The translations under genes were made by a program, and so were the position numbers. Of a stretch of 64,000 nt of DNA, positions 1 to 64,000 are shown in pieces. Position 1 is the first letter of the stretch, and every line of letters starts with the position of its first letter. Source of the DNA: a virus (taxonomy: Duplodnaviria > Caudoviricetes); IMG/VR virus record IMGVR_UViG_3300044611_001018. One strand, written 5' to 3'. Under the pieces are notes generated by a model. The model searched no databases. It was not told the DNA's origin and worked only from the letters and a program-made list of their open reading frames with translations.

Positions 1-122
1 ACAAACTCTTCTGGGTTGTTAAGAATCTTCTGTGCTTTCTGATAAGTTACATAAGCACCATAACAAAGTGCTCCACTAATCGCTAGACTTGTCGCTGACA
101 GAATGATCGCTAGGTTCTTCAT
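1..122 (-). CDS. Hypothetical membrane protein, partial (runs off window start)
   Basis: Manual translation MKNLAIILSATSLAISGALCYGAYVTYQKAQKILNNPEEF..., with a hydrophobic N-terminal helix. Confidence 0.55.
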   Translation of the reverse strand, partial: MKNLAIILSATSLAISGALCYGAYVTYQKAQKILNNPEEF

Positions 123-228
123 CTTTCATTTCCTCAAATGCTAACCTTAATATGTAGTAAATGATATATGCAGTAAAGGCAAGTCCGCAGGATAATAATA
201 TTACAACACCCCAAGGAAACTCACTCAT
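76..228 (-). CDS. Small single-TM hypothetical protein (50 aa)
   Basis: Manual translation MSEFPWGVVILLSCGLAFTAYIIYYILRLAFEEMKDEE...; below the ORF track cutoff; starts right after the 533 aa gene. Confidence 0.5.
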   Translation of the reverse strand: MSEFPWGVVILLSCGLAFTAYIIYYILRLAFEEMKDEEPSDHSVSDKSSD

Positions 229-233
229 AATAA

Positions 234-1835
234 TTACCTACTAATCTCTTCCCAGTCCATAGACCCGTGAATATCTGCACCATTAGAATTGGAAGAAGCA
301 ACGAGAGAAAGTTCATAAGGTGTTCCTGTTAATGCATCCCTTTCCAACTGAAACTTAAATAATGCCTCTTTAAGAATATCAACTGGTGTTGAACCTTGAT
401 TAGACCCGTACAAATATCCAGATGCTAATATTCTTCCACCAGTATAAGTTCCACCATCAATTTTATATTCCACAGAACTATCAATACCAGCATCGACCCA
501 AGTTCCACCAACAGATGTTCCTGTTGCTCTTACTTGCCAGTTATAAACTGCATTGTTTGTAATACCAAGAATTGAAAGTGCAGTCATAATTACAATTGCA
601 TCCAATCTATTTGGCGTTGCTTTAAGACGAATTGATAAAACAGTATAATAAGTTCCTGCAGTTGTTAAATCAACTGGTGTTTGAACAGGTGTTCCTGCTG
701 CTTGCTGCAATCCACGAAGTTCATAACCACCCTCTGAAATTACAGTAGAACAAACTTGTTTTAATGTGCTCGCACTCGTTGTAATTCCAGTATTTGCAAT
801 CTCATATCTCAAAGGTAATGATGCTGTTGTGATATAAGTTGTATTGATAAGATTTGCGTGATGGAATGAGTGGCAGTGAATAAACTTACCATCAACTACA
901 AATCCTAGTCTTACCGTTCCAAGTCCCAACCATTCAATATCCATCCACATAATTTGTGCTTTGCTGATATCTAATGTGACACCAGATGGATTGAGATGCC
1001 CAGGACCAAGCATCGTATCAACATTCCAACTTGCTTGTGATACTCTTGTTTCTGTTGTAATTCCTGGAACATATGTTCTTTCTACAAAATATAAATTACT
1101 TCCATCAAGTTCTAAATACATCCCATTATCTGCACCAAAGTATCCTACTCTTTGACGAAGATTTGATTTTGTTGGATTCATTACAAACGTATTCAATACC
1201 TGTAATGATTTTCCTGGTTGATAAGAGAATACTTTTGTAGTTTCTCTGATGATTGATGCGGTGCTTCCAACACCAACAGTCATATTAATCAAACCTTGTG
1301 CTGTCGAAAATCCAACTGTTGAACCAGTACCAACAACTAAACCACTCCAAAGATTATTGTCTCTATATCTGTGAGATGAATCAAAGAGAGTGAGTGGAGT
1401 AGACATCCTCTGCCTACCAAATGCATCTGTTGCTATTGGTGGTAATTCGATATCAACAGTTCCTGTAACTGGAAATGGATTTGTGGTGCTGACTGGTGAA
1501 TTATTGAGGTTAATTGATACTTGTCCAGTGGTTCCAATACCTACAGTATTCAGTAATGTAGAAATACCGACTGGAAGATATGGTGTTGTTAATGCACCAC
1601 TGGTTCCAACTTCAACTATATGGGAATGAATTGGATTTTCTGGTGTACTTGTAACAGTTACTATTCCAGGAATACTAATATCACCATTAATTGTAATACT
1701 AGAACTTCCAAGAGATACTGGAAATGGATTGTCAACACTAACTGGTTGACCATCTTTAGTTGCAATATTATTAACTTCAAATAAAGATCTTTCTTGATTT
1801 AAATAATCTTGATTTTGTATATTCCACTGTGCCAT
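234..1835 (-). CDS. Probable virion structural / tail-associated protein (533 aa)
   Basis: G/T/S/V-rich beta-type composition; repeated PVSxxNPFPV motif; DAFGRQRMSTPLTLFDS block typical of phage structural proteins. Confidence 0.55.
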   Translation of the reverse strand: MAQWNIQNQDYLNQERSLFEVNNIATKDGQPVSVDNPFPVSLGSSSITINGDISIPGIVTVTSTPENPIHSHIVEVGTSGALTTPYLPVGISTLLNTVGIGTTGQVSINLNNSPVSTTNPFPVTGTVDIELPPIATDAFGRQRMSTPLTLFDSSHRYRDNNLWSGLVVGTGSTVGFSTAQGLINMTVGVGSTASIIRETTKVFSYQPGKSLQVLNTFVMNPTKSNLRQRVGYFGADNGMYLELDGSNLYFVERTYVPGITTETRVSQASWNVDTMLGPGHLNPSGVTLDISKAQIMWMDIEWLGLGTVRLGFVVDGKFIHCHSFHHANLINTTYITTASLPLRYEIANTGITTSASTLKQVCSTVISEGGYELRGLQQAAGTPVQTPVDLTTAGTYYTVLSIRLKATPNRLDAIVIMTALSILGITNNAVYNWQVRATGTSVGGTWVDAGIDSSVEYKIDGGTYTGGRILASGYLYGSNQGSTPVDILKEALFKFQLERDALTGTPYELSLVASSNSNGADIHGSMDWEEISR

Positions 1836-1838
1836 AAA

Positions 1839-2159
1839 TCAATCAATCCATTCTAATTTTGAGGGGTGGTATCTTTTTGTATTTTTAATATTGAAGTTTT
1901 TTTCTTCTGCTGGATAAATTTGATGAACTACAGCACCTGGATATTCACCTTGAAGTTGTTCTCCCAAATCCCTCTTTGAAGGAATTCCATTTTTGGAGAC
2001 TAAATCAAGTCTATAAAGATTACCCTTCCACATAATATCCGCAGAGTATTCTTCCCCAACTTGTTGTGTTTGTGGTTCTGAATTATTAATATAAAGATTG
2101 CCGTTAAAATCTCCAGCAATCGTTACACTTTCTGACAAAAATTGTTTGAAAGATTTCAT
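1839..2159 (-). CDS. Hypothetical protein with capsid-targeting-like N-terminus (MKSFKQFLSE)
   Basis: Likely start at ATG 2159; CTAAATA late-promoter-like motif at 2181-2187. Confidence 0.6.
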   Translation of the reverse strand: MKSFKQFLSESVTIAGDFNGNLYINNSEPQTQQVGEEYSADIMWKGNLYRLDLVSKNGIPSKRDLGEQLQGEYPGAVVHQIYPAEEKNFNIKNTKRYHPSKLEWID

Positions 2160-2183
2160 CTGAAACAATCCATTATATTATAT

Positions 2184-2930
2184 TTAGTATTTACCCTCCA
2201 CACAGTAATCTGACTTTTTATTTGGTGTATATTCCTTATAACCTTCTTGTGGATTCATCCATCCACAACCAATCAACCACTCCATCGTCATTGGAGTAGG
2301 TCTTACCTGTTCCCACAGTGGTCCTTTAGCACACATCTCCAAGTATTTGGCAGTTTGATTTAATTGTTCTTCTGCCCAGTTGGCATCTGCTTCCCAAGGA
2401 ACAGCACGACTTTGACCCATAGATTCATAAGCAAGTTTAGTCGTCTTCATCACCCAAGCAGGAATCTCAGAATCTTGATGAACTTGTGCCATAAAAGATG
2501 TTTTCAATCCACCACCCATACAATCCTGAACAGTGTGCCATCCTTCATGTCTTAGAGTTCCCAGAAACTCTCTAGGGTCTTGAATAAGACTTTCGTTAAT
2601 GAAGAAACGATTATATTCTGGTTTATATAAACCTATCGTTCTTGGTGTAAAGTATCTACTAGGACCAACATAAACTGGGACATCCAATTTGTTGAGTGCT
2701 ACTAGAATAGATTTGATTTCGGATCGAAAGGTATCAAACTCTTTACCAGATAAAAATGCAGATTCTGGTGTAAGTTGTTCGACTCCTTCTGTACATTCTC
2801 TGAGTATCATACAACCCATCGCTGCAAGGCTGTATGCTGGAACTGTTGGTTGTTTCTTTTCTAATGAACTAGCAAATGCGGGAAATGCCAGAGTTAATGA
2901 TAAACCAAATGCTGCAAAGAGTTTCTTCAT
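2184..2930 (-). CDS. Secreted zincin-like metallopeptidase (HExxH)
   Basis: Signal-peptide-like MKKLFAAFGLSLTLAFPAFA; LRHEGWHTVQD motif; downstream E in WEADA. Confidence 0.55.
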   Translation of the reverse strand: MKKLFAAFGLSLTLAFPAFASSLEKKQPTVPAYSLAAMGCMILRECTEGVEQLTPESAFLSGKEFDTFRSEIKSILVALNKLDVPVYVGPSRYFTPRTIGLYKPEYNRFFINESLIQDPREFLGTLRHEGWHTVQDCMGGGLKTSFMAQVHQDSEIPAWVMKTTKLAYESMGQSRAVPWEADANWAEEQLNQTAKYLEMCAKGPLWEQVRPTPMTMEWLIGCGWMNPQEGYKEYTPNKKSDYCVEGKY

Positions 2931-3121
2931 TCTCTTCCCTCTTGTTTATGTATCCAGACCTTCAAATCTTTTACATATTTTCTTAATATTTCTGCTTGTG
3001 ATAAGTGCCAGTCATCTCCCGATTTAATATATGCCTTGATGTGTTCATCGACAGCATCAAGGCACTTTTTAATTACAGGATTCCAGGGTTCCCGAATTGG
3101 AGTATTCCATTCGCGTGGCAT
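2927..3121 (-). CDS. Hypothetical protein (64 aa)
   Basis: ORF track; 4-nt ATGA overlap with the next gene. Confidence 0.6.
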   Translation of the reverse strand: MPREWNTPIREPWNPVIKKCLDAVDEHIKAYIKSGDDWHLSQAEILRKYVKDLKVWIHKQEGRE

Positions 3122-3134
3122 AATACCTCATAAA

Positions 3135-3248
3135 TCATTTTTTCTTACCACCATTCTTTGCCTTTTTAGCAGTAGCATTACCCTGGTTCTGCTTGGATTG
3201 TTTTCCTCCAGCAGAACCTTTCTTACCTTTATTAGCAGACTTGGACAT
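3135..3248 (-). CDS. Small Lys/Gly-rich basic peptide (37 aa)
   Basis: Manual translation MSKSANKGKKGSAGGKQSKQNQGNATAKKAKNGGKKK; TAATG coupling to the upstream gene. Confidence 0.55.
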   Translation of the reverse strand: MSKSANKGKKGSAGGKQSKQNQGNATAKKAKNGGKKK

Positions 3249-3589
3249 TATGCTCCTGTGCGGGGTTGAACGTAACCTTCACCATCTTCCACCTTAGTTT
3301 CAAGTGCTTCAACTCTTGCTTCAAGAGTTTCTGGTGCTTCTGGTTCTGGTGGAGCAGCAGCAACTACTTCTTCCCTACGTGGTTCCTCTTTTTGGTCATC
3401 ATCATCTCCACCTTTCTTCATGGTGTTAATTCCAAAGGTTGCAGCGGAGGCAGTAAAAACGGTTGCGATAAAAGTTGGATCCATTTTAGCAAGAAGCCCA
3501 GCATACGATGCTGTCAGAAGTGCGGCAGACCAACTCAAAATCGAAATACGAATCAATTGTCCCATAGCGTTTTCCTTTTTCTTTTCCAT
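3248..3589 (-). CDS. Two-TM membrane protein with acidic C-tail (possible holin-like)
   Basis: Two hydrophobic segments followed by an acidic tail; lies near the lysin genes. Confidence 0.45.
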   Translation of the reverse strand: MEKKKENAMGQLIRISILSWSAALLTASYAGLLAKMDPTFIATVFTASAATFGINTMKKGGDDDDQKEEPRREEVVAAAPPEPEAPETLEARVEALETKVEDGEGYVQPRTGA

Positions 3590-3625
3590 CAGTCCTGATG
3601 ATTGATGTACTTCTTATTTAGGTTT

Positions 3626-5956
3626 TTAGAACTTAAACTTGACTTTTGCAGCAACAGAATTGTTAGTAACTCCATTGTTTACACCATGAGAACCTTCAAC
3701 AAATAATATTTCTTTATAATCCAGAGAAGCACTTACACCATAAGAACTATCAGTTCCATAAGCACCTTCTACACTGACACCAAATAAATCTTTCTTCTTG
3801 CCACCAAAACGAGTTTCTAATTTAAGTCCTGCTTCACCAACATGTGTTGTTTGATTGTGACCATCAACACTTCTAGCAGACTGAATGGAACCAGTTTCAT
3901 TATATGCATTTCTCTTTACATTTTGAACAGTATAACCAATAAATGGTTTTACTGCTTTATTAAGATGCCAATATAATCGATTAGAAACCCACCACTCAGT
4001 TCCAGTTGTTTCACCAGCATTATTAAAGACACCTTCTACATTTCTATTGTACTTATAATTGCTGTTCGCAATCGCAGCATTGGTATTCAGAGTCAGTGTA
4101 TTACCTCTGAGTTCACTGAATATACCGAAATGGTCTTTGTTCTGTTGTGTGCTTGAGTCAACGCCATTGAGGTTTGTGTTAACTCTATTATACTGAGCAC
4201 CAAGAGTCCAACCTTTGGTTACATCAAACTCAAACCCACCACCGAAGATTTTAGAATCAGCATTATAACCATCAGCATTATAAGACTGAACAAATCTGTT
4301 ATTCTCAAATACTCTTAATCTTTGATTACCTGCGGTTGGTTCATGATTCAAAAGTCCATTAATACCATCATTAATTCCATCAAGAACTTCTAACTGATCC
4401 ACTCTACCAAAGTAAAAATCATAAGAATCTGATACTGCAACATCATTAGAATAAGCATAAGAATATGATGGAGTTCCGTCAATTACGGTTGTTGTTCCAT
4501 CAGCATAAACAGTTGTGGTAACTGGAGTTGTAGTTGTGGTAGTAACCATTGGAGTGGTTACAGTTGTCACCGTTTGTTTTTTGATTTGTTGTTTTCCACT
4601 AGATTCACTTGCTTCAAAATTATATACTTTGGTTGTAACTGCTGGAAGTGTTTGAGAAGCGGCAATCGCAGAAGAAACGGAAGGAGCAATCGTTGATGTA
4701 TAGTTTAGAACTGTTGCCGTTACTTGCGATGTAGAAGGTCCATTAGACGTTGAACTAGTTACAACTGGCGTTCCATTTGATGTGGTTGTAGAACCATCAG
4801 AATATGTGGTGGTTGTAACTGGAGTTGTAGTTGTGGTAGTTGTAGTAACTGGAGTTGTAGTTTCTACAGTATCAGTATAGTTCTGAACTACTCCATATCC
4901 ATTACCGTCAAGATTGCTTACATTATAAGTAACCTGAGCTGTTACTACAACATTTGAAGTTGATGAAGATGTTGATACCTGATCTGTTGTAGATGTTCCA
5001 GTTACTGTTGGAGCAGGTGGTGGTGTTGGAGTTGGAGTTGGAGGTGTGGGTGGGGTTGGATTTACTGTGGGAGCATTTGGATTGTTGGGAGCAACAGCAC
5101 CAAATGGTTGTCCATTTGCTAATGTAGTTCCTGGTTGACTATCAACTAAAAGAACTGGTGAAAGTGAAGTATCTCCAAGATTAAATACTGCAAATCCTAA
5201 TAGGTAAGCACCAGTTACATCAACTTGATATGTTGAATTTTGCCATCCAGTAGAACCATAGGTTCCTGTTGAGTAATCTCCTGTTCCTGGATTGGTAAAT
5301 CCAAGTAGAGCATAGTTCTGAACATAGTTATTGACAGTTACGACTGGAGTAGAACCAGTTCCCTGATAAACAAGAGATGTGATAGAACCATCGTTAAATG
5401 GAACATAATCAGTTCCAATGTAGTTCCAAGACATCGTGTAAGTAGTTCCAGCATCAAGATTTACATTTTGAGTTATCCAAGCAGCATTAGTTGGATTGGG
5501 ATTTCCTAGTCCCGATGCTTGTTGGTCTTGCTGAAGTTTTGTTTTGATTGCTTGATTTTCTGCAGATGTAAGACCTAATGCAGAAGTTGCTGCATCAAAT
5601 GTTGTTGAACCTGTTGGTTGTAATGCAGCACCAGCAGTTCCATATGGAGAGAATGTCCAAGTTGTTGGTGTTGTTGCTGGGGCATGATATGGATTTGGCG
5701 ATCCATCTTGAAGAGTAGGACTTCCTACCGCGCCATGAGAAGGAGCATTAAATGTTACTGAACCATTGATTGCGGTGACACCAGTTCCGTTACCAGTGAT
5801 TGTTCCATTTGTTAGATTTCCTGGTTGAGATCCAACATTCCATCCAGATAGTGTTCCCCCCTCAAAATCTGTACCAGAAATCGTATCCGCAAATGCGGTT
5901 GGTGCTCCCATTAAAAGAGCAGACGCTACAGCAAGCGCCTTCTTAGCGTAAGACAT
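3626..5956 (-). CDS. Autotransporter-like outer membrane protein (signal peptide, passenger domain, Thr-rich stalk, C-terminal beta-barrel)
   Basis: N-terminal signal ending PTAFA; Pro/Thr-rich linker; amphipathic beta strands; terminal ...KVKFKF aromatic BAM-type signal. Confidence 0.65.
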   Translation of the reverse strand: MSYAKKALAVASALLMGAPTAFADTISGTDFEGGTLSGWNVGSQPGNLTNGTITGNGTGVTAINGSVTFNAPSHGAVGSPTLQDGSPNPYHAPATTPTTWTFSPYGTAGAALQPTGSTTFDAATSALGLTSAENQAIKTKLQQDQQASGLGNPNPTNAAWITQNVNLDAGTTYTMSWNYIGTDYVPFNDGSITSLVYQGTGSTPVVTVNNYVQNYALLGFTNPGTGDYSTGTYGSTGWQNSTYQVDVTGAYLLGFAVFNLGDTSLSPVLLVDSQPGTTLANGQPFGAVAPNNPNAPTVNPTPPTPPTPTPTPPPAPTVTGTSTTDQVSTSSSTSNVVVTAQVTYNVSNLDGNGYGVVQNYTDTVETTTPVTTTTTTTTPVTTTTYSDGSTTTSNGTPVVTSSTSNGPSTSQVTATVLNYTSTIAPSVSSAIAASQTLPAVTTKVYNFEASESSGKQQIKKQTVTTVTTPMVTTTTTTPVTTTVYADGTTTVIDGTPSYSYAYSNDVAVSDSYDFYFGRVDQLEVLDGINDGINGLLNHEPTAGNQRLRVFENNRFVQSYNADGYNADSKIFGGGFEFDVTKGWTLGAQYNRVNTNLNGVDSSTQQNKDHFGIFSELRGNTLTLNTNAAIANSNYKYNRNVEGVFNNAGETTGTEWWVSNRLYWHLNKAVKPFIGYTVQNVKRNAYNETGSIQSARSVDGHNQTTHVGEAGLKLETRFGGKKKDLFGVSVEGAYGTDSSYGVSASLDYKEILFVEGSHGVNNGVTNNSVAAKVKFKF
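4519..4840. repeat. Internal duplication in the Thr-rich stalk (25-nt exact repeat at 4519-4543 and 4816-4840)
   Basis: taactggagttgtagttgtggtagt occurs twice; protein repeat TTPVTTTxYxDGxTT..GTP. Confidence 0.7.
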
Positions 5957-5960
5957 AAAA

Positions 5961-6042
5961 AGTCCTCTATGACTCAGTGTGTACTAAACGAAACAAACTA
6001 AAGTTGTTTAAAAGTAAAGTATTCACCAAGTCTCAGAGGACT
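5961..6042 (-). promoter_or_regulatory. Structured 5' leader pairing with the SD of the autotransporter gene
   Basis: AGTCCTCT pairs with AGAGGACT (contains the SD), and GACTTGGTG pairs with CACTGAGTC; about 17 bp of stem. Confidence 0.55.
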
Positions 6043-6095
6043 CGGGGTATGTAGATTCAGACCAGTTAAGATCAAGAATCAGTTATGATTGTAAC

Positions 6096-6102
6096 TATTT
6101 AT
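6096..6102 (-). promoter_or_regulatory. Late promoter (ATAAATA) for the autotransporter-like gene
   Basis: Matches the gp55-type late consensus; overlaps the lysozyme stop codon. Confidence 0.55.
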
Positions 6103-6767
6103 CCTTTTTTCCAAGCTTCACCTTCTGCCTTTCTTCTACGTGCTAAACCTGCTTCCACATTAGAACCAGGATTGCGGTAGAGATAAAGAGCATCGGGAAC
6201 TAAGTCCCACTCCTTATTCTTCAGGCGTTTAGTAATAGTATTAAAGTTATCACCACCGTAGAAACCAGCGCCGAGATTATAAGCAAAGCTGAGAAGAGCG
6301 CCTCTTTTTCCATCTGACATTTCCCCCCAATGTGGAATTTTACGAAGTGCAGGAAGAAACTGGTTCTTGCACTGACTAATCAATAGTTCATCAGCTTCCT
6401 GTTGTGTGATTGCATCACCCATCTTAAATGGGGAACCATCTTTCTTACGAGTTGAACCCCATCCGATTGTGATTGGAAGTCCACCAGATAAGGGGTCTGG
6501 ATATGCCTTTAGATGGCATCCTTCAAACTCTTTAATCAACTTGATGCCCATTTGTGGGACATCATCACCACCAGTTACAGGAGCTGCAGCAGCGGCAGGG
6601 TCTGGTGCAGCACTAGTCTTTTTTCCACGATAAATCTCTGCCCAATCTACATTGTCCTCAAGGAACTTAACTGGGAGATTATCTTCTAACCACTGAACTG
6701 CTTTAACATGGTTAGGATTCTTCTCGTCATAAAACTTGAAGAAGTTGTGTAAATCAATCCTTGCCAT
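6099..6767 (-). CDS. GH24 phage lysozyme (endolysin) with N-terminal accessory module
   Basis: IKEFEGCHLKAYPD..TIGWG catalytic E/D/T motif; ALLSFAYNLG; GLARRRKAE. Confidence 0.9.
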   Translation of the reverse strand: MARIDLHNFFKFYDEKNPNHVKAVQWLEDNLPVKFLEDNVDWAEIYRGKKTSAAPDPAAAAAPVTGGDDVPQMGIKLIKEFEGCHLKAYPDPLSGGLPITIGWGSTRKKDGSPFKMGDAITQQEADELLISQCKNQFLPALRKIPHWGEMSDGKRGALLSFAYNLGAGFYGGDNFNTITKRLKNKEWDLVPDALYLYRNPGSNVEAGLARRRKAEGEAWKKG

Positions 6768-6963
6768 TTGGTCCTCCTACATTTGGAAAATAAATTTGAA
6801 ACAATTCGTCTGCTTCTTTATGTCGTCCTTGGTTTGTGAGTTTTTTCACTTCTTCCAGAATTTTTTTCTTAAACTCAGTCGAAGATCCTTCCCCACCCAT
6901 CATTACCTCCTGGGCACCAACGATGCTTGAGAACTGCTTTAGTGTAAATGGTCTTCTTACCAT
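6754..6963 (-). CDS. Small hypothetical protein; real start probably near 6903
   Basis: ORF sits between the two lysin-like genes; helical KKKILEEVKKL segment. Confidence 0.45.
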   Translation of the reverse strand: MVRRPFTLKQFSSIVGAQEVMMGGEGSSTEFKKKILEEVKKLTNQGRHKEADELFQIYFPNVGGPNGKD

Positions 6964-7546
6964 TTGTCACAGGACCAGTATAGTTATCGTTGAGGGAACC
7001 ATATGGGTCATTAACAAAATATCCTTTACCATCTGGAGTCTTACCGATGACTACACACATGTGTCCACCAGTAGGATTAGATAAAGAACCGCGATGCAGG
7101 ATACCAATAACAACAGGTTTTCCAGCATCAAGACTCTTATCAATGTCAGCAAAGGAAAGATTGTAACTAAAGTGGGACTTAATACCATAACCTGCGAGGA
7201 CTTTTGTCTGTACCGCATGGTCAGTCGTGTCGCCAATCGCAAATACCTTTTTAACGTACTCATCGTCGCCTTTGATACTTCCTGGCTTGAGGAAGGCAAG
7301 GCACATAGCGCACGATGAACTGTTACAAGTTCTATGTGCATCTCTGTAGTTATCTACTTGATTAAAATATGGAACATCAAGTACTGCTGGAGTTGGTGGT
7401 TTAGTTCTGAAGATGCCAATCCAATCAGTCTCTGAATCATCTAGGAATTGAGCAGGTAGGTTATCCTCTAACCACTGCACTGCTGCTACATGATTCGCAT
7501 TACCATCATCATAAAACTTAAAAAAGTTATGAAGATCTAGAGTCAT
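6875..7546 (-). CDS. C39-like cysteine peptidase with the same N-terminal module as the lysozyme
   Basis: VPYFNQ..RTCNSSSCAM (catalytic Cys), GGHMCVVIG (His), VNDPYG (Asp). Confidence 0.75.
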   Translation of the reverse strand: MTLDLHNFFKFYDDGNANHVAAVQWLEDNLPAQFLDDSETDWIGIFRTKPPTPAVLDVPYFNQVDNYRDAHRTCNSSSCAMCLAFLKPGSIKGDDEYVKKVFAIGDTTDHAVQTKVLAGYGIKSHFSYNLSFADIDKSLDAGKPVVIGILHRGSLSNPTGGHMCVVIGKTPDGKGYFVNDPYGSLNDNYTGPVTNGKKTIYTKAVLKHRWCPGGNDGWGRIFD

Positions 7547-7570
7547 GGATTATCTCTATAAACACTAACG

Positions 7571-7578
7571 TATTTATA
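7571..7578 (-). promoter_or_regulatory. T4-type late promoter TATAAATA
   Basis: Perfect consensus about 25 nt upstream of the peptidase-lysozyme operon. Confidence 0.75.
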
Positions 7579-7596
7579 TTTTAGTGTTTGTAAAGA

Positions 7597-7797
7597 TTAA
7601 TACCGTTCAATTGACATAATTTCAATATCTTCTATTCCTAACGTTTCCGAATCAATCCATTCTTCAAATTCACCAGCAATTGCCATAGCATCTTTAAATT
7701 GATTCTCTGTGGGTTTGGTTTTTGTCATTGATTCGATTCGGTCCATTGCCCAATGATAAACATGACCAACAATTTCTTCAGTCGTCGCTTCTACCAT
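7597..7797 (-). CDS. Hypothetical protein (66 aa, MVEATTEEIVGHVYHW...)
   Basis: Start re-assigned to ATG 7797, which overlaps the end of the endonuclease gene. Confidence 0.55.
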   Translation of the reverse strand: MVEATTEEIVGHVYHWAMDRIESMTKTKPTENQFKDAMAIAGEFEEWIDSETLGIEDIEIMSIERY

Positions 7798-8215
7798 AAT
7801 AATCTTTTCTGTAGTATCTGCTGAGGATGTTGCTATTGTAGTAGGCAGGGGTTCCGTCGTCAAGTCCTTCTGTGAGGACATTATTAAAGAAGAGTTGTCT
7901 TGTTTCTTCAAAGTTAGTTTTGCCCTTTGTTTTATGTAATGAGATAATAGTGCGCGTAAAATTCTCCCTACCATACTTTTTCACATCCTCCTTGAGTTCT
8001 GGGCACGATCCATAATAGCACTTCCAGTCAGATTCTGCCTTAACTTTTCTAGATTTTCCTCTTGGTGTGCGGAAACTCCAGAAATACTTTCTACCAATAT
8101 ACTTGCGACCAGTCTGACTGCAATCAATACGATATACAAAACCAAAATAATCTTGAATATCACTTGAATCAAATTCCTTTCCATTGTAGATCCAAGGATT
8201 CTCATAGTCAACCAT
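7778..8215 (-). CDS. denA: GIY-YIG nuclease, T4 endonuclease II-like
   Basis: GFVYRI...KYIGRK, YYGS..L..DVKKYG.ENF.R; single catalytic domain of about 145 aa. Confidence 0.7.
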   Translation of the reverse strand: MVDYENPWIYNGKEFDSSDIQDYFGFVYRIDCSQTGRKYIGRKYFWSFRTPRGKSRKVKAESDWKCYYGSCPELKEDVKKYGRENFTRTIISLHKTKGKTNFEETRQLFFNNVLTEGLDDGTPAYYNSNILSRYYRKDYYGRSDD

Positions 8216-8244
8216 TGAGACATTACCTTTTTTGGTATTTAGAT

Positions 8245-8274
8245 AAAAAAAAGACCCCTCATGAGAGGGGTCTT
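8245..8274 (-). terminator. Rho-independent terminator followed by a CTAAATA late promoter
   Basis: aagacccctc-tcat-gaggggtctt plus U tract. Confidence 0.8.
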
Positions 8275-8278
8275 AAAC

Positions 8279-9505
8279 TCATACTCCAGGTTTTTTAACA
8301 GGTCTTGAAGGATTATTTAATGGATTTTTTGAAAATCCTGCACGATGATCAACTGGTTTTTTCTGAGCACCACCATAAGTATCTGCTCTTGGGTCTTCAC
8401 CACGTTCGATTGCACCACGAATACCATGCATCTTCATTGATCTATTTCTAGAATCGCTTCTATACTTTCCATCATCATTAGTTCCCTTTTTAAAAGCATC
8501 ACTGGCATGTTGTGCTTCCTTTGCCTTCATTTTATCAAGATTAGCACTTTTAAAAGCTTCAATGATTTCATCAATAGTATCAAAGTCAAGTTCGTTTGCC
8601 ATAATCCATTCTGCATCTTCTAAGGTATCTGCATAACCTTCTACACAAAGATACTCAAGAACGATATCATAAGTATCAAACTCTTCACCCAATTTGGAAG
8701 CAACCTTACCAGCACCAGTGGAGACTGCTCTTGCTGCCTTACCTACAGCACTCTTAGCACCTGCTTTTGCTGCACCTGCTGCACCCTTTACATTACGCTT
8801 TGCAACTGCTGCCTTATTCTTAACAGATTGTACTGCTCTGTTTTTGACATCAGATGCTGCTTGCTTAGCAGAACGTGCTGCTGCATATCCTGAGACTGCT
8901 GCAGATGCTGCCTTTTGCTTTACTTTACCAATTGCAGATTTAATTTTTGATTTAACTCTAGAACCTACATGCTTGACAACTGCAGAGCGAAGTTCACCTC
9001 TACCTTTGCTTGACTGAGTTTTAAGACCTGCACCCTTAACTAAATTATGCTTACTTGCATATTTTGCAAGACCAACATGAGACTGCTGCTTAAGTCCCTT
9101 TGTAGTCTTCTCAGCAGATCCTTTAGCAGAAATAGCTTTTGTTTTAACTTTCTTAACTGTACTCTTAACTGCACCCTTTACCTTTTCCTTTGCTGCAGAG
9201 ACTGCTGCTGCTCTCTCAGCACCACGCTTAGATGATGAAGTTGACTTTTGATATGCTCTAGCATCTTTTGATCCAGCAGGAGCATATGGATTAAGTTCCA
9301 TAATTACTGCTTCAAAAATATCATCTAACTCATCAAGTTCAAGACCTTCTTCTAAAACTTCATAGACAGTTTCTTCAACAATGTCACTGAAATTCTCTTC
9401 AGTCAGATCTTCGATACCGTCGTATTCCTCTGAAAGGAATTCTTCAACCAATTCAATTGGTTCATAAATTGCTTGGTATGCTTCAGAAATATTAGTAAAG
9501 TTCAT
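8279..9505 (-). CDS. Acidic/basic modular protein, probable head-internal protein (408 aa)
   Basis: Acidic helical modules flank a long K/A-rich segment; TATAAATA late promoter at 9531-9538. Confidence 0.55.
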   Translation of the reverse strand: MNFTNISEAYQAIYEPIELVEEFLSEEYDGIEDLTEENFSDIVEETVYEVLEEGLELDELDDIFEAVIMELNPYAPAGSKDARAYQKSTSSSKRGAERAAAVSAAKEKVKGAVKSTVKKVKTKAISAKGSAEKTTKGLKQQSHVGLAKYASKHNLVKGAGLKTQSSKGRGELRSAVVKHVGSRVKSKIKSAIGKVKQKAASAAVSGYAAARSAKQAASDVKNRAVQSVKNKAAVAKRNVKGAAGAAKAGAKSAVGKAARAVSTGAGKVASKLGEEFDTYDIVLEYLCVEGYADTLEDAEWIMANELDFDTIDEIIEAFKSANLDKMKAKEAQHASDAFKKGTNDDGKYRSDSRNRSMKMHGIRGAIERGEDPRADTYGGAQKKPVDHRAGFSKNPLNNPSRPVKKPGV

Positions 9506-9530
9506 ATCCCTAGAATTAGATGTTTATTTG

Positions 9531-9561
9531 TATTTATAAAAAAAGGGAGGTTAACCCTCCC
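9531..9561 (-). terminator. nrdB terminator fused to a TATAAATA late promoter
   Basis: gggagg/cctccc hairpin plus T tract running directly into TATAAATA. Confidence 0.75.
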
Positions 9562-9566
9562 TAGTA

Positions 9567-10745
9567 TCAAAGTTTAAATCCAGTAAAAGTATCTTTATTA
9601 ACATCCTGTTTAATTCCACCAACAACATAAGATTCAACTTCTGTTTCTTGTGGAGCAACTTGCAATCCTTTTGAAGAAATCCAATGCTGTGTCCAAGGAA
9701 GTGGATTGTTCTTTGCAGAAATATCATAAAGAGGTTTAAGACCAATCGATTTCATTCTACGATTAGCAATCCATTCAACATACTGACAAAGAAGTTTATC
9801 ATTTAATCCAATCATAGAACCATCTTTAAACAAATATTCTGCCCATCTCTTTTCTTCATTTACCGCACGTTCAAACATTTTATAGACCCACTCTTCCTCT
9901 TCTTTTGCAATTTGCTTCATCTCAGGGTCATCACCATCTCGCCACTTATTCAAAATATTTTGGGTAATTGCTAAATGTTGGTTTTCGTCTCTTGCGATAA
10001 GACTAATAATTTTAGCTGATCCTTCCATAAGCTTAAGCTCACCAAATGCGAAAGAACAAGCAAAGCTAACGTAGAACCTAATACCTTCAAGAATATTGAC
10101 GTTGGCAACTGCTCTGTAGAGTTTTCGTTTAGCATCTTTGAGTGACTCCTTTGCTGAGTATACACCCTCTAATCGATGTAACCAATCATGTGAAGAACCG
10201 TATTGTTGTGCCGCTTGGATAAAGTCATCATATGACTCAGTAACACTCCTAGCACGTTCTAGAATACGTTCGTCTGTGATGATAGCGTCGAATACTTCAC
10301 TAGGGTCGGAATAAACATTTTTAATAATATATGTGTATGAGCGACTATGAATCATCTCCATGAATCCCCACACTTCCATACATGCTTCCAATTCAGGAAG
10401 TGAGCAGTATGGAATAAATGCCATTCCAGGTCCACGACCCTGAACAGAGTCCAACATAATCTGATACTTCAAGTTAGAAGTGTAGATATGCTTTTGTTCA
10501 GGGCGTAATGTTTGATAGTCACCACGGTCCTTCTGGAGAGATACCTCTTCAGGTCTCCAGAAGTATCCAAGTTGTTGGGTGGTTAGTTTATCGAAGACTG
10601 GATATTTGTATGAATCATATCTCTGGATTCCTAACGGTTGACCAAAAAACATTGGTTGTTTTTTTAATTCTACTTGTTCGGTGTTAAAAACCGTCATTCC
10701 TCTGATATTTTGTTTTTTGTCGGTTTCCAGAAAATTAAATTGCAT
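9567..10745 (-). CDS. nrdB: Ribonucleotide reductase class Ia beta subunit
   Basis: FWRPEEV, EMIHSRSY, LEGIRFYVSF, RDENQH, VAPQETE motifs. Confidence 0.97.
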   Translation of the reverse strand: MQFNFLETDKKQNIRGMTVFNTEQVELKKQPMFFGQPLGIQRYDSYKYPVFDKLTTQQLGYFWRPEEVSLQKDRGDYQTLRPEQKHIYTSNLKYQIMLDSVQGRGPGMAFIPYCSLPELEACMEVWGFMEMIHSRSYTYIIKNVYSDPSEVFDAIITDERILERARSVTESYDDFIQAAQQYGSSHDWLHRLEGVYSAKESLKDAKRKLYRAVANVNILEGIRFYVSFACSFAFGELKLMEGSAKIISLIARDENQHLAITQNILNKWRDGDDPEMKQIAKEEEEWVYKMFERAVNEEKRWAEYLFKDGSMIGLNDKLLCQYVEWIANRRMKSIGLKPLYDISAKNNPLPWTQHWISSKGLQVAPQETEVESYVVGGIKQDVNKDTFTGFKL

Positions 10746-10793
10746 ACCTCTATGTCTCCCTAAATTATTTAAACTTAAAAAATGTTATCAAAC

Positions 10794-13106
10794 TCAAATT
10801 TTACAACTTTCACAATCTTCCTCTTCAGAAGTTTCTAGAATATCATCAAGAAGATTCTTGACTTTATTATCTATCTTATCTTCAATTTCATCACTCTTCA
10901 TATCATGAGTGTTCTGATAATAAGAAGTCTTCCAACCATACTTGTAAGTTCTTAAAAAGTCATTTGCCATTACTGAAGTAGGAACTTCATTATCGGGATA
11001 ATTTTCTGGATTATACGACCAGTTTCCAGAAATCGCTTGATCGAAGAACTTTTGCATAACAGCAACAATATTGATATAACCAGTATTGTCAGGCATATCC
11101 CAAAGAAGCGTATAAGCATTCTTAAGTGTTTGATACTGCGGGACAATCTGCTTGAGAGGTCCCTTCTTCGACTTTTTAACGGACAAGTATCCGCGAGGAG
11201 GTTCGATTCCATTGGTTGCGTTTGACACAACGGAACTGCTCTCCGATGGCATCTGTGCGGACAGTGTTGAGTGCCTGAGACCGTGAGCCAGGATTGATGC
11301 TCTAAGTTCTTCCCAATCATGTTGAAGGTTAATAGATGAAATTTCGTCTACGTCTTTTTTGTATGTATCGATTGGGAGAATACCATCAGCATACTTTGTT
11401 CTATTGAAATATGTACAAGAACCTTTTTCTTTTGCTATTTGATTAGATGATTTCAACAAATAGTATTGAAAAGATTCTGACAATCCATGAACTGCATCCC
11501 ATGCTTCTTGTGAAGAATAATTATATCCAAGTTTTGCCAAATAGTGTGCTAGACCAATATACCCTACACCAAGAGAACGACGCGCCTTCGTGGCGATTTC
11601 TGCCGCCTTTACTGGGTATTTCTGATAGTCAATTAACTCCTCAAGTCCTCGAACAGACAAGTCACAAAGTTCTTCAAGTTCTTCATCAGACTTAACTTTT
11701 CCAACATTAATGGCAGAAAGAATGCAGAGTGCAATTTCACCTTCACCATCAATGTGTTCAAGAGGGTCTGTTGGAAGAGTAATTTCTTGACACAAGTTAC
11801 TCATATTCACCTTATCTTTAAAAGATGAATGAGAATTACAATGGTCAATATTCATAATGTAAATACGACCAGTCTCTGCCCTCTCTTTCAAGAGGTCCAG
11901 AATGAGTTCTTGAGCTCCAATAGTTTTTCTTGGAACAGACTGATCTCGTTCATAATCCACATACATATCGTCAAATCGATCAGTCCCAAAAGCATCATAC
12001 AGACCAGGAACGTCGTGCGGGGAGAAGAGGGTAATTTCTCCGTCTTGAATGAATCGTTCATAGAAGAGTTTAGAAATTTGGATACTGTAGTCTAACTTAC
12101 GAACACGATTATCTTCGGTTCCTTTATTATTTTTTAATACAAGAATGTCCTCTATTTCTTGGTGCCAGATTGGGAAGTGGACAGTTGCTGATCCACCTCG
12201 GATGCCATTTTGAGTGCAGCATCGGACAGTTGCCTCAAACTTTTTGAGGAATGGGATAACACCTGTATGAGCAACTTCTCCCCCTCGGATTTTGCTGTTG
12301 ATGCCACGGATGCGACCTGCGTTGATACCGATTCCCGCCCTTTGTGCAACATACCTGCCGATAGCCATATCAGAAGTAAAGATGCTATCGAGGGTGTCAT
12401 CAACATCAACAAGAACACAGCTAGCAAATTGTCGAAGTGGAGTTCGCACTCCTGCCATGATAGGTGTGGGAATGTTGATTTTGTGCTTTGAGATTGCGTC
12501 ATAGTACCTCCTGACATATGACATTCTGGTTTCTTTGGGATACTCTGCAAAGATAGTCAGAGCAATCATCATATACATGAACTGAGGAGTTTCATATACA
12601 CCTCCACCACTTCTATCCTGCACAAGGTACTTATCAACTACCTGGCGAAGTCCAGCATAAGTGAATAAGAAATCACGAGTATGGTCAATAAAACTATTAA
12701 CCTTTGCAAATTCCTCTTTAGTATATCTAGAAAGAATATCTTCATCATAGACACCTTTGTTAACGCATTTATCAATATGCTCACTTAAAGTGGGGATATC
12801 ATGCAGTTTTCCATAAATTGATTTACGAATAGAAAACAAAAGAAGTCTTGCTGCCACATACTGATAATTTGGGTGTTCAAGATCAATCAAGTCAGAAGCA
12901 GACCGAATTAAAATTTCTTGAATTTGAGATGTTGTTACACCATCATAAAATTGTATTCCAGATTGAATCTCTACTTGAGATGCAGACACTCCCGCAAGGT
13001 CTTTACATGCAAGATCAACCATTACATGCATCTTATCAAGGTTGATTGGTTCAACCTTACCGCTTCTCTTAATTACTTTAATTCCGTTGCTCATATTTTC
13101 TTCCAA
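10794..13106 (-). CDS. nrdA: Ribonucleotide reductase class Ia alpha subunit
   Basis: N-terminal ATP cone; PTPIMAG, QFASCVL, SNLCQEI, C-terminal CESCKI. Confidence 0.98.
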   Translation of the reverse strand: MEENMSNGIKVIKRSGKVEPINLDKMHVMVDLACKDLAGVSASQVEIQSGIQFYDGVTTSQIQEILIRSASDLIDLEHPNYQYVAARLLLFSIRKSIYGKLHDIPTLSEHIDKCVNKGVYDEDILSRYTKEEFAKVNSFIDHTRDFLFTYAGLRQVVDKYLVQDRSGGGVYETPQFMYMMIALTIFAEYPKETRMSYVRRYYDAISKHKINIPTPIMAGVRTPLRQFASCVLVDVDDTLDSIFTSDMAIGRYVAQRAGIGINAGRIRGINSKIRGGEVAHTGVIPFLKKFEATVRCCTQNGIRGGSATVHFPIWHQEIEDILVLKNNKGTEDNRVRKLDYSIQISKLFYERFIQDGEITLFSPHDVPGLYDAFGTDRFDDMYVDYERDQSVPRKTIGAQELILDLLKERAETGRIYIMNIDHCNSHSSFKDKVNMSNLCQEITLPTDPLEHIDGEGEIALCILSAINVGKVKSDEELEELCDLSVRGLEELIDYQKYPVKAAEIATKARRSLGVGYIGLAHYLAKLGYNYSSQEAWDAVHGLSESFQYYLLKSSNQIAKEKGSCTYFNRTKYADGILPIDTYKKDVDEISSINLQHDWEELRASILAHGLRHSTLSAQMPSESSSVVSNATNGIEPPRGYLSVKKSKKGPLKQIVPQYQTLKNAYTLLWDMPDNTGYINIVAVMQKFFDQAISGNWSYNPENYPDNEVPTSVMANDFLRTYKYGWKTSYYQNTHDMKSDEIEDKIDNKVKNLLDDILETSEEEDCESCKI

Positions 13107-14062
13107 GTGGTAAATTTAAGTTTTGCTTCTAATCCAGAATAAGTATTTAATTCTATCACGGACTTAACATCAAGTCCAGATAAAACCATATCATTAATAT
13201 CTTTTTCTTTTATACTAGAGGGCCAGATGACAATTCTTTCTCCTCGTTCAATGGCACGAGCAATGCGGGAGACGATTTCGGCATTACGTGGTTCGTTATC
13301 ATAGATCCAAACAGGATTGCTAATACCCCACTTACCAAGATCACCATCAGCTCCACAAAGAGCAATCGAGTTTGGAATGAAAGTGGAATCGAACGGACCT
13401 TCGGTGACGTAGATAGTTTTGTCTTTTTGTATTTGATTGAGTCCATAAATTTTTGGGGCATCTTCACTAAGCATCACAGTAATATATTTAACAGAGTTTG
13501 AACCTAAGGATCTTCCCTGGAATCCAATCAAGTTATTATCAGTATCATACATTGGTATAATAATGCGACTTTCATCTCTACCAATGGTGTCGAACGTAAC
13601 TTTTTGAGTGTTAGTCCACTCTTTAAATTTGTCAGTGAAATAAAACTTTTCTGGATTAAGTTTTCTATTTTCTAGATACTCTCTGGCAATTGGAACTTCT
13701 GATGCTTTGGGCAAATCCAGTTTCTTTTTAAATACTGGTTTTGCAAATTCAAATTTAGGTTCTTCTGTTGTAAAATTTTTTCCAGTATGACCTTCTTTAA
13801 ATTTTTCTAAAGTATATTTTTTATAAAGTTCGGAGTCAACCTTTTTTAAGAAGTTATTAAAAGATAAACTAACTCCACAGTTATGGCATTTATAATTTGC
13901 ATTATTCTTTACATTGTAAATATATCCACGCGCCTTAGTTTTGTTCTTTTGAGAATCTCCACAAATTGGACACCTAAAATTATACAGGTCTTTCTTTACA
14001 AACTTAAACTTTTGAAGACGAGGAGCTATTAGGTTAATAAACCTAACGTCAACATAATCCAT
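13091..14062 (-). CDS. gp61: DNA primase (T4 gp61-like)
   Basis: Zn finger CPICGDS...CHNC; TOPRIM YVTEGPFDS, IYDNEPRN; start re-assigned to MDYVD at 14062. Confidence 0.93.
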   Translation of the reverse strand: MDYVDVRFINLIAPRLQKFKFVKKDLYNFRCPICGDSQKNKTKARGYIYNVKNNANYKCHNCGVSLSFNNFLKKVDSELYKKYTLEKFKEGHTGKNFTTEEPKFEFAKPVFKKKLDLPKASEVPIAREYLENRKLNPEKFYFTDKFKEWTNTQKVTFDTIGRDESRIIIPMYDTDNNLIGFQGRSLGSNSVKYITVMLSEDAPKIYGLNQIQKDKTIYVTEGPFDSTFIPNSIALCGADGDLGKWGISNPVWIYDNEPRNAEIVSRIARAIERGERIVIWPSSIKEKDINDMVLSGLDVKSVIELNTYSGLEAKLKFTTWKKI

Positions 14063-14084
14063 AACAATTAATTTGAGTTGACCA

Positions 14085-14113
14085 ATACTACCATCCCCAG
14101 AACCTGCTGTCAA
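14085..14113 (-). promoter_or_regulatory. Sigma70-type promoter for primase-nrdA-nrdB
   Basis: TTGACA-N17-TAGTAT. Confidence 0.7.
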
Positions 14114-14248
14114 CCTCCAAATCCATTAAACAGACACTAATAACGCTAGTCCATTTAATGACTGTGTTTGTTAATTCTTGTAGACAGTAAACTGAGTCAA
14201 TATTCTTATGTTGTTTCTTAATCATGGTTCTAACTAAACCATGATTAT

Positions 14249-14659
14249 TTATTTTGTGCGCTCTATTATAACCTGTTGTGGAGCGGTTGGTTTTGGTATA
14301 AATCCGTTGAATAATGTAAGTCCCAAAACAAAAACAGCAAGGACTCCTCCTGCCTGCCATCTAAACTTTGATAACTCATCCAATTTTGTTTGAATTATTT
14401 GAAATCTTTGTTCTATTTCCTGATGCTCTTTATTATTATCTTCCTTCATCTCATCAATCATTTTGATGAGAAGGTCATCATTCTTCATGCTTTGCTCAAT
14501 CCTTTCGTCGTGCTTTGCAAGGATTGTTGCAATGCGAGAATTACCTTCTGAAATTTTATCAACCGCTGCTTCTAACTTTGCTAGCATTTCGCGGGATAAA
14601 TCTTCGTAAATACCGAGTTTAGATTCAAGAACCGCTAATTTTGATTCTTGGGAAAACAT
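14249..14659 (-). CDS. Coiled-coil protein with C-terminal TM helix
   Basis: Heptad-rich body; WQAGGVLAVFVLGLTLF segment. Confidence 0.6.
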   Translation of the reverse strand: MFSQESKLAVLESKLGIYEDLSREMLAKLEAAVDKISEGNSRIATILAKHDERIEQSMKNDDLLIKMIDEMKEDNNKEHQEIEQRFQIIQTKLDELSKFRWQAGGVLAVFVLGLTLFNGFIPKPTAPQQVIIERTK

Positions 14660-14660
14660 A

Positions 14661-14861
14661 TTACCTCTTTTTGTTTTTCCTTAAAAATTTACTGTATTCT
14701 TTTGGAAGTCTTCTCATAACTTTAGTTCTTCCATCCATCACAGGGTCAAATCCAGCAACTGTTGTAGGTTCACCTTTTGACGTATATCCACCACTTGTTC
14801 CTGGGGCATTAGCAACCATATTTTCTCGAATAATTTGAATGATTTTATCAAGTGGGTTCAT
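14661..14861 (-). CDS. Hypothetical protein (66 aa)
   Basis: ORF tightly packed in the operon. Confidence 0.6.
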   Translation of the reverse strand: MNPLDKIIQIIRENMVANAPGTSGGYTSKGEPTTVAGFDPVMDGRTKVMRRLPKEYSKFLRKNKKR

Positions 14862-15237
14862 CTTTATAAACCTTCCGTAGTTCTGCTAAACAGTGAATGT
14901 CAACAGGAATATCGTGGATATAAGTTTTAGGATATTCTGGGAGTCTATTCAAAAATATAATAAATGTTTTCATTACATCCCATAAATCCCTTTCTATCTT
15001 ATAAAAGAGCATTGGTGTAGCTGCTTCTCCAAAAATATTATAAAGAATTATAAAATGATTAATCAAAAGATGAGTTTTCAATTGACCACTGTTTCTATAC
15101 CTTTTAAGTAATCTTTTGATATACTTAAAATGATTTAGGTCTTTATCAAAATCATCTTTTGTAACCGCTTGAGGGTTCTCATAATTTTTTATAGCAAATA
15201 ATAAAAAATTATCTTCATTCAATTCAGTAAAATTCAT
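14848..15237 (-). CDS. Conserved T4-like phage hypothetical protein
   Basis: FLLFAIKNYENP..HFKYIKRLL..LINHFIILYNIFG pattern seen in T4-like phages. Confidence 0.65.
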   Translation of the reverse strand: MNFTELNEDNFLLFAIKNYENPQAVTKDDFDKDLNHFKYIKRLLKRYRNSGQLKTHLLINHFIILYNIFGEAATPMLFYKIERDLWDVMKTFIIFLNRLPEYPKTYIHDIPVDIHCLAELRKVYKDEPT

Positions 15238-15252
15238 ATTTTCAACTATCTA

Positions 15253-16023
15253 TCAAGCAAGTGGATTGCCGTCATAAATTGGAGTATTACCAGTTGTAAT
15301 TCCAGACATTGCAACTAGAGTTTCCTTTTTAACTCTAAGATTGCCGTGTTGGTCAACATAGGTAGTAACACCAACCCATCCACCATGAGTTAATTCATAA
15401 GCAGTTGTTGCTGAACTTTCCAGTCCAGCAGCAGCAACACCGTAAACACTCTTACCATAAGTACCACTTGATCTAGTGATATTTACAGCAGCACCACTTG
15501 CAAGAGAACTTGCAATTGTTGAACCAAAGGATACTGTAGTAGAAGCAATGGAAACAATTACTTTAGAGACACTACCACTTACAAAAGTATCTCCAGCAAT
15601 AATTCCCGCAGTTGATGCGATTGCAACAGTTGCCACGCCAACAGCAGCAGTTGAAGCTACACTTGTTTGAACTACAACTGTGGTCTCCGCAGAGTTACTC
15701 TGCACATTATATTGAGTGTAATTGCTATCAATAACTGTATATTTTGGAAGTTCACTAATATCAAATGCCAATCCAGAAATTGCTGCTCCACTTAAACCAG
15801 CAGTTGATGCAATTGATAGTTGTTGTGTTCCAGCAATACTAACAATTACAGCATCGCCAACATAGGTGCTATCAGTTCTACTACCAAATCTAATTACATT
15901 TCCAGTGGCAGCAGCACCAACTTGACCAAACGTAGTTCCAGAACCAGTAACAACAAGAGTAGCATAATTCAGAGAGACTGTACCCCCTGAAAACTTAGCA
16001 TCATTATTTCCCCAGAGTGCCAT
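15253..16023 (-). CDS. Probable virion structural protein (MALWG...ETLVAM type)
   Basis: A/S/T/G-rich; TATAAATA late promoter at 16055-16062. Confidence 0.6.
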   Translation of the reverse strand: MALWGNNDAKFSGGTVSLNYATLVVTGSGTTFGQVGAAATGNVIRFGSRTDSTYVGDAVIVSIAGTQQLSIASTAGLSGAAISGLAFDISELPKYTVIDSNYTQYNVQSNSAETTVVVQTSVASTAAVGVATVAIASTAGIIAGDTFVSGSVSKVIVSIASTTVSFGSTIASSLASGAAVNITRSSGTYGKSVYGVAAAGLESSATTAYELTHGGWVGVTTYVDQHGNLRVKKETLVAMSGITTGNTPIYDGNPLA

Positions 16024-16077
16024 GTGATTGCCTAAGATAACTATTTTCTTTTTTTATTTATAAAAACACTGAGGTAG

Positions 16078-16106
16078 AAAAAAAGGACCTTTTATTTTTT
16101 AGGTCC
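16078..16106 (-). terminator. Rho-independent terminator
   Basis: ggacct/aggtcc stem plus T tract. Confidence 0.55.
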
Positions 16107-16256
16107 CTTATGAAGAACTACTCTTAAAAAATTTGTAGTCAAATCCAGTAATCCATTTTCTTCAAATCTTTTTGTTTTTGATAACCACTCAGATGTAGTA
16201 AACAATAGACCAAGAATAATGGTTACTCCCCAGTTAGTTACAAAACAAGTAATCAT
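16092..16256 (-). CDS. Small single-TM protein (54 aa)
   Basis: Manual translation MITCFVTNWGVTIILGLLFTTSEWLSKTKRFEENG...; ATGA overlap. Confidence 0.55.
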   Translation of the reverse strand: MITCFVTNWGVTIILGLLFTTSEWLSKTKRFEENGLLDLTTNFLRVVLHKGPKK

Positions 16257-16468
16257 GCTTGTGGTGTAAAGAGTTTATCTTTAACCAATTCATAAACTAC
16301 GTTGTCAATACTATTATCTGTACTATCAACGTACTTCTTGAGCAAGTCTAGAACAAGATTCTTGACCGCTGGATGTGTTGCAATTTGAATTAGAAGTGGT
16401 TTTACCACTGCTACTACTGCGCCCATGATGACCTCCGTATGAGAGTATCCTGGCCTATTTAGTATCAA
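16253..16468 (-). CDS. Small hypothetical protein
   Basis: ORF track; likely start at MGAVVAVVKP. Confidence 0.55.
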   Translation of the reverse strand: MILNRPGYSHTEVIMGAVVAVVKPLLIQIATHPAVKNLVLDLLKKYVDSTDNSIDNVVYELVKDKLFTPQA

Positions 16469-18750
16469 TCAAATCTAGAAGACATATTATCTCTTGCTCT
16501 TTGAGCATCAGCACGACGTTTTGCAACTTTTTGTGCGGGAGATGCTGGAGCACCATATTGTCCTGCAGTAGGTGGTTTCTTACCAGGGACTTTCTTTTGT
16601 CCTCTTGGTTGAATAGCACCACCAGCACCCATCCTTCCAGCACCCATGGTTTTGTGCATATGTCTCATTACTTTTGAATGAGTATCATCACCACCCATGG
16701 TTCCACCTTTAGTTACTGGTTTACCAGTTTTATAATCCTTACCCTTTTCTTTTTCATAACGATTTAATTCATCAAGTTCAGTCTCCTCTTGATATGCACT
16801 TTTACGTGTTGCTAAAATTCTTTCTAACTTTGCTTTAGCATTTAAAGTTTGCTGTTGTTCAGTGTCTTTTTGTTTTGGTGACAACGATGATTGTGGATCT
16901 ACTGCTTCTTTTGCCTCAATTTTTTTAGCAATTTTATGTGCTTTTTTAATAGTCGATTTTTCTAGTGGTGGAGTGTCACCAGTTGACTTCATCGCTGCTG
17001 CCATACCGATTGCATAGGGTTCTCTTGCTGCTTCAGGAACACAATTAGGAACCTCTTTACCATTTTTAATTTTTGTTCCTCTAGCAACTTTACCAGGCCA
17101 ACACTTACTAGCACCGACATTTTTACGTGCTTGTGCAAGATCTTCATCAACTACATCACCTTCTGGTTCAAAAGATGATTTTTGAAGATGTGCTGCTGCT
17201 TTATATGCAGGGTTGCCTGACTTAAAGTTTTGCCATGCTTTAGTATTTCCAGTCTTATCTGCTTTGGTAACAACCATTCGGGTATCTTTTGGTTCCTTTT
17301 TTTGACCCCCATAAACGGCTTCATCCATCTCATAAGAATTTTTAAGGACTTTGTGTGCTGCTTGTGCTGCTTTTGCAGTTGCCTTTACACCAGATGCTAC
17401 TCCTTTACCAAATTCAGATGCACCCTTCGCTGCAACTTTTACTGCCTTACCAGCAGTTGCGGTTGCCGCTTTATGGCGCTCCATACCTTGCTGATATGCC
17501 TTAACAGCACCAAGAACACCTCTAGCAATCCTATCCTTTAAAGGTTTTTTAGCAGGTTGTTGCTTTTTGGCACTTGCAACAGCAGATTGTCTTTGCAGTG
17601 CTGCCTTCATTCCCGATGGTTTTGAAGAAGATGCCTTCGATTCAGAATCTTTTCTTGCTTGCTTTTCTTTACGAAGTCTAGCAATAGCAGCAGTTTTTGC
17701 ACCACCTTTAAGAGAACCTACAGATTTACCAGCTTTGGTTTTTGGTTCTACTCTTACCCCACCTGCTCTTGCTTCAGTAAGGATATATTCTTCAGACAAT
17801 TCAAATACAAATTGGACAAAATCTTCGATACCAAGTTCTTCAATTAAAATATCTACTCCAGTAGAATTTAATCCTTCTTGATAAAAATACTCTGATGCAA
17901 TATCAACAGATTCTAAAATACTTTCTTCTTTTAATTGTGGATTAATTACAATTTTATTATTTACATTTTTCTCTGAAATTTTTTTAACATCACCATTTTT
18001 GGAATTTTGAATGACTTCATGAAGTTCATTTCTCCAATCTGAAAATTCTTCAAATGATTCTTTTCTTACTTTTTTATTTCTAGTGTCTTGCCCATTAGGA
18101 GTTCCACCAGTTGCTCTTTGAATAGCATTATGAACTGCTCCTGCATGTTCTTTACTTCCACTTTCAATCTTACCATCCCCATCATAATCCTTCTTTGCCT
18201 TTTTGCCACCTGGTTTATGTTGAAGAGCAGCAGCAGTTTGTTCACCCTTTTTCTTTTCACCCTCATATGGACTACCATATGAAGTTCCAGTTACAGATTG
18301 AATTTGAGGATTGGATCTCAGTTGATGAATTTTTGTTCTAGAAGCATATCTACGATATGGTTTTCCATATCCTTTTGCTGGAGTAACTAAAACTTTTTGC
18401 TTATCTTCTTCTTCAATTTGATCAACTTCTTCTTTAACTCCACCACTAAAAAGCATTGCCTTTGCAGCATCCTTAACTGGAGCTGATGCACTAGAATTTT
18501 GAAGTGCTTGAGTAAACGCTCTCTCTAAAGGAATACCTTCTCGTCTTGCCTTGTATCTTGTATCGTATGCAAGTTGTCTTGCTTGCTTTTTAATATTGTC
18601 TTCCCCGCCACCACCAGCAGCATCCTTTTTATCACCACCAGATCCGCTGGAAGATGCAGATGATTTGCCTAATTGAGGTTTAATTTTTGCTTCCATCTCA
18701 GTCAAGTAAACTTGATGGAGGTCTGTGATGATATGCTGTAGTTTTGCCAT
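16465..18750 (-). CDS. Large modular acidic/basic protein, probable processed head-internal polyprotein (761 aa)
   Basis: Alternating K/A/G-rich and acidic modules; KKDYDGDG and KCWPG..VPNCVPE motifs. Confidence 0.55.
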   Translation of the reverse strand: MAKLQHIITDLHQVYLTEMEAKIKPQLGKSSASSSGSGGDKKDAAGGGGEDNIKKQARQLAYDTRYKARREGIPLERAFTQALQNSSASAPVKDAAKAMLFSGGVKEEVDQIEEEDKQKVLVTPAKGYGKPYRRYASRTKIHQLRSNPQIQSVTGTSYGSPYEGEKKKGEQTAAALQHKPGGKKAKKDYDGDGKIESGSKEHAGAVHNAIQRATGGTPNGQDTRNKKVRKESFEEFSDWRNELHEVIQNSKNGDVKKISEKNVNNKIVINPQLKEESILESVDIASEYFYQEGLNSTGVDILIEELGIEDFVQFVFELSEEYILTEARAGGVRVEPKTKAGKSVGSLKGGAKTAAIARLRKEKQARKDSESKASSSKPSGMKAALQRQSAVASAKKQQPAKKPLKDRIARGVLGAVKAYQQGMERHKAATATAGKAVKVAAKGASEFGKGVASGVKATAKAAQAAHKVLKNSYEMDEAVYGGQKKEPKDTRMVVTKADKTGNTKAWQNFKSGNPAYKAAAHLQKSSFEPEGDVVDEDLAQARKNVGASKCWPGKVARGTKIKNGKEVPNCVPEAAREPYAIGMAAAMKSTGDTPPLEKSTIKKAHKIAKKIEAKEAVDPQSSLSPKQKDTEQQQTLNAKAKLERILATRKSAYQEETELDELNRYEKEKGKDYKTGKPVTKGGTMGGDDTHSKVMRHMHKTMGAGRMGAGGAIQPRGQKKVPGKKPPTAGQYGAPASPAQKVAKRRADAQRARDNMSSRFD

Positions 18751-18762
18751 TACTCTAATTAG

Positions 18763-19374
18763 TTAATGCTTATTTTTTGCCTTGTATTTATTTATGAAAT
18801 TTCTAATTTTCTTTGTATTAGTCATTCTCATAACATATTCCCTAAAAGCATCAGTCCCAACCTCCCTTTGAGTTGCAGGAACTCCAGATACTTCTGTCCA
18901 CTCTTTTACATCCCTAATCCAAGACTTAAACATTTGTTCATCTTCAGTTACACAAATTAAATGATTGGTTCCTCTACGAACAATCTTACCAATCATTCCA
19001 GTTTTTATATTTTGAACAAAAGTATGTTCGTTAAAAATTTCTCCAGCAATATATCTTTCTCTAAGTTCACGTTCTTGATTCCTATCAATTGATTCTGCTG
19101 GATTAATTTTAACAGTATTCTTCTTTCTAAAACTTGGATTTTGTGTGGCGACTGGTCTTTGATTTGCTGCTGTTCTAACTTGTGCAGGGTCTTGTCCACC
19201 AACTACTTGATTTTGATTATAAAACTTTAATCGACCACCGACATTTTTTGCAATAAACTCTCCAGTATTTTTATCATGATATCCACCATGACCATCTGGC
19301 ACAAGACCTAATCTCCTGCCATGAATAGTGGCAAGAGATTTAGACTCATTTACAAACTGAGAGAATGTTTTCAT
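18763..19374 (-). CDS. Cyanophage 'cytidylyltransferase'-family protein lacking the catalytic domain
   Basis: N-terminal GLVPDGHGG..GEFIAK and C-terminal GKIVRRGTNHLICVTED..FKSWI / REVGTD blocks present; no GRFNPPxxGH domain; ATAAATA at 19394-19400. Confidence 0.55.
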   Translation of the reverse strand: MKTFSQFVNESKSLATIHGRRLGLVPDGHGGYHDKNTGEFIAKNVGGRLKFYNQNQVVGGQDPAQVRTAANQRPVATQNPSFRKKNTVKINPAESIDRNQERELRERYIAGEIFNEHTFVQNIKTGMIGKIVRRGTNHLICVTEDEQMFKSWIRDVKEWTEVSGVPATQREVGTDAFREYVMRMTNTKKIRNFINKYKAKNKH

Positions 19375-19404
19375 AATTGTTTTAATATACAAATATTTAT
19401 CAAA

Positions 19405-20487
19405 TCAAATTTCCTTGTCTCTACGTTTTGTGATGTACCCGCGAGTCCAAATACCCCCGCGCACACCATATATAGACCTCGACTTTATTTTAATTCTACG
19501 AGATCTTTCTCCACCACGAGCACCAAGAACTGGTTCATAATCCCCCTGCAGCGAAGTAAGATTTCCTTTTCTGACTGTCTTAGTAGTAAATCTCAAACTT
19601 ATAATTTTACCATTAGATGTAAAGTTTGGTCTACCTTGAACAAAAAAGTCTACACTATCATGCCCAGAAGATCTAGAGTAATCTTTACCAAAAACAGATT
19701 GTTTTTTTAGATTATTATCTTGTATTTCTCGCCAAACAGATGCATAGTCCTTTTTATAAGTATCCCAGTTATCAACTACAACTTTTTTAAAGTCTTCAAC
19801 CTCCGAATTGTTGACGATATCTGTTCCTGCTCTTTCTGTTATACCTCCATATTGTTGGAAATCAGTAGCAGTATCTCCTTTCTTATAAGACAAGAATCCT
19901 ATCTCATTTCCATCATAATCTACAATAACAAAGTCTGCTTTTCTAGTTCCTATTCCACCAACAAATCCAGCAACATTAAAGTAGTACTTATTCCTAATTC
20001 TTAAAGTAACTGGCATGTTGTTACCAAGTTCTTGAATCTTTTGGTTGATATTTTTTAAAACTTCTACCTCTGTTCTATCTCTAGGAGTTCTTTTTAAACC
20101 TGGATGTTTTTTAAAGACTTCTTGAAGTAAACTATTCCAAATAAAATGATTTATAAAATCTCTACCATTAGAATACTTAAAAAATATTCTAATTCCCTTT
20201 TCCTTTTTACCAATTTTATAATAGTTATCAATATAAATTGCTTTAAATGTAGACCCTCTTATTTTATCCTCACGAAAAGGGATATTAAGATCCTTTAAAA
20301 CATCATCAACAAGTTCAAATGTTGATACTCTATCATCTGCTCTTACAACAATTCTTGCATATTCTACAGAATTTTTTATTGTTGGAAATTGGTCCTTTAC
20401 AAGTTTTATTTTACCATCGGAAATTTTGTCACTCAGGAGTCGATATATGGTATCCGCAGTATAATTTCCTGGATTACTTTGTGCCAT
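19405..20487 (-). CDS. Hypothetical protein, possible PD-(D/E)xK-like nuclease
   Basis: E..KADF...FLSYKKG..FQQYGG pattern; CTAAATA at 20508-20514. Confidence 0.4.
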   Translation of the reverse strand: MAQSNPGNYTADTIYRLLSDKISDGKIKLVKDQFPTIKNSVEYARIVVRADDRVSTFELVDDVLKDLNIPFREDKIRGSTFKAIYIDNYYKIGKKEKGIRIFFKYSNGRDFINHFIWNSLLQEVFKKHPGLKRTPRDRTEVEVLKNINQKIQELGNNMPVTLRIRNKYYFNVAGFVGGIGTRKADFVIVDYDGNEIGFLSYKKGDTATDFQQYGGITERAGTDIVNNSEVEDFKKVVVDNWDTYKKDYASVWREIQDNNLKKQSVFGKDYSRSSGHDSVDFFVQGRPNFTSNGKIISLRFTTKTVRKGNLTSLQGDYEPVLGARGGERSRRIKIKSRSIYGVRGGIWTRGYITKRRDKEI

Positions 20488-20515
20488 CTAAAAGAATGGA
20501 TTTTTTTTATTTAGA

Positions 20516-20598
20516 TACCCAGTATAGGACTTGAACCTACACACCATAAAGATAACAGGACCTAAACCTGTCGCGTCTACCAATTCCGCCAACTGGGC
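20516..20598 (-). tRNA. trnL: tRNA-Leu(TAG), no encoded CCA
   Basis: Acceptor GCCCAGT/ACTGGGT; D loop GGAATTGGTAG; anticodon stem ACAGG/CCTGT with loop TTTAGGT; long variable arm; GGTTCAAGTCC T arm. Confidence 0.93.
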
Positions 20599-20599
20599 A

Positions 20600-21232
20600 T
20601 TATAAAAATCCAACAGAATAATCTTTATCTGTAATATAATCTATACACAGAACAGTTCTGCAAGATTTCATTTTATTCTCAACTCTATGTTTTGACATAG
20701 GGTGAAATATATAGAATGATTGGTTGATAAAAGATTTAGTCTCAACCTCACCATTATCATCCATTATTTGTATTATAGCATCATCTGGGTCATTTGGGTC
20801 AATGTCCAACCCCCAAATAATTCTAAGTAATTTAACACCTGGAATATAATCTTGATCAATATGCCAATTTAAAAACTGTCCAGGGTCTAATGCATTAATT
20901 GCACAAGCATCAGTCAATCCAACTTCTAACAAAACACTCGTCAAGAAGGGTAACGCTGAGGTATTAAAAACCACAGGTGTTCTTTCAGCAAAAAGAGGCG
21001 CAAGATGCCAACCAAATTTAGAAGAATTTCTTTTTTCTGCAGAAAAATAAGAGGAATATCCAATAGGATATCCTCTATTTTGTTTTTTAATATATTCGTT
21101 TTGCTGTTCAGTAAAATCTCTAAATTCTAACCTATTGAAGTTATTCCTATACTCTTCTAAAATTTTATTATAATTATCATTTAAAAGAGATAACTTTGGG
21201 TGAATATCTTGATAGGATAAAAATTTAGACAT
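20600..21232 (-). CDS. Asp/Asn beta-hydroxylase-like 2OG-Fe(II) oxygenase
   Basis: LDPGQFLNWHID (HxD), HRVEN, RTVLCID. Confidence 0.65.
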   Translation of the reverse strand: MSKFLSYQDIHPKLSLLNDNYNKILEEYRNNFNRLEFRDFTEQQNEYIKKQNRGYPIGYSSYFSAEKRNSSKFGWHLAPLFAERTPVVFNTSALPFLTSVLLEVGLTDACAINALDPGQFLNWHIDQDYIPGVKLLRIIWGLDIDPNDPDDAIIQIMDDNGEVETKSFINQSFYIFHPMSKHRVENKMKSCRTVLCIDYITDKDYSVGFL

Positions 21233-21236
21233 ACAT

Positions 21237-21710
21237 TCAAAGATCGCCTTCTACACGATTCTCTGAGCGATACACATCAAAAGCACCTTCAGGATAACGA
21301 GCACTTAATTTTTCATAATTCATTTGAAGAATCTCATCAAAATTAGTGCCTAGTGCCATACACGCTTGGGCAATATACCAACAAATATCTCCAAGTTCTC
21401 GCTTCATATGAAAAATACTTTCATCATTATACGATTTACCCTGAAGGAAAATTTTCTTCACAACTTCGGTAAATTCACCTGCTTCTGCAGTCATACCAAG
21501 AGCGGCAGTTAGAAGCCTAGGAACATCTGCATCAGTTGATGCTTCAAGTTCAGTGAGGCGGGACAGAAGATTTGATAGTTCGCTACTTGCAGGACTAGTA
21601 GTTTGACGAACAAAATCAATATACTTATTACTATCAATAACTTTATTTTCTTTCATAGTAAACTCAAGAGAACCATCAGTGTTTTCTTTTTTTGAGATTG
21701 TGAGTGTCAT
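21237..21710 (-). CDS. mazG: MazG-like nucleoside triphosphate pyrophosphohydrolase
   Basis: LGMTAEAGEFTEVVKK..HMKRELGDICWY..NYEKLSARYP. Confidence 0.92.
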   Translation of the reverse strand: MTLTISKKENTDGSLEFTMKENKVIDSNKYIDFVRQTTSPASSELSNLLSRLTELEASTDADVPRLLTAALGMTAEAGEFTEVVKKIFLQGKSYNDESIFHMKRELGDICWYIAQACMALGTNFDEILQMNYEKLSARYPEGAFDVYRSENRVEGDL

Positions 21711-21744
21711 GTTTAATTAAGATACGAATACAGTTTATCAAAAA

Positions 21745-22968
21745 TCAGGAATTTTGTCTAGTGTTGCCATAATGTATTACGGTAACCTCACTGGATTTAA
21801 ACTTTCTCCAAGGGTCAACCACAATACTTCCTTTAGGTACGTCACAGTATAATTCATCACTTTCTGGAGCGTCCCAATATTTGTATGTAGTTGTTGCACT
21901 GTGCGCTAGTAGAAATACTGCAGGACTTTGTGGTTGATAATTGTCTCCAGTACAACTATCAACATATGTTGGAGATTTACCAAATTCTTCACAATAATGA
22001 CCAACTAACAAACTATAACTTCCATCAAGATGCGATACTCTTGGTTTATAAGATTTTCCATGAATGATAATTGGAAGATTATATTTGTTAGACAATTCAA
22101 CAAGGTATTTTGCTAAGTTTTTAGCTTGACCTTCTCTAGAACCCATAACAGATTCAAAAATATCATATCCAAGGTTTAATTTTTTAGACAGATATCTAAG
22201 AGCAATATTATCTCTTGGGTGACATGCACCACCATCACCCATCCCAGCAGTCATATAAGATGAGTTAATAATTCTTGTTCCTGCAGAACAGAGAGCATTT
22301 GTTACAATATCTACGTTAATATTTCCTTGGCGCATCGCAACATCTTGAATCATATTAACAAATCCAATTTTGGTGCTGATAAAAGTATTGTAAAAAACTT
22401 TAATACATTCACATTCATCCCAAGTTCCTACAAAATATTTTGGAGAATTTTCCATGATTGTTTTGTAAAACTTGATAAGTTCTTTAGCATCTCCTGTTGT
22501 ATTTCCATCTTCTGTACCAATCATAACCATTTCAGGATTTACCATATCCCAACCAACTGTTCCCATGGCGATAAGATAGGGATTATAAACAAATCTTGCA
22601 TTTGTCATTAATGGTTTGAACTGTTCTCTTGTTGTTCCAGGAAGAACTGTAGAAATTAAAACCACCAACTGCCCATTTGCTACAGAATTTACTTGACTGA
22701 GGCATTGTTTGACAATTGAATAATCAAAGTCTTTTGGTTCCAAGTGCATTGATGGTGTACTTCCATCATAATCTGGTTCATGTGGAGTTGGAACAGCAAC
22801 AAAGATAATTTTACTTTTTTTAACTACTTCTTCTATAGAAGAACAGATATTAATTAAATTACTTTTTTTAAATTCAATATCATATCCATAAACATTATGA
22901 TTTTTAGCAGCAATCTCTGCTGCACATGGAAGACCCAATTTACCAAGCCCAATAAACCCAATGTTCAT
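21745..22968 (-). CDS. ugd: UDP-glucose/GDP-mannose 6-dehydrogenase family protein
   Basis: GLGKLGLP Rossmann motif; FVAVPTP, ISTVLPGT, YNPYLI, catalytic GGACHPRD. Confidence 0.85.
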   Translation of the reverse strand: MNIGFIGLGKLGLPCAAEIAAKNHNVYGYDIEFKKSNLINICSSIEEVVKKSKIIFVAVPTPHEPDYDGSTPSMHLEPKDFDYSIVKQCLSQVNSVANGQLVVLISTVLPGTTREQFKPLMTNARFVYNPYLIAMGTVGWDMVNPEMVMIGTEDGNTTGDAKELIKFYKTIMENSPKYFVGTWDECECIKVFYNTFISTKIGFVNMIQDVAMRQGNINVDIVTNALCSAGTRIINSSYMTAGMGDGGACHPRDNIALRYLSKKLNLGYDIFESVMGSREGQAKNLAKYLVELSNKYNLPIIIHGKSYKPRVSHLDGSYSLLVGHYCEEFGKSPTYVDSCTGDNYQPQSPAVFLLAHSATTTYKYWDAPESDELYCDVPKGSIVVDPWRKFKSSEVTVIHYGNTRQNS

Positions 22969-23930
22969 GCTTCTCTTTCCAAATCTAAAGTTACGCAGTG
23001 GAATCCTCCACTAAGAGTTCTTTGATGCCTCATTGGAAGCATTGCACATTCTATGCCATATGTTTCTAAAATTTTTCTAGTTGGATGTTGATGTTCTTCA
23101 AGAGCAACTAGATTTGGAGAAACACTAAACAAATTCATGTTACACCACTCTGAGGCATTATTATAACCTGGATAGTATCCAATGTCTACTGGGTCTGGCG
23201 CATTGATAATTTCCCAAGTATTAAATGGATATGGAAGCATATCTCTATGTTTTACTCTTGTTGGATTTACCATCATCAAACCCTCACGTAAAAAAGCTAT
23301 AGTAGTATCAATATGAACAAAAGTGTAGATATCTTTTACAATCCTAACTGTTGCAGAAGAACCCAGATTATTTTGTAGAATAGTTGCTCCAGCAACGTTA
23401 CCGCTATTTGAGATTAAATACAAAACTTCTTCATTAGCACGAATTGCATTTGCAGCATCAAATGCTGGGGTTAACTCAGTTAGTGCTAGTACTGAAGGAT
23501 CACCAATACAAGATTCATCATATAAATCATCATGATATGAACAGGGAATTTCTATTGTTCTTGGAATATGGTGAGAAAAAGACCTCCAATTACCTCTTCT
23601 TGCTCTCAAAGGTTGTGGAGTTGCCAAGGATAATTCACCATGAACAAATACACAATCCCTTGGACAATAATTATAATATTTTGTAGGTTCTCTATTTGGT
23701 CTTAAAACTTCAACATTTTCACCAACTAAAAAATTACAAAAAGTTTCAAGATCTTCATTTGCCTCATCAATTACTTGTTGTGGATATAATCCCGTTTTAA
23801 CATCAGATACATCTTGAATTCCAGCATAATTAATTGTCCTTAAACTTTTATCCATTGTTGGGATAGTTGCATGATCTGCAACACCAACAATAACTTTTTT
23901 TAGTTTATCCCATTCGTTTTTTGCGTACAT
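22965..23930 (-). CDS. L-arginine amidinotransferase (glycine/inosamine-phosphate amidinotransferase family)
   Basis: NEWDKLKKVIVG, YCPRD, FDAAN, HIDTT, terminal GGFHCVTLDL; Asp-His-Cys triad. Confidence 0.85.
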   Translation of the reverse strand: MYAKNEWDKLKKVIVGVADHATIPTMDKSLRTINYAGIQDVSDVKTGLYPQQVIDEANEDLETFCNFLVGENVEVLRPNREPTKYYNYCPRDCVFVHGELSLATPQPLRARRGNWRSFSHHIPRTIEIPCSYHDDLYDESCIGDPSVLALTELTPAFDAANAIRANEEVLYLISNSGNVAGATILQNNLGSSATVRIVKDIYTFVHIDTTIAFLREGLMMVNPTRVKHRDMLPYPFNTWEIINAPDPVDIGYYPGYNNASEWCNMNLFSVSPNLVALEEHQHPTRKILETYGIECAMLPMRHQRTLSGGFHCVTLDLEREA

Positions 23931-23933
23931 AAT

Positions 23934-24734
23934 TCAACTCGTAGTTAAAACCATTTTGTGGTCATTTTCTTTTCCATATGTAAAGAAGTCATCTAATGTA
24001 AATTTTAGATGTTCCTTCATCCACCAATAATAATATGCACATCTAGATTTTTTATGGTGAATTCTATTTATTTCTATACCAAACTCTGTGCTTGAAGATT
24101 TAATATTTGTGGTTATTAAAGGTATAGAATACGTTCTTCCAGTATGTCCGATGAGATAATCTACTGTTGTAGAACTCTTATTAAACTTATCAATTGATAC
24201 AACTTTATCAAATCTATACTTATCTCCATAACAATGCAATTCTAAAATTTTTTCAACGTATTCTCTAGTCAACATGACTGGTCCAAAATAACTATGTCTT
24301 AATTTTGGATGTAAAAAGAAAGGGATAAACTCTTCAGATTCAAATCCAAGTTGAATACAATCCCAATCATAGGGAAGTCTACTCATTAAGTAATTCCAAT
24401 CAAAATTCCAATATTCAAATAAATTCAAATCATAGTCATCTTCCATTAACAACAAATAATCATCTTGTTTAGTATTAATCCACCGTTTAAGGAATTCTAA
24501 ATGAGTAACCGCATTCCCTAAGGCATATGCAGGTATACCAGTTACTTTACCCACAACAAAGTCAGAACCCCATTCATTTAATTCAGAAGCTAGAAATTTA
24601 GATGCAGATACTCTTGTAAATTTTAACTTCCAGTAATCAAACTGGTCTTCCATATATTCTTTTCTGTCAATCCTATTGTCTAGATTAACATAATATATGT
24701 GAGGAAAATTATTAAATCTATTTTTTAAATCCAT
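23934..24734 (-). CDS. GT25-like glycosyltransferase, paralogue 1
   Basis: YYVNLDNRIDRKEYM, LLMEDD, LPYDWDCIQLG. Confidence 0.75.
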   Translation of the reverse strand: MDLKNRFNNFPHIYYVNLDNRIDRKEYMEDQFDYWKLKFTRVSASKFLASELNEWGSDFVVGKVTGIPAYALGNAVTHLEFLKRWINTKQDDYLLLMEDDYDLNLFEYWNFDWNYLMSRLPYDWDCIQLGFESEEFIPFFLHPKLRHSYFGPVMLTREYVEKILELHCYGDKYRFDKVVSIDKFNKSSTTVDYLIGHTGRTYSIPLITTNIKSSSTEFGIEINRIHHKKSRCAYYYWWMKEHLKFTLDDFFTYGKENDHKMVLTTS

Positions 24735-24739
24735 AACGA

Positions 24740-25540
24740 TTAAAAATACTTAGATACTTTCTTAATCATCCCAACGTCGTTTTGTTTTCCATATGTAAAT
24801 ATCTCATCAAAACTATGTCGTTTACTATCATTCCTCCACCAATCATAGTAAGCAAGTCTTGATGCTTTTGTAATAATATATCTTTTAGTTGTTTTATCAA
24901 AAAAATCTGTATGGTTTGGAAACATTGGCAAACAATATGTTTTTCCACAATGTCCCAAAAAATAGTCTACTGTGCCAGACTTTAATCCATAATTTTTATT
25001 TGCAATATAGTTTGTAAGATTATATTTTTCTCCTACACAATGAAGTCTTATTAATTTTTTAACATATCTCCTATTAAGCATCGAGATGCCAAACGTATGA
25101 GCTGGCATGATTGGATGTAAGTAGAATGGAATATAATTTATATTCTCAAATCCAAGGAGTAAAGAATCCCAATCATAAGGAAGTCTACTCATTAAATATT
25201 CCCAATCAAATTGCCAATAAATTTCTAACCCAAAATCTAGAGTATCTTTAGAAATTATTAATCTATCTTCTTCAGTATTGTCATACCAATTTTTTAAAAA
25301 CTCCAATACGCTAATAGCATAAGCTGCTGTAGGTATTGGTAATTTATATTCCTTTAAATTAATCAGTAGATTCTTCCATTCAGATACATTATCTTTTGTA
25401 TATTTAATTGGTACTCTTTCATAATCTTGAACCCGCATATTACTTAGATTACGATCCATATGCTCATCCAAATGAGCATGTTCATCATAGTTAAAATAAT
25501 ATACTTTTGGTATTCCTTTTAATTTATCTTTTAAATTCAT
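24740..25540 (-). CDS. GT25-like glycosyltransferase, paralogue 2 (EDD motif degenerate)
   Basis: YYFNYD, LPYDWDSLLLG conserved; IISKDT replaces LMEDD. Confidence 0.65.
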   Translation of the reverse strand: MNLKDKLKGIPKVYYFNYDEHAHLDEHMDRNLSNMRVQDYERVPIKYTKDNVSEWKNLLINLKEYKLPIPTAAYAISVLEFLKNWYDNTEEDRLIISKDTLDFGLEIYWQFDWEYLMSRLPYDWDSLLLGFENINYIPFYLHPIMPAHTFGISMLNRRYVKKLIRLHCVGEKYNLTNYIANKNYGLKSGTVDYFLGHCGKTYCLPMFPNHTDFFDKTTKRYIITKASRLAYYDWWRNDSKRHSFDEIFTYGKQNDVGMIKKVSKYF

Positions 25541-25586
25541 AATAAGTTAGAAACTCTTCTCTACAATTCAGTACTTCTGTTCAAAG

Positions 25587-25593
25587 TATTTAT
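25587..25593 (-). promoter_or_regulatory. Internal late promoter ATAAATA
   Basis: Lies in the only sizeable gap of the cassette, 46 nt upstream of GT paralogue 2. Confidence 0.5.
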
Positions 25594-25610
25594 CGTCCCA
25601 TAGGGGGAAA

Positions 25611-26513
25611 TTATTTTCTAAAGTAGTCAAGATAAAGTTCCCCATATAATTCTACACCTTTATTTGATATATCATATGTCCTAAACCTCTCAGGTTTTAA
25701 ACTCATTCTCTCATGGTCATCTGATCCATATGTAAAAAATTGATCTATAGAATACAAGTCTCGCTCATGTTGCCACCAAAAATAATAAGTATTTCTTGCC
25801 ATAACATCACCCTCTTCTCTAAAAAATCTTTGGATGACACTATTATTTTCAAAACTTCCAAAATTTGGATTGATAGTAATTAAAGGTAAGCAATAAGTTC
25901 TTCCAGTATGCACCATAAAATAGTCAACTGTTCCAGATCCAGCAACATCGTTTTGCCTATTCCATGCAGCATTACAAACAGTATTAACTAGTTTATATTG
26001 ATCCCCAACGCAATGCAAATCTAATAGCTTCTCAACATAACCTCGATTTAACAAAACTGGACCAAAGTCATGAGCTGGTTCAATTGGGTGCAAATGAAAC
26101 TTCAATGCAGTTGGATTTTCAAATCCCATCAAAATGCAATCCCAATCATAAGGCAATCTTTCTATAAGATCTCTCCAAGAAAAATGCCAACGTTCAATAA
26201 GTCCCAAATCATAATCATCTTCCATTAAAATAACATATTGGTCTTCAGTATTTCTATACCAATCCTTTAGAAAATCCAAATGTGTTATTGCATTTGCGGC
26301 AATTGGAACTAACAAGTTATATTCATCAATATCTTTTATTAAATGCTTCCACTTACCATTTTCAGATGCTAGATATTTTGTTCCAGAAACTCTAGAGTAC
26401 TTTATACCATACTTATCAAATTGCTTAACCATCCAATTTTTTCTATCTAATCTATTATCCAGATTAAAATAGTTTACTAATGGCATCCCATCCAACTTAC
26501 TTTTTATATCCAT
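25611..26513 (-). CDS. GT25-like glycosyltransferase, paralogue 3
   Basis: YFNLDNRLDRKNWM, ILMEDD, LPYDWDCILMG. Confidence 0.75.
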   Translation of the reverse strand: MDIKSKLDGMPLVNYFNLDNRLDRKNWMVKQFDKYGIKYSRVSGTKYLASENGKWKHLIKDIDEYNLLVPIAANAITHLDFLKDWYRNTEDQYVILMEDDYDLGLIERWHFSWRDLIERLPYDWDCILMGFENPTALKFHLHPIEPAHDFGPVLLNRGYVEKLLDLHCVGDQYKLVNTVCNAAWNRQNDVAGSGTVDYFMVHTGRTYCLPLITINPNFGSFENNSVIQRFFREEGDVMARNTYYFWWQHERDLYSIDQFFTYGSDDHERMSLKPERFRTYDISNKGVELYGELYLDYFRK

Positions 26514-27388
26514 ATTAATAACCCTTCAGATTTATCCTTAAACACATAAGGTTTTTTAGTGGATATATCAAACATTACCTCCATTCTCCATTCATCATTT
26601 TTATTATAATGAAAAAATTCAAATGCAGAATATGATTTACTTCTCACATTCCACCAGTATTCTGTAGCTTCTGAAGATAATTTATCAACCAAATCGTTAA
26701 CAGTATCACTACCAATAAATTTTTCATTCAAAGAAAATATTGGCAACGTATATGTTATTCCAATATCATAAAAGAAATTGTGCAACCCACCATACTCAAA
26801 ATTGGGTATTGATTTATCTGGAGTAGTGTAATGAAGTAAAAATTTACCATTTCTATAATGGTAATGCTTAATTCTTTTAGCAAAATAACGAGTAATCATG
26901 TAGCAATGACAAGACCCACTATCAGATTCCCATGGGTGCAAGTGCATTTTTATTCTTCGTTCAGCAGAACTAAAAAGTTGAATACAATCCCAATTATATG
27001 GAAGATTTTTTGTTAATAAATCCCAATTAAAAAACCAGTTATTAACAATATCAAACTTAATAATATCCTCCATAAAAATACAAGTCTCTGATTCATTTGA
27101 ATCATACCAATCAATGATTGATTGTAAAGTATTTAAAGTTAATGCTAGTTCTGATGGAGACTGAACTAATTCTTTGTCCAAAACAAGATGCTTCCAATCA
27201 TCATAGTTATCTTCACGGTATATCTTTCTATATCTACTAAAGTTAGAAATTCCCCAAGATTTAAATTGGTTCTGCATATATTCATTTTTTTCAACATCAT
27301 CCTCATGATTTAAATAGATTATTTTAGGAATACCAACTAATCTATTGGTTATAGCATTACATGCTATTTCTAATTCTTCTTCAATCAT
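26504..27388 (-). CDS. GT25-like glycosyltransferase, paralogue 4
   Basis: IIYLNHEDD, IFMEDI, LPYNWDCIQLF. Confidence 0.7.
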   Translation of the reverse strand: MIEEELEIACNAITNRLVGIPKIIYLNHEDDVEKNEYMQNQFKSWGISNFSRYRKIYREDNYDDWKHLVLDKELVQSPSELALTLNTLQSIIDWYDSNESETCIFMEDIIKFDIVNNWFFNWDLLTKNLPYNWDCIQLFSSAERRIKMHLHPWESDSGSCHCYMITRYFAKRIKHYHYRNGKFLLHYTTPDKSIPNFEYGGLHNFFYDIGITYTLPIFSLNEKFIGSDTVNDLVDKLSSEATEYWWNVRSKSYSAFEFFHYNKNDEWRMEVMFDISTKKPYVFKDKSEGLLIWI

Positions 27389-28263
27389 TTTGGCAACACC
27401 TTTTTATCATACTGTGGCAACTGTACTTGCATCATCTCATGAACAGATCCACCATAACTCAGGATATCATCTGCAGTATATTTGTGACTATTATTTTCCC
27501 ACCATTTTTTTATACATGATGTAGCCAAAATATCATAGATTTTATTGTGATATGCACTGATTATAGGATCATACTCTTCATCATTTTCTATATTTTCAAT
27601 CTTATTATCTGGTGCAATAGCTAGTTTAGGATCTAAACAAAACAAAGGTAACGTGTAAGACTTTCCTATTTGATAGAGCAAAAAGTCATCACTACTATAG
27701 GATTCCCTAGGAACTTTCATATCCCTAAGACTATTATCAAGTTTAAATGTGCCATCAGATTTTAAATGTACTTTGATTAGTTTTTCAACAAAAAATCTAT
27801 TAACAATAAAACAAGCAGCAGAGGAACTATGCCACTCTCTTGGATGCAAATGCATCTTTAACACATGATCGTGACAATAATAAAATTGAACAATGTCCCA
27901 ATTATACGGCAAACTCTTCATCACCATTTCCCAATCAAAAGGCCAATATTCAACTAAGTCAAAACAAAGGTCATCTTGAACTATCATGCAAACATCAGAT
28001 ATCCCAGACTCATACCATTCAATTAAGGTAGTAAATTCATTCATTACAATTGATGCATCAGATGGTGCAAGAAGCATCAAATCTAATTTATGTGCCCATT
28101 CATCTATTTTTGCTGTTGAAAATCTAGAGGCAGAGACTCTAGTAAAATCAGTTATTCCCCATTTTTTAAATTGACCCTCGATATGTTCTTTTCTATCCAA
28201 TCTATGGTCTAGGTTCAAATAAAAAATAGGAGGCAAACCTTTTAATTTATTATCTAAATTCAT
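27385..28263 (-). CDS. GT25-like glycosyltransferase, paralogue 5
   Basis: FYLNLDHRLDRKEHI, MIVQDD, LPYNWDIVQFY. Confidence 0.75.
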   Translation of the reverse strand: MNLDNKLKGLPPIFYLNLDHRLDRKEHIEGQFKKWGITDFTRVSASRFSTAKIDEWAHKLDLMLLAPSDASIVMNEFTTLIEWYESGISDVCMIVQDDLCFDLVEYWPFDWEMVMKSLPYNWDIVQFYYCHDHVLKMHLHPREWHSSSAACFIVNRFFVEKLIKVHLKSDGTFKLDNSLRDMKVPRESYSSDDFLLYQIGKSYTLPLFCLDPKLAIAPDNKIENIENDEEYDPIISAYHNKIYDILATSCIKKWWENNSHKYTADDILSYGGSVHEMMQVQLPQYDKKVLPK

Positions 28264-28880
28264 TTTTTAAATACCTCCATATTAGGCAAGAAGGGATAAT
28301 CCAAATATTGAAATCTTTTTGGTTTTTTAAATGCCACATCATTAAATTTTTGAATGCCTAAAGATGCAGTTTCTGGCGTCATATAATAATGATAACCAAT
28401 CATATCTATATTCTGTTCTCCCCATGGTTTATCGTTAGTTCTTCCATCATAAACCATTTTTTTAAGCGTCGTATATGCCTCCTTATCATCCAATAATATA
28501 ATTCCACCACGACCAAGATTTAAATGCTTCTTAAATTGAAAACTAATGCACATATATGTACCAGGAATATATGTATTCTGCTCCCATAAAACCGCAGCAT
28601 CAATTATATTAGTATTCCAAAGATAATAATAATCTGTCCAAATATAATTTTTTTTCCATGTCCATTTTATACCCAATTTTTCAGCAGTAAATGGAATAGA
28701 AATATAAGTGTGCTCTGGTATTTGTATATCATTATACTTTTCATATCTAAGACATAACTCTATAGCATGAGTACAACAATCCGTTGCCACAGCATAAGGT
28801 GCATTAAAAAAATTAGATATTATTTTTTCAAACCTATTAACTACATCAAATTCCATTTTCATAAAGATTGTAATCCTCAC
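28260..28880 (-). CDS. Shortened DegT/DnrJ/EryC1/StrS PLP-dependent aminotransferase
   Basis: YAVATDCCTHAIEL, IIDAAV, SFQFKKHL (PLP Lys), GRGGII, GYHYYM; only 206 aa. Confidence 0.75.
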   Translation of the reverse strand: MRITIFMKMEFDVVNRFEKIISNFFNAPYAVATDCCTHAIELCLRYEKYNDIQIPEHTYISIPFTAEKLGIKWTWKKNYIWTDYYYLWNTNIIDAAVLWEQNTYIPGTYMCISFQFKKHLNLGRGGIILLDDKEAYTTLKKMVYDGRTNDKPWGEQNIDMIGYHYYMTPETASLGIQKFNDVAFKKPKRFQYLDYPFLPNMEVFKK

Positions 28881-29577
28881 TATACAAATTGTTAAATTCT
28901 TCTAAATCTGGTTCAACATAGTCTTGATATATTTTTTTACATATTGAACTGTAATTGGGCATAAAATATTTTGAATTTCTTAAATGAGGAATTTCAAATG
29001 ATTTATATTTTACTCTTTCAATATCATCTTGAATATTAGTTCTTATAAAATTATTAACTTTAAATGTCATATCTCCTTCCAATTTTATTAATTTAAGATT
29101 TCCTTTGTTCTCAAGACACAATCTTAGAAATAATTTTTGAGGAGCTGTATGTTCATCATAGATGTACTTTTTATTTTTAACTTGTTTAACAACCCATTCA
29201 ATAGGTGGTTTATATCTACACATAAATTCATTCAATCCAGATATCCATCTTTTAGTAGGATCCCTAGTAATTGCAAAGAATATATGTTCAGATTCTACAA
29301 AATATTGTGCTAAAAAATCTGGGTCTTTTGCTCTTGGTAATTTATCTAATGGGATGAAATTTGGACAATGAGCATTAAATGCTGTAGTAATAGAAGTACT
29401 ACCACACTTATCAACATGCATAAAAACTAATTTATAATTTTTTGCCCAGTAGCAATTTACAAATCCTTCTTTATGAATAACTTGTCCATCTATACCTTTT
29501 TGTAACTTAAAAGTAAATGCAGAGCAATGTTTTGAACATTGTTCTACAATATCATCTATGACTGCTCTTCTTTTCAT
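28846..29577 (-). CDS. Sulfotransferase (family 2-like)
   Basis: 5'-PSB FMHVDKCGSTSI and 3'-PB RDPTKRWISG; HTAPQ. Confidence 0.7.
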   Translation of the reverse strand: MKRRAVIDDIVEQCSKHCSAFTFKLQKGIDGQVIHKEGFVNCYWAKNYKLVFMHVDKCGSTSITTAFNAHCPNFIPLDKLPRAKDPDFLAQYFVESEHIFFAITRDPTKRWISGLNEFMCRYKPPIEWVVKQVKNKKYIYDEHTAPQKLFLRLCLENKGNLKLIKLEGDMTFKVNNFIRTNIQDDIERVKYKSFEIPHLRNSKYFMPNYSSICKKIYQDYVEPDLEEFNNLYSEDYNLYENGI

Positions 29578-30089
29578 ATCGTTGCTGTTATCTGCATTGT
29601 ATATCTATTTTCATCTCCAAGGTTTGCTGCCATATGTGGTGCATCTCCTCTCCACATATAACAATCACCCTTCTTCCAATTAACAATTGGTGTTCGGTTC
29701 AATTCAAAATAATGCCCAGATTTCCAGTCATTTAAAAAGATTAAAAATCTACACACATTATTTTGGTCTTCAATATTATATACCTTTCTATATCTAGGAT
29801 ACGTATCTTGGTGTTCTGGCATAATAGTTCCAGGTGGCATACAATATACGGACAAAGAAGTATTTTTTACTTGATGTTCCTTTTTAATTTCATTCACAAT
29901 ATCATGACACCATTGTGGAACTCCTCTATATTCTTCCCTTAAAAGACCAGTATAGTTCACATACAAATGCCCCAATGATTTCCACCGATTAACGGTTTCA
30001 TCATCAGGGAATTGTCTTCTATCTGGATATTCTATATTAGTATAATCTCCGATTATATCGGGATTTATGCTTTTTACTCTATAATTCAT
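29574..30089 (-). CDS. 2OG-Fe(II)/cupin oxygenase-like protein
   Basis: MPPGTIMPEHQD, W.KGD..W....PHMAAN.G...RYTMQIT. Confidence 0.6.
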   Translation of the reverse strand: MNYRVKSINPDIIGDYTNIEYPDRRQFPDDETVNRWKSLGHLYVNYTGLLREEYRGVPQWCHDIVNEIKKEHQVKNTSLSVYCMPPGTIMPEHQDTYPRYRKVYNIEDQNNVCRFLIFLNDWKSGHYFELNRTPIVNWKKGDCYMWRGDAPHMAANLGDENRYTMQITATI

Positions 30090-30607
30090 TGTGGTAAATA
30101 TATATTATTTTGATTTTTACTGTACCAACAAGGCAAAGTATACCTCTCACCACTTATTACTTTAGTGACTCCATGATAAGTACGAGAACTAAAAAATATT
30201 ATTTTACCTTTTTTAGGGTTACATGTAAAGTTATCACTTGGGAAGTATGTCTTTCCTCCAGTAAAATTATCGTTTAAATATAAAACAGAACTATAGTCTC
30301 GATGATTTTGGTCTTGATGAACTTCCATATCTATTCCAGGGAGCATTTGAACAATGCTCCAATATTCCAAATATAAATTTACATCTAAGTTATCCCTATA
30401 AAATAATTTAGATAAAGTTTGAATGGATTTAATTTGAAGTATAAGAAGATTGGATAATAGTATCTTATCTTCAACTAAGTAAGGACACAAAGTTTTATCT
30501 TCAAAATAACCTTCTAGATGTATATTCCTAAAATTAGTATTATTAAAGTATTTTACTAAGTCATCACATATAGACTCATCTAAAAAATTTTCTATTTCGT
30601 AAATCAC
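30086..30607 (-). CDS. Prolyl-4-hydroxylase-like 2OG-Fe(II) oxygenase
   Basis: VHQD, SSVLYLND.F.GG, HGVTKV..GERY. Confidence 0.8.
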   Translation of the reverse strand: MIYEIENFLDESICDDLVKYFNNTNFRNIHLEGYFEDKTLCPYLVEDKILLSNLLILQIKSIQTLSKLFYRDNLDVNLYLEYWSIVQMLPGIDMEVHQDQNHRDYSSVLYLNDNFTGGKTYFPSDNFTCNPKKGKIIFFSSRTYHGVTKVISGERYTLPCWYSKNQNNIYLPQ

Positions 30608-30609
30608 AT

Positions 30610-31992
30610 TTAAAATTTAAAATCGGAGAATAATTTTTTAGCAGAAGATTTTTTTTCTTCATATTCATATTCTTCTTCCTGCCCACTATCGGTAATATTA
30701 TTTTGGGCACTTTGTTCACAATCATACAATCTCATTTTTGCTCTATCAATACCCAGAACAAACCGTTTAAATACTGTAGGATCATTATATCTATTCTTAA
30801 GTTGCTTTACCATAATCTGTCCAAGTTGCTCCAACTCTTCTGTGCTAATAAGAGCAAACATAAGGTCGGCAGTAGCAGGAAGACCAAAGGATTCAGAAGT
30901 ATCAGTAAGTTCAACATCAGAGTTGCCATAACCTGAACGAGTAGTTTGAGTGGCAGACATGATTGGCACATTGAATTCGACTGCAAGACCCCTAAGTTCC
31001 TCAGCAATTGCCTTGATATACGAATAAGAATTAACAGACATGTTTCCCCGATACCTGCTGGAAGCACAAATATTAAGGTAATCGATAAAAATAATATCAG
31101 GTTTAAATGACTTCTTAAGTGTAAGTTCATTAAGCAATGCTTTAAAGTGTCCACTATGCGCTGATGCAGTTGGATACTCTTTAATTATAAGATGTCCTTT
31201 TGTTTTATTTACAAGAGTATTAATTTTATTTTCAAAAATTTGTTTTGGTAAATTAATTAATTCTTGGATTGGAACATTGAGAAGGTTTGCATCAATTCGC
31301 TCTGCAATTCGTTCCTCCGCCATTTCAAGTGTGATATAGAGAACGTTCCTGCCTTGCAATAAGACGGAACTAGCCACATGACACATGAATAGCGATTTCC
31401 CAACGCCTGTCCCAGCGAGAGCGATGTTGAGAGTCTTATTAGGGAGACCACCTTTTGTAATTTTGTTGAAATACTCCAGGTCAAACTCAATCTTATCTTC
31501 CTTCCTGTGGTAAAAATCATAACGTTCTTCATAATTTTGTAAGTAATCATGACCAATATTGTTATCAAAAGATACTGCTAGGGCATCTGAAAGAATATTT
31601 GGAATAGCATCTCTTGTTTTTTTCTCATCATTACCATCAGCAATGTGAATAGATTCCATAAGTGCAAGATAAATTGCACGATCTCGGCACCATTTTTCAG
31701 TTGTATCAAGTAACCACTGTTGGTCTACAGGAGAATCATCAAGAGAATTACTAATTTCTCTAATTTCTTTAACTTCAGACTCAGTAAGATCTGTACGATT
31801 TTCTAACTCAATGCCAAGTGCTTCTAAAGTAATTGCTGAACCATATTTAACAATAAATTGAACAACTTCTTCAAAAATTACTTTTTCAGTTACTTTATCA
31901 AAATAAGTTGGTTGAATAAATGGAATAACTTTTCTAGAGTAATCTTCATTAAATACTAAATTTCTGAGAATGGTTGTCTCAATTCGTTCCAT
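30610..31992 (-). CDS. gp41: Replicative DNA helicase (T4 gp41-like)
   Basis: Walker A AGTGVGKS; FIDYLNIC; KQLKNRY; start re-assigned to MERIE. Confidence 0.95.
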
Positions 31993-32989
31993 AAGAGAAT
32001 TCTTTTTTCGCGGCAGCATCAAGTTGCTGCATTACTTCTTCAGTGAAATATTGATCAGGATTTTTTAGAATCTCCTTACCATATATTTTTTTACCATTGA
32101 TTTCATAGCGTCCTGCTACATTCTTCCAGAGTCCACCAATCTCACCAAGTTCCAGAAGACCATAGTAACGATCAAGACCGCGCTCATCATAATACAAACG
32201 GACTTCAACATCTTTGTTCTCCTTACTCAAACGCGATTTAGCAGTCTTAGCCTTGATAATATTGCCGACCACTTCTGTTCCATCCTTTTCTTTCTTTTTG
32301 CTGAGATAAATGATCGTACTTGCTGCGTACTTGAGACCAGAACCTCCACCCATTTCTTTCGTTGGTACATAAGCTCCGATGACATCGTATGTATGATTTG
32401 TGACAATGAGCGGGACATTTGCTTGACCTAGTTTGAGTGTGAGCATTCGGAATGCACCTTTAACCAATTGAGATTTGGTCATGTCACGAACTTGTTTGTC
32501 GTTCAGTGCATCAGTGATTTCTTTCTCTGTGGAAAGCATACCTAAAGAGTCTAGCACAAACATGCAAGGTTTGCGTTCCTCTACAGGTTTCTTAAGATAC
32601 AAATCAACTGCCTTTAATGCCTTCCCGCGAAACTCTTCAATAGTAACAACATTAACAACCACCAAACGAGAAGTATCAATTCCACGAGATTCAATCAAAG
32701 ATTTAGTGATAGCAGCCTCAGTATCAAAGTAGAGGCAGTAACCATCGGGATTAGTATCAAGAAAGTTCTTAACAACGGCGAGAGAGAAAAAAGTCTTTCC
32801 AGTAGAAGACTCTCCAGCAATAGCAGTAATCTTATTCCCAGATACACCACCAAATATGCTACCTGAAACCAGTGCATTAAAAATGTATGAACCCGTATCA
32901 ACATAAGTCTCAGTCTCATCAATATCTGATGCTAACTTAGTAAAGTCATCACCAATTTCTTTTACAATATCTTTAAGAAAATCCATCAC
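31979..32989 (-). CDS. uvsX: RecA-like recombinase
   Basis: [26 protein letters not shown]. Confidence 0.95.
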
Positions 32990-33114
32990 TTATCTCCAAT
33001 AAAAACATAATCTGGATGTTGAGATTTAAACGTCTCTACTGCCTCTTCAGTTTTAAAAAATTTAAAGAGTGATGTGTTTGGAAACTCTTTAATGTAATAA
33101 TTCAGTTTAATCAT
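32986..33114 (-). CDS. Small hypothetical protein (42 aa)
   Basis: Manual translation [42 protein letters not shown]; coupled to its neighbours. Confidence 0.5.
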
Positions 33115-33278
33115 CACGCTACCATCCCGTATTCTTTACGAAGTATTTCTTTATAAGGTAAACCTTGTTCTTTAAGTTCTTTAACTAATTTAAGTTTTTG
33201 ATAAAGTGCTGAATCTCCTCCCAGAGACATGGCGCGAATAATAGTATTCAGTTCGTTGTCATTAATAGGCAAATCCAT
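33114..33278 (-). CDS. Small hypothetical protein (54 aa)
   Basis: Manual translation MDLPINDNELNTIIRAMSLGGDSALYQKLKLVKEL...; TAATG coupling to gp43. Confidence 0.6.
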   Translation of the reverse strand: MDLPINDNELNTIIRAMSLGGDSALYQKLKLVKELKEQGLPYKEILRKEYGMVA

Positions 33279-35773
33279 TAAGCAAAAAATAATTCAAGGT
33301 TTACAGTTTTTTCCACATTCCATCCAATTGAATCAAGAATAGATTTTAGTGGATCTACAAAACTTTTTTCAAATTGTAAGTCATAATCAATGTATTTGTC
33401 AAGATCAAGTTCCTTGGGAAAATCTTGAATAAACGAGATAATATTTTCTTGTATTGTATTTGGTTTTTTTAAATATACAAATTTAATTTTTTCTCCGTTT
33501 GCAATAAGAGAATATTTTTTAGTCAATTTTTTTTGTTTAACATAATGGTTAAACAAAAGTGCTCCTCGAATATGAATTGGAGTTCCCTTTACATAAATGC
33601 TTGAAGGGGACTGGTATTTGCGAACATCGGAAGCAGTACGGGGGAATGCAATCTGTTCTGGTGGAAGAGATTTGAATTCAGATCTACATTTATCAATGAA
33701 GTTAATTACATCCTCTTCAGTTCCACTCATCATAAGTTTTAAACCATCTTTAATCATCTTGCGACAAGGTGCAGGAGTAGAAGACTTAACCGCCTCAATG
33801 CCCATCATCTTGAGTTTAGGTTCTTCATAACGAACACCCTCACTATCCCAGACATTCAGAATGTATCTCTTCTTCGCAGTCCAGATTCCACGCTCAGCAA
33901 TGTTCTCACGCTTCATCTGCATCTTCTGGTCATAAGCATTCACATACTGAGCCAGTTCTTCGTAGCAACCTTCAATATACTTTTCAAGTTCCACTTTACA
34001 GACCTTATCAAGGAACGTAACAACGCCTTCAGTAGTTTTCTCTCTTCCCTTGTATACAGTTTCAACCATAGGACCCATATTAAGATAAATGGAGTCAGTA
34101 TCTGCAGCAATAACATAATCAACATCATCGGTTTTCAAAAGTTTATTAAGATATGCATTCATCTTATTCTCAATCCAACGGATAGATACCTGACCAGACA
34201 AGGTGATTGCCTCTGCATTTGCTAGTTTGTAATAACGGAAATACTGATTGCCGATAGCACCATAAGCAGAGTTAAGTTGAATCTTCCTCGCCATTTGGAT
34301 GTTGTTACATCTTGCAATTTCCTTTTCCAACTCTTTAGTCTTTTTCTTTTCATACTCCTGCTTTGCCTCAAGCATCTTCTTTTTATAGATGGTACGATCC
34401 TTATAAATCTTTTCCATCAACTCTGGCAAGAATCCACGAACATCCTTGCGAAACATTGCACCGTTAGCACAAACTGCTTTATCCTTATACAATTCAAATG
34501 TAATTTCTTGATTTAAAATCTTGTCAACAGTTACATTTGGATGCTTCTCTTCCAGAAGAGTTTCTGGTGAGATATTATATTGCATAATAAGATGAGGATA
34601 GAGTGAGTTAAGGTCAAAAGACACAACCCAATCATACTTACCAGGGACTGGTTCTTTTACATAAGCGCCAGCATACTTTGAATCCTTATCTGAACGTTCT
34701 TTTGGAGGAATAACAATATTTCTCTCCTTCAAATAATTAAAGATAATCGTATCCCACATCCTAACCTGATAGAATACATCCTCATAGTTTACTTTGGCGT
34801 CATATGCCATAGTAAGTGCAAGTTCAATCAATTTCATCTTGTCTTCCAAACGGTCAACAAGTTCTACGTCGATGATGTTGTATTCTACAAACTTCTGCCA
34901 ACCTTTAGTATAAAAGTCCTTGAACGTATCAAACTCAGAGTGGTCCAGTTTTTTCTGACCAAGTTCAACATTTGCAATGTGGTCCAAACGATAGGATTCT
35001 TGATTGGTGTATGTGAATTTTTTATACAAATCAAGATAATCTAATTGAGAAATTCCACCAATGTCATAAGATATTTGCTTTCTTCCAGTAACAAAAATCT
35101 CTTGTTCTGTTACTAGTCCCCAAGGAGACAATCTCTTCATCAACTTTTCACCAAGAACTCTATCTAATCGGCGGACAATATATGGAATATCATACAATTT
35201 ACTATTCCATCCAGTAATAACTTCTGGAGTATTTTCCATCCACCAATTAATAAAATCATTTAAAAGGTCATACTCATTATTAAATCTTTTATAGTAAAGA
35301 TTGCCTTTATTTAATTTAAATGGTCCTTGACCCCAAGTAATAATTTCTTTTGTTGTATAATCTTGAATTGTAATAAGTAAAACTTCTTCTGCTGCGTTTT
35401 CTACGTCTGGAAATCCATTTTCAGACGCAACCTCAATGTCAATTGTAAATAGTTTAATCTTACTAATATCAAATTTTATTTCAGATTGTGGGTATTTGTC
35501 CGATATGTATTGGTAAATATATCTTTCATTTCCGTAAACCTTAAATCCGTCTACACCTTCATATTTTTTTATAAATTCTCTACATTCTTTTACAAATCCA
35601 GGTTTAATAGATTCTACATATTCCCCAGATAAAGTTTTATAATTCGTTTTTTTATTTGAAGTAACAAAAAGGGTCGGAGTAAATTTCTCACGAGTCATGA
35701 AGTGTTTTCCATCTTCATATCCTCTTACGAGAAATTGATCCCCGACCATTTGGACGTTGGTATAAAACCTCAT
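33278..35773 (-). CDS. gp43: Family B DNA polymerase (T4 gp43-like)
   Basis: ExoI DIE; SFDLNSLYP; KIQLNSAYG; DTDS (AADTDSIY). Confidence 0.98.
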   Translation of the reverse strand: MRFYTNVQMVGDQFLVRGYEDGKHFMTREKFTPTLFVTSNKKTNYKTLSGEYVESIKPGFVKECREFIKKYEGVDGFKVYGNERYIYQYISDKYPQSEIKFDISKIKLFTIDIEVASENGFPDVENAAEEVLLITIQDYTTKEIITWGQGPFKLNKGNLYYKRFNNEYDLLNDFINWWMENTPEVITGWNSKLYDIPYIVRRLDRVLGEKLMKRLSPWGLVTEQEIFVTGRKQISYDIGGISQLDYLDLYKKFTYTNQESYRLDHIANVELGQKKLDHSEFDTFKDFYTKGWQKFVEYNIIDVELVDRLEDKMKLIELALTMAYDAKVNYEDVFYQVRMWDTIIFNYLKERNIVIPPKERSDKDSKYAGAYVKEPVPGKYDWVVSFDLNSLYPHLIMQYNISPETLLEEKHPNVTVDKILNQEITFELYKDKAVCANGAMFRKDVRGFLPELMEKIYKDRTIYKKKMLEAKQEYEKKKTKELEKEIARCNNIQMARKIQLNSAYGAIGNQYFRYYKLANAEAITLSGQVSIRWIENKMNAYLNKLLKTDDVDYVIAADTDSIYLNMGPMVETVYKGREKTTEGVVTFLDKVCKVELEKYIEGCYEELAQYVNAYDQKMQMKRENIAERGIWTAKKRYILNVWDSEGVRYEEPKLKMMGIEAVKSSTPAPCRKMIKDGLKLMMSGTEEDVINFIDKCRSEFKSLPPEQIAFPRTASDVRKYQSPSSIYVKGTPIHIRGALLFNHYVKQKKLTKKYSLIANGEKIKFVYLKKPNTIQENIISFIQDFPKELDLDKYIDYDLQFEKSFVDPLKSILDSIGWNVEKTVNLELFFA

Positions 35774-36033
35774 TACTTAGTCAAGTCATCATACAGTTCC
35801 TTGATTCTAGCAGTGGGTTCGGCAATAGTCAAGATTTTATCAGAATGAATCATGAATTCATTCTGAATGGTCATTTCTCCTAACCATGGTTGCAGCGTAC
35901 CATCAGAAATAATATTAAATGGTTGAACTAATTTACAATCAGGTTCTCCAATATCAGCAGATTCTGCTTCTTCAATTTGAGAAATCAGAGTTCCACCAGA
36001 AGTAAAAATAATTACCTTTGAATTTTTTGACAT
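35773..36033 (-). CDS. Sm-like fold hypothetical protein
   Basis: KVIIFTSGGTLIS...LQPW; paralogue of the adjacent gene. Confidence 0.5.
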   Translation of the reverse strand: MSKNSKVIIFTSGGTLISQIEEAESADIGEPDCKLVQPFNIISDGTLQPWLGEMTIQNEFMIHSDKILTIAEPTARIKELYDDLTK

Positions 36034-36034
36034 A

Positions 36035-36385
36035 TCAGCAATCCTCACATGAATCGGTTAAAACAATAGATTGTTCTTGAGTTTCTTCAGTTTCTCTAAG
36101 AATATCTACAACATACATTTTGTGTAGTTCGTCTACTGGATCAATAAACGTAACAATCCAGTCAAGAGGAACTGGAAATCTAATTCCTTTGCCCAATGGA
36201 ATCCATGGACTCAATTTAATATCAAGTGATGCACTACCAGTTGATTTATTAACTTTTGGATCTGTAGTTTTTACTAAACAAGGTTTAATGAAAAAGTATC
36301 CAACTACTTTATCTTCAAGAAGCATTTCCTCAACTTTGGTAACAATCTGTTCTCCTGTTTTTACAACAGCTAATTTAATTGCCAT
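36035..36385 (-). CDS. Sm-like fold hypothetical protein
   Basis: IKLAVVKTGEQIV...LSPWIP. Confidence 0.55.
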   Translation of the reverse strand: MAIKLAVVKTGEQIVTKVEEMLLEDKVVGYFFIKPCLVKTTDPKVNKSTGSASLDIKLSPWIPLGKGIRFPVPLDWIVTFIDPVDELHKMYVVDILRETEETQEQSIVLTDSCEDC

Positions 36386-36417
36386 AATTTTGATAAAACT
36401 TTATTTAAATACTAGCA

Positions 36418-36463
36418 CAAAAAAGAAAATGGGGCAAGAGCTGATATTTGCCAGCTCTCGCCC
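36418..36463 (-). terminator. Long GC-rich hairpin terminator
   Basis: GGGCGAGAGCTGG/TCAGCTCTTGCCC 13-bp stem plus U-rich tail. Confidence 0.7.
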
Positions 36464-36488
36464 TTGCGCCGACGATATTCAGTATTAT

Positions 36489-36668
36489 TTATTCATCTCC
36501 GCCGCCACCATCACCACCATCACCCCCAGCACTTGATGCAGATCTTTTTGGAACTGCTCTGCCAGCACCAATGTTTGTCACTCTATTTTTACTATAAACT
36601 TTATGGGGTTTTGCCATTTTAAAACCTATGGTTTTAATTTCAGTAATAAATTGGCGGAATGTTTTCAT
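36489..36668 (-). CDS. Small basic/Gly-rich protein with capsid-targeting-like N-terminus (59 aa)
   Basis: Manual translation MKTFRQFITEIKTIGFKMAKPHKVYSKNRVTNIGAGRAVPKRSASSAGGDGDGGGGDE; missed by the ORF track. Confidence 0.55.
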   Translation of the reverse strand: MKTFRQFITEIKTIGFKMAKPHKVYSKNRVTNIGAGRAVPKRSASSAGGDGGDGGGGDE

Positions 36669-36682
36669 TGTTTTTATTTTAT

Positions 36683-37123
36683 TTAGAGATAATCTCTACG
36701 AGCATGATGATCTGGAACTACTTTACCAAGAACAATAGTCAACAATCCATTATCAAAGGCAACCTCTCGTACTTCAGTGTCATCAGCGATTGTCCACGCT
36801 CTTTTGAAAGATCGTTGAGCCAATCCCTTATGGAGGTAATGGGTATCAGTCTCTCTGTCCTCCTTTTGCCCTTCGACAAAAAGTTTTCCATACTCCGTGT
36901 ATACATGAACTTCCTCCTTTTTAAATCCAGCAAGTGCAAGTTCTAGGCGTGATTCCACATTGCTTACCTGAACAAGATTGTATGGTGGATAATTAGATGT
37001 AGTTTCATGAAGATTAAATAGACGATCAAAATATTCATCCATTCCAATGCTATTGCGGGTAATCCTGTCCATCAAGGCAGGCAAATCCGCAGATGTAAAC
37101 CGTGAGGTTACAAGGTTAGTCAT
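36683..37123 (-). CDS. hsp20: Small heat shock protein (Hsp20/IbpA-like)
   Basis: NYPPYN, LALAGF, HKGLAQRSF, NGLLTI; SD AAAGGAG before ATG 37123. Confidence 0.93.
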   Translation of the reverse strand: MTNLVTSRFTSADLPALMDRITRNSIGMDEYFDRLFNLHETTSNYPPYNLVQVSNVESRLELALAGFKKEEVHVYTEYGKLFVEGQKEDRETDTHYLHKGLAQRSFKRAWTIADDTEVREVAFDNGLLTIVLGKVVPDHHARRDYL

Positions 37124-37198
37124 TATGGTAGCTCCTTTAAAAGCGAGTTTGTATTTTGTGGACCCTTTCGGCACCCATTACTAATTATACAAGATTAC

Positions 37199-37224
37199 AA
37201 AAAAAGAGGGGTAGTAAACCCCTC
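37199..37224 (-). terminator. regA terminator
   Basis: gagggg/cccctc stem plus T tract; TATAAT -10 for hsp20 at 37184-37189. Confidence 0.75.
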
Positions 37225-37244
37225 ACTTTTTTATACGGTTTCTA

Positions 37245-37685
37245 TTACTCATCGTCAGATGGTTTCTTCTTAGACCCAATATTATATTTTTGTTCTAGAA
37301 TCCAGTCTCCTTTATCTTTATAAGAGAGAACTTTAATTTGATTAAGTGGTGCAATGTCACTAATAGAGTCTCCATTCACAACACTAATCAGACCCCAATC
37401 CGAAAGAAGTCTTGCAATTCTATTCCTTCTTTGAATATCATTGACAGTAAGATTTGCGTGTTTGCCATCTAAAGCAAACAATTCTTTAAAGTGGGTAATA
37501 TAATATCTACCTTGCTTATGTAGAATATGGCAAGATTGATAGAGTTTTTTCTCCTTGCGCGATGCAACTCCGATGCGAGTTAAAGTTTCACGAACTTTAA
37601 GGAAGTCGTCAGGTTCATTAAGAATAACTTCCACCATCATATTGGGTGTCCAATTAACCTGAGGTTCAATAGTATTATTAGTCAT
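37245..37685 (-). CDS. regA: Translational repressor RegA
   Basis: DDFLKVRETLTRIG..LYQSCHILHKQG.YYI.HFKE. Confidence 0.95.
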   Translation of the reverse strand: MTNNTIEPQVNWTPNMMVEVILNEPDDFLKVRETLTRIGVASRKEKKLYQSCHILHKQGRYYITHFKELFALDGKHANLTVNDIQRRNRIARLLSDWGLISVVNGDSISDIAPLNQIKVLSYKDKGDWILEQKYNIGSKKKPSDDE

Positions 37686-38065
37686 TTGTTCTTTCCACCA
37701 GTATCAAGTCTTTGTTTAATAAAATCGAGTTGTTCTCTAGATAAAATTTTCAGTGCTTGCATTGCTTTATCATTACTATAACTATAGTATTGTTTTACAA
37801 TATCAAGGTCGTTAACTTTATCTTTTCGGAGCCAAGGAGAGAATCTCTTCTTTTTCCTCAAACTATTTAGATAAAAAGAATATTGCAGTTCCTTGTCTAG
37901 AAAATGACTTTTATTCATTTCATTTGCAAAAAAAATTGCGTCAATATGAGATGATAGACACCTATTAATAATATAAGGTGGATAACTTTTAATTAAAGTT
38001 GGATCATCAGATACTAGATTATCTTTTGTGTGATTAATTGAATTTAACCAATCTTTTAATTCCAT
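37682..38065 (-). CDS. gp62: Clamp loader small subunit
   Basis: WLNSIN..YPPYIINRCLS..YSFYLNSLRKKKRFSPW; position next to regA. Confidence 0.9.
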   Translation of the reverse strand: MELKDWLNSINHTKDNLVSDDPTLIKSYPPYIINRCLSSHIDAIFFANEMNKSHFLDKELQYSFYLNSLRKKKRFSPWLRKDKVNDLDIVKQYYSYSNDKAMQALKILSREQLDFIKQRLDTGGKNK

Positions 38066-38790
38066 TAATTTACTTCATTATTGTTTTCAGCATTATAGAA
38101 ATTTCCATACTTAAAATCATTAAAAGTATTTGTGGGTAATGGTTCTAAGTGTTGCATACTATCAATTGCAACATCTCCAGCTATACTAATTCGATATTCG
38201 TCACTAGTATGATATGGATAAACAATATGATTGAATTCTCCAGGGAATAAAATCATAGTTCCTTCATAATTCTTACCCAATCTATAGGGTTTTTTTTGAA
38301 TTCTTCCAACAGAATCAAGATAACAAATAGTCATATTTCCAGATTCTGGATATAATTCTGCAAGTTCTTCAGTTTGCTCATCCTGATATTCAAAAGGTAT
38401 CTTCATCCAAATAATAAAGCTCCAAATAGATTGGTGATTATGTATTGGTTGATATTCTCCTGCTCTTGAAATTCTGGTCCAAAAGCGATTAAGGCAAGGA
38501 ATTGGATAATGAGTTGTTTTACAACTCATTGGATATCCCCAACGACTAATATAAGAATTAACTGCTGGAATTAAAACTTCAGACTCAAAAAGTTTAGTTG
38601 TATCATACAAAGCCCATTGTTGATAAGGTCCCCTTTCAACAACGTTATTATCTTTATCAAGTATCCACCCATCATTAACAGTAGACTTTTTGATATAAGA
38701 CCAAAGTAAATCAATATGATATTTGTATAATTGAAACTCAAGTATACCTGGATTAATATGTGGTGTGAATTTATATTCGTAGGTAAGCAA
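38065..38790 (-). CDS. 2OG-Fe(II) oxygenase (cyanophage-type)
   Basis: EYQPIHNH..SFIIW, LFPG...HIVYP..RISIAGD. Confidence 0.7.
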   Translation of the reverse strand: MLTYEYKFTPHINPGILEFQLYKYHIDLLWSYIKKSTVNDGWILDKDNNVVERGPYQQWALYDTTKLFESEVLIPAVNSYISRWGYPMSCKTTHYPIPCLNRFWTRISRAGEYQPIHNHQSIWSFIIWMKIPFEYQDEQTEELAELYPESGNMTICYLDSVGRIQKKPYRLGKNYEGTMILFPGEFNHIVYPYHTSDEYRISIAGDVAIDSMQHLEPLPTNTFNDFKYGNFYNAENNNEVN

Positions 38791-38803
38791 GATAATTCTC
38801 CTA

Positions 38804-38944
38804 TCAAAAAACAGCAGTTACTCCAACAACTTTTGCGCCAGGATTACGAGCGAGAGCAACTTGTCGGGCATCTTGATAATCCTTTGCAATCACTTCTTCC
38901 TTAAATACAGTTCCTGCCTTATACAATGTTACTTGACATTTCAT
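38804..38944 (-). CDS. Small conserved hypothetical protein (46 aa)
   Basis: MKCQVTLYKAGTVFKEEVIAKDYQDARQVALARNPGAKVVGV. Confidence 0.65.
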   Translation of the reverse strand: MKCQVTLYKAGTVFKEEVIAKDYQDARQVALARNPGAKVVGVTAVF

Positions 38945-39764
38945 AATTAAAAAGCAATAGTTCTTTACGTTGTTTTTGCTCACGCATATATTCACCAACA
39001 GAACGCATTGTATAAGTCAAATCAAACTCAGCAGCGTTCCAGTCCTTAAATCGGTCTTTTACAAGTTGATCGGAGTTATAACTGATTAACTGATCCATAT
39101 CGTTAGTATCGCAATCAGCAGCAAACTTATCGTGATCAAATCCTTTGTGCATTGATCCCTTACGCCCATAGAGGTTGTCCTTAATATCGTAAGGAGGATC
39201 GAGATACATAAAAGCACTCTTGTTTCCATCCATCAGATAGTCGTAGGAATAATTAGTTATACGCCAATTTTTAATTAAAGCAGAATACGCAGGCAGTTTT
39301 TCGATCCCGCGCATAGAGAAGTTGGAGTTCGATGCTTGTTCTGAAAATGATGAACTCTCTGTGAGACCACTGAAGCTACACTTATTAACAACATAAAAAG
39401 CCACAGCACGATCAAAACTGGGCATATTTTTGTCATTTACATGCTCCTTTGACTTTAGGAAAAGTTCTTTAGCAAGTTCAGGAGTATTATACGCTAATTT
39501 ACAATCAACTAACTCATTTTTTAAATCATTACCAAACATCTGAAGTTGTTGCCAGAAGTTTACCAATGGTTCATATAAATCATTTACCCAAATATCTAGG
39601 TTAGGATATTTTTTTGTGATATAAATCGCAACACTTCCACCACCAAGGAATGGTTCTCGGAACTCATTATAGTTACGAAGATCTGGAAAGTATGGTCCCA
39701 TCTTCTCACAAGCACGAGACTTACCACCAGGATAACGAAGGGGAGTTTTAAGAGATTTCATCAA
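38919..39764 (-). CDS. dam: DNA adenine methyltransferase (Dam/D12 class)
   Basis: LRYPGGKS, EPFLGGGS, YLDPPY. Confidence 0.92.
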   Translation of the reverse strand: MMKSLKTPLRYPGGKSRACEKMGPYFPDLRNYNEFREPFLGGGSVAIYITKKYPNLDIWVNDLYEPLVNFWQQLQMFGNDLKNELVDCKLAYNTPELAKELFLKSKEHVNDKNMPSFDRAVAFYVVNKCSFSGLTESSSFSEQASNSNFSMRGIEKLPAYSALIKNWRITNYSYDYLMDGNKSAFMYLDPPYDIKDNLYGRKGSMHKGFDHDKFAADCDTNDMDQLISYNSDQLVKDRFKDWNAAEFDLTYTMRSVGEYMREQKQRKELLLFNYEMSSNIV

Positions 39765-40282
39765 AGGATCTCCTGAAGATTTTCAAGAATCTGTGCAGAA
39801 GTAATTTTTTTTTCTGCTGGTTTTACATTTGAAGCAAGAATAGTAAAATCACCAGGAAGAAGTTTAAATTTTGCAACTGGAGATTTGGGAGTGAAGTAAA
39901 CGCGCTTATTAACAGTTTCCCAATCAGTAACTCCAAGTGTCATAGAATCAGTATCTACAAGGAGCATATAATCAAAAGTTTTTTCTACTACTTTTGTTTC
40001 CCCACGAAAATTCTTAAGATCGACAACACCAGTAGATCCATTTTTATTAAACATTTTAAGTTTACCTTTCATCTCATAGTTAACTTCATCAGCGGAGACA
40101 AAATCAACTCCATCTTTAAAATCACCAACATATTCAAGTTGACCATCACTCCACTTTGCAAAAGACTTTTCTTGCAACCAAGTGCGGAGAGTTTTAAATG
40201 CATTAGATTTCATTTGAGTTGTGTTAGTTGCTTTAACGCAACCAAAAAACTCTTCAAGGTTAATACGTTCAATGTTAATCAT
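39761..40282 (-). CDS. Hypothetical protein, possible PD-(D/E)xK nuclease
   Basis: QEK...GVDF.....NYEMK spacing; coupled to dam. Confidence 0.4.
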   Translation of the reverse strand: MINIERINLEEFFGCVKATNTTQMKSNAFKTLRTWLQEKSFAKWSDGQLEYVGDFKDGVDFVSADEVNYEMKGKLKMFNKNGSTGVVDLKNFRGETKVVEKTFDYMLLVDTDSMTLGVTDWETVNKRVYFTPKSPVAKFKLLPGDFTILASNVKPAEKKITSAQILENLQEIL

Positions 40283-40297
40283 AATAAAAAATAAAAA

Positions 40298-40585
40298 TCA
40301 AAGGGATAGTTGTTTGCTAGGTGTGATGATTGGACTAAAAATTTGATTATATTGTTCTACAATTTGATCTTGAGTCTCAGATACATAAACAACATAGTGT
40401 TTATTAATTGTAATCTCTTTCACTTCTTTACTAAGAAGAGGAGACCAAGGTGCAAACCCAAGTTCACCTCTTCCAGAAGGAACCGCAACAATTGGATTTG
40501 ATAAAACAAGAGAATTTTCAGTCTCACTGATTAGATCAGCAATAACGTCTTCTCCAGTATTCAGTCTAATAAGTTTTACATTCAT
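40298..40585 (-). CDS. Sm-like fold hypothetical protein
   Basis: VKLIRLNTGEDVIADL...FAPWSP. Confidence 0.55.
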   Translation of the reverse strand: MNVKLIRLNTGEDVIADLISETENSLVLSNPIVAVPSGRGELGFAPWSPLLSKEVKEITINKHYVVYVSETQDQIVEQYNQIFSPIITPSKQLSL

Positions 40586-40821
40586 TGTGAACATCCTACA
40601 TGAATTTGAATTGATTTAAAGGCATTTGCCATTTCTTTGTATCCTAAACCAATATATACTTGTCCAGTAACAACAGCGATTGCCATAGAACCCCAAAAGA
40701 TATAGTACCACTTGGATTTAACTTGATGTTGTTTTTTGAGTTCATCAAGTTCCTCATGAATATCTTGATGATGAAACCTTAAAGGTTTTTGAATAAGTTC
40801 TTTGAGTTTTTTGTTTTTCAT
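40582..40821 (-). CDS. Small membrane protein
   Basis: Hydrophobic WYYIFWGSMAIAVVTGQVYIGL segment; ATGA overlaps. Confidence 0.55.
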   Translation of the reverse strand: MKNKKLKELIQKPLRFHHQDIHEELDELKKQHQVKSKWYYIFWGSMAIAVVTGQVYIGLGYKEMANAFKSIQIHVGCSQ

Positions 40822-41765
40822 TTAAACTCACACTCCACCATAATTTCAGTAAGAGCAGCAAGAAGATTTATTTCTTGGTCAGCCACGAATGCACATTGGT
40901 ATTGGTACTTAGCAACAATAAGAACGGCAGCAGGAATAGATTGGGGTGAAAGATCATCAAGAGAGGAGTCATAAATCCTACGAAGTAAACTTGAAGCATC
41001 GTTATCCAAGTTCCCGACCACCCACTTTCGGACTTCAGTAAAGTTTTTAGTTTTGAGATTTTTAATAAGTTCATTTACATTAGTATCAGAGAATGATGCC
41101 AGGATTCCTGTATCAATTTTTCCACCAACAGCATAACGTTGGCACTCATTAAGTACTCGCCTCCAATCTGGAAAATGCTTATTAACCAATTCAATCAGTA
41201 CTTTTTGGTCATATTGAATTGACTCTTTTTGAAGGATGTCTTGAAGGCGAGTAAAAAATGCTGCAGCAAGTTTTGGTTTTTCCTTTGACTTAATTCCAAA
41301 TTCGACGACTGCACATCGAGAATGGAGTGGTTCAATGATTTTGTTCTTGTAATTACAGGTAAAGATGAATCTACAGTTGTTAGCAAACTCCTCAATAGAA
41401 GCACGTAGGAGGAGTTGTACGTCGTTTGTTGTGTTATCTGCCTCATCAATGATGATGACTTTGTGTTTAGCAGTTGACGAAAGTGAGACGGTCGAAGCGA
41501 AGTTCTTCGCATTGTTTCGGACAGTATCGAGGAATCTACCTTCGTCGGATCCGTTAATGACATAAACATCTACTCCCAATTCATTACAGAGTGCTTTTGC
41601 CACCGTTGTCTTGCCACATCCAGCAGGACCAGCAAGAAGCAAGTTTGGCACTTCGCCTTTATTTAGAAAGTCTGTAAATGTTTTCTTAATATTCTCAGGG
41701 AGAATACAATCTTCAATTGTTTTGGGGCGATATTTCTCAACCCACAAAAATTCATCACGACTCAT
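40818..41765 (-). CDS. gp44: Clamp loader large subunit
   Basis: WVEKYRP, GPAGCGKT, IIDEAD, SRC, PDWR. Confidence 0.96.
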   Translation of the reverse strand: MSRDEFLWVEKYRPKTIEDCILPENIKKTFTDFLNKGEVPNLLLAGPAGCGKTTVAKALCNELGVDVYVINGSDEGRFLDTVRNNAKNFASTVSLSSTAKHKVIIIDEADNTTNDVQLLLRASIEEFANNCRFIFTCNYKNKIIEPLHSRCAVVEFGIKSKEKPKLAAAFFTRLQDILQKESIQYDQKVLIELVNKHFPDWRRVLNECQRYAVGGKIDTGILASFSDTNVNELIKNLKTKNFTEVRKWVVGNLDNDASSLLRRIYDSSLDDLSPQSIPAAVLIVAKYQYQCAFVADQEINLLAALTEIMVECEFK

Positions 41766-41771
41766 AATTTT

Positions 41772-42284
41772 TTATACCCAATCAGGTTTTCGTTCTGGCA
41801 TACGAAGATAATTAGATGCAACCCAAGATTTGGATGCGATATACATCTTGTAAGCAGTAAAAGTGTCAATGCTTGTGTCAAGTTTATACTCATCAGGCAT
41901 CGCTCTCGCAAACGGTGTTACTTCAGTAATCTTTCCTTTAGGAAAAAGATAATAAGCATCCACAAGTGTTTTATAACAAGAGTGAATCTTATTATAGCGA
42001 AGGGCGTACTCATCTGACAAGTTAAGTCCCCACTTAATTAACCAGTAGGCATTGTGGATTGATTCCATTGCCCACTTTGTACATGGATGATTACGGAATG
42101 CTCCCTTCTCTGTCTTGTATGGCGTTCCATCAGACTTTGGAAGAGTTCCGTATCCATGTCCCCATTTGTCAGATGCCACGATAGAGAGCATCTGACAGCA
42201 CTCTAATGGCATTTTGACAACGTGTTTATCAGGGAGACAGACAGCACTTTCAGCAGGCCAAGGAGAGGTTACAAAAATGTTCAT
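41772..42284 (-). CDS. Pyrimidine-dimer glycosylase (DenV/Pyr_excise-like) family protein
   Basis: MNIF....P..SA..L.DKHVVKMPLE..QML..HPCT.W pattern. Confidence 0.6.
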   Translation of the reverse strand: MNIFVTSPWPAESAVCLPDKHVVKMPLECCQMLSIVASDKWGHGYGTLPKSDGTPYKTEKGAFRNHPCTKWAMESIHNAYWLIKWGLNLSDEYALRYNKIHSCYKTLVDAYYLFPKGKITEVTPFARAMPDEYKLDTSIDTFTAYKMYIASKSWVASNYLRMPERKPDWV

Positions 42285-42973
42285 CCAAATGTTGAATCAG
42301 GTTCCAGAGCAATATAATACTTCAGGTCATAATCCTTACTGTCAAAACGTGACAAAAGTTTACTTGAGATGCTGACCTGATATGTTCCAGGAATAATCTT
42401 AATATTTTCTACTTTAAAATTAAAGCAGAAGTTAAGTTCAGTCTCACCCACAATAACTTGGAAGTCATTAGAGGTATCATTCTTTTTATCGCGGACCACA
42501 ATCTTAACAACACCTGCTTCACCGATAACAGACAAATCAGGAAGTTGGAAGATATTAGCAGCTTTAATAAGACGAGTCAGTTGATCGGAAGTAATGCTAA
42601 ACGATACGTCTTCAGAAGGAAGAATAAGTTCTTTTTCTGGAGGAGTAATAATTACGTTTGGATCAGCAAAAAAGTAATTTGAACGAGTTTTACCCTCACG
42701 AATTACAACATAACTATCATGAGTAAAGTCAAGTGCAGGATCTTTATGTAGATCCAATCCATTCAAAAATTGATTGAGATCGTAAATTCCAAAGTCTTTA
42801 GGGATCTCTTCGGTGATGTCTGCTTCTGCAAGAATGTTCTTCATAACACTAATGGTGCGAAGCTTACTACCTTGTTTAAAAAGAATAGATTGATTAATGT
42901 TAGAAAAGTTCTTTAGAAGATTCAGAGTTTTATCAGAAAGTTTCATAGTTTGGGAGTTCAAATTCATAATCAT
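42281..42973 (-). CDS. gp45: DNA polymerase sliding clamp
   Basis: MKLSDKTLNLLKNFSNINQSI..FGIYDL.QFL..YYIALE. Confidence 0.93.
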   Translation of the reverse strand: MIMNLNSQTMKLSDKTLNLLKNFSNINQSILFKQGSKLRTISVMKNILAEADITEEIPKDFGIYDLNQFLNGLDLHKDPALDFTHDSYVVIREGKTRSNYFFADPNVIITPPEKELILPSEDVSFSITSDQLTRLIKAANIFQLPDLSVIGEAGVVKIVVRDKKNDTSNDFQVIVGETELNFCFNFKVENIKIIPGTYQVSISSKLLSRFDSKDYDLKYYIALEPDSTFG

Positions 42974-43515
42974 CGAAATTCGGAAAGACCATTGTCTTTG
43001 CGAGAATAATGCCCATCAAAGTGAAGGAGTAGCATGGCATAGTGAATGACTTTCATCAGGTCACGTTTGTTGCGACCATCTTTGTCACCATAACGACTGC
43101 CATATTTAAGAATATTTGCTTGACAAAAACCAGGAGCAAGATCCTTAGCTGCCATCAAATCAATAGTTTGAATGTCTTTGTGATCTTGATTGTGCCCACA
43201 GTAATGACTACCATAAGTGCTAGTCACATAATCCTCAATATCTTTGAGGATTTTATCTTCATTGTATTTCCAAAGATGATTTTTAGTTTCACTCATATTA
43301 AGATTAAAAGTGTAAGGTGAATTCAAAGTAAGGTGGTCATCACCCATACCACCAGGGAGTCTAGATCCAAGAACAATCATGTCTGGTGAAGGATTGGGAT
43401 TACCTGTTAAACTAATTCCATCTTCAACCCAAAAATCTTGATTTGATAAGTTAGACATTAAATTAAAATCGTTTTCTGAATAAGGATGTTCGTCCATAAT
43501 AAAGGGGAGGGTCAT
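42970..43515 (-). CDS. Conserved T4-like hypothetical protein (DUF3310-like C-terminal part)
   Basis: KYNED..L..I.DYV.STY..HY; FCQANILKY.SRYG.KDG..DL.K..HY. Confidence 0.55.
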   Translation of the reverse strand: MTLPFIMDEHPYSENDFNLMSNLSNQDFWVEDGISLTGNPNPSPDMIVLGSRLPGGMGDDHLTLNSPYTFNLNMSETKNHLWKYNEDKILKDIEDYVTSTYGSHYCGHNQDHKDIQTIDLMAAKDLAPGFCQANILKYGSRYGDKDGRNKRDLMKVIHYAMLLLHFDGHYSRKDNGLSEFR

Positions 43516-43536
43516 AATTTACCTCCCCCAATTATA

Positions 43537-44670
43537 TCAGAATGGGGTGGGTTGGTCAATGTATTCTGCAGTCAGTTCAGGACCAGTAGAAGGCATTTGG
43601 AAGTCAGCATCCACTTTATCATACAGTTCCAGGAAGGACTGTTTGGTTTCGTCATCAAAACGATTCACACACACTTGGATTGCCTTTGCCTTGTCTTGGA
43701 AGATGCTATAAGCACGAATGATATGGACAAGACGGCGGGTGCTAATGATTTCATCAATACCACCATCGTAGAAGGTCTTGCGAATGATGTCTGCCCAGTC
43801 AACCAGGCGCTTACAGAAGTCGCGGTCTTCCACGCCAAGGTCCAGAGCAATGCCTTCCAGAATCTTCTGTTCAGTAGCAGGAGCAGGATAGGACTGCTCA
43901 AAGGTCACAGGGAAACGCTCAAGGAATGCTTCGTTGAGAACGTTAGTGCCGATGAAGCGACCATCATCACTACCCTTACCTTTGGTGTTAGCGGTAGCAA
44001 CAACGTTGAAACCCGCAGCGGGTTTGACATACTTACCAATTTTCTTAAGGAAGACACCCTTGCCTTCCAGAACAGACTGAAGGCAGAGGATTTTATTGGA
44101 GGCAAGGTCAATCTCATCCAGAAGCAGAATTGCACCACGTTCCAGAGCTTCCACAACAGGACCATTGTGCCAAACGGTCTCACCATTCACCAGACGGAAA
44201 CCACCAATCAAATCATCCTCATCAGTCTCAATCGTGATGTTGACACGAATCATCTCACGCTTTAGTTGAGCACAAGCTTGTTCCACACTGAACGTTTTAC
44301 CATTACCCGAAAGACCCGTAATGAACGTTGGATAAAACAAACAGGACTGAATAATACGTTTAACATCTTTAAAATTACCAAACTGGACGAAGGTATCATC
44401 TTTGTCAGGAATAAGATTTTGTTCGATGGAAGGAAGAGCAGAGGGAGACTGGAATGTACGTTCAATTTCATTGACTCGCTCTTGGGTTACCTCAAGATTC
44501 CAACGCCCACGAGAAGTTTTAAATTGCTCAAGGCGACGAGTCACTGTCTGATAATTCAGACCATGAGAAGCACAGAAACCCCTAAGATCGCCAGAAGTAA
44601 TTTCAGAACCATAAAGTTCTTTGATGCTATCAAAAAGGGCTTCGTCGTTCACAGAAGATTTGCGAGACAT
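43537..44670 (-). CDS. cobS: MoxR/CobS-like AAA+ ATPase
   Basis: GLSGNGKT, LLDEID, ATANTKG, NEAFLERF, ISTR. Confidence 0.85.
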   Translation of the reverse strand: MSRKSSVNDEALFDSIKELYGSEITSGDLRGFCASHGLNYQTVTRRLEQFKTSRGRWNLEVTQERVNEIERTFQSPSALPSIEQNLIPDKDDTFVQFGNFKDVKRIIQSCLFYPTFITGLSGNGKTFSVEQACAQLKREMIRVNITIETDEDDLIGGFRLVNGETVWHNGPVVEALERGAILLLDEIDLASNKILCLQSVLEGKGVFLKKIGKYVKPAAGFNVVATANTKGKGSDDGRFIGTNVLNEAFLERFPVTFEQSYPAPATEQKILEGIALDLGVEDRDFCKRLVDWADIIRKTFYDGGIDEIISTRRLVHIIRAYSIFQDKAKAIQVCVNRFDDETKQSFLELYDKVDADFQMPSTGPELTAEYIDQPTPF

Positions 44671-44702
44671 GATGTAGTTGGGTGGTTTGTTTCAACATAG
44701 TA

Positions 44703-44747
44703 ATTGTACACTGACTTTGAGGAAGATGGAGTTACCAGTGGACGGTT
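44703..44747 (-). promoter_or_regulatory. Early-type promoter AACCGTCCAC-N29-TACAAT
   Basis: Same upstream box and spacing as the promoter at 47088-47132. Confidence 0.5.
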
Positions 44748-44912
44748 CTAAGATTGTCCCATCTGCTCAAAGAATTTTTTAGATATTATTTTAGCGGTAT
44801 ATCCTGGGTAATACTTTTTTACCCAGGACTCCACTCCCATTGCTGTGATTACACTATCACATAAAATGAATACTTCTTTAGTTTCTTCTTTAACTATGTG
44901 TTGCAAATTCAT
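44748..44912 (-). CDS. Small hypothetical protein (54 aa)
   Basis: Manual translation MNLQHIVKEETKEVFILCDSVITAMGVESWVKKYYPGY...; ATGA overlap. Confidence 0.5.
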   Translation of the reverse strand: MNLQHIVKEETKEVFILCDSVITAMGVESWVKKYYPGYTAKIISKKFFEQMGQS

Positions 44913-47065
44913 TTTGCTACCAACTCAATAAATTCATTAAGGATTTTTTTATTCATTTTTTTACCCCTAAGACTTTTAACAAAAGCGGATTTAATTTGTG
45001 ATTTAGTAGCACATTCCGCAATGTCAAACTCACTATCTTGGGCAAGAGCAGTTGCAGACAATCCAAAATAAGTATTGTAGGAAGATTTTTTAATAGAAAT
45101 TGTTTTTTCTTTTTTCCAAACGCTCATCATTTTATCCAATTCTTCTCCATACCAACCATAATAGCGACGAATAAAATTACCAGCATCCCTAGGTTCAAGG
45201 ACACGAATTCCAATAAAGTTGATGTTTGAGAATTTGTCCCTAAGATTTTGAAGAAGAATTTCAGTAATCGTATGATGATTACCATCGAACGCATATGTAT
45301 TCCCAGTTTTACGATCTCTTAGGTAAGCATTTGCTCCAATATGGGATGTTCCCAAATATGGTTCAGATTCCCAATGACGCTTAACTTCGCGGTGATAGGT
45401 AACATTACAAGCTTCACCATCAGTAAGAATAACACATTGAACTTTTTGGAGTTTATTATCTTTTTGAAATTTTGGAAGAATTTGATGCAAAGCGATTAGA
45501 GATTCATTTAATGGCGTTCCCGAAAGACTAAGACCAGAAGGAACACTATATTGACAATAAAAATGGCGATCAAATGAATGAGCAATTCGGAAAATATTTT
45601 TCATTTGTTCTTCCAGAATTTTTGAATTTGTTTTACTAGTCAACATATTCATCAAAGAAAACCATTCTACAACTTGAATGAGTCCATCTCTTTTTTTATA
45701 AGATAGCATACGAAGATCTGCCTTTCCATCTGAACTATATTTGACCAAAGGATAATCGGTAGTGAATGCGTATACTTCAAAAGGAATTGAGACTTTTTTA
45801 CAGAACCAAATCAGATTAAACAACTGTTTAATAGTATCGACAATTACATCAGACATTGATCCAGACCAGTCTAAAATAAACACCAATCCATGATTTTTTC
45901 CTTCAGCAAGAGTAGTTACTTTTTTAAAAAGATCTTCATTATGCTTATAGGTATGAAGTTTAGAACAGTCCAAAACACCAGTACGAGCAACTGTCGATCG
46001 AGAATAAGAGTCAGCTGCTTTACGACATTCAAACTCTTTAACAAGATATGTAACTTCTTTTTGTGCTGATTTTTTAAATTCTTGATATCGCTTGTCCACT
46101 TCACCAAAAATATGTTCTTTAGAGAAGTTGTGATTTTCAAGAAACTCATTCCAACTCTCACTACATTTAGAATGAATTTCGGAATTTGGAACAATAATTT
46201 TACCAAGATCTAGTTCGGGCAATTCTAGATAAACGTTTTCAAAACAAGAGTTATCTACAAGATCCTTAAGAGCTTCCTCAAGAGAATCCATAGTCTTAAC
46301 TTCTGGTTCTTCAATATTCTCCGCACCAATAGGGGATTTGATAGTTTGTTCTCTTTGTTGAGACTTTTCTTGAGAATTAGCACCTCCAGAACCATCAGAC
46401 TCTGGTTGGTCATTCTCACCTTCCTGCTGGTCAGTAAAGTCGGAAGCAGGTTGATTGTTAGCACCACTCTGCTGGGACTCAAGATTATCCAAAGAAATCT
46501 TGGTTTCTTCCTGTTGCTTGTGTTTACAATACTTATAGAGTTCCTCTGCTGCCACGAGCACATCAGCAAAGGTTTCAGTGTCGGCAATCAGATTGATAAT
46601 TTCAGTCTCTTCACCACGCTCAATGGGAATATCTGTGTAGTTACCAATCTTGAAATAAAGATTTGCGCGATCGGCAAGATTATAAGTTTCCAGTTTATCA
46701 TCACCAATCTGGAAGAAATCATCATCGGCAAGTTCCTTGTAACCGTTATAGAAGGTCTTGGCGAGACCAGCATAACGACGCTTCATCAGTTTCTCAATAC
46801 GAGCATCCTCTACTACATTCACAAACTGTGGGGGAATCTTATGCTCCTTCAACCAGTCTTCATCAGGTGTATAGAGAGCGTGACCAACTTCGTGACCCAC
46901 CAGAAGGTCATACACGGTGTTGCTTGCCTTCTCCCACATCGGCAGAGTCAGGACACGAGTATGAACATTAAAGCAAGCAGTCTCCACCTTCTTGTGCTCA
47001 ACCACAAGGTCTTCGGTAGCAAGCAGCTTGGCGAGTTGGGACTTGATTTCGTGGCGAACAGACAT
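44909..47065 (-). CDS. Metallopeptidase-like plus vWA domain protein (CobT-like partner of the AAA ATPase)
   Basis: HEVGH, NVVEDARIE, acidic linker, MIDAS DWSGS, SGTPL, ILTDGE. Confidence 0.8.
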   Translation of the reverse strand: MSVRHEIKSQLAKLLATEDLVVEHKKVETACFNVHTRVLTLPMWEKASNTVYDLLVGHEVGHALYTPDEDWLKEHKIPPQFVNVVEDARIEKLMKRRYAGLAKTFYNGYKELADDDFFQIGDDKLETYNLADRANLYFKIGNYTDIPIERGEETEIINLIADTETFADVLVAAEELYKYCKHKQQEETKISLDNLESQQSGANNQPASDFTDQQEGENDQPESDGSGGANSQEKSQQREQTIKSPIGAENIEEPEVKTMDSLEEALKDLVDNSCFENVYLELPELDLGKIIVPNSEIHSKCSESWNEFLENHNFSKEHIFGEVDKRYQEFKKSAQKEVTYLVKEFECRKAADSYSRSTVARTGVLDCSKLHTYKHNEDLFKKVTTLAEGKNHGLVFILDWSGSMSDVIVDTIKQLFNLIWFCKKVSIPFEVYAFTTDYPLVKYSSDGKADLRMLSYKKRDGLIQVVEWFSLMNMLTSKTNSKILEEQMKNIFRIAHSFDRHFYCQYSVPSGLSLSGTPLNESLIALHQILPKFQKDNKLQKVQCVILTDGEACNVTYHREVKRHWESEPYLGTSHIGANAYLRDRKTGNTYAFDGNHHTITEILLQNLRDKFSNINFIGIRVLEPRDAGNFIRRYYGWYGEELDKMMSVWKKEKTISIKKSSYNTYFGLSATALAQDSEFDIAECATKSQIKSAFVKSLRGKKMNKKILNEFIELVAK

Positions 47066-47087
47066 TAGATTCGTTTGAACTCAATCA

Positions 47088-47132
47088 AGTATACAAAAAA
47101 ATCCCTCTGGCAAAAGAGGGTGGTGGACAGTT
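47088..47132 (-). promoter_or_regulatory. Early-type promoter AACTGTCCAC-N29-TATACT enclosing a terminator hairpin
   Basis: Box at 47123-47132, ccctc/gaggg hairpin at 47103-47120, -10 at 47088-47093. Confidence 0.5.
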
Positions 47133-47142
47133 CAAAAATTGG

Positions 47143-47367
47143 TCAACTGTCTTGGAATTTTTTATTAACTTCTTCCATAAATTGTTCAAATGTTCTTTGG
47201 CGCGGATTATAATTTGGGGTTACATCAGATCTAATTGGTCTTCCCCCAACGTTTGGTCCTAAATTTTGCCTTCTCTTCTTTTCAAACTCATGTTGCTTTG
47301 CTGGAGATCTTTTCTTTTTAGGAATTGGTAATCCAGTAATACCAATTTCAGTTTCGTCTTTTGCCAT
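47143..47367 (-). CDS. Small basic hypothetical protein
   Basis: ATAAATA at 47381-47387; K/R-rich. Confidence 0.6.
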   Translation of the reverse strand: MAKDETEIGITGLPIPKKKRSPAKQHEFEKKRRQNLGPNVGGRPIRSDVTPNYNPRQRTFEQFMEEVNKKFQDS

Positions 47368-47375
47368 AATTTTTT

Positions 47376-47522
47376 TTAAATATTTATGAAAAAAGAAGAA
47401 GCGTCTCGATTGAGACGCTTTTTAAGTGCTTGACGACGTGCCTTTGCTTGTCGGAGTGCTTGCGGTTTTAGTTTCCGCTTCTGCTCCTTTTTAGAGTGGT
47501 GTTGCCAATTGGGGGTGTTCAT
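47376..47522 (-). CDS. Small highly basic protein (48 aa)
   Basis: MNTPNWQHHSKKEQKRKLKPQALRQAKARRQALKKRL... Confidence 0.55.
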   Translation of the reverse strand: MNTPNWQHHSKKEQKRKLKPQALRQAKARRQALKKRLNRDASSFFINI

Positions 47523-48234
47523 TGATTGTATCCAGAACGTTAATGGTTGGGAACCATCCAATACTAGTTAGGATTGTAGTATCTGCCACGTTGTCTTGTC
47601 TTTCCCCTGGGGTCAGTTCTCTAACTGGTAGGTGACCCATTCCCATTTTTTCTGCCAAGTCTTTAACATAAACAGATTTACCAGACCCAACAGGAACTGG
47701 ACCACAGATAGAACTACTGACAAGATAACGAATTGCTCGACAAACATCTTTAACATGAATCCAATCTCGTTTATGATTGGTAACATAGGTTGCAGTTTTA
47801 TCTTCAAGCATTCTATACATCATATCAGAACGACTATCTGGACCATAAACTGTAGTAAACCTCATCCCAACTGAATTTGGAGGTGCCATTTGTTCATTAA
47901 TCCATTTTGTCATCGCATAAGGATTCTCCCAATAATCTTCTTCTACTGCACTTGAAGACGCATATAAAAGTCTAGTATTTGTTTCTCTACACCAGTCAAA
48001 AAGTTTTTTAGATTTTACTACATTATTCTCATAAAACTTTTGTGGATTTTCTAGACTCTCTCTGATATTTGCAAACGCTGCAAGATGAATGACTAAATCA
48101 TAATTATCTTCAACAAAATTCTCAATATCATATGGAAAATCCATTCCCACAACTAAATGATTATGAGTAGTTTGCCAATCAGCAAACACATTCCTTCCTA
48201 TAAATCCCCTATGCCCAGTAATTAAAACTTTCAT
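47491..48234 (-). CDS. NAD-dependent nucleotide-sugar epimerase/dehydratase (WcaG-like)
   Basis: TGHRGFIG, HLAA, YASSS, PYAMTK (YxxxK). Confidence 0.88.
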   Translation of the reverse strand: MKVLITGHRGFIGRNVFADWQTTHNHLVVGMDFPYDIENFVEDNYDLVIHLAAFANIRESLENPQKFYENNVVKSKKLFDWCRETNTRLLYASSSAVEEDYWENPYAMTKWINEQMAPPNSVGMRFTTVYGPDSRSDMMYRMLEDKTATYVTNHKRDWIHVKDVCRAIRYLVSSSICGPVPVGSGKSVYVKDLAEKMGMGHLPVRELTPGERQDNVADTTILTSIGWFPTINVLDTINEHPQLATPL

Positions 48235-49943
48235 AATGATACTTTACTAAATCCTTTAATTTTTTCAAATTTTAAGACTTCAGAAAATTTATCCCTCATA
48301 CCTTCTTTGTGAGAGATTACAAAAGTATTCGCATCTTTAATAACATAACGAATAATTTTCATAAATTCATCTGTGCCAAATGTATCCAAAGAAGAATCAA
48401 AAGTCTCATCAAATATAATTAAATTGCAATTCAAAGAATTTTTAATTTTTGCAATTTCTATCCAAGTAAAAAGTAAAGCCAAATCAATTCTCATTCTTTC
48501 ACCTTCACTAAAAGAAGTATATGAAAAGTCATCATGAATCGGAGATTCAATGGACTCATTAAATTCTTCGTCAAGTTTAAAGTTAATAAAAAACTCCATC
48601 ATCTGTAAGTACTTATTTACCTGTGTATTAATTACTGGCAAGTACTTTTTAATAATTTGAGTTTTTACTCCACCATCCTTTAATAACTCTGATACAAAAT
48701 TATAATTAATTAAAAGATCTTTTTTAGAATCGGTCTCTTTACACAATTCTTCATATTGGTCTTCTAACTCTTTTAATTTTTCGTGTTCAGTATTTCTGTT
48801 TTTAAGTTGATTGGTAATAGTTTGAATTTCCTGTTCAAGGTCCCCGATTTGTCTTTGGTATCCAGAGATCTTAGTATTGATTTGAGAAATTTCATGCGTT
48901 AGGTTAGTTACCTCTTTAGATAGTGAAGTAAAGTGACGCTCTCGATCTTCCTCCTCTTTAATTGCCTCCTCTAGTTCTTTGTAACCAGACTGCAACTCTT
49001 TTGCTCTATTTTGGGCGTCACTAATTTTATTTATCCTAAAATCCTCTTCAATAGATTGAGTACAAGTTGGGCAAACCGTATTACTAGTAAAGAACTTGTG
49101 GTCTTCTATTACAGTTGTGATTTTTTGAGATAACTTTCCCTTTAAATTGCCAAGTTTACGCAACTTATCATTTGCACCAGAAAATTCAACTAATTGCTCT
49201 TGTTTTTTAACTAAAGAATCTTCTAAAGTAAGAGAGTCAGTCAGCAATTTTTCATTTTCTTCTCTTATATTTTTAATTACATTATTTTTATTTTCAATAT
49301 CTTTCTTTCCAATATTTTCAATCTGTTCGATAAAACTTTTTTGCATGTTAAGTTTATCTTGAATAGATTCTCTTTTATATTCCAAATTTTTAATTTCATC
49401 TCTACACGTTTTAACTCTATCCTTTAAGACAGAATTCATTGATGAAAAGATTTTAATATCCAAAAGGTCTTCAATGACTTCTCTTCTAGTTGCTGCTGCC
49501 AACTGCATAAAAGGAACAAAATTGCTACTACCCAAAATAACAATTTGAGTAAAAGACTTGTAGTTCATTTTTAGAACAATACTTTCCAACCAAGTTTGCT
49601 GGTCTTTACTAGCAGCTTCTTGATTTAAAAGTTCGCCATTTTTATAAATTTCAAAAATCGTAGGTTTAAGACCCCTAACAATCTTCCAAGCATTAGTTCC
49701 TATTTTAAATTCAATTTCAACCAAACAATCTTTTTCATTTACAGAATTAATTAATTGTGGTTTGTTAACGCCCCTAAAAGATTTTCCAAACAAAGAAAAA
49801 GTCAAGGCATCAAGGATCGTACTTTTTCCAGATCCATTGTTACCAATAATTAAAGTGGTGGGTGACTTTGCTAGGTCAATTTCAGTAAATTGATTACCAG
49901 TGCTTAAAAAGTTTTTATAGCGAATTTTTTCAAATAATATCAT
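48231..49943 (-). CDS. gp46: Recombination endonuclease ATPase subunit (Rad50-like)
   Basis: GNNGSGKS, FSEGE, IFDETFDSSLD. Confidence 0.95.
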   Translation of the reverse strand: MILFEKIRYKNFLSTGNQFTEIDLAKSPTTLIIGNNGSGKSTILDALTFSLFGKSFRGVNKPQLINSVNEKDCLVEIEFKIGTNAWKIVRGLKPTIFEIYKNGELLNQEAASKDQQTWLESIVLKMNYKSFTQIVILGSSNFVPFMQLAAATRREVIEDLLDIKIFSSMNSVLKDRVKTCRDEIKNLEYKRESIQDKLNMQKSFIEQIENIGKKDIENKNNVIKNIREENEKLLTDSLTLEDSLVKKQEQLVEFSGANDKLRKLGNLKGKLSQKITTVIEDHKFFTSNTVCPTCTQSIEEDFRINKISDAQNRAKELQSGYKELEEAIKEEEDRERHFTSLSKEVTNLTHEISQINTKISGYQRQIGDLEQEIQTITNQLKNRNTEHEKLKELEDQYEELCKETDSKKDLLINYNFVSELLKDGGVKTQIIKKYLPVINTQVNKYLQMMEFFINFKLDEEFNESIESPIHDDFSYTSFSEGERMRIDLALLFTWIEIAKIKNSLNCNLIIFDETFDSSLDTFGTDEFMKIIRYVIKDANTFVISHKEGMRDKFSEVLKFEKIKGFSKVSL

Positions 49944-50199
49944 TTTGTTCTGGAGGAATTACAATGTCATTTGCAGTAATAATTGCATATTCATAGCGAT
50001 TAATTTCGCATGTTTTTATAATTAAATCATCATCTATTTCAATCACTACTAGTGATGGATAATCATCTTCTTCTAACATCATTGCAAATCTTACAGCATC
50101 GTCTTCTTCTTCAAAGAGGTAAAGAATTTGTTGACCTTTTTGGTTGGTTACAGAATAAGCACCTTGCTCTTCTCTACCTTCTAAAGTAAGAATGTACAT
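49930..50199 (-). CDS. Hypothetical protein resembling cyanobacterial DUF3110
   Basis: GAYSV..LYLFEEEDDAVRFA.MLE.DDYP..VIEID...C...Y..IPP pattern, recalled by eye. Confidence 0.5.
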   Translation of the reverse strand: MYILTLEGREEQGAYSVTNQKGQQILYLFEEEDDAVRFAMMLEEDDYPSLVVIEIDDDLIIKTCEINRYEYAIITANDIVIPPEQNDII

Positions 50200-50200
50200 G

Positions 50201-51247
50201 TTAGATTAACTCACAAGCTTGTTTATATACTTGTTGAATGATTCTTTTTACAGATGCTTTATTTATTGAGTCTTCAAAATCATCAACATACTTATTTAAA
50301 ATAGATACTGTATCTTCCGATTCTAAATCATATTCTTCATTTAAAGTTGTCGAGTCTGCGAAAGATTCTACAATTTTTAATTCTGCAATATTTGTTAGAT
50401 AAAGTTTGTCAATAAATTTTTCAAATTTTTTTTCATCTGTCTTTTTCTTGACTATCAATTTTACAATTTTATTTTCATAATTTCTTACATCAAATGTTTG
50501 ATAATTATTATCATCATAATAAATTGTTTCATGCATCGTATAAGGATTATTTACTGACTGTAAAGAACGAGTTTCTGTGTCAAAAATATGAAATCCACGA
50601 GTATCTCCAATATCATTAGAGTATATTTCGTATGGATTACCCAAGTAAAAAACCTTACCATTATCAGAGCGAGTGTGGTAATGTCCAGAAAAAACTAATT
50701 CAAATTTATCAAACAACTTAGAATCCATACCTTCTTGCATAGTAAAACCACGGTATGGTGGAAATCCAGAAAGTTCAAGATGCCCCATAGCACATGTACA
50801 ATTCGTAGATTTTACTGTTTTAAATGTTTCCTCAAAATTTCCTTCATTAATCCAAGGAATAAAAAGAACTTTGAGTTTATCAAGTTGTACTTCTGTTGGT
50901 TTGGAATATACCTTTACGTTTTCATATTCTCTTAAAAGAAGATCTACAGCATTAATCTCATTAGTATTCTTGTAATATGCTGTATGATTACCAACTATTG
51001 TATGAACAGTAACTCCAATTTTTTCTAAATTGTCGTAATAATTATCTTTTGCCCATGCAAGAGCAGCAAAATCAATTCCCTTTCTACTATCAAAAGTATC
51101 TCCCATATCTACAACGGTTTTAATACCATTTTTGATTAGGGTTGGGAAAAAGATATCATTATAAAATTTTAAAAAATAATCATGAAAAAGTTTAGAGTTT
51201 TTACGAGCACCAAAATGTTGGTCTGTAATAATTGCTACTTTCATCAA
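50201..51247 (-). CDS. gp47: Recombination endonuclease nuclease subunit (Mre11-like)
   Basis: TDQHFG, MGDTFD, GNH, GHLE, SGHYH. Confidence 0.95.
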   Translation of the reverse strand: MMKVAIITDQHFGARKNSKLFHDYFLKFYNDIFFPTLIKNGIKTVVDMGDTFDSRKGIDFAALAWAKDNYYDNLEKIGVTVHTIVGNHTAYYKNTNEINAVDLLLREYENVKVYSKPTEVQLDKLKVLFIPWINEGNFEETFKTVKSTNCTCAMGHLELSGFPPYRGFTMQEGMDSKLFDKFELVFSGHYHTRSDNGKVFYLGNPYEIYSNDIGDTRGFHIFDTETRSLQSVNNPYTMHETIYYDDNNYQTFDVRNYENKIVKLIVKKKTDEKKFEKFIDKLYLTNIAELKIVESFADSTTLNEEYDLESEDTVSILNKYVDDFEDSINKASVKRIIQQVYKQACELI

Positions 51248-51738
51248 TATCTAGATTTGGAATGAATATTATCCTTAATGGAATTATAGTCAGAATAATT
51301 CATACCGTCAATGAGGTTATCATCAAAAAAGACTTCATCAAATCCAGTCCTTTCCAAAATTTTATTTTTAATTTCTAATTGCTTTTTCTCTTTTTGAATT
51401 CTACGCAAAAAAGCATAGTGTATAATCTGAGTAAAATAAGCAAAGGGATTTTGAGATTTCTCTGGATCAAAATTATGAATGTACATCACACAATTTTCTA
51501 TGCCATCAGAAATCATATCATCTTTAAAGATGTAATTGACAAAATTAGGTTTAAATGATAGATGAGTTGCTATTTTTAAAAAGCACTCTCCCAAATAATT
51601 TGTAATTTGTGGTTTAGGATCTCCACGCTCTTGAGCTGCACTCAACTGCTTTCTATACTCAATCAAAGCTAAAAGAAATTCCTTGTTATTAACGTAGTGA
51701 ATTGATCTCTTTCTTTTAGGCACTGCCTGGATACCCAT
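51244..51738 (-). CDS. gp55: Late transcription sigma factor
   Basis: HYVNNKEFL, IATHLSFKPNFVNY, NPFAYFTQI..AFLRRI. Confidence 0.95.
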   Translation of the reverse strand: MGIQAVPKRKRSIHYVNNKEFLLALIEYRKQLSAAQERGDPKPQITNYLGECFLKIATHLSFKPNFVNYIFKDDMISDGIENCVMYIHNFDPEKSQNPFAYFTQIIHYAFLRRIQKEKKQLEIKNKILERTGFDEVFFDDNLIDGMNYSDYNSIKDNIHSKSRY

Positions 51739-51795
51739 AAAATAACTTTATTAATTGTTCAAATTATAACACTATTATACGAGAAGAATCAAGGC

Positions 51796-51825
51796 TTGAC
51801 AGAGGTATCCAAAAATGGGTATAAT
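51796..51825 (+). promoter_or_regulatory. Consensus sigma70 promoter on the antisense strand
   Basis: TTGACA-N18-TATAAT pointing into the uvsW operon; an opposite-strand TATAAT at 51774-51779 faces gp55. Confidence 0.55.
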
Positions 51826-51853
51826 AGCATTGTTGCGCTTTCAAGTTTATATA

Positions 51854-52261
51854 TTAACTATTTTTATAGAGTTTTTCTAATATCTCTTTAGCATCATTAA
51901 CATTAGAGATATATCCCATCTTTCTATTAATTTTTTTTCTAATACCGTGAGGATTATCTTTAGGATCAAAATCAGTAGATTCTCTAATCCATGATTGATA
52001 CATAATAATCATTTCAACGTCCTTTGATTCGCTTAGTGTAAGGACATCATCCATATCAAGAATAAACATATCTTCCTTAGTTGTTTTTAACCAGGGTTCT
52101 AATTTATATCCAGTTACTCCTTTTCTAGTTGTAATTTCAGATACTGTAATTGGATGTGTTATGAGTAATAAGGTTTTGTCTTGTTCAAAGCAAGGCATTA
52201 CTTTTGAAAATATCTCTTCTCCACTTTTTAACTTAACTGTTGCATAAAAATCGTCTTCCAT
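51854..52261 (-). CDS. Sm-like fold hypothetical protein
   Basis: ATVKLKSGEEIFSKV...LEPWL. Confidence 0.55.
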   Translation of the reverse strand: MEDDFYATVKLKSGEEIFSKVMPCFEQDKTLLLITHPITVSEITTRKGVTGYKLEPWLKTTKEDMFILDMDDVLTLSESKDVEMIIMYQSWIRESTDFDPKDNPHGIRKKINRKMGYISNVNDAKEILEKLYKNS

Positions 52262-52263
52262 AA

Positions 52264-53736
52264 TTATTCCTTTAAGTTAATTGTTATTATTTCATAATTA
52301 AACTTTTCTTCATTATAAATTTTAATTCTTTCTATTAAATGATTCAAAGTATAATTTTTTCTTGAATTATATGTGCAATCATCAGATATGTCATATAACA
52401 TTGCTTTAGTTTTATTTTTACCCTTCCTAAGAACTCTTCCGATAGATTGGAGATTACGAATTCTAGACTTACTCGGAGAGGCAAAAATTACATTGTGTAG
52501 GTTTCTTATATTTATTCCTGTAGAAAATACACCATATGAAGCAATAATGATTGCATCTTCTTCTCGTTCCGTTATTTCTCTAACAAGTTCTCTCTCTTCA
52601 GTATCAACACCACCATGAATAAAAAATACTTTTCTATTTGCTTTTTTAGCATTATATATTAATTCATACAAAGGTTTTCCATGAGTCTCAACCCTTGAGA
52701 ATAAAATAAGAGTATTGCCTTTTAGATCTAGGGATAAATTTTTAATAAAATTATTCCTTTTATCATGAGAAATTATAAATTGAACTTCATCTTCATATGT
52801 TGCAAATATTCTTGGTTTATGCTTTAATACTAAACATCTAATATCTAATTTTGATACGTGCCCTTTCTCCATCAACTCTGAAGTTCTTATAATTTTATAA
52901 GATGGACCAAATAATCCTTCAAGGACCCATTTATGAGTTTGGGTTCCATCTAAAGTTCCTGTAAATCCAAATCTATACTTTGCATGATGTAGCTTTGTCA
53001 TGATTTGTATTAATGATTTAGATTTAAATAAATGAGCTTCATCGCCAATTACAACATCAAAGTCTTCAAAGAAACCTCTTTCAAGTTTATAAATTGATTG
53101 CCAAGTAGTAATTGTTACTGGAGAGTTATTAGTTTTTTCCCTACCAGAATAAATTTTGTGACAGTACGATGAAGCATCCCAACTATAATCCTCAAAATCT
53201 TTGTACATCTGCTCTACAAGAGATGTCGTTGGAACAACTACAAGAATTTTTTGCCCTCTCTCCACATAATATCTTACGAGAGAGTAAATCATCAAAGATT
53301 TGCCAGATGCAGTGGGACTTATCAATAATTTTCTATTATGTTTTAGAGCATCGTATACTCCCTCTATTTGATAATCTCTAGGAACATGAGAACAAATAGA
53401 TTTCATATAATCTTTGACACCTTCATATGAAATGCCATCATTAACTTCAAATGGCATCCCATAGAATTTATTATCTTCAAATTTGTAATTGTAATTATAA
53501 TTACCACAAAAAGAAATTAATTTATCTAATAAACCTACGTAGAGTTGTTTGGTTCTAATATCAAATAAATGTATTTCTCCATTCCAATTTCTACCTCTAT
53601 ATTGAGGCATAAATTTTGCATTAGGGACTTCAAATTTAAAATAGTCCCTTAATTCATATTCTATGTGGGGTTCACATGTAATTTTTAAATATACTTCGTT
53701 TGATTTTGAAATCAAAAGATCAAAGTTATCAACCAT
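52264..53736 (-). CDS. uvsW: SF2 RNA/DNA helicase
   Basis: SPTASGKS, DEAH, TGT, STGINI, QSIGRVLR. Confidence 0.95.
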   Translation of the reverse strand: MVDNFDLLISKSNEVYLKITCEPHIEYELRDYFKFEVPNAKFMPQYRGRNWNGEIHLFDIRTKQLYVGLLDKLISFCGNYNYNYKFEDNKFYGMPFEVNDGISYEGVKDYMKSICSHVPRDYQIEGVYDALKHNRKLLISPTASGKSLMIYSLVRYYVERGQKILVVVPTTSLVEQMYKDFEDYSWDASSYCHKIYSGREKTNNSPVTITTWQSIYKLERGFFEDFDVVIGDEAHLFKSKSLIQIMTKLHHAKYRFGFTGTLDGTQTHKWVLEGLFGPSYKIIRTSELMEKGHVSKLDIRCLVLKHKPRIFATYEDEVQFIISHDKRNNFIKNLSLDLKGNTLILFSRVETHGKPLYELIYNAKKANRKVFFIHGGVDTEERELVREITEREEDAIIIASYGVFSTGINIRNLHNVIFASPSKSRIRNLQSIGRVLRKGKNKTKAMLYDISDDCTYNSRKNYTLNHLIERIKIYNEEKFNYEIITINLKE

Positions 53737-54166
53737 ATCCTGCTTGGAATTTTAAGAATTCAATAGCATTCTTTATTTGGTATGTTCTGTTTTGAATTAC
53801 CTTTAGAATACTTTCTAAGTAGTTTAAAATTGTTTCGTAATACTCAACTTTTAAACTAATTTGAGACAACTTTTCATCTGCATCCAAGTATTTTTGAAGA
53901 GTATCTTTATCTCTAATTTTTTTAGGGAAGGGATATTCTACGTAAACTTCTGGGTCTGCTTTACCAGTAAAATATTCATAACGCTCGTGACGAATATTTT
54001 TTCTTTGTTGTTCTGCTTTCTTTTTAAGAAGAATTACATTGTTGTAAATCTCAAAGTATTTAGCATGTAACAACGGAACATTAATTGATTCAGTATGTAA
54101 GTTATCCATATCAATGTGAGCATCCTTTTCCCACATTTGTTGGATTTGTTCAAGGTCAAGAATCAT
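53729..54166 (-). CDS. uvsY: Recombination mediator
   Basis: W.KDA.ID..LHAKY..YLDAD..IKNAIEF; position between gp3 and uvsW. Confidence 0.85.
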   Translation of the reverse strand: MILDLEQIQQMWEKDAHIDMDNLHTESINVPLLHAKYFEIYNNVILLKKKAEQQRKNIRHERYEYFTGKADPEVYVEYPFPKKIRDKDTLQKYLDADEKLSQISLKVEYYETILNYLESILKVIQNRTYQIKNAIEFLKFQAGYG

Positions 54167-54726
54167 AATTTATTTCCTTTTGGGTCATATATATCGTAAA
54201 TAGTATACTTGAAAGATACCTCTGCAGTAAAGTATTCTACATCTGGATTGGTAGCATCAAATGTTAATTCTGACAAATCATATGGAAACATATCTTTAAA
54301 TATAACATCAAACTGTGGTCTTTGATTGCTATTCAAAATTTGCAAAGTTCCATCAGAATAAATGTTCATGGATTTGCTATCAAATCCTAACTGAGTATTA
54401 TCTTGTTTTTGTAAGTTATAAATTTCTTCTAATGACTCTGGAAATCCAAGACCACGCATCCATCTTTGAATCTCCATATAATTTTCTAAATTCTCATCTA
54501 CAATAAATCTTAGAGTAAAATCTTGAAATACTATTTTATCTCCTGGAATATCAATATTTTTTAGATAAGTTGGTTGCTCTGCAACACCTAAAGTCATTCC
54601 TGGTATATTTGCAGAGTTAGAAAAGAATGATACTTTACGTGCTCTATTCAAAGTAAATTTGAATGCAATAGAAGATAGAAAATTTCTATTTTGGATTTGA
54701 TTACTATAAAGATTACCTGTAGTCAT
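54163..54726 (-). CDS. gp3: Tail completion / sheath stabiliser protein
   Basis: NFLS..FKF..ANIPG.TLG..PGDK..F.VDE.L.NY.EI..W; CTAAATA at 54738-54744. Confidence 0.85.
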   Translation of the reverse strand: MTTGNLYSNQIQNRNFLSSIAFKFTLNRARKVSFFSNSANIPGMTLGVAEQPTYLKNIDIPGDKIVFQDFTLRFIVDENLENYMEIQRWMRGLGFPESLEEIYNLQKQDNTQLGFDSKSMNIYSDGTLQILNSNQRPQFDVIFKDMFPYDLSELTFDATNPDVEYFTAEVSFKYTIYDIYDPKGNKL

Positions 54727-54746
54727 TGTTTTCTAACTATTTAGAT

Positions 54747-54773
54747 AAAAAAAGAGACCCTTTCGGGTCTCTT
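54747..54773 (-). terminator. gp23 terminator
   Basis: agagaccc-gaaa-gggtctct plus T tract. Confidence 0.85.
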
Positions 54774-54792
54774 GATTAAATTGTGACCAGAC

Positions 54793-56202
54793 TCACATGA
54801 GGTTCTTGATTTGAACTCTTCTGTAGTAACGGTTTGCGTTAACTTGAAGTCTGCCGAGACCCTGAGTGGTGCCTTCAGCGAATGGGTTAGCAACAAGACC
54901 GTATCTGGTCTTAAAGCCAATCTTAGGCTGGAAGGTGTTCTCACCAACGGCACGAACCATTTGGAGAGGAACGTAAGGGCAATAGAACAGACCTGCATCA
55001 TAAGGGGAAGAACCCTTATAACCAACAACGTAGTACTGGTTAGCAGATACGTTTGCTGAATAAGGATCGATATATACGCGATACTTACCAAGCAGAACAC
55101 CCGCAAAGGTGTTACCAGTGTCATCAACGTTGAGGTTTGCGTTCAGAGCAGGAGTGTAATCAAGTACACCAGCCATGCTCAGTGCAGAAGCAACGTCTGC
55201 GGAACACATAACAACGTTACCCTTTCCTCTACGAGTTCTTTGTGCGATTGCGTTAGCATCACGCTCGATTTGGAACAGGAGACCCTTGAACTTTTCAACT
55301 GACCAACGACCATTGGAGTCGATGTCGAGGTCGAATACACCAGCGGTAGCAGTGTTAGCAGCAGCACCTTGCTCAGCAACCTTGTAGATGGTTCTGATGA
55401 CTTCTCTGTTGATTTCTGCGAGGATTTCAGTAGAGAGAATGTTAGCAAGTTCTGCTTCTGCATTCAGACCGTGAATTGCCTTCAGGTCTTGTGCAAGCTC
55501 AAGACTGTATTCTGCCTTCAGTGCTCTTGACTTTGCTTCAACAAGGACTTTCTCAATTGAGAATGCCATTTCGTTGAACTGGTTACCTGCACCGTTACCG
55601 AGATTCTCAGAATCTCCAGTGTACATACCCTGACCAACGTTGTAACCATCAGAACCAGTTGAAGAACCAGTACCAACTGGGTTCAGAAGACCTGGGTTTG
55701 AACCATACTGAGTAGTAGTACCCATACCAGCAGCAACGTTAGTTGCAGCGGTGAGACCAATACCAGAGTTCTGACCAGAGAATACTGTATCTGCTTCGTT
55801 AAACAGAGCTTCAGTGCCGCTCTGGTTGGTGTAGCGTGAACGCATTGCGAAGATGAGTCCAGTAGGACCACTCATTGGTTGAACGCCTGCGAGGTCATAT
55901 GCGACCAGGTTAGGCATTGCACGTCTGATGAGTGAAATCAGAACTGGATCAAAACCTGCTACAGGACCTGCAGCAGTAGCGGAACCTGAGAAACCACCTG
56001 AAGCACCAGCAGCGTTTCCGCTATTGGTTGGGGATTCCATCAGCATTCCATTTGAGAAAGCTGATTGCTCTCTCAGGAATTTTTCTTGGTTTTCTAACAG
56101 GACAGCGGTTACTGCTCTTCTGTGTGAATCTTTGATTGGATCAAGACCATCATAGTCGAGAAGTGGTGCCCACTTTTCCTGCAGATGCTCGGATTGGAAC
56201 AT
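54793..56202 (-). CDS. gp23: Major capsid protein
   Basis: LQEKWAPLLD, GVQPMSGPTGLIFAMR, KSRALKAEYSLELAQDLKAIHG, QPKIGFKTRYG. Confidence 0.98.
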   Translation of the reverse strand: MFQSEHLQEKWAPLLDYDGLDPIKDSHRRAVTAVLLENQEKFLREQSAFSNGMLMESPTNSGNAAGASGGFSGSATAAGPVAGFDPVLISLIRRAMPNLVAYDLAGVQPMSGPTGLIFAMRSRYTNQSGTEALFNEADTVFSGQNSGIGLTAATNVAAGMGTTTQYGSNPGLLNPVGTGSSTGSDGYNVGQGMYTGDSENLGNGAGNQFNEMAFSIEKVLVEAKSRALKAEYSLELAQDLKAIHGLNAEAELANILSTEILAEINREVIRTIYKVAEQGAAANTATAGVFDLDIDSNGRWSVEKFKGLLFQIERDANAIAQRTRRGKGNVVMCSADVASALSMAGVLDYTPALNANLNVDDTGNTFAGVLLGKYRVYIDPYSANVSANQYYVVGYKGSSPYDAGLFYCPYVPLQMVRAVGENTFQPKIGFKTRYGLVANPFAEGTTQGLGRLQVNANRYYRRVQIKNLM

Positions 56203-56251
56203 TTGCTTTTACCTTTGTAACGTGTTTGGTTTTGTTTGAATTATATTAAAT

Positions 56252-57511
56252 TCACTTTTTAGCAACTGCTGAAAGTGTTCTGAGATATGAATTCATATAT
56301 TCTGAGGTATAACCAGCAGAATTTAGTTCAACCTCTTCAATTAAACTTTCGGTTTTTGCCTTTGGAGTTTTCTGTGATGAGAAGTATGATTCTCTCAACA
56401 TCTCCAGTTTTTCACGATATTTTTCTCCACTTTCAAACTCAACACTTTCGGCAAGTGAAGCGAGCTTCTCTTTCTGAGAGAGTGCTAGACCCTCTGCTAC
56501 ATCATCAAAGATTCCTTCAGCAACCGACTCTGAGAGGCGCTTGTTTAAAGTAATATTCTTTTCAATCTGCTCGTTGAGTTTTGTCTCCATTTCATCAAGT
56601 TTTTCTACCATGCTCTCAAGAACATCATATTTATCTTCAGGGATTGATACATAATGTGCTTCAAAAAGTTCCTTCATACCTGAGAGGAATGATTCAGTCA
56701 TTTCTGACTTCAGACCGTTCTCAACTACAAGTTGATTTTCGGTCATCCATTCCTCAGCAACGTACTCAAGATATGAATCAACTCTTTCTTCAAGAGCTGA
56801 TTTAATTTCTTGTACTTCTTCTACAAGTCTTGCTTCGTATGCTTCATCATACTGAGTAATGAGTGCTTCTTTGATCTCAGTAACTTTTGATCTTAGAGCA
56901 GCTTCAAAGATGGTACGTGCCTTCTCTTGGAATTCCTCAGAGAGGTCTTCACCATCTAGAAGAGCATTAACATCTTCTTCAATGTCAAACTCTTCTTCTT
57001 CTTCTTCTTCCTCTTCGTCTTCGTCTTCGTCTTCTTCAACCTCTTCCTTCATCTTCTTCTTCTTTTTGTCCTCACCCTTCTCATCTTCATCTTCACCTTC
57101 TTCATCCTCTTCATCCTCTTCATCTTCTTCTGCAGCTTCTGCTACAATCTCTTCATCTTCAAGAATCTCTTCTTCATCAAGGAGATCTTCAGAATCTACT
57201 TCTTCCTCTTCCTTAACAGCATCGCTCTTCTTAAGACCTTTCATTGGGTCTGCTGCCTTAGCGCCCTTGTTAACAACATTTCTTACTTGTTGAAGGGTTT
57301 TGCCTGGAGTTTTGAGTTCTGCAGAATTATCATCTGAACGATAATTTTCTGGAGTAGGACCACCAAGGTCTTCCCAAGAACCTGTTTGACCTGCTACTGC
57401 GCCAGGAGCGAGCTTTTGCATTGGATCGCCTGCCTTTGCACCTGCATTGACAGCGGTCGAGGATTGCTTTGTGCCTGCTTCCATTTCGTGTAAATTGTTG
57501 CCACTAGACAT
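56252..57511 (-). CDS. gp22: Prohead core scaffold protein
   Basis: Long acidic tract; F.EKA.TIFEAA; YLEYV.EEWM.EN; position between gp21 and gp23. Confidence 0.92.
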   Translation of the reverse strand: MSSGNNLHEMEAGTKQSSTAVNAGAKAGDPMQKLAPGAVAGQTGSWEDLGGPTPENYRSDDNSAELKTPGKTLQQVRNVVNKGAKAADPMKGLKKSDAVKEEEEVDSEDLLDEEEILEDEEIVAEAAEEDEEDEEDEEGEDEDEKGEDKKKKKMKEEVEEDEDEDEEEEEEEEEFDIEEDVNALLDGEDLSEEFQEKARTIFEAALRSKVTEIKEALITQYDEAYEARLVEEVQEIKSALEERVDSYLEYVAEEWMTENQLVVENGLKSEMTESFLSGMKELFEAHYVSIPEDKYDVLESMVEKLDEMETKLNEQIEKNITLNKRLSESVAEGIFDDVAEGLALSQKEKLASLAESVEFESGEKYREKLEMLRESYFSSQKTPKAKTESLIEEVELNSAGYTSEYMNSYLRTLSAVAKK

Positions 57512-57585
57512 TTGGACTCTCCGATTAACCTTAATGAATTTAATCTATATTTATTTATTAAATTAGAATTTTTACCTATATATGC

Positions 57586-58239
57586 TCAAAGGGAATTCAA
57601 AAAGTCATTGAATAAGTTTAACTTATGTTCTTCTAATTCTCTTCTTCTAGAAAGATTTTCAATTCTTTGTCTGGTTTGGTTTGCAATCTTTTCACGAAGA
57701 ATTCCACCATCCCAAATCCACTCCTTACCTTCCATAATTCCCTGAACAAAAGCATCAGGGGCAGAAGGATCGGCAACAATATCTGCTGCAGTTGCAAGCA
57801 TGAAGTCTTCACCAACTTCTTTATAACCACCTTTAATATTTTCTCTTAAAGAACCAATACCACGAGAAGAAACACCGAGAGTTACTCCGTCTTTAAGAAG
57901 TGCTTCAGCAATCTTACCCATTGGGGTATGTAGGATTTGTGCTTTACCAATAAAATTATTACCGTCTTGCTTAAGTTCAGTAATCTTATGAGAAACTCTA
58001 TCGAGATTTACGGTGGGACCATCTGGGTGTCCTAGCTCCCCAAGTGCTCTACCTTTATTAACATAATCATTAGTATATCTCTTTACTTCTCTTTCCATGA
58101 TAGAGAAAGGATACATTCTACCATTGCGATTTACCATTTCGCTTTGGAGGAATACTCCTGAAATATACATTTGTTTTTTACCACCAACACTCTCGGTGAT
58201 AACTTCAACCTTTTCGATTTCTTCTCTGATAAGTTTCAT
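57586..58239 (-). CDS. gp21: Prohead protease
   Basis: NRNGRMYP, ALGELGHP, GVSSRG.GS, DIVADPSAPDA. Confidence 0.96.
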   Translation of the reverse strand: MKLIREEIEKVEVITESVGGKKQMYISGVFLQSEMVNRNGRMYPFSIMEREVKRYTNDYVNKGRALGELGHPDGPTVNLDRVSHKITELKQDGNNFIGKAQILHTPMGKIAEALLKDGVTLGVSSRGIGSLRENIKGGYKEVGEDFMLATAADIVADPSAPDAFVQGIMEGKEWIWDGGILREKIANQTRQRIENLSRRRELEEHKLNLFNDFLNSL

Positions 58240-58243
58240 TGGT

Positions 58244-58513
58244 TTAATTTGTAAATCCTACTTTTGTTACTTTTATTGATGATGCTGAAGCCCAAATAAT
58301 ATCAGTAGGTAATTTTTGTACAAATTCAACAGCACCAGTGGGCAAGGTAAATGAATAAGATGCACTTGCCCCAACAGATTCTGAAATTACAATTGTAGTT
58401 GCTGCACCAGCTCCATTGTATAATCGTACACATGTTGCAGAAAGTATACTTGTTCCAGCACCAGAAGAAGTTGCTAAATCAGTTTCTATAGAAAGTGGTT
58501 TTGTTACTTGCAT
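58244..58513 (-). CDS. Hypothetical beta-rich protein
   Basis: ATAAATA at 58540-58546; lies in the head module. Confidence 0.6.
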   Translation of the reverse strand: MQVTKPLSIETDLATSSGAGTSILSATCVRLYNGAGAATTIVISESVGASASYSFTLPTGAVEFVQKLPTDIIWASASSIKVTKVGFTN

Positions 58514-58555
58514 TATTATATAATAAAGACCTTGTTAGTTATTTATTGTTCTTTA

Positions 58556-58717
58556 TTATTCTGCATCTAGTGCAATGGAATCAAACATTGAATTTGAAAC
58601 GGATGGTCTCAACACTTCGATTTTTTCTGCTGAGCGAGTGTAGAGCAAATCTTTAATCTTATCAGAAATTGTAGATGGTGCTTCATCACCAACAATCATA
58701 TCTAGAAGTTCTTCCAT
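58556..58717 (-). CDS. Small acidic prohead-core-like protein (53 aa)
   Basis: Manual translation MEELLDMIVGDEAPSTISDKIKDLLYTRSAEKIEVLRP...; occupies the T4 gp67/gp68 position. Confidence 0.6.
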   Translation of the reverse strand: MEELLDMIVGDEAPSTISDKIKDLLYTRSAEKIEVLRPSVSNSMFDSIALDAE

Positions 58718-58741
58718 TGATATTCTCATGAATTACTCTAG

Positions 58742-58756
58742 TATTTAGAATAAATA
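58742..58756. promoter_or_regulatory. Back-to-back divergent late promoters
   Basis: CTAAATA on minus (58742-58748) and ATAAATA on plus (58750-58756). Confidence 0.6.
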
Positions 58757-58781
58757 GATGACGGGTAAAATATATTTGATT

Positions 58782-59678
58782 ATGAGTTGTGATAAATTAA
58801 AAAATTTCCCTCATGTATTTTATTTTACTTTAGACAATGAAGTAAAACGACAAAAATATATGGAGGAACAATTTAAATTATATGGCATTACATTTACAAA
58901 AATCTCAATGCCATTGGGGTTTCCAGAATACTTAAAGGAAAAAATATTAGATGTTCATTCAGAATTAGCATCTAAACGATGTTTAGCATACAATTATTTT
59001 TTAATTGATACTTTAAGAAATTGGTATTTTGAAACAAATGAATCTTATGTAATATTAATGGAAGATGATTATGATTTGAGTTTTATCAATCATTGGCATT
59101 TTAGTTGGGATGATCTATTAACATATCTTCCTTATGATTGGGATTCTATACAATTGGGACATGAGTGCCCAGACATAGTTAGATTTTATTTGCATCCAGT
59201 TCAAAGTAATTATTCTCTTGGTCCAGTATTATTAAAACGAGAACATGTTGAAAAACTTTTGAATCTTTTTTATATCAATGGTAGATATAAATTTAATGGA
59301 GTTGTTGCCAACTCAATTTATATCAATAGAGAATCTGGAATAGGCGATAATTATTTCTTTAACGATCTTGCAGGGACTCCAGATTATTTTTTATGTCAAA
59401 CTGGGAATACGTATACTGTACCATTAATTCCATGTAATCCTTTTTTTAAAGGATCAACTCATGTTACTGAATGGTATCCAATGAAATCTTTTATTTGTTG
59501 TTATGAAGCATATAAAGAATGGTGGGAAAACGACAAAGATAATTTTAGTTTAAATGATTTTTTTAGTTTTGGTAAATCCAATGACAACTTAATGGAGAGA
59601 GATATTAGGCGATGGGACGATAAATATTTCCATCAAAGAGCAATCGAACAACATAATAAGGTTATCTCTACGTTATGA
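58782..59678 (+). CDS. GT25-like glycosyltransferase, paralogue 6
   Basis: FYFTLDNEVKRQKYM, ILMEDD, LPYDWDSIQLG; start re-assigned to MSCDKL by alignment with paralogues. Confidence 0.75.
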   Translation: MSCDKLKNFPHVFYFTLDNEVKRQKYMEEQFKLYGITFTKISMPLGFPEYLKEKILDVHSELASKRCLAYNYFLIDTLRNWYFETNESYVILMEDDYDLSFINHWHFSWDDLLTYLPYDWDSIQLGHECPDIVRFYLHPVQSNYSLGPVLLKREHVEKLLNLFYINGRYKFNGVVANSIYINRESGIGDNYFFNDLAGTPDYFLCQTGNTYTVPLIPCNPFFKGSTHVTEWYPMKSFICCYEAYKEWWENDKDNFSLNDFFSFGKSNDNLMERDIRRWDDKYFHQRAIEQHNKVISTL

Positions 59679-61480
59679 AAAATATATATTTTATCCAACC
59701 ACAATATAGTGTTAATGTAAGAGACACTAAGAATTATTGGATGCCTTATAGTGTTTCTTGCTTATGGAGTTATTGTAAACAATTTAAAGATATAGCAGAG
59801 TCATTTGAGTTAAAAGATATTATCTTTAAAAGAGAAAATCCAGAAGAACTGCTAAAAAGATTAGATAATCCTACAATTTGTGCTTTTAGTTGTTACCTAT
59901 GGAATGAACAATATAATCTACACCTTGCTAAACTAATAAAACAAAAATATCCAAACTGCATTATTGAATTTGGTGGTCCCCAAGTAACCGCAAAAATGAT
60001 GGAAGAAAATCCATTCATTGATTGTGTTATTCTTGGTGAAGGTGAAGAGGCATTTTTAGAATTATTGAGATGCATTAATACTGGAAATCCAATCAATAAA
60101 GTTCATGAAAGAACGAGGATAAATTCTTTAGACTTTAAAAGTCCCTATCAATCTGGAGTCTTTGATTGGTTATATGATAAAAATCCAGATGTTATTTGGG
60201 CAGCAATTTTAGAAACAAATAGAGGTTGTCCTCACAGATGTACTTTTTGTGATTGGGGTGGAACAACTATGAGTAAAATTAATACATTTGGACTAGAGAG
60301 AGTCGCTGAAGATATTGAATGGATACGAACACATAGAGTTGCTTATGTCTTATGCGCTGATGCAAACTTTGGAATATTTAAAGAACGTGATATTGAAATA
60401 GCAAAAATGTTGCGTAAAGCAGCTGAAAATAGTTTAATTCTAGACAATATAGATTTGCAGTATTCAAAAAATTCAAACGAATCTGCTTTTGAAATAGCAA
60501 AAATTATGGGAGAATACTCTAGAAGAGGAGTTACTTTGAGTGTTCAAAGTATGAATATGCCGACATTAAAAGCTATCAAGAGAAAGAATTTACACGTTAA
60601 AGATATTGCTGGACATGTAGAATTAGCAAAAAAACATAATGTAAAATTATACACAGATTTAATTTTGGGGATGCCCGAAGAAACAGTAGATTCTTGGAAG
60701 GATGGAATTGATTTGTTGATGGAAAACGGGCAACATTTTTCTGTAGACTCCTGGTTCTGCCAAGTATTTGAAAATGCTGAATTGGGTAGTGAATTTAGTA
60801 GAAAAACTTATGGTATAAAAACAATTAAAGCAGAAGATTATATATCATTCTGTAATGATGAGTTTGATGCTACAAAAGAATATGTCGAATTAATTTGTGA
60901 GACTGATACAATGTCTAAACAAGACTTTTTTGATGCTCATATGTTTTCTTGGATAACAATTAAATTTCACTATGTTGGATACACACAAATTTTATCCAAG
61001 TATTGTCGCCATGTATTAGGAATAAGTTATAGAAAATTTTATGAATCATTGTATGAATATACAATGAATGATTCTGGATTCTTAGGAACTGAGTTTAGGG
61101 AATATTTAAAGGCAATAAAGGAATACTTTAATACTGGAAAAGTTCCTTCTAACCACTCAAGTGGACATGGATTGGGAGTTGGTATGCCAAATGATACTTT
61201 ATCTAGATTTGAAAATAAAGATAAGATACTAGATTTTGTTGAAAATTTTGCAAGGACAACTTTTAATATAGAAGAAAGTATCTTTGATATCCAGAGAAAG
61301 TTTGTTTATGACCCAGATGTAAATTATCCATATGTTGATAGTTTACCGTTTGACTTAGATACATGGGAAAAAAGAGATACAAAATATTCCATAGAAAATG
61401 AAAGAACCGAAGATGAAAGATATAATTTGTTCGTTATCAAAAGAAAGTATCTTACAAAAAATACAATGGTAAAACTATGA
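59675..61480 (+). CDS. Cobalamin-dependent (class B) radical SAM protein A
   Basis: B12-binding N-terminal domain (AFSCYLWN..GGPQVT..GEGEE); RGCPHRCTFC; DANFG; ILGMPEET. Confidence 0.88.
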   Translation: MKNIYFIQPQYSVNVRDTKNYWMPYSVSCLWSYCKQFKDIAESFELKDIIFKRENPEELLKRLDNPTICAFSCYLWNEQYNLHLAKLIKQKYPNCIIEFGGPQVTAKMMEENPFIDCVILGEGEEAFLELLRCINTGNPINKVHERTRINSLDFKSPYQSGVFDWLYDKNPDVIWAAILETNRGCPHRCTFCDWGGTTMSKINTFGLERVAEDIEWIRTHRVAYVLCADANFGIFKERDIEIAKMLRKAAENSLILDNIDLQYSKNSNESAFEIAKIMGEYSRRGVTLSVQSMNMPTLKAIKRKNLHVKDIAGHVELAKKHNVKLYTDLILGMPEETVDSWKDGIDLLMENGQHFSVDSWFCQVFENAELGSEFSRKTYGIKTIKAEDYISFCNDEFDATKEYVELICETDTMSKQDFFDAHMFSWITIKFHYVGYTQILSKYCRHVLGISYRKFYESLYEYTMNDSGFLGTEFREYLKAIKEYFNTGKVPSNHSSGHGLGVGMPNDTLSRFENKDKILDFVENFARTTFNIEESIFDIQRKFVYDPDVNYPYVDSLPFDLDTWEKRDTKYSIENERTEDERYNLFVIKRKYLTKNTMVKL

Positions 61481-63249
61481 AAAATCTTTACATGCTCCAA
61501 CCACAATATGCGGTTGAAATTAGGAAAGAAGATACTTATTGGTTGCCATATAGTGTCGGATGTTTATGGGCATATTGCTCACAGTTTGAAGATATAGTAA
61601 AAAACTACACATTAAAAGATCTCATATTCAGAAGAGAAGACCCAGAAGAATTAATTGATAGGTTAGATAACCCTGCAATATGTGCTTTTAGTTGTTATGT
61701 TTGGAATGAACAATACAATCTTCATGTAGCAAAATTAATCAAAGAAAGATTTCCAGAATGTATTATTGAATTTGGCGGACCACAAGCAACACATAGATTA
61801 AATGAATATGATTTTATCGACTGTATTATTGTATCAGAGGGTGAGGAAGCATTTTTAGATTTTTTAAGGAAAGTAAATAACAAAGAAAAAATTGACAAAA
61901 TCTATGCAAAAAAAAGAATTGAGGATTTAAACTTTCCAAGTCCATATCAAATTGGGGTATTCGATAAAATTATTGAAGACAACCCAGGTGTTTTATGGGC
62001 AATGACTATGGAAACTAACAGGGGTTGCCCTCATAGATGCACTTATTGTGACTGGGGTGGATTAACTTATACAAAAGTAAGGCACTTTGATATTCAAAGA
62101 GTTAAAGATGATATTGATTGGGCCAGGAAAAACAATGTTGGATTCATTTTTAATGCTGATGCAAATTTTGGTATGTTTAAAGAACGAGATTTAGAAATTG
62201 CAAAGTTATTCAGAGAAGCAGCAGATGAAGGCAATCTTGAAGCAATAAACATACAATACTCTAAAAATTCTACTGAAGTAATTTTTGAGATAGCAAAAAT
62301 ACTTGGAGATATTAGTAGAGGTGTAACTTTAAGTGTACAAACCATGAATGAACCAACACTTAAAGCAATCAAAAGAAAAAATATGAGTATTAATAAAATA
62401 TCAGAACAAATTGAAAAAAGTAAAGAATATGGTGTAAAAACATATACCGAATTGATTCTTGGTCTACCCGAAGAAACTTTAGATACTTGGAAAGATGGGT
62501 TTTCTAAAATTCTTGAATGTGGTCAGCACGAATCTATTGATGTTTGGTTTTGTCAAATGTTTGGTGATACTGAATTAAATAGTACTACTTCAAGGGAAGT
62601 TTATGGAATAAAAACAATTAAAGCGGAAGATTATGTATCTTTTGGAAATGATAGAGATTATGATGGTGTTACTGAAACAATCGAATTAATCTCAGAAACT
62701 AATACAATGACAAATAATCAATTAATTGAAGCGTATATGTATGGATGGTTAATTGTTCAATTTCATATTGCTGGATATACTCAGATAGTTGCTAAACACT
62801 ATTATGAAAATTTAAATATATCCTATCGGGTATTTTATGATACTTTATTTGAATTTATTAAGTTGGATAATGGATTAATAGGTGAACATTATCGTGAGAT
62901 TGAATCTGCGGTAAATCATTATATGAAAACTGGAAAAATATTGAAAAAAGGAAAGCATGGGCATACCTTACATGCGGGAAGTTTTGCTTTTATGTTTACG
63001 CATAAGGATGAAATTTTTAAACTCGTAGAGAATGCAACACAAAAAATAACACCAATCAAAACAGATATTATATCTTTACAACGTGCGTTTATTTTTGACG
63101 AGGAGACTCAATATCCTTTTTATCTCACATGTGAAGATAAAAAGTACAAAATAGATACTGAATTCAAATCATTTGATAAGAATGATCCTCATACTGTGTT
63201 TATTTTGCGGCGCAAAGGTCTATTGAAGAATCAATTATGTAAGGTTTGA
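61477..63249 (+). CDS. Cobalamin-dependent (class B) radical SAM protein B
   Basis: Tandem paralogue; RGCPHRCTYC; DANFG; ILGLPEET. Confidence 0.88.
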   Translation: MKNLYMLQPQYAVEIRKEDTYWLPYSVGCLWAYCSQFEDIVKNYTLKDLIFRREDPEELIDRLDNPAICAFSCYVWNEQYNLHVAKLIKERFPECIIEFGGPQATHRLNEYDFIDCIIVSEGEEAFLDFLRKVNNKEKIDKIYAKKRIEDLNFPSPYQIGVFDKIIEDNPGVLWAMTMETNRGCPHRCTYCDWGGLTYTKVRHFDIQRVKDDIDWARKNNVGFIFNADANFGMFKERDLEIAKLFREAADEGNLEAINIQYSKNSTEVIFEIAKILGDISRGVTLSVQTMNEPTLKAIKRKNMSINKISEQIEKSKEYGVKTYTELILGLPEETLDTWKDGFSKILECGQHESIDVWFCQMFGDTELNSTTSREVYGIKTIKAEDYVSFGNDRDYDGVTETIELISETNTMTNNQLIEAYMYGWLIVQFHIAGYTQIVAKHYYENLNISYRVFYDTLFEFIKLDNGLIGEHYREIESAVNHYMKTGKILKKGKHGHTLHAGSFAFMFTHKDEIFKLVENATQKITPIKTDIISLQRAFIFDEETQYPFYLTCEDKKYKIDTEFKSFDKNDPHTVFILRRKGLLKNQLCKV

Positions 63250-63862
63250 ATGCTTGCAATGCCTCATCCCACAAAATACGATGTTCATAATCTTTATCCT
63301 TGTCAATTAAAGCAATAGTTACTGTAAATCTTTTATCATCTGTTGGATTATGTGAACTATGTAATGGACCAACATTCACTAATCCGCATGTGCCTATCTC
63401 TACCTCATATTCTTTTTTACAGTATTCTTCTCTACTGACTAAAACTTGTCCATGATAATGATCATCAGTTCTATCTCCAACACTATATTGATTACGTTCT
63501 GGTATAACTGTTGAATAAACTTGCTCAGCACTGGTACTTACTCTTAAAACCATATCCGATGTCCACCATCTCATGGTGCTTCCTTTTGCACCAAATTGAA
63601 ATATTAGTTTTGCCCAATCAGCATAATAAACATTATCAGAATGTATAACTCCATCATCATGTGGTGGAGTATAAAAAAATTCTATCCAGTGTGATGTAAA
63701 TCCCAAACTATTCAACCAGGGTAAAATTTTATCATTACCCAGGTCTTCAAATTGAAGTTGTTTATGAAACTCTGGCCATCTCATACCTTCAGTTTGATAC
63801 TTTGATGTATCAATATTAGGGATATAGTCCCTAATATCCAAAAATCTATGATAACGATTCAT
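63200..63862 (-). CDS. Cupin/2OG-oxygenase-like hypothetical protein
   Basis: FFYTPP..G.IHSD (HxD), LHSSHN, RFTVTI. Confidence 0.45.
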   Translation of the reverse strand: MNRYHRFLDIRDYIPNIDTSKYQTEGMRWPEFHKQLQFEDLGNDKILPWLNSLGFTSHWIEFFYTPPHDDGVIHSDNVYYADWAKLIFQFGAKGSTMRWWTSDMVLRVSTSAEQVYSTVIPERNQYSVGDRTDDHYHGQVLVSREEYCKKEYEVEIGTCGLVNVGPLHSSHNPTDDKRFTVTIALIDKDKDYEHRILWDEALQAFKPYIIDSSIDLCAAK

Positions 63863-63865
63863 AAT

Positions 63866-64000
63866 TTAAATTTGTGGCGGTTCTACAGATTTACTTTGAC
63901 TATCTAAGTTTGGTTCGTTAATCGGTGCTCCAAGATTCTGATCTGCGGCAACTGGTTGACCAGTTGCAGGATCAATAGGAGCATTTGGGTCTGGAATAAT
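63866..64000 (-). CDS. gp20: Portal vertex protein, C-terminal end (partial)
   Basis: IIPDPNAPIDPATGQP... Pro-rich tail; synteny upstream of gp21. Confidence 0.65.
   Translation of the reverse strand: MIPDPNAPIDPATGQPVAADQNLGAPINEPNLDSQSKSVEPPQI

Follow-up and report, generated by a model that had tools for sequence, protein, structure and literature searches.

In bacteriophage T4, the start regions of the genes e (lysozyme), soc, 49 and I-TevI are held in inhibitory hairpins at the TIR. Translation is poor from transcripts with the complete hairpin; a late promoter is located in the region of the 5' strand, so that late transcripts do not contain that strand and are translated (PMC3014915). 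In the leader of the MS2 maturation gene, the Shine-Dalgarno (SD) sequence pairs with an upstream complement that is first held in a local hairpin, and this leader, a cloverleaf in the RNA genome, refolds slowly, over seconds to minutes (PMC4615214). T4 late boxes are situated about one helical turn ahead of the transcript start (PMC2988020), and the late-promoter consensus of cyanomyoviruses is given as NATAAATA (PMC2984593).

The leader described here precedes an autotransporter-like gene of a freshwater (lake) T4-like cyanomyovirus. It occurs in two structural classes, and the window, which is the whole stretch of 64,000 nt analysed, carries a leader of class 1. Like the T4 e-type genes, it belongs to a T4-type phage, has the SD and/or the AUG in a leader helix and is associated with a TATAAATA-type late promoter; this pairing is seen in class 1, and the class 2 helix stops 6-7 nt short of the AUG. 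Unlike in the T4 e-type genes, the rod formed by the leader is several times longer, and the box lies upstream of the whole hairpin instead of inside it or in its 5' strand. No TAAATA was found inside the hairpin in either class. The closest internal motif is TAAACA, in class 1 only, and it was rejected as a late box, since the approximately eight late-type boxes at other junctions all read TAAATA.

The likeness to MS2 lies in a leader of ~130 nt whose SD pairs with an upstream complement, and in the anti-SD CCUCU being placed in the loop of a 5'-arm hairpin. An SD-pairing segment that would first be held in a local hairpin was observed in class 1 only (10 of 11 variants). The differences are that the structure is a rod in the mRNA of a DNA phage, that its predicted refolding barrier is low and that class 2 has no SD. 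The barrier from the nascent state to the rod, a heuristic estimate obtained with findpath, was 1.4-6.3 kcal/mol in six variants, and the rod is more stable than the alternative conformer by 16 kcal/mol. The local hairpin of the 5' arm is thus real, but with so low a predicted barrier it is not, unaided, a convincing kinetic trap of the MS2 kind. It could be a protein-binding conformer.

The window also contains a layout of the T4 gene e type, at the C39-like peptidase gene (6875-7546). The hairpin upstream of this gene (7547-7612, minus strand; z = -3.8) pairs as far as the AUG, and its apical part includes a perfect TATAAATA box (7578-7571), so that late transcripts would be made without the inhibitory 5' arm. 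This hairpin was not conserved in DSL-LC02, where a plain terminator and TATAAATA are found.

The locus and its cassette

The leader lies on the minus strand between a lysozyme gene and the autotransporter-like gene (Table 1). The translation of the latter reads as a signal peptide, a passenger domain, a Pro/Thr-rich stalk and a C-terminal beta-barrel, the N-terminus MSYAKKALAVASALLMGAPTAFA being the part that looks like a signal peptide. Nearby genes encode a C39-like peptidase, a SegE-like GIY-YIG endonuclease, nrdA and a DUF6450 membrane protein. The SegE-like homing endonuclease gene (7778-8215, minus strand; PF19835, E = 6e-55) is situated immediately upstream of the lysin genes and is missing from the equivalent position of DSL-LC02.

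The nearest records are the metagenome-assembled Synechococcus phages DSL-LC02 and DSL-LC03, both Kyanoviridae (PMC10611076), and DSL-LC02 is 84.8% identical to the window across the lysozyme gene and the leader. When the autotransporter gene was sought among cultured phages, only these two metagenome-assembled records were found to have it; PMC10611076 mentions neither the autotransporter gene nor promoters. In DSL-LC03 (L002:3992-5433), two tandem annotated endolysin genes lie upstream of the autotransporter gene, and the leader follows the second only.

Table 1. Positions of the leader, its parts and the flanking genes in the window.
Feature	Position	Strand	Description
DUF6450-matching gene	3248-3589		window counterpart of the ~115-aa protein
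Autotransporter-like gene (regulated gene)	3626-5956	(-)	776 aa; Pfam PF03797, E = 3.9e-15
Lysozyme gene, GH24 phage lysozyme (upstream gene)	6099-6767	(-)	Pfam PF00959, E = 9e-22; outside the cassette
Lysozyme stop codon	6101-6099	(-)	overlapped by the late-promoter box
Late-promoter box, T4-type	6103-6096	(-)	GATAAATA
Leader	5957-6098	(-)	untranslated
hp1, 5'-proximal hairpin	6080-6054	(-)	GAUUC..GAUC-loop-GGUC.GAAUC; in MFE folds
Lower helix, 5' strand	6052-6048	(-)	ACAUA; pairs with UAUGU including the start codon; in MFE
5'-arm local palindrome	6045-6039 with 6032-6026	(-)	CCGAGUC with GACUUGG
Rod, 5' arm	6043-6024	(-)	GAGUCCUCUGAGACUUGGUG; contains anti-SD-like CCUCU; helices 4 and 5
Basal helix of rod	6043-6024 with 5979-5960	(-)	20 bp; one A/A mismatch in the window
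First pairing	6042-6035 with 5968-5961	(-)	AGTCCTCT with SD-bearing AGAGGACT
Second pairing	6032-6024 with 5979-5971	(-)	GACTTGGTG with CACTGAGTC; includes three G-U pairs
Rod, apical arm	6023-5980	(-)	internal loops, UACU/AGUA, AC/GU, AAACA/UGUUU and tetraloop
Rod, 3' arm	5979-5960	(-)	CACUGAGUCAUAGAGGACUU; holds the SD AGAGGA (5968-5963)
UU linker and start codon	5959-5953	(-)	AUG = 5956-5954
Lower helix, 3' strand	5957-5953	(-)	UAUGU; spans the AUG

An earlier note, made from the letters of the window, had described a leader of roughly 140 nt after ATAAATA. The leader is 142 nt long, and ATAAATA is contained in the late-promoter box, from which a late transcript start is predicted near 6090. 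The core TAAATAG was present in all leaders, regardless of the upstream gene or of the position of its stop codon. In all class-1 matches, 69-76 nt separate the TAAATA box from the inner end of the 5' arm downstream, and in every variant the box is ~50 nt upstream of the entire hairpin. A scan for promoters of the sigma-70 type inside the hairpin found none on either strand; candidate hexamers picked by eye were discarded, as their spacing is not kept across variants.

Linkage of the leader to the autotransporter gene was followed with a 16-mer from the 5' arm, the scan for which gave 115 matches. Leader-like sequence was found at 58 of the 115, and all 58 precede an autotransporter ORF. The remaining 57 comprise 55 chance matches in unrelated coding DNA, one leader cut by the contig end (L229) and one deletion variant (L194). 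In the latter (L194:5642-5760), the 5' arm and the apical part are fused straight to passenger-domain coding sequence, with loss of the 3' arm, the start codon and the signal peptide, and this is probably a decaying copy of the cassette.

The unit of box, leader and ORF was found behind differing upstream genes (L016/L115, L138, L139, L110). In 35 loci the unit is lacking: 15-35 nt after the lysozyme gene, and with no leader, comes the gene of a ~115-aa protein whose window counterpart matches DUF6450; in the one such locus that was read (L003), the lysozyme gene ends in GGTTAA and the box is absent. The position behind various genes and the absence from these 35 loci indicate that the leader belongs to the autotransporter cassette and not to the lysozyme gene. 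Translational coupling to lysozyme was rejected, as its stop codon is 140 nt away on the upstream side and other loci have the cassette behind different genes. A leader peptide was likewise ruled out: the window has a frame of 19 codons that starts at a GUG in the 5' arm and ends at a UAG in the 3' arm, but apical indels of 1-3 nt shift the frame between variants and the start of the peptide is itself buried.

At the other TAAATA junctions of the phage, the order is terminator, box, a short leader of ~15-45 nt and ATG, whereas in the autotransporter cassette it is reversed, the box being followed by the structured leader of ~130 nt and then by the ATG. Compared with the short leaders of these boxed junctions, the long structured leader of the autotransporter gene is thus exceptional.

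Four boxed junctions (8210-8290, 9500-9578, 54721-54804 and 47362-47502 (-)) show a short GC-rich terminator-like hairpin with U7-8, directly followed by a late-type TAAATA box and a short unstructured leader before the ATG. One further junction (37118-37256) has a terminator-like hairpin without a box, and the layout of terminator-like hairpin plus box was also seen in DSL-LC02. In L057 (1660-1800), which has no autotransporter gene, the lysozyme gene is followed by GATAAATAG, ~45 nt and a compact terminator (GGUGC..GCACC and UUUUCU), and then by further TAAATA boxes before the DUF6450-like gene; this arrangement may be a remnant of the cassette or a short late RNA. Another strongly folded region of the window, 186 nt long (14063-14248, minus strand; -51 kcal/mol), lies upstream of the ORF 13091-14062 and starts with AATAAATA and a 12-bp hairpin.

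Structure and conservation of the leader

The sense RNA is predicted to fold into a small 5' hairpin (hp1) and a rod of ~95 nt with the GAGG of the SD in its 3' arm, such that the basal helix of 20 bp and the lower helix would enclose both the SD and the AUG. The MFE of the leader was -47.6 kcal/mol (RNAfold), compared with -28.4 +/- 3.6 kcal/mol for 200 dinucleotide shuffles (z = -5.4), none of which folded as well, and almost all leader bases are paired in the MFE fold. Both pairings proposed in the earlier note were recovered, as was a gap of 4 nt (TTTT) between the SD and the ATG. RNAfold merges the two pairings into one rod, and the AU-rich inner arm that they were said to enclose corresponds to the apical arm, which is AU-rich and itself paired. 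Beyond that description, the fold contains hp1, the lower helix pairing with the start codon, and a palindrome internal to the 5' arm.

Relatives were drawn from 160 loci obtained in protein-seeded IMG/VR scans. The contigs yielded 54 distinct versions of the leader, along with further variants behind other upstream genes. In a class-1 alignment of 38 homologues, standard pairs occupied 98.8% of the pair cells, as against 28-44% when the partners were slid. Both sides had changed at 7 pairs, as against 0.8 +/- 0.8 in shuffles, and none of 500 shuffles reached this number. These values show that the structure is more than chance, and the covariation in homologous leaders that the earlier note had named as a check is there, in the form of compensatory and G-U changes. 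At least 5 positions of the alignment are mainly G-U and alternate with G-C or A-U. Since a G-U pair would be A-C on the complementary strand, the selected structure is that of the sense RNA and not of DNA or of an antisense transcript.

Mean identity of the leaders to the window was 91%, whereas third codon positions were 74% identical in the lysozyme gene (last 300 nt) and 64% identical in the autotransporter gene (first 240 nt) in a gapped alignment. The leader thus forms an island of constraint and, judged from these identities, is under purifying selection. Covariation, the G-U pattern and an identity above that of third positions together uphold the view that the 5' leader of the autotransporter gene forms a structure conserved in the sense RNA.

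Constraint extends over the parts of the fold. Helices 1 and 2, which form hp1, are 98-99.5% paired in A1, with UG/UA variation, and the hp1 motif UCUGAAU is invariant, DSL-LC03 included. The lower helix (helix 3) is 98.9% paired in the class-1 alignment (CG:34, UG:3). The apical arm is near-invariant in sequence inside class 1, and its tetraloop reads CUUUAG in the window and cUUCGg in many relatives.

Class 1, to which the window-like leaders belong, spans ~134-149 nt and includes DSL-LC02, a shortened form in DSL-LC03 and the divergent L068, L110, L139 and L141. Class 2 leaders are ~97-105 nt long; in blastn against the window, their alignment was confined to the first ~45 and the last ~30 nt, with no similarity across the hairpin. 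Despite its unrelated stem sequence, the class 2 hairpin (11+2+6 bp) has the same place and architecture as that of class 1, and compensatory changes have occurred both at the base of its stem (AAGG/CCUU to ACAG/CUGU) and farther within it. Its segments UGAGUUG and CAACUCA occur twice each. The coaxial duplex measures 20 bp in the window and in most of class 1. In class 2 it is 19-21 bp long and includes two 1x1 mismatches; just 15-18 bp are contiguous in L110 and DSL-LC03. The stems of L110, L068 and L139 are also unrelated in sequence, with the rod beside the AUG retained. What is common to all variants is a rod of ~20 bp ending 3-8 nt ahead of the AUG, this distance being 6-7 nt in class 2. 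The SD AGAGGA is limited to class 1. Class 2 reads CACCUU-AUUUUU-AUG, without an SD, L110 reads GUUACCGUA-UUUCU-AUG and also has none, and L068 and L139 have only the weak SD ACGGA.

In 10 of 11 divergent variants of the class-1 type, the local hairpin of the 5' arm (CCRAGU..ACUUGG) has an energy between -6 and -13 kcal/mol. Its energy was reached by at most 12 of 500 shuffles in 9 variants and by 45 of 500 in L001. The anti-SD CCUCU sits in or near its loop, and in L110 and L068 its outer strand lies wholly outside the rod.

Taken as a whole, the leader is an RNA family so far undescribed, of a known general kind and without an Rfam match.

Start-site occlusion and the proposed brake

Opening of positions -18 to +12 costs 22.4 kcal/mol at the autotransporter start, which is rank 1 of the 70 ORFs in the window (median 7.6, sd 3.9). 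The earlier note had proposed that the leader sequesters the SD. This stands for class 1, in which SD and AUG are both buried at that cost, and does not carry over to class 2, L110, L068 and L139, which have no good SD. It follows from these leaders that the conserved property is occlusion of the start site by structure and not SD pairing itself; SD sequestration is the class-1 form of a more general start-site occlusion.

We put at roughly one half the probability that the leader is a cis-acting translational brake, and probably also a shield for the mRNA, which would be opened by a factor acting in trans. According to this model, it would constitute the 5' UTR of a self-contained late-expression cassette made up of the TAAATAG box, the leader and the autotransporter ORF. 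The burial of SD and AUG would be peculiar to class 1, and in the other classes the rod would merely end 3-8 nt ahead of an AUG that has no SD. At equilibrium the fold would be expected to nearly abolish 30S binding, and would so act in cis as a brake on an exported beta-barrel protein, and the double-stranded, AU-rich leader would probably protect the mRNA too. The gene is intact in more than 50 phage lineages and must hence be expressed, so that something must open or cut the rod. Candidates would be a helicase, a nuclease specific for dsRNA, or a protein keeping the 5' arm folded as the local hairpin.

Several features sit uneasily with a brake. With the SD missing in class 2 and L110, and weak in L068 and L139, its sequestration is not a universal mechanism, and the class 2 AUG, placed past the end of the helix, is possibly accessible without unfolding. 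A lock of 20 kcal/mol without a key makes an incomplete mechanism, and the rod is well beyond the length that occlusion needs. The U-rich stretch after the hairpin resembles a terminator. Moreover, a purely kinetic window for translation is unsupported at the low barrier (1.4-6.3 kcal/mol) from the nascent-state hairpin.

To our knowledge, post-transcriptional control in cyanophages is almost unexplored. The leader offers a strongly conserved cis-RNA, with 54 versions in two structural classes, that is tied to one accessory gene, the phage autotransporter, carried by freshwater cyanomyoviruses only. It is a concrete test case of how a T4-like phage restrains or times an exported beta-barrel protein, and its two sequence-unrelated classes amount to a natural series of compensatory mutations. 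If the opener were a dsRNA nuclease or a phage RNA-binding protein, a new regulatory layer would be added to cyanophage late expression; a plain brake or stabiliser would provide a useful annotation and a candidate Rfam family, with no conceptual advance.

Alternative explanations

Processing by RNase III is known to activate translation in the lambda N leader, in the T7 early mRNAs and in E. coli adhE. By analogy, RNase III or another dsRNA nuclease would cut the near-perfect coaxial ~20-bp helix on both strands, which would take away the 5' arm, free the start region and leave a defined 5' end. This would be translation activated by processing, and it is the most concrete candidate for the missing key, yet we hold it to be unlikely. 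A coaxial duplex of ~20 or more bp, as expected of an RNase III substrate, is found in the window, in most of class 1 and in class 2, and it is kept in two classes that are unrelated in sequence (20 bp; 11+2+6). It exceeds what occlusion or termination would need, and the thermodynamic lock is too strong for spontaneous opening. On the other side, the 15-18 contiguous bp of L110 and DSL-LC03 fall below this length, and after a double cut the SD would still lie in a duplex of ~9 bp. The leader is like the lambda N, T7 early intercistronic and adhE sites in having a duplex of ~20 bp that includes or adjoins the ribosome-binding site; it is unlike them in its cyanobacterial host and in sequence, no similarity having been found, and cleavage here is putative.

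A conformational switch, of a sort so far undescribed among T4-type late genes, has also been considered, and to us it appears rather improbable. The dsRNA rod would consist of four mutually complementary segments, namely the two arm palindromes in class 1 and the twice-repeated UGAGUUG and CAACUCA in class 2, and would be flipped or cut by a dedicated RNA-binding protein or a dsRNA enzyme. A phage or host factor acting at a set time of infection would then bring about a timed display of the phage surface protein. In a bolder variant, the basal SD:anti-SD-like helix, lying at canonical spacing from the AUG, may dock on the 30S platform and replace the 16S pairing.

The 5' UTR of E. coli ompA, an mRNA stabiliser, has a stem-loop at its 5' end and another hairpin next to the ribosome-binding site, the site itself being single-stranded and highly active. 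Papers of the Belasco laboratory on this UTR are in the reference list of PMC7509114. The present leader could, on this pattern, be mainly a stabiliser of the mRNA, its two hairpins shielding the 5' end and the AU-rich leader from RNase E/J with little effect on translation. The layout is that of ompA, with ~130 nt, a 5'-proximal hairpin, a second one at the start site and an mRNA for an outer-membrane beta-barrel protein, and the pairing of almost every base in the leader would suit such a function. The ribosome-binding site is, however, buried here, whereas that of ompA is single-stranded, and stabilisation does not require pairing of SD and AUG. A transcript start ~6 nt after the box would truncate the 5' hairpin of class 2. 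An extreme-5' stem-loop together with an exposed, active site is not what we see. No relationship to ompA was found in sequence or in Rfam. We therefore doubt that stabilisation is the main function, and retain it as a probable second property of the proposed brake.

It is similarly doubtful that the leader is an attenuator or intrinsic terminator. The rod and the U-rich stretch would stop most transcripts ahead of the ORF and release a leader RNA of ~130 nt, and the local hairpin of the 5' arm would be an antiterminator stabilised by some factor. A hairpin followed by U-rich sequence is present in both classes (UUUUUAUG, AUUUUUAUG), the alternative hairpin overlaps the rod, and the paired repeats of UGAGUUG and CAACUCA in class 2 have the layout of an attenuator. 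Attenuators of the terminator/antiterminator type, such as the trp leader (PMC4615214), share with this element the U-rich sequence after the hairpin and an alternative hairpin overlapping the 5' arm; they differ from it in that its effective U tract is 2-3 nt (class 1) and that its hairpin is situated between promoter and start codon, in contact with the latter. In class 1 the U run begins with 2-3 bases that are paired to the 5' GAG, with covariation (GU:23, GC:9, AU:6; columns 76/173). This leaves 2-3 free U before the AUG, and the AUG too is engaged, in the lower helix; class 2 has A and U4-5. Many variants read UUCUUAUG, and the rod was not called by a terminator scan tool. The terminator-like hairpins of the window are different: at four junctions, a TAAATA box is directly preceded by a short GC stem and U7-8, and one such hairpin of DSL-LC02 is likewise unlike the rod. 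The rod has the promoter of the cassette on one side and the ORF on the other, and its constant contact with the AUG speaks for a role in translation. The alternative hairpin is the less stable of the two by 16 kcal/mol. A canonical terminator is unlikely; partial attenuation may occur, especially in class 2.

The earlier note had also suggested a riboswitch-like RNA or a thermometer, which we regard, taken jointly, as very improbable. In favour of these suggestions are the length, conservation and structure of the leader and, in class 1, internal loops whose sequence is conserved. A thermometer such as ROSE or fourU has a weak helix that masks the SD and melts in the physiological range, whereas here the opening of -15 to +3 costs 26.4, 23.5, 20.0, 17.5 and 14.0 kcal/mol at 15, 25, 37, 45 and 55 C. 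As 14 kcal/mol is still needed at 55 C, the leader would not melt at lake temperatures, and a thermometer is rejected on these computed values. The riboswitch suggestion also found no support: the leader is a single unbranched rod without a junction or pocket that could hold family-wide conserved unpaired nucleotides, and between class 1 and class 2 the loop sequences show no relationship. A switch that responds to a protein or an sRNA, which the earlier note had named as well, or to an RNase, may still apply. The Rfam search proposed in the earlier note gave, for the window, only a tRNA elsewhere at the gathering threshold, and only a chance match of 15 nt at E up to 10. This tRNA gene (20516-20598, minus strand) is the single one of the window and its sole Rfam match at that threshold.

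Finally, a DNA-level or selfish element without RNA function (a MITE-like inverted repeat, a cruciform or a recombination hotspot) might be suggested by long inverted repeats at a junction of exchanged gene cassettes, and by L084, in which the leader is ~99% and the first 240 nt of the ORF are fully identical to the window while lysozyme third positions are 78% identical, but it is hardly credible, as the positions dominated by G-U and switching to G-C or A-U make sense only in a sense-strand RNA, two sequence-unrelated classes occupy one place, and every leader-like match of the 16-mer scan precedes an autotransporter ORF, a result on which a dispersed repeat or MITE is also rejected.

The mosaic is shared by L084 and L042 when compared with positions 5700-6767 of the window. 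Identity is 99% in the leader and 100% in the first 240 nt of the autotransporter gene, but just 78% at the third codon positions of the lysozyme gene, which implies a recombination breakpoint near the junction of lysozyme gene and leader.

Follow-up and report, generated by a model that had tools for sequence, protein, structure and literature searches.

What might two genes for predicted cobalamin-dependent radical SAM enzymes contribute to a virus that carries them, in reversed orientation, among its head genes? The question is raised by a 64 kb stretch of DNA (the window) from an uncultured T4-like cyanomyovirus of a lake. This phage is complete in 19 lake metagenome runs, and relatives occur in Tara ocean samples. 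Some of the hardest C–H functionalizations known are the work of cobalamin-dependent radical SAM methylases; to our knowledge very few of these enzymes have been characterized, and no characterized viral member was found in the literature searched.

Layout and late promoter of the locus

Every long open reading frame between positions 234 and 58729 lies on the minus strand, and the only real plus-strand genes are located at 58758/58782–59678, 59675–61480 and 61477–63249. The sign of the GC skew reverses over exactly this stretch. A preliminary description of the window had noted plus-strand genes in a near-uniform minus-strand region and had identified them as a GT25 glycosyltransferase gene and genes for two B12-type radical SAM paralogues with CxxxCxxC motifs, next to a cupin-like gene; the ORF map, the GC skew, the domains and the folds agree with this description. 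It had also placed the cassette between gp20 and gp21. The trio, a GT25-fold glycosyltransferase gene followed by two radical SAM genes, does not abut gp21, since it sits exactly between the portal gene gp20 and a gene in the gp67 position. The portal gene is represented by its 3′ end (63866–64000, minus strand, cut by the end of the window), which encodes a sequence (IIPDPNAPIDP...) also seen at the C-terminal ends of the Portal_T4 proteins from the relative loci L056, L013 and L015. The left border of the insert is the small head gene in the gp67 position (58556–58729, minus strand, 57 aa, phrog_14164), with a product 56–63% identical to that of the ORF directly 3′ of gp20 in the phages S-B05 and P-TIM68. 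A second small ORF in the gp68 position (58244–58513, minus strand, 89 aa, phrog_19805) precedes gp21; its identity to the counterparts from L006 and L007 is just 47–48%, as against 97% for gp21. Pfam models identify the neighboring head genes as gp21 (PF03420), gp22 (PF25623) and gp23 (PF07068). The insert contains neither a mobility gene nor a compositional anomaly.

The gap between the gp67-position gene and the trio contains a palindromic two-way late promoter (TATTTAG-A-ATAAATA, 58742–58756), which presents (A)ATAAATA to the cassette on the plus strand and (T)CTAAATA to the gp67-position gene on the minus strand. The late-type ATAAATA that had been described directly upstream of the cassette is located at 58750–58756, and AATAAATA lies 25 nt upstream of the ATG at 58782. 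In all 12 of 12 relative loci ATAAATA stands before the first plus-strand gene, whether this is the glycosyltransferase gene or that of the first radical SAM protein (rSAM1), and is itself always preceded by TATTTA; a conserved NATAAATA late promoter sits ahead of the operon of the radical SAM pair in relatives. The uninterrupted junction between gp20 and the gp67-position gene in S-B05 and P-TIM68 carries CTAAATA and TATAAATA. The cassette motif fits the published late consensus of cyanophages, NATAAATA (PMC2984593).

The window also encodes the late sigma factor gp55 (51244–51738, minus strand, phrog_234, E = 1e-66). A NATAAATA core at the right distance together with a phage-encoded gp55 gives the cassette the features of a T4-type late unit. 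Across the window the late motif is rarer than expected (21 copies versus 32.6 expected), with 19 copies on the minus strand and two on the plus strand, both of the latter inside the cassette. The second of these (ATAAATA, 59620–59626, plus strand) lies in the 3′ end of the glycosyltransferase gene, 48 nt before the ATG of rSAM1, and is a possible internal late promoter; it is retained in L005–L007 and reads CTAAATA in L008–L010. From these sequence features we infer that the cassette would be transcribed late. In the sole metatranscriptome with this phage, exact small contigs cover the genes for the glycosyltransferase and rSAM1 at a depth of 2–6 and gp23 exceeds 1000, DNA carry-over being possible; by these contig-based figures the cassette fragments are near background and gp23 is about 1000-fold higher.

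Two cobalamin-type radical SAM paralogues

The gene for rSAM1 (59675–61480, plus strand, 601 aa) overlaps the stop of the glycosyltransferase gene by 4 nt, and the gene for its paralogue rSAM2 (61477–63249, plus strand, 590 aa) overlaps the stop of the rSAM1 gene to the same extent. The two proteins share 51% identity and the CxxxCxxC motif, and both match PF04055 (E = 7e-15 and 1e-15). The cobalamin-binding model PF02310, with a cut-off of 32.1 bits, is matched above this value by rSAM1 (37.5) and below it by rSAM2 (24.3). Both proteins align with the Cbl domain of TokK from residue 22 on, which identifies an N-terminal cobalamin-binding Rossmann domain in each. Both proteins are closest to TokK and CysS; rSAM1 matches TokK (PDB 7kdx) with E = 2.8e-74 over residues 22–475, the alignment stopping at 475 of 601, and CysS (PDB 9n1b) with E = 2e-34. 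The best NCBIfam model for both proteins is KedN5 (NF033712), with 182.2 and 179.6 bits versus a cut-off of 700; since these scores are far under the cut-off, the phage proteins fall outside the KedN5 subfamily. BchE and AprD4 models give weaker matches, and the scores of the models for RiPP and MCR methylases are far lower. On these grounds both proteins are predicted to be class B radical SAM enzymes that use cobalamin.

Enzymes of the TokK branch cleave SAM with a [4Fe-4S] cluster; the resulting 5′-deoxyadenosyl radical abstracts a hydrogen from an unactivated carbon, and the methyl group comes from methylcobalamin. With TokK and ThnK, the iterative C6 methylases of carbapenem biosynthesis, the phage proteins share a three-part layout including the N-terminal Cbl Rossmann domain and the radical SAM core, and in both groups the DxHxxG His-ligand motif is absent. 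The cluster ligands C185, C189 and C192 as well as W76, under the corrin, and W194, which aligns with the active-site W215 of TokK, are invariant in 16 of 16 orthologues; these two tryptophans have been reported as common to TokK, ThnK and CysS only (bioRxiv 10.1101/2021.07.10.451909). In contrast, the substrate anchor R280 of TokK is not kept in these 16 orthologues, the rSAM1 group (r1) having D or V at this position and the rSAM2 group (r2) N, so that TokK tells us nothing transferable on the substrate. The C-terminal substrate domain is not alignable with that of TokK, and the last 100 residues are also the most divergent part between the two phage paralogues (28% identity). In TokK the corresponding region binds the substrate (bioRxiv 10.1101/2021.07.10.451909). 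Unlike the TokK and ThnK genes, the phage locus contains no carbapenem genes and combines a fixed paralogue pair with a late promoter in a head module. CysS, the iterative methylase of the cystobactamid alkoxy group, and KedN5 belong to the same class B branch, and CysS has both tryptophans; the phage locus lacks the NRPS or enediyne context of these enzymes.

The pair occupies the same site in every relative locus examined (L005–L010, L013–L017 and L056–L059), and these relatives come from both lake and ocean samples. In S-B05 and P-TIM68 this junction is uninterrupted. The preliminary description had named a cassette routinely found at this position with a known function as evidence against its reading; within one uncultured clade the position is indeed routine, but no known function goes with it. 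No phage in INPHARED contains the pair, and the phages that hold it form a tight gp23/gp21 group, separate from S-B05 and P-TIM68. The pair is the conserved core of the insert, and the genes for the glycosyltransferase and an oxygenase-fold protein are optional; L013–L017 carry the pair without an adjacent glycosyltransferase gene or other sugar gene.

The 16 radical SAM proteins form one clade with an r1 and an r2 group, the rSAM2 orthologue group having a support of 98/96. The duplication is old by this phylogeny, and both copies have been retained in lake and ocean lineages, with all catalytic motifs intact in both copies in 8 of 8 lineages. The genes of the cassette are under purifying selection, as judged from dN/dS ratios of 0.04–0.05 for rSAM1 and 0.05–0.065 for rSAM2; the pair (0.04–0.07) is similar to gp21 and gp23. 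It is a fixed, strongly selected component of the head cluster in an uncultured clade of T4-like cyanophages, behind a late promoter. In a comparison of L056 with L009, the genes for the glycosyltransferase and rSAM1 form a single divergent block (70–80% nucleotide identity, versus 90–99% in the backbone), and this hypervariability may point to diversifying selection, as known from loci for surface antigens.

Radical SAM cassettes have been described before in environmental genomes of T4-like marine phages, often near glycosyltransferase genes (PMC5332604, PMC7029224), and cyanophage S-SCSM2R encodes a short SkfB/PqqE-type protein of 266 aa without a B12 domain in its hyperplastic region (PMC12801897). 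In contrast to the present locus, these three reports identify no TokK-like cobalamin-type pair and describe none at the junction between gp20 and the gp67-position gene.

Glycosyltransferase and oxygenase-fold protein

The glycosyltransferase gene (58782–59678, plus strand, 298 aa, phrog_2835, E = 4e-28) starts at the conserved position 58782; the ATG at 58758, from which the mechanical ORF runs, stands only 1 nt away from the promoter core, and L006 lacks it. The protein has no Pfam match of its own, and it stays below the gathering score of PF01755. This model is found in eight of 66 homologues, one paralogue matches it with E = 0.0027 across 36 residues, and in the nearest Atlas clusters, which are viral, 11–100% of the members contain it. 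We assign the protein to GT25 because of its fold and these homologues rather than a Pfam match. In a search with its AF2 model (pLDDT 91.5), the best 17 PDB and the best 24 Swiss-Prot matches were all GT25 proteins (COLGALT1, LgtB/E, Lic2B, LpsA), and COLGALT1, bacterial β-1,4-galactosyltransferase and Mimivirus R655 (E = 3e-7 to 2e-5) ranked above other GT-A proteins. Like LgtB/LgtE/Lic2B and COLGALT1, the phage protein combines a GT-A fold with an acidic EDD-x-D motif behind β-strand 89–94 (E94-D95-D96-x-D98; D95 invariant, the others at least 90% conserved), but its sequence is too divergent for PF01755 and belongs to a viral family with six copies in the window. Its dN/dS is 0.10–0.12. 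The other five copies are arranged in tandem in a second glycan cassette (23934–28263, minus strand) and are 27–36% identical to the head-module protein (E down to 2e-60), in line with the paralogy proposed earlier. The relative G002 has the same set of five.

Beyond the trio, a 220-aa protein with the double-stranded β-helix fold of 2OG/Fe(II) oxygenases is encoded on the minus strand (63200–63862), and the 3′ end of its gene overlaps that of the rSAM2 gene by 50 bp. Since this gene shares the strand of gp20 and starts 3 nt behind the gp20 stop codon, it belongs to the transcription unit of gp20 and not to the plus-strand operon. It is the gene that the preliminary description had called cupin-like and convergent. 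Searches of Pfam, PHROG and NCBIfam gave no match, and none of 85 homologues has a Pfam domain. All 46 sequences compared within this family keep H74-x-D76...H168 and R178, which are candidates for an HxD/E...H iron triad and for the basic residue that would bind the C5 carboxylate of 2OG; dN/dS is 0.05. Foldseek relates the AF2 model (pLDDT 92.8) to JmjC-type oxygenases with a probability of 1.0 and E of about 1e-4, the TM-score being just 0.3–0.4; VIA matches it to a non-heme hydroxylase with Z = 8.8 and to proline 3-hydroxylase with Z = 8.7, which is of middling strength. Other cyanophages carry members of this family elsewhere, in early regions.

Substrate and role of the cassette

Clues to the substrate come from gene neighborhoods elsewhere. 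Beside its five glycosyltransferase genes, the other glycan cassette contains a short DegT-like gene (28260–28880, minus strand), a sulfotransferase gene (28846–29577, minus strand) and an AspH-like oxygenase gene (29574–30089, minus strand); homologues of the DegT-like and AspH-like genes flank, and are translationally coupled to, radical SAM homologues in other phage-like contigs. The order in L034 and L035 is epimerase/dehydratase, radical SAM protein, a 166-aa protein similar to the product of 29574–30089 (37% identity, E = 4e-34) and a short DegT similar to that of 28260–28880, with overlapping stops and starts. A radical SAM gene adjoins a short DegT gene, a PNP_UDP_1-family gene and an NTP-transferase gene in L019; six B12-type radical SAM genes accompany two GT2 genes, DegT and a carbamoyltransferase gene in L018; and an epimerase gene and a short DegT gene lie about 4 kb from the radical SAM gene in L071. 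This neighborhood is not general for short DegT genes, as none of ten more distant short-DegT loci has a radical SAM gene within 6 kb. The nearest cellular homologues (33–41% identity) come from gut Clostridia (Acutalibacteraceae and related MAGs), where TokK-like genes form arrays of adjacent paralogues, as in the phage; these bacterial arrays differ from the phage pair in lacking any phage context and in adjoining PAP2, FemAB and further radical SAM genes. Their context points to the cell envelope, not specifically to sugars.

The idea of the preliminary description that one pathway is split across the two loci is partly supported, as this coupling and the joint variation of the glycosyltransferase and rSAM1 speak for it. 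Against it, sister lineages have the pair without an adjacent glycosyltransferase gene, GT25-like genes are present in 98 phage records without the radical SAM genes, and the oxygenase family has other positions in other cyanophages. The interpretation of the preliminary description as a whole is partly supported too.

As the best reading we propose, tentatively, that the radical SAM pair C-methylates a sugar or glycan late in infection, modification of a protein being possible as well. Both the methylation chemistry and the sugar substrate are predictions; we favor the latter because homologues elsewhere adjoin sugar-nucleotide genes, including homologues of the window's other glycan cassette. 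An anciently duplicated pair from the TokK/ThnK/CysS/KedN5 branch would have entered the junction between gp20 and the gp67-position gene in reverse, in the ancestor of the clade, and a gp55-type late promoter, palindromic with that of the head-core genes, would drive it. The present sub-lineage would have gained the GT25-fold glycosyltransferase gene ahead of rSAM1 and the oxygenase-fold gene behind gp20. The two enzymes might alkylate a sugar at two different positions or stages, adding methyl or longer branches to carbon, either on a nucleotide sugar or on the growing glycan of the GT25-rich pathway of this phage, and this alkylation would proceed late in infection with pseudocobalamin from the host. 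Against a sugar substrate, the characterized members of the TokK/CysS branch all act on small molecules other than sugars, a sugar does not explain why the pair keeps its place in the head module, L013–L017 have no sugar neighbors and the Clostridia context is not sugar-specific. More broadly, the cassette probably represents an undescribed late step of sugar or virion tailoring.

If a sugar or virion component is methylated, phages would prove to tailor their surfaces or glycans in a new way, and the TokK/CysS branch would gain a new substrate class. Cyanophage reproduction would also demand pseudocobalamin directly, beside the long-puzzling phage cobS. The window contains this usual cyanophage "cobS", a cobS-like AAA+ gene (43537–44670, minus strand, PF07728 and CbbQ_C) that scores 68 bits against TIGR01650, far under the cut-off of that model.

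Radical C-methylation of the virion by a B12-dependent mechanism, either on side chains of head proteins or on a capsid glycan attached by the GT25 protein after hydroxylation by the oxygenase, is somewhat unlikely; if true, a widespread clade of cyanophages would need host pseudocobalamin for maturing its particles or recognizing its hosts. Modification of a virion protein by the cassette while the head is assembled, with hydroxylation by the oxygenase, glycosylation by the GT25 protein and C-methylation of side chains by the radical SAM pair, we consider unlikely. Each of the last two activities has a parallel, as collagen galactosyltransferase glycosylates hydroxylysine, and Mmp10 and PoyC C-methylate amino-acid side chains. 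Points in favor of this scheme are the conserved place of the pair among the head morphogenesis genes, where late promoters point both ways, the presence of human COLGALT1 among the best fold matches of the glycosyltransferase, the resemblance of the oxygenase model to the protein hydroxylases NO66, MINA53, YcfD, AspH and proline 3-hydroxylase, and the predicted cotranscription of the oxygenase-fold gene with the portal gene; glycosylation of virions by phage glycosyltransferases has a precedent in mycobacteriophages, according to Freeman et al. 2023 as cited in PMC12801897. However, the nearest characterized radical SAM enzymes methylate small molecules instead of peptides, the RiPP and MCR models score far lower, the window has no collagen-like Gly-X-Y repeat, and many phages with the pair lack the glycosyltransferase and the oxygenase. 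In addition, other phages carry oxygenase homologues in their early regions, the oxygenase model has fold matches of middling strength (Z below 9), and the outgroup contexts are those of sugar-nucleotide genes.

Alkylation of a small molecule other than a sugar, such as a secondary metabolite, cofactor or lipid, would make the pair an auxiliary metabolic or "antibiotic-like" function at a permissive site. The characterized close relatives TokK/ThnK, CysS and KedN5 are all iterative enzymes acting on small molecules, the outgroup locus L023 combines tryptophan halogenase, AdoMet decarboxylase, class-III aminotransferase and further radical SAM genes, and L013 has other genes too in the junction. 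Nevertheless we regard this as rather improbable, given that no cyanophage locus has a carrier protein, NRPS/PKS or other biosynthetic partner near the pair, that the substrate-binding residue of TokK is absent, and that a conserved late promoter and a place in the structural module are unusual for metabolic genes of cyanophages.

Chemistry other than methylation (C–S or C–C bond formation, rearrangement or dehydration), or a noncatalytic partner role for one copy, appears more improbable still. The class does include OxsB, BchE and ThnL, a B12-type enzyme that forms a thioether (PMC9407657), and fused twin proteins in metagenomes (P0208, 1283 aa; P0214, 1271 aa) make paired action plausible. 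Yet both copies keep all catalytic motifs in eight lineages under equally strong purifying selection, and neither W76 nor W194, the tryptophans typical of methylases in the TokK/CysS branch, varies. Finally, a selfish or neutral passenger without a role for the phage, as the opposite orientation, the absence from INPHARED phages and the mosaic recombination within the cassette might suggest, has next to no chance, since dN/dS ratios of 0.04–0.12 over all four genes already contradict it and the insert has no mobility gene or compositional anomaly, while its promoter is conserved and both paralogues have been kept since an old duplication in lake and ocean lineages.

Insertion site and late promoter

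The window phage is a T4-like cyanomyovirus that shares 82.7% gp23 identity with Synechococcus phage S-B05, and all of its credible genes from 234 to 58729 lie on the minus strand. Toward the right end these are, in order, UvsW, UvsY, gp3, gp23 (PF07068), gp22 (PF25623), gp21 (PF03420), an 89-aa ORF at the gp68 position and a 57-aa ORF at the gp67 position (58556–58729). They are followed by three plus-strand genes coding for a glycosyltransferase (GT, 58758/58782–59678) and two cobalamin-type radical SAM paralogues (rSAM1, 59675–61480; rSAM2, 61477–63249). Stop and start codons overlap by 4 nt at both internal boundaries (GT/rSAM1 and rSAM1/rSAM2), and the sign of the GC skew flips across exactly this block. 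The last feature is the C-terminus of the portal protein gp20. These observations confirm the genes and the plus-strand cassette in the head module as reported in the preliminary description, with four corrections. First, the cassette had been placed between gp20 and gp21; the insertion is real, but the 57-aa and 89-aa ORFs precede gp21. The 57-aa ORF is a homologue of the small gene found directly 3′ of gp20 in S-B05 and P-TIM68 (56–63% identity), where just a short spacer with a late-type motif divides the two genes. Therefore, the 5.1 kb in the window represent an insertion at the gp20/gp67-position junction. Second, the gene described as cupin-like (220-aa ORF, 63200–63862) is indeed convergent with rSAM2, but it starts 3 nt from the gp20 stop on the strand of gp20 (minus) and thus goes with the portal gene, not with the plus-strand operon. 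The other two corrections concern the GT start and the grounds for its assignment to GT25 (see below). No composition signal of foreign DNA was seen in the cassette, which has a GC content of 28–32%, like other non-structural parts.

Several features of the surrounding region were also recorded. The segment with gp23 and gp22 (54500–57500) has a GC content of 40–48% versus 28–32% around it. The 89-aa ORF (58244–58513, minus strand) is 47–48% identical in the relative loci L006 and L007, whose gp21 is 97% identical, and neither L009 nor L010 has a detectable match; apparently, this small head-core gene has been replaced among close relatives. In the relative loci L013 (6185–7780) and L014, the head-module genes at the gp68 and gp67 positions are separated by homologues of a window virion structural protein (phrog_1645, 234–2168, minus strand) and of its 109-aa neighbour. 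Other insertions are therefore accepted around this junction too. The convergent coding overlap between rSAM2 and the 220-aa ORF spans 50 bp (63200–63249) and is kept in L005 and L056; it measures only 17 bp in L013, and in L015 there is a 4 bp overlap against gp20. We found no convincing terminator between the convergent genes, and neither sigma-70 promoter-like nor terminator-like sites were enriched. The predicted late transcripts of opposite strands must collide at this overlap.

The motif ATAAATA is rarer in the window than expected (21 copies versus 32.6), and its strand bias is strong: the minus strand has 19 copies, most of them immediately ahead of a gene. The only two plus-strand copies, at 58750 and 59620, both lie within the cassette. 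The former is embedded in TATTTAG-A-ATAAATA, so that the opposite strand reads CTAAATA 12 nt ahead of the 57-aa gene. ATAAATA with the preceding TATTTA is kept upstream of the first plus-strand gene in 12/12 relative loci, whether this gene is GT or rSAM1, while the spacer around it has diverged. The cyanophage late consensus is NATAAATA (PMC2984593), and gp55 is encoded in the window. Thus, promoter conservation, the fit to the consensus and the presence of gp55 make late transcription of the cassette a prediction that is well supported by sequence, and the late promoter originally noted directly upstream stands. The second copy (59620–59626, plus strand) lies in the 3′ end of the GT gene, 48 nt ahead of rSAM1. 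The closest relatives retain it, in L008–L010 the sequence is CTAAATA, and it may represent a remnant or a reserve copy of the promoter from which rSAM1 is directly transcribed in GT-less phages.

One aquatic metatranscriptome (X20) contains the phage, with a gp23 depth of >1000 at ≥99% identity. In this data set only small exact contigs cover GT and rSAM1, at a depth of 2–6 that is no higher than that of early genes. Coverage of gp23 is about 1000-fold deeper than that of any other window gene.

The encoded proteins

Both radical SAM proteins contain PF04055, and the match to the B12-binding domain PF02310 is above the cut-off for rSAM1 and below it for rSAM2. Full-length identity between the two is 51%. 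The closest solved structure for both is TokK (7kdx, E 2.8e-74, residues 22–475), followed by CysS (9n1b, E 2e-34). Among NCBIfam models, that of the KedN5 family (methylcobalamin-dependent C-methylases) scores best, with 182 and 180 bits; as its cut-off is 700 bits, the phage proteins are relatives of the KedN5 subfamily, not members. According to the TokK structure paper (bioRxiv 10.1101/2021.07.10.451909), Trp76 below the corrin and Trp215 in the active site are common to TokK, ThnK and CysS and absent from other B12 radical SAM methylases. None of the 16 aligned phage orthologues departs from these two Trp residues or from the three cluster cysteines. In contrast, the substrate anchor Arg280 of TokK is lost: the rSAM1 orthologues (r1) have D or V at this position and the rSAM2 orthologues (r2) have N. 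The paralogues diverge most in their C-terminal 100 residues (28% identity), and in TokK the substrate is bound by the C-terminal region (same paper). The phage proteins thus fall into an established enzyme class and are predicted to use cobalamin and to methylate. The same genome encodes, besides these two putative B12-dependent enzymes, the usual cyanophage "cobS", an AAA+ gene at 43537–44670 (minus strand) with AAA_5 and CbbQ_C domains that scores 68 bits with TIGR01650 (cut-off 558). Two-module fusions of B12-dependent radical SAM enzymes occur naturally (P0208, 1283 aa; P0214, 1271 aa), the former on the 60-kb outgroup contig L018 beside five further genes of this type.

A Pfam search with the GT itself gave zero matches. 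The protein matches phrog_2835, and PF01755 is present in 8 of its 66 database homologues. An AF2 model (pLDDT 91.5) is nearest to solved and predicted GT25 enzymes, including COLGALT1, LgtB/E, Lic2B, LpsA and Mimivirus R655, and all other GT-A proteins rank behind. The phrog, the PF01755-bearing homologues and the predicted fold support the earlier assignment to GT25. The start had to be corrected to the conserved position 58782, since the ATG at 58758 is 1 nt off the promoter core and missing in L006. The GT is 27–36% identical to the five tandem GTs of the other glycan cassette (23934–28263), in agreement with the paralogy previously described.

The 220-aa ORF has 85 homologues, none of them annotated, with the invariant residues H74-x-D76...H168...R178. 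Its confident model (pLDDT 92.8) adopts a double-stranded beta-helix fold, with 2OG/Fe(II) oxygenases as the top structural matches, at intermediate strength. Other cyanophages carry members of this oxygenase family at different sites, close to thyX, phoH and gp32.

Distribution and evolution

Nineteen metagenome runs from lake water contain the complete stretch. The same four genes occupy the same place in six IMG/VR contigs and in Tara and other marine contigs (rSAM1 73% identical). More distant contigs, from NCBI metagenome assemblies and including assembled contigs of 254 kb and 307 kb, have the rSAM pair at the same junction without the GT (rSAM1 49–56% identical); L013 and L014 retain the oxygenase, and L015–L017 have neither GT nor oxygenase, so that rSAM2 adjoins gp20. 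In a maximum-likelihood tree 16 phage rSAM proteins form one clade (support 100/99), within which r1 (85/79) and r2 (98/96) make up separate groups. This split indicates that a single duplication preceded the divergence of the pair-holding phages. Against the closest relatives, dN/dS is 0.04–0.05 for rSAM1, 0.05–0.065 for rSAM2, 0.05 for the oxygenase and 0.10–0.12 for the GT, compared with about 0.025 for gp21 and 0.064 for gp23. Based on these values we reject the idea that the cassette is passenger DNA.

Pair-holding phages are 89–98% identical among themselves in gp23 and 82–97% in gp21, versus 80–85% and 65–70% to S-B05 and P-TIM68. These values make the rSAM pair a marker of a single uncultured clade. 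The pair is absent from all phages of the INPHARED collection: tblastn with rSAM1 returned one 27% match to a faecal phage fragment and zero cyanophages, the corresponding search with the oxygenase among phage records gave zero matches, and a megablast comparison of the region with 50,697 phage records yielded just a 48-bp match in gp21. G001, a fragment of 19.7 kb from the other GT cassette, is the nearest record and has no rSAMs. The GT-adjoining radical SAM gene of S-SCSM2R is not equivalent, because it codes for a short enzyme without a B12 domain.

Within the clade the cassette is mosaic. Between the relative loci L056 and L009 nucleotide identity is 96–99% in gp21 and about 90–94% in most of rSAM2, the oxygenase gene and gp20, with a sharp fall to 70–81% in exactly the GT and rSAM1 block (L056, 1997–4590). 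Such a pattern is like that left by an exchange of allelic blocks or by diversifying selection. rSAM1 occurs as three allele classes that are about 50–56% identical. Novel features are the occurrence of a TokK-like pair in a virus, the constant position of this pair among the head genes, the bidirectional late promoter and the hypervariability of the GT–rSAM1 block; the searchable literature yielded no description of any of them.

Candidate substrates

The nearest rSAM homologues beyond the head module (35–46% identity) occur in sugar-nucleotide contexts. The outgroup loci L034 and L035 have overlapping genes in the order epimerase/dehydratase, rSAM, 166-aa gene and short DegT. Their 166-aa gene is a homologue of window 29574–30089 (E 4e-34), and their short DegT is a homologue of window 28260–28880 (E 4e-32 and 5e-44). 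L019 additionally has an NTP-transferase in the rSAM neighbourhood, L018 combines six B12-dependent rSAMs (one being the fused twin of 1283 aa) with two GT2 genes, a DegT and a carbamoyltransferase, and L071 repeats the epimerase and short-DegT arrangement. The closest cellular homologues form multi-copy arrays in gut Clostridia, adjoining PAP2 and FemAB genes, and the cyanophage pair is often found without an adjoining sugar gene. As far as gene neighbourhoods tell, the link between rSAMs and sugar genes is real but not general.

Our best reading, which we hold tentatively and at somewhat less than even odds, is that two sub-functionalised TokK-like enzymes would methylate carbon atoms of a sugar or glycan in a late, B12-dependent step, and that the GT25 of this sub-lineage would handle the same glycan. 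The original interpretation is upheld in part. Its late promoter, insertion and GT paralogy stand, and the proposal of one pathway split across two loci gains some comparative support from the homologues of window genes in L034 and L035, but nothing demands a pathway in common with the other glycan cassette, since only the rSAM pair is conserved as a unit. Modification of a virion protein is unlikely; collagen-like Gly-X-Y runs are absent from all frames of the window, which speaks against a target of this kind. Alkylation of a small molecule by the pair is more doubtful, even though the rSAM homologue in L023 stands in a mixed tailoring context instead of a sugar-nucleotide one. That the rSAMs would catalyze a non-methylating reaction is improbable.

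The short DegT failed as a general rSAM marker: ten loci with 53–60% identity have no rSAM within 6 kb. This protein measures about 194–207 aa, roughly half the normal length of a DegT/DnrJ/EryC1 aminotransferase, and many viral contigs conserve it in this short form (window 28260–28880, minus strand; L019, L034, L071, L046–L055). It may constitute a distinct small family, not a truncated gene. L071, titled Haliscomenobacter sp. MAG, looks phage-like around the rSAM homologue, with genes for GTP cyclohydrolase I, a 5′-3′ exonuclease, a short DegT and several rSAMs; it could be a prophage, or phage DNA that was binned wrongly.
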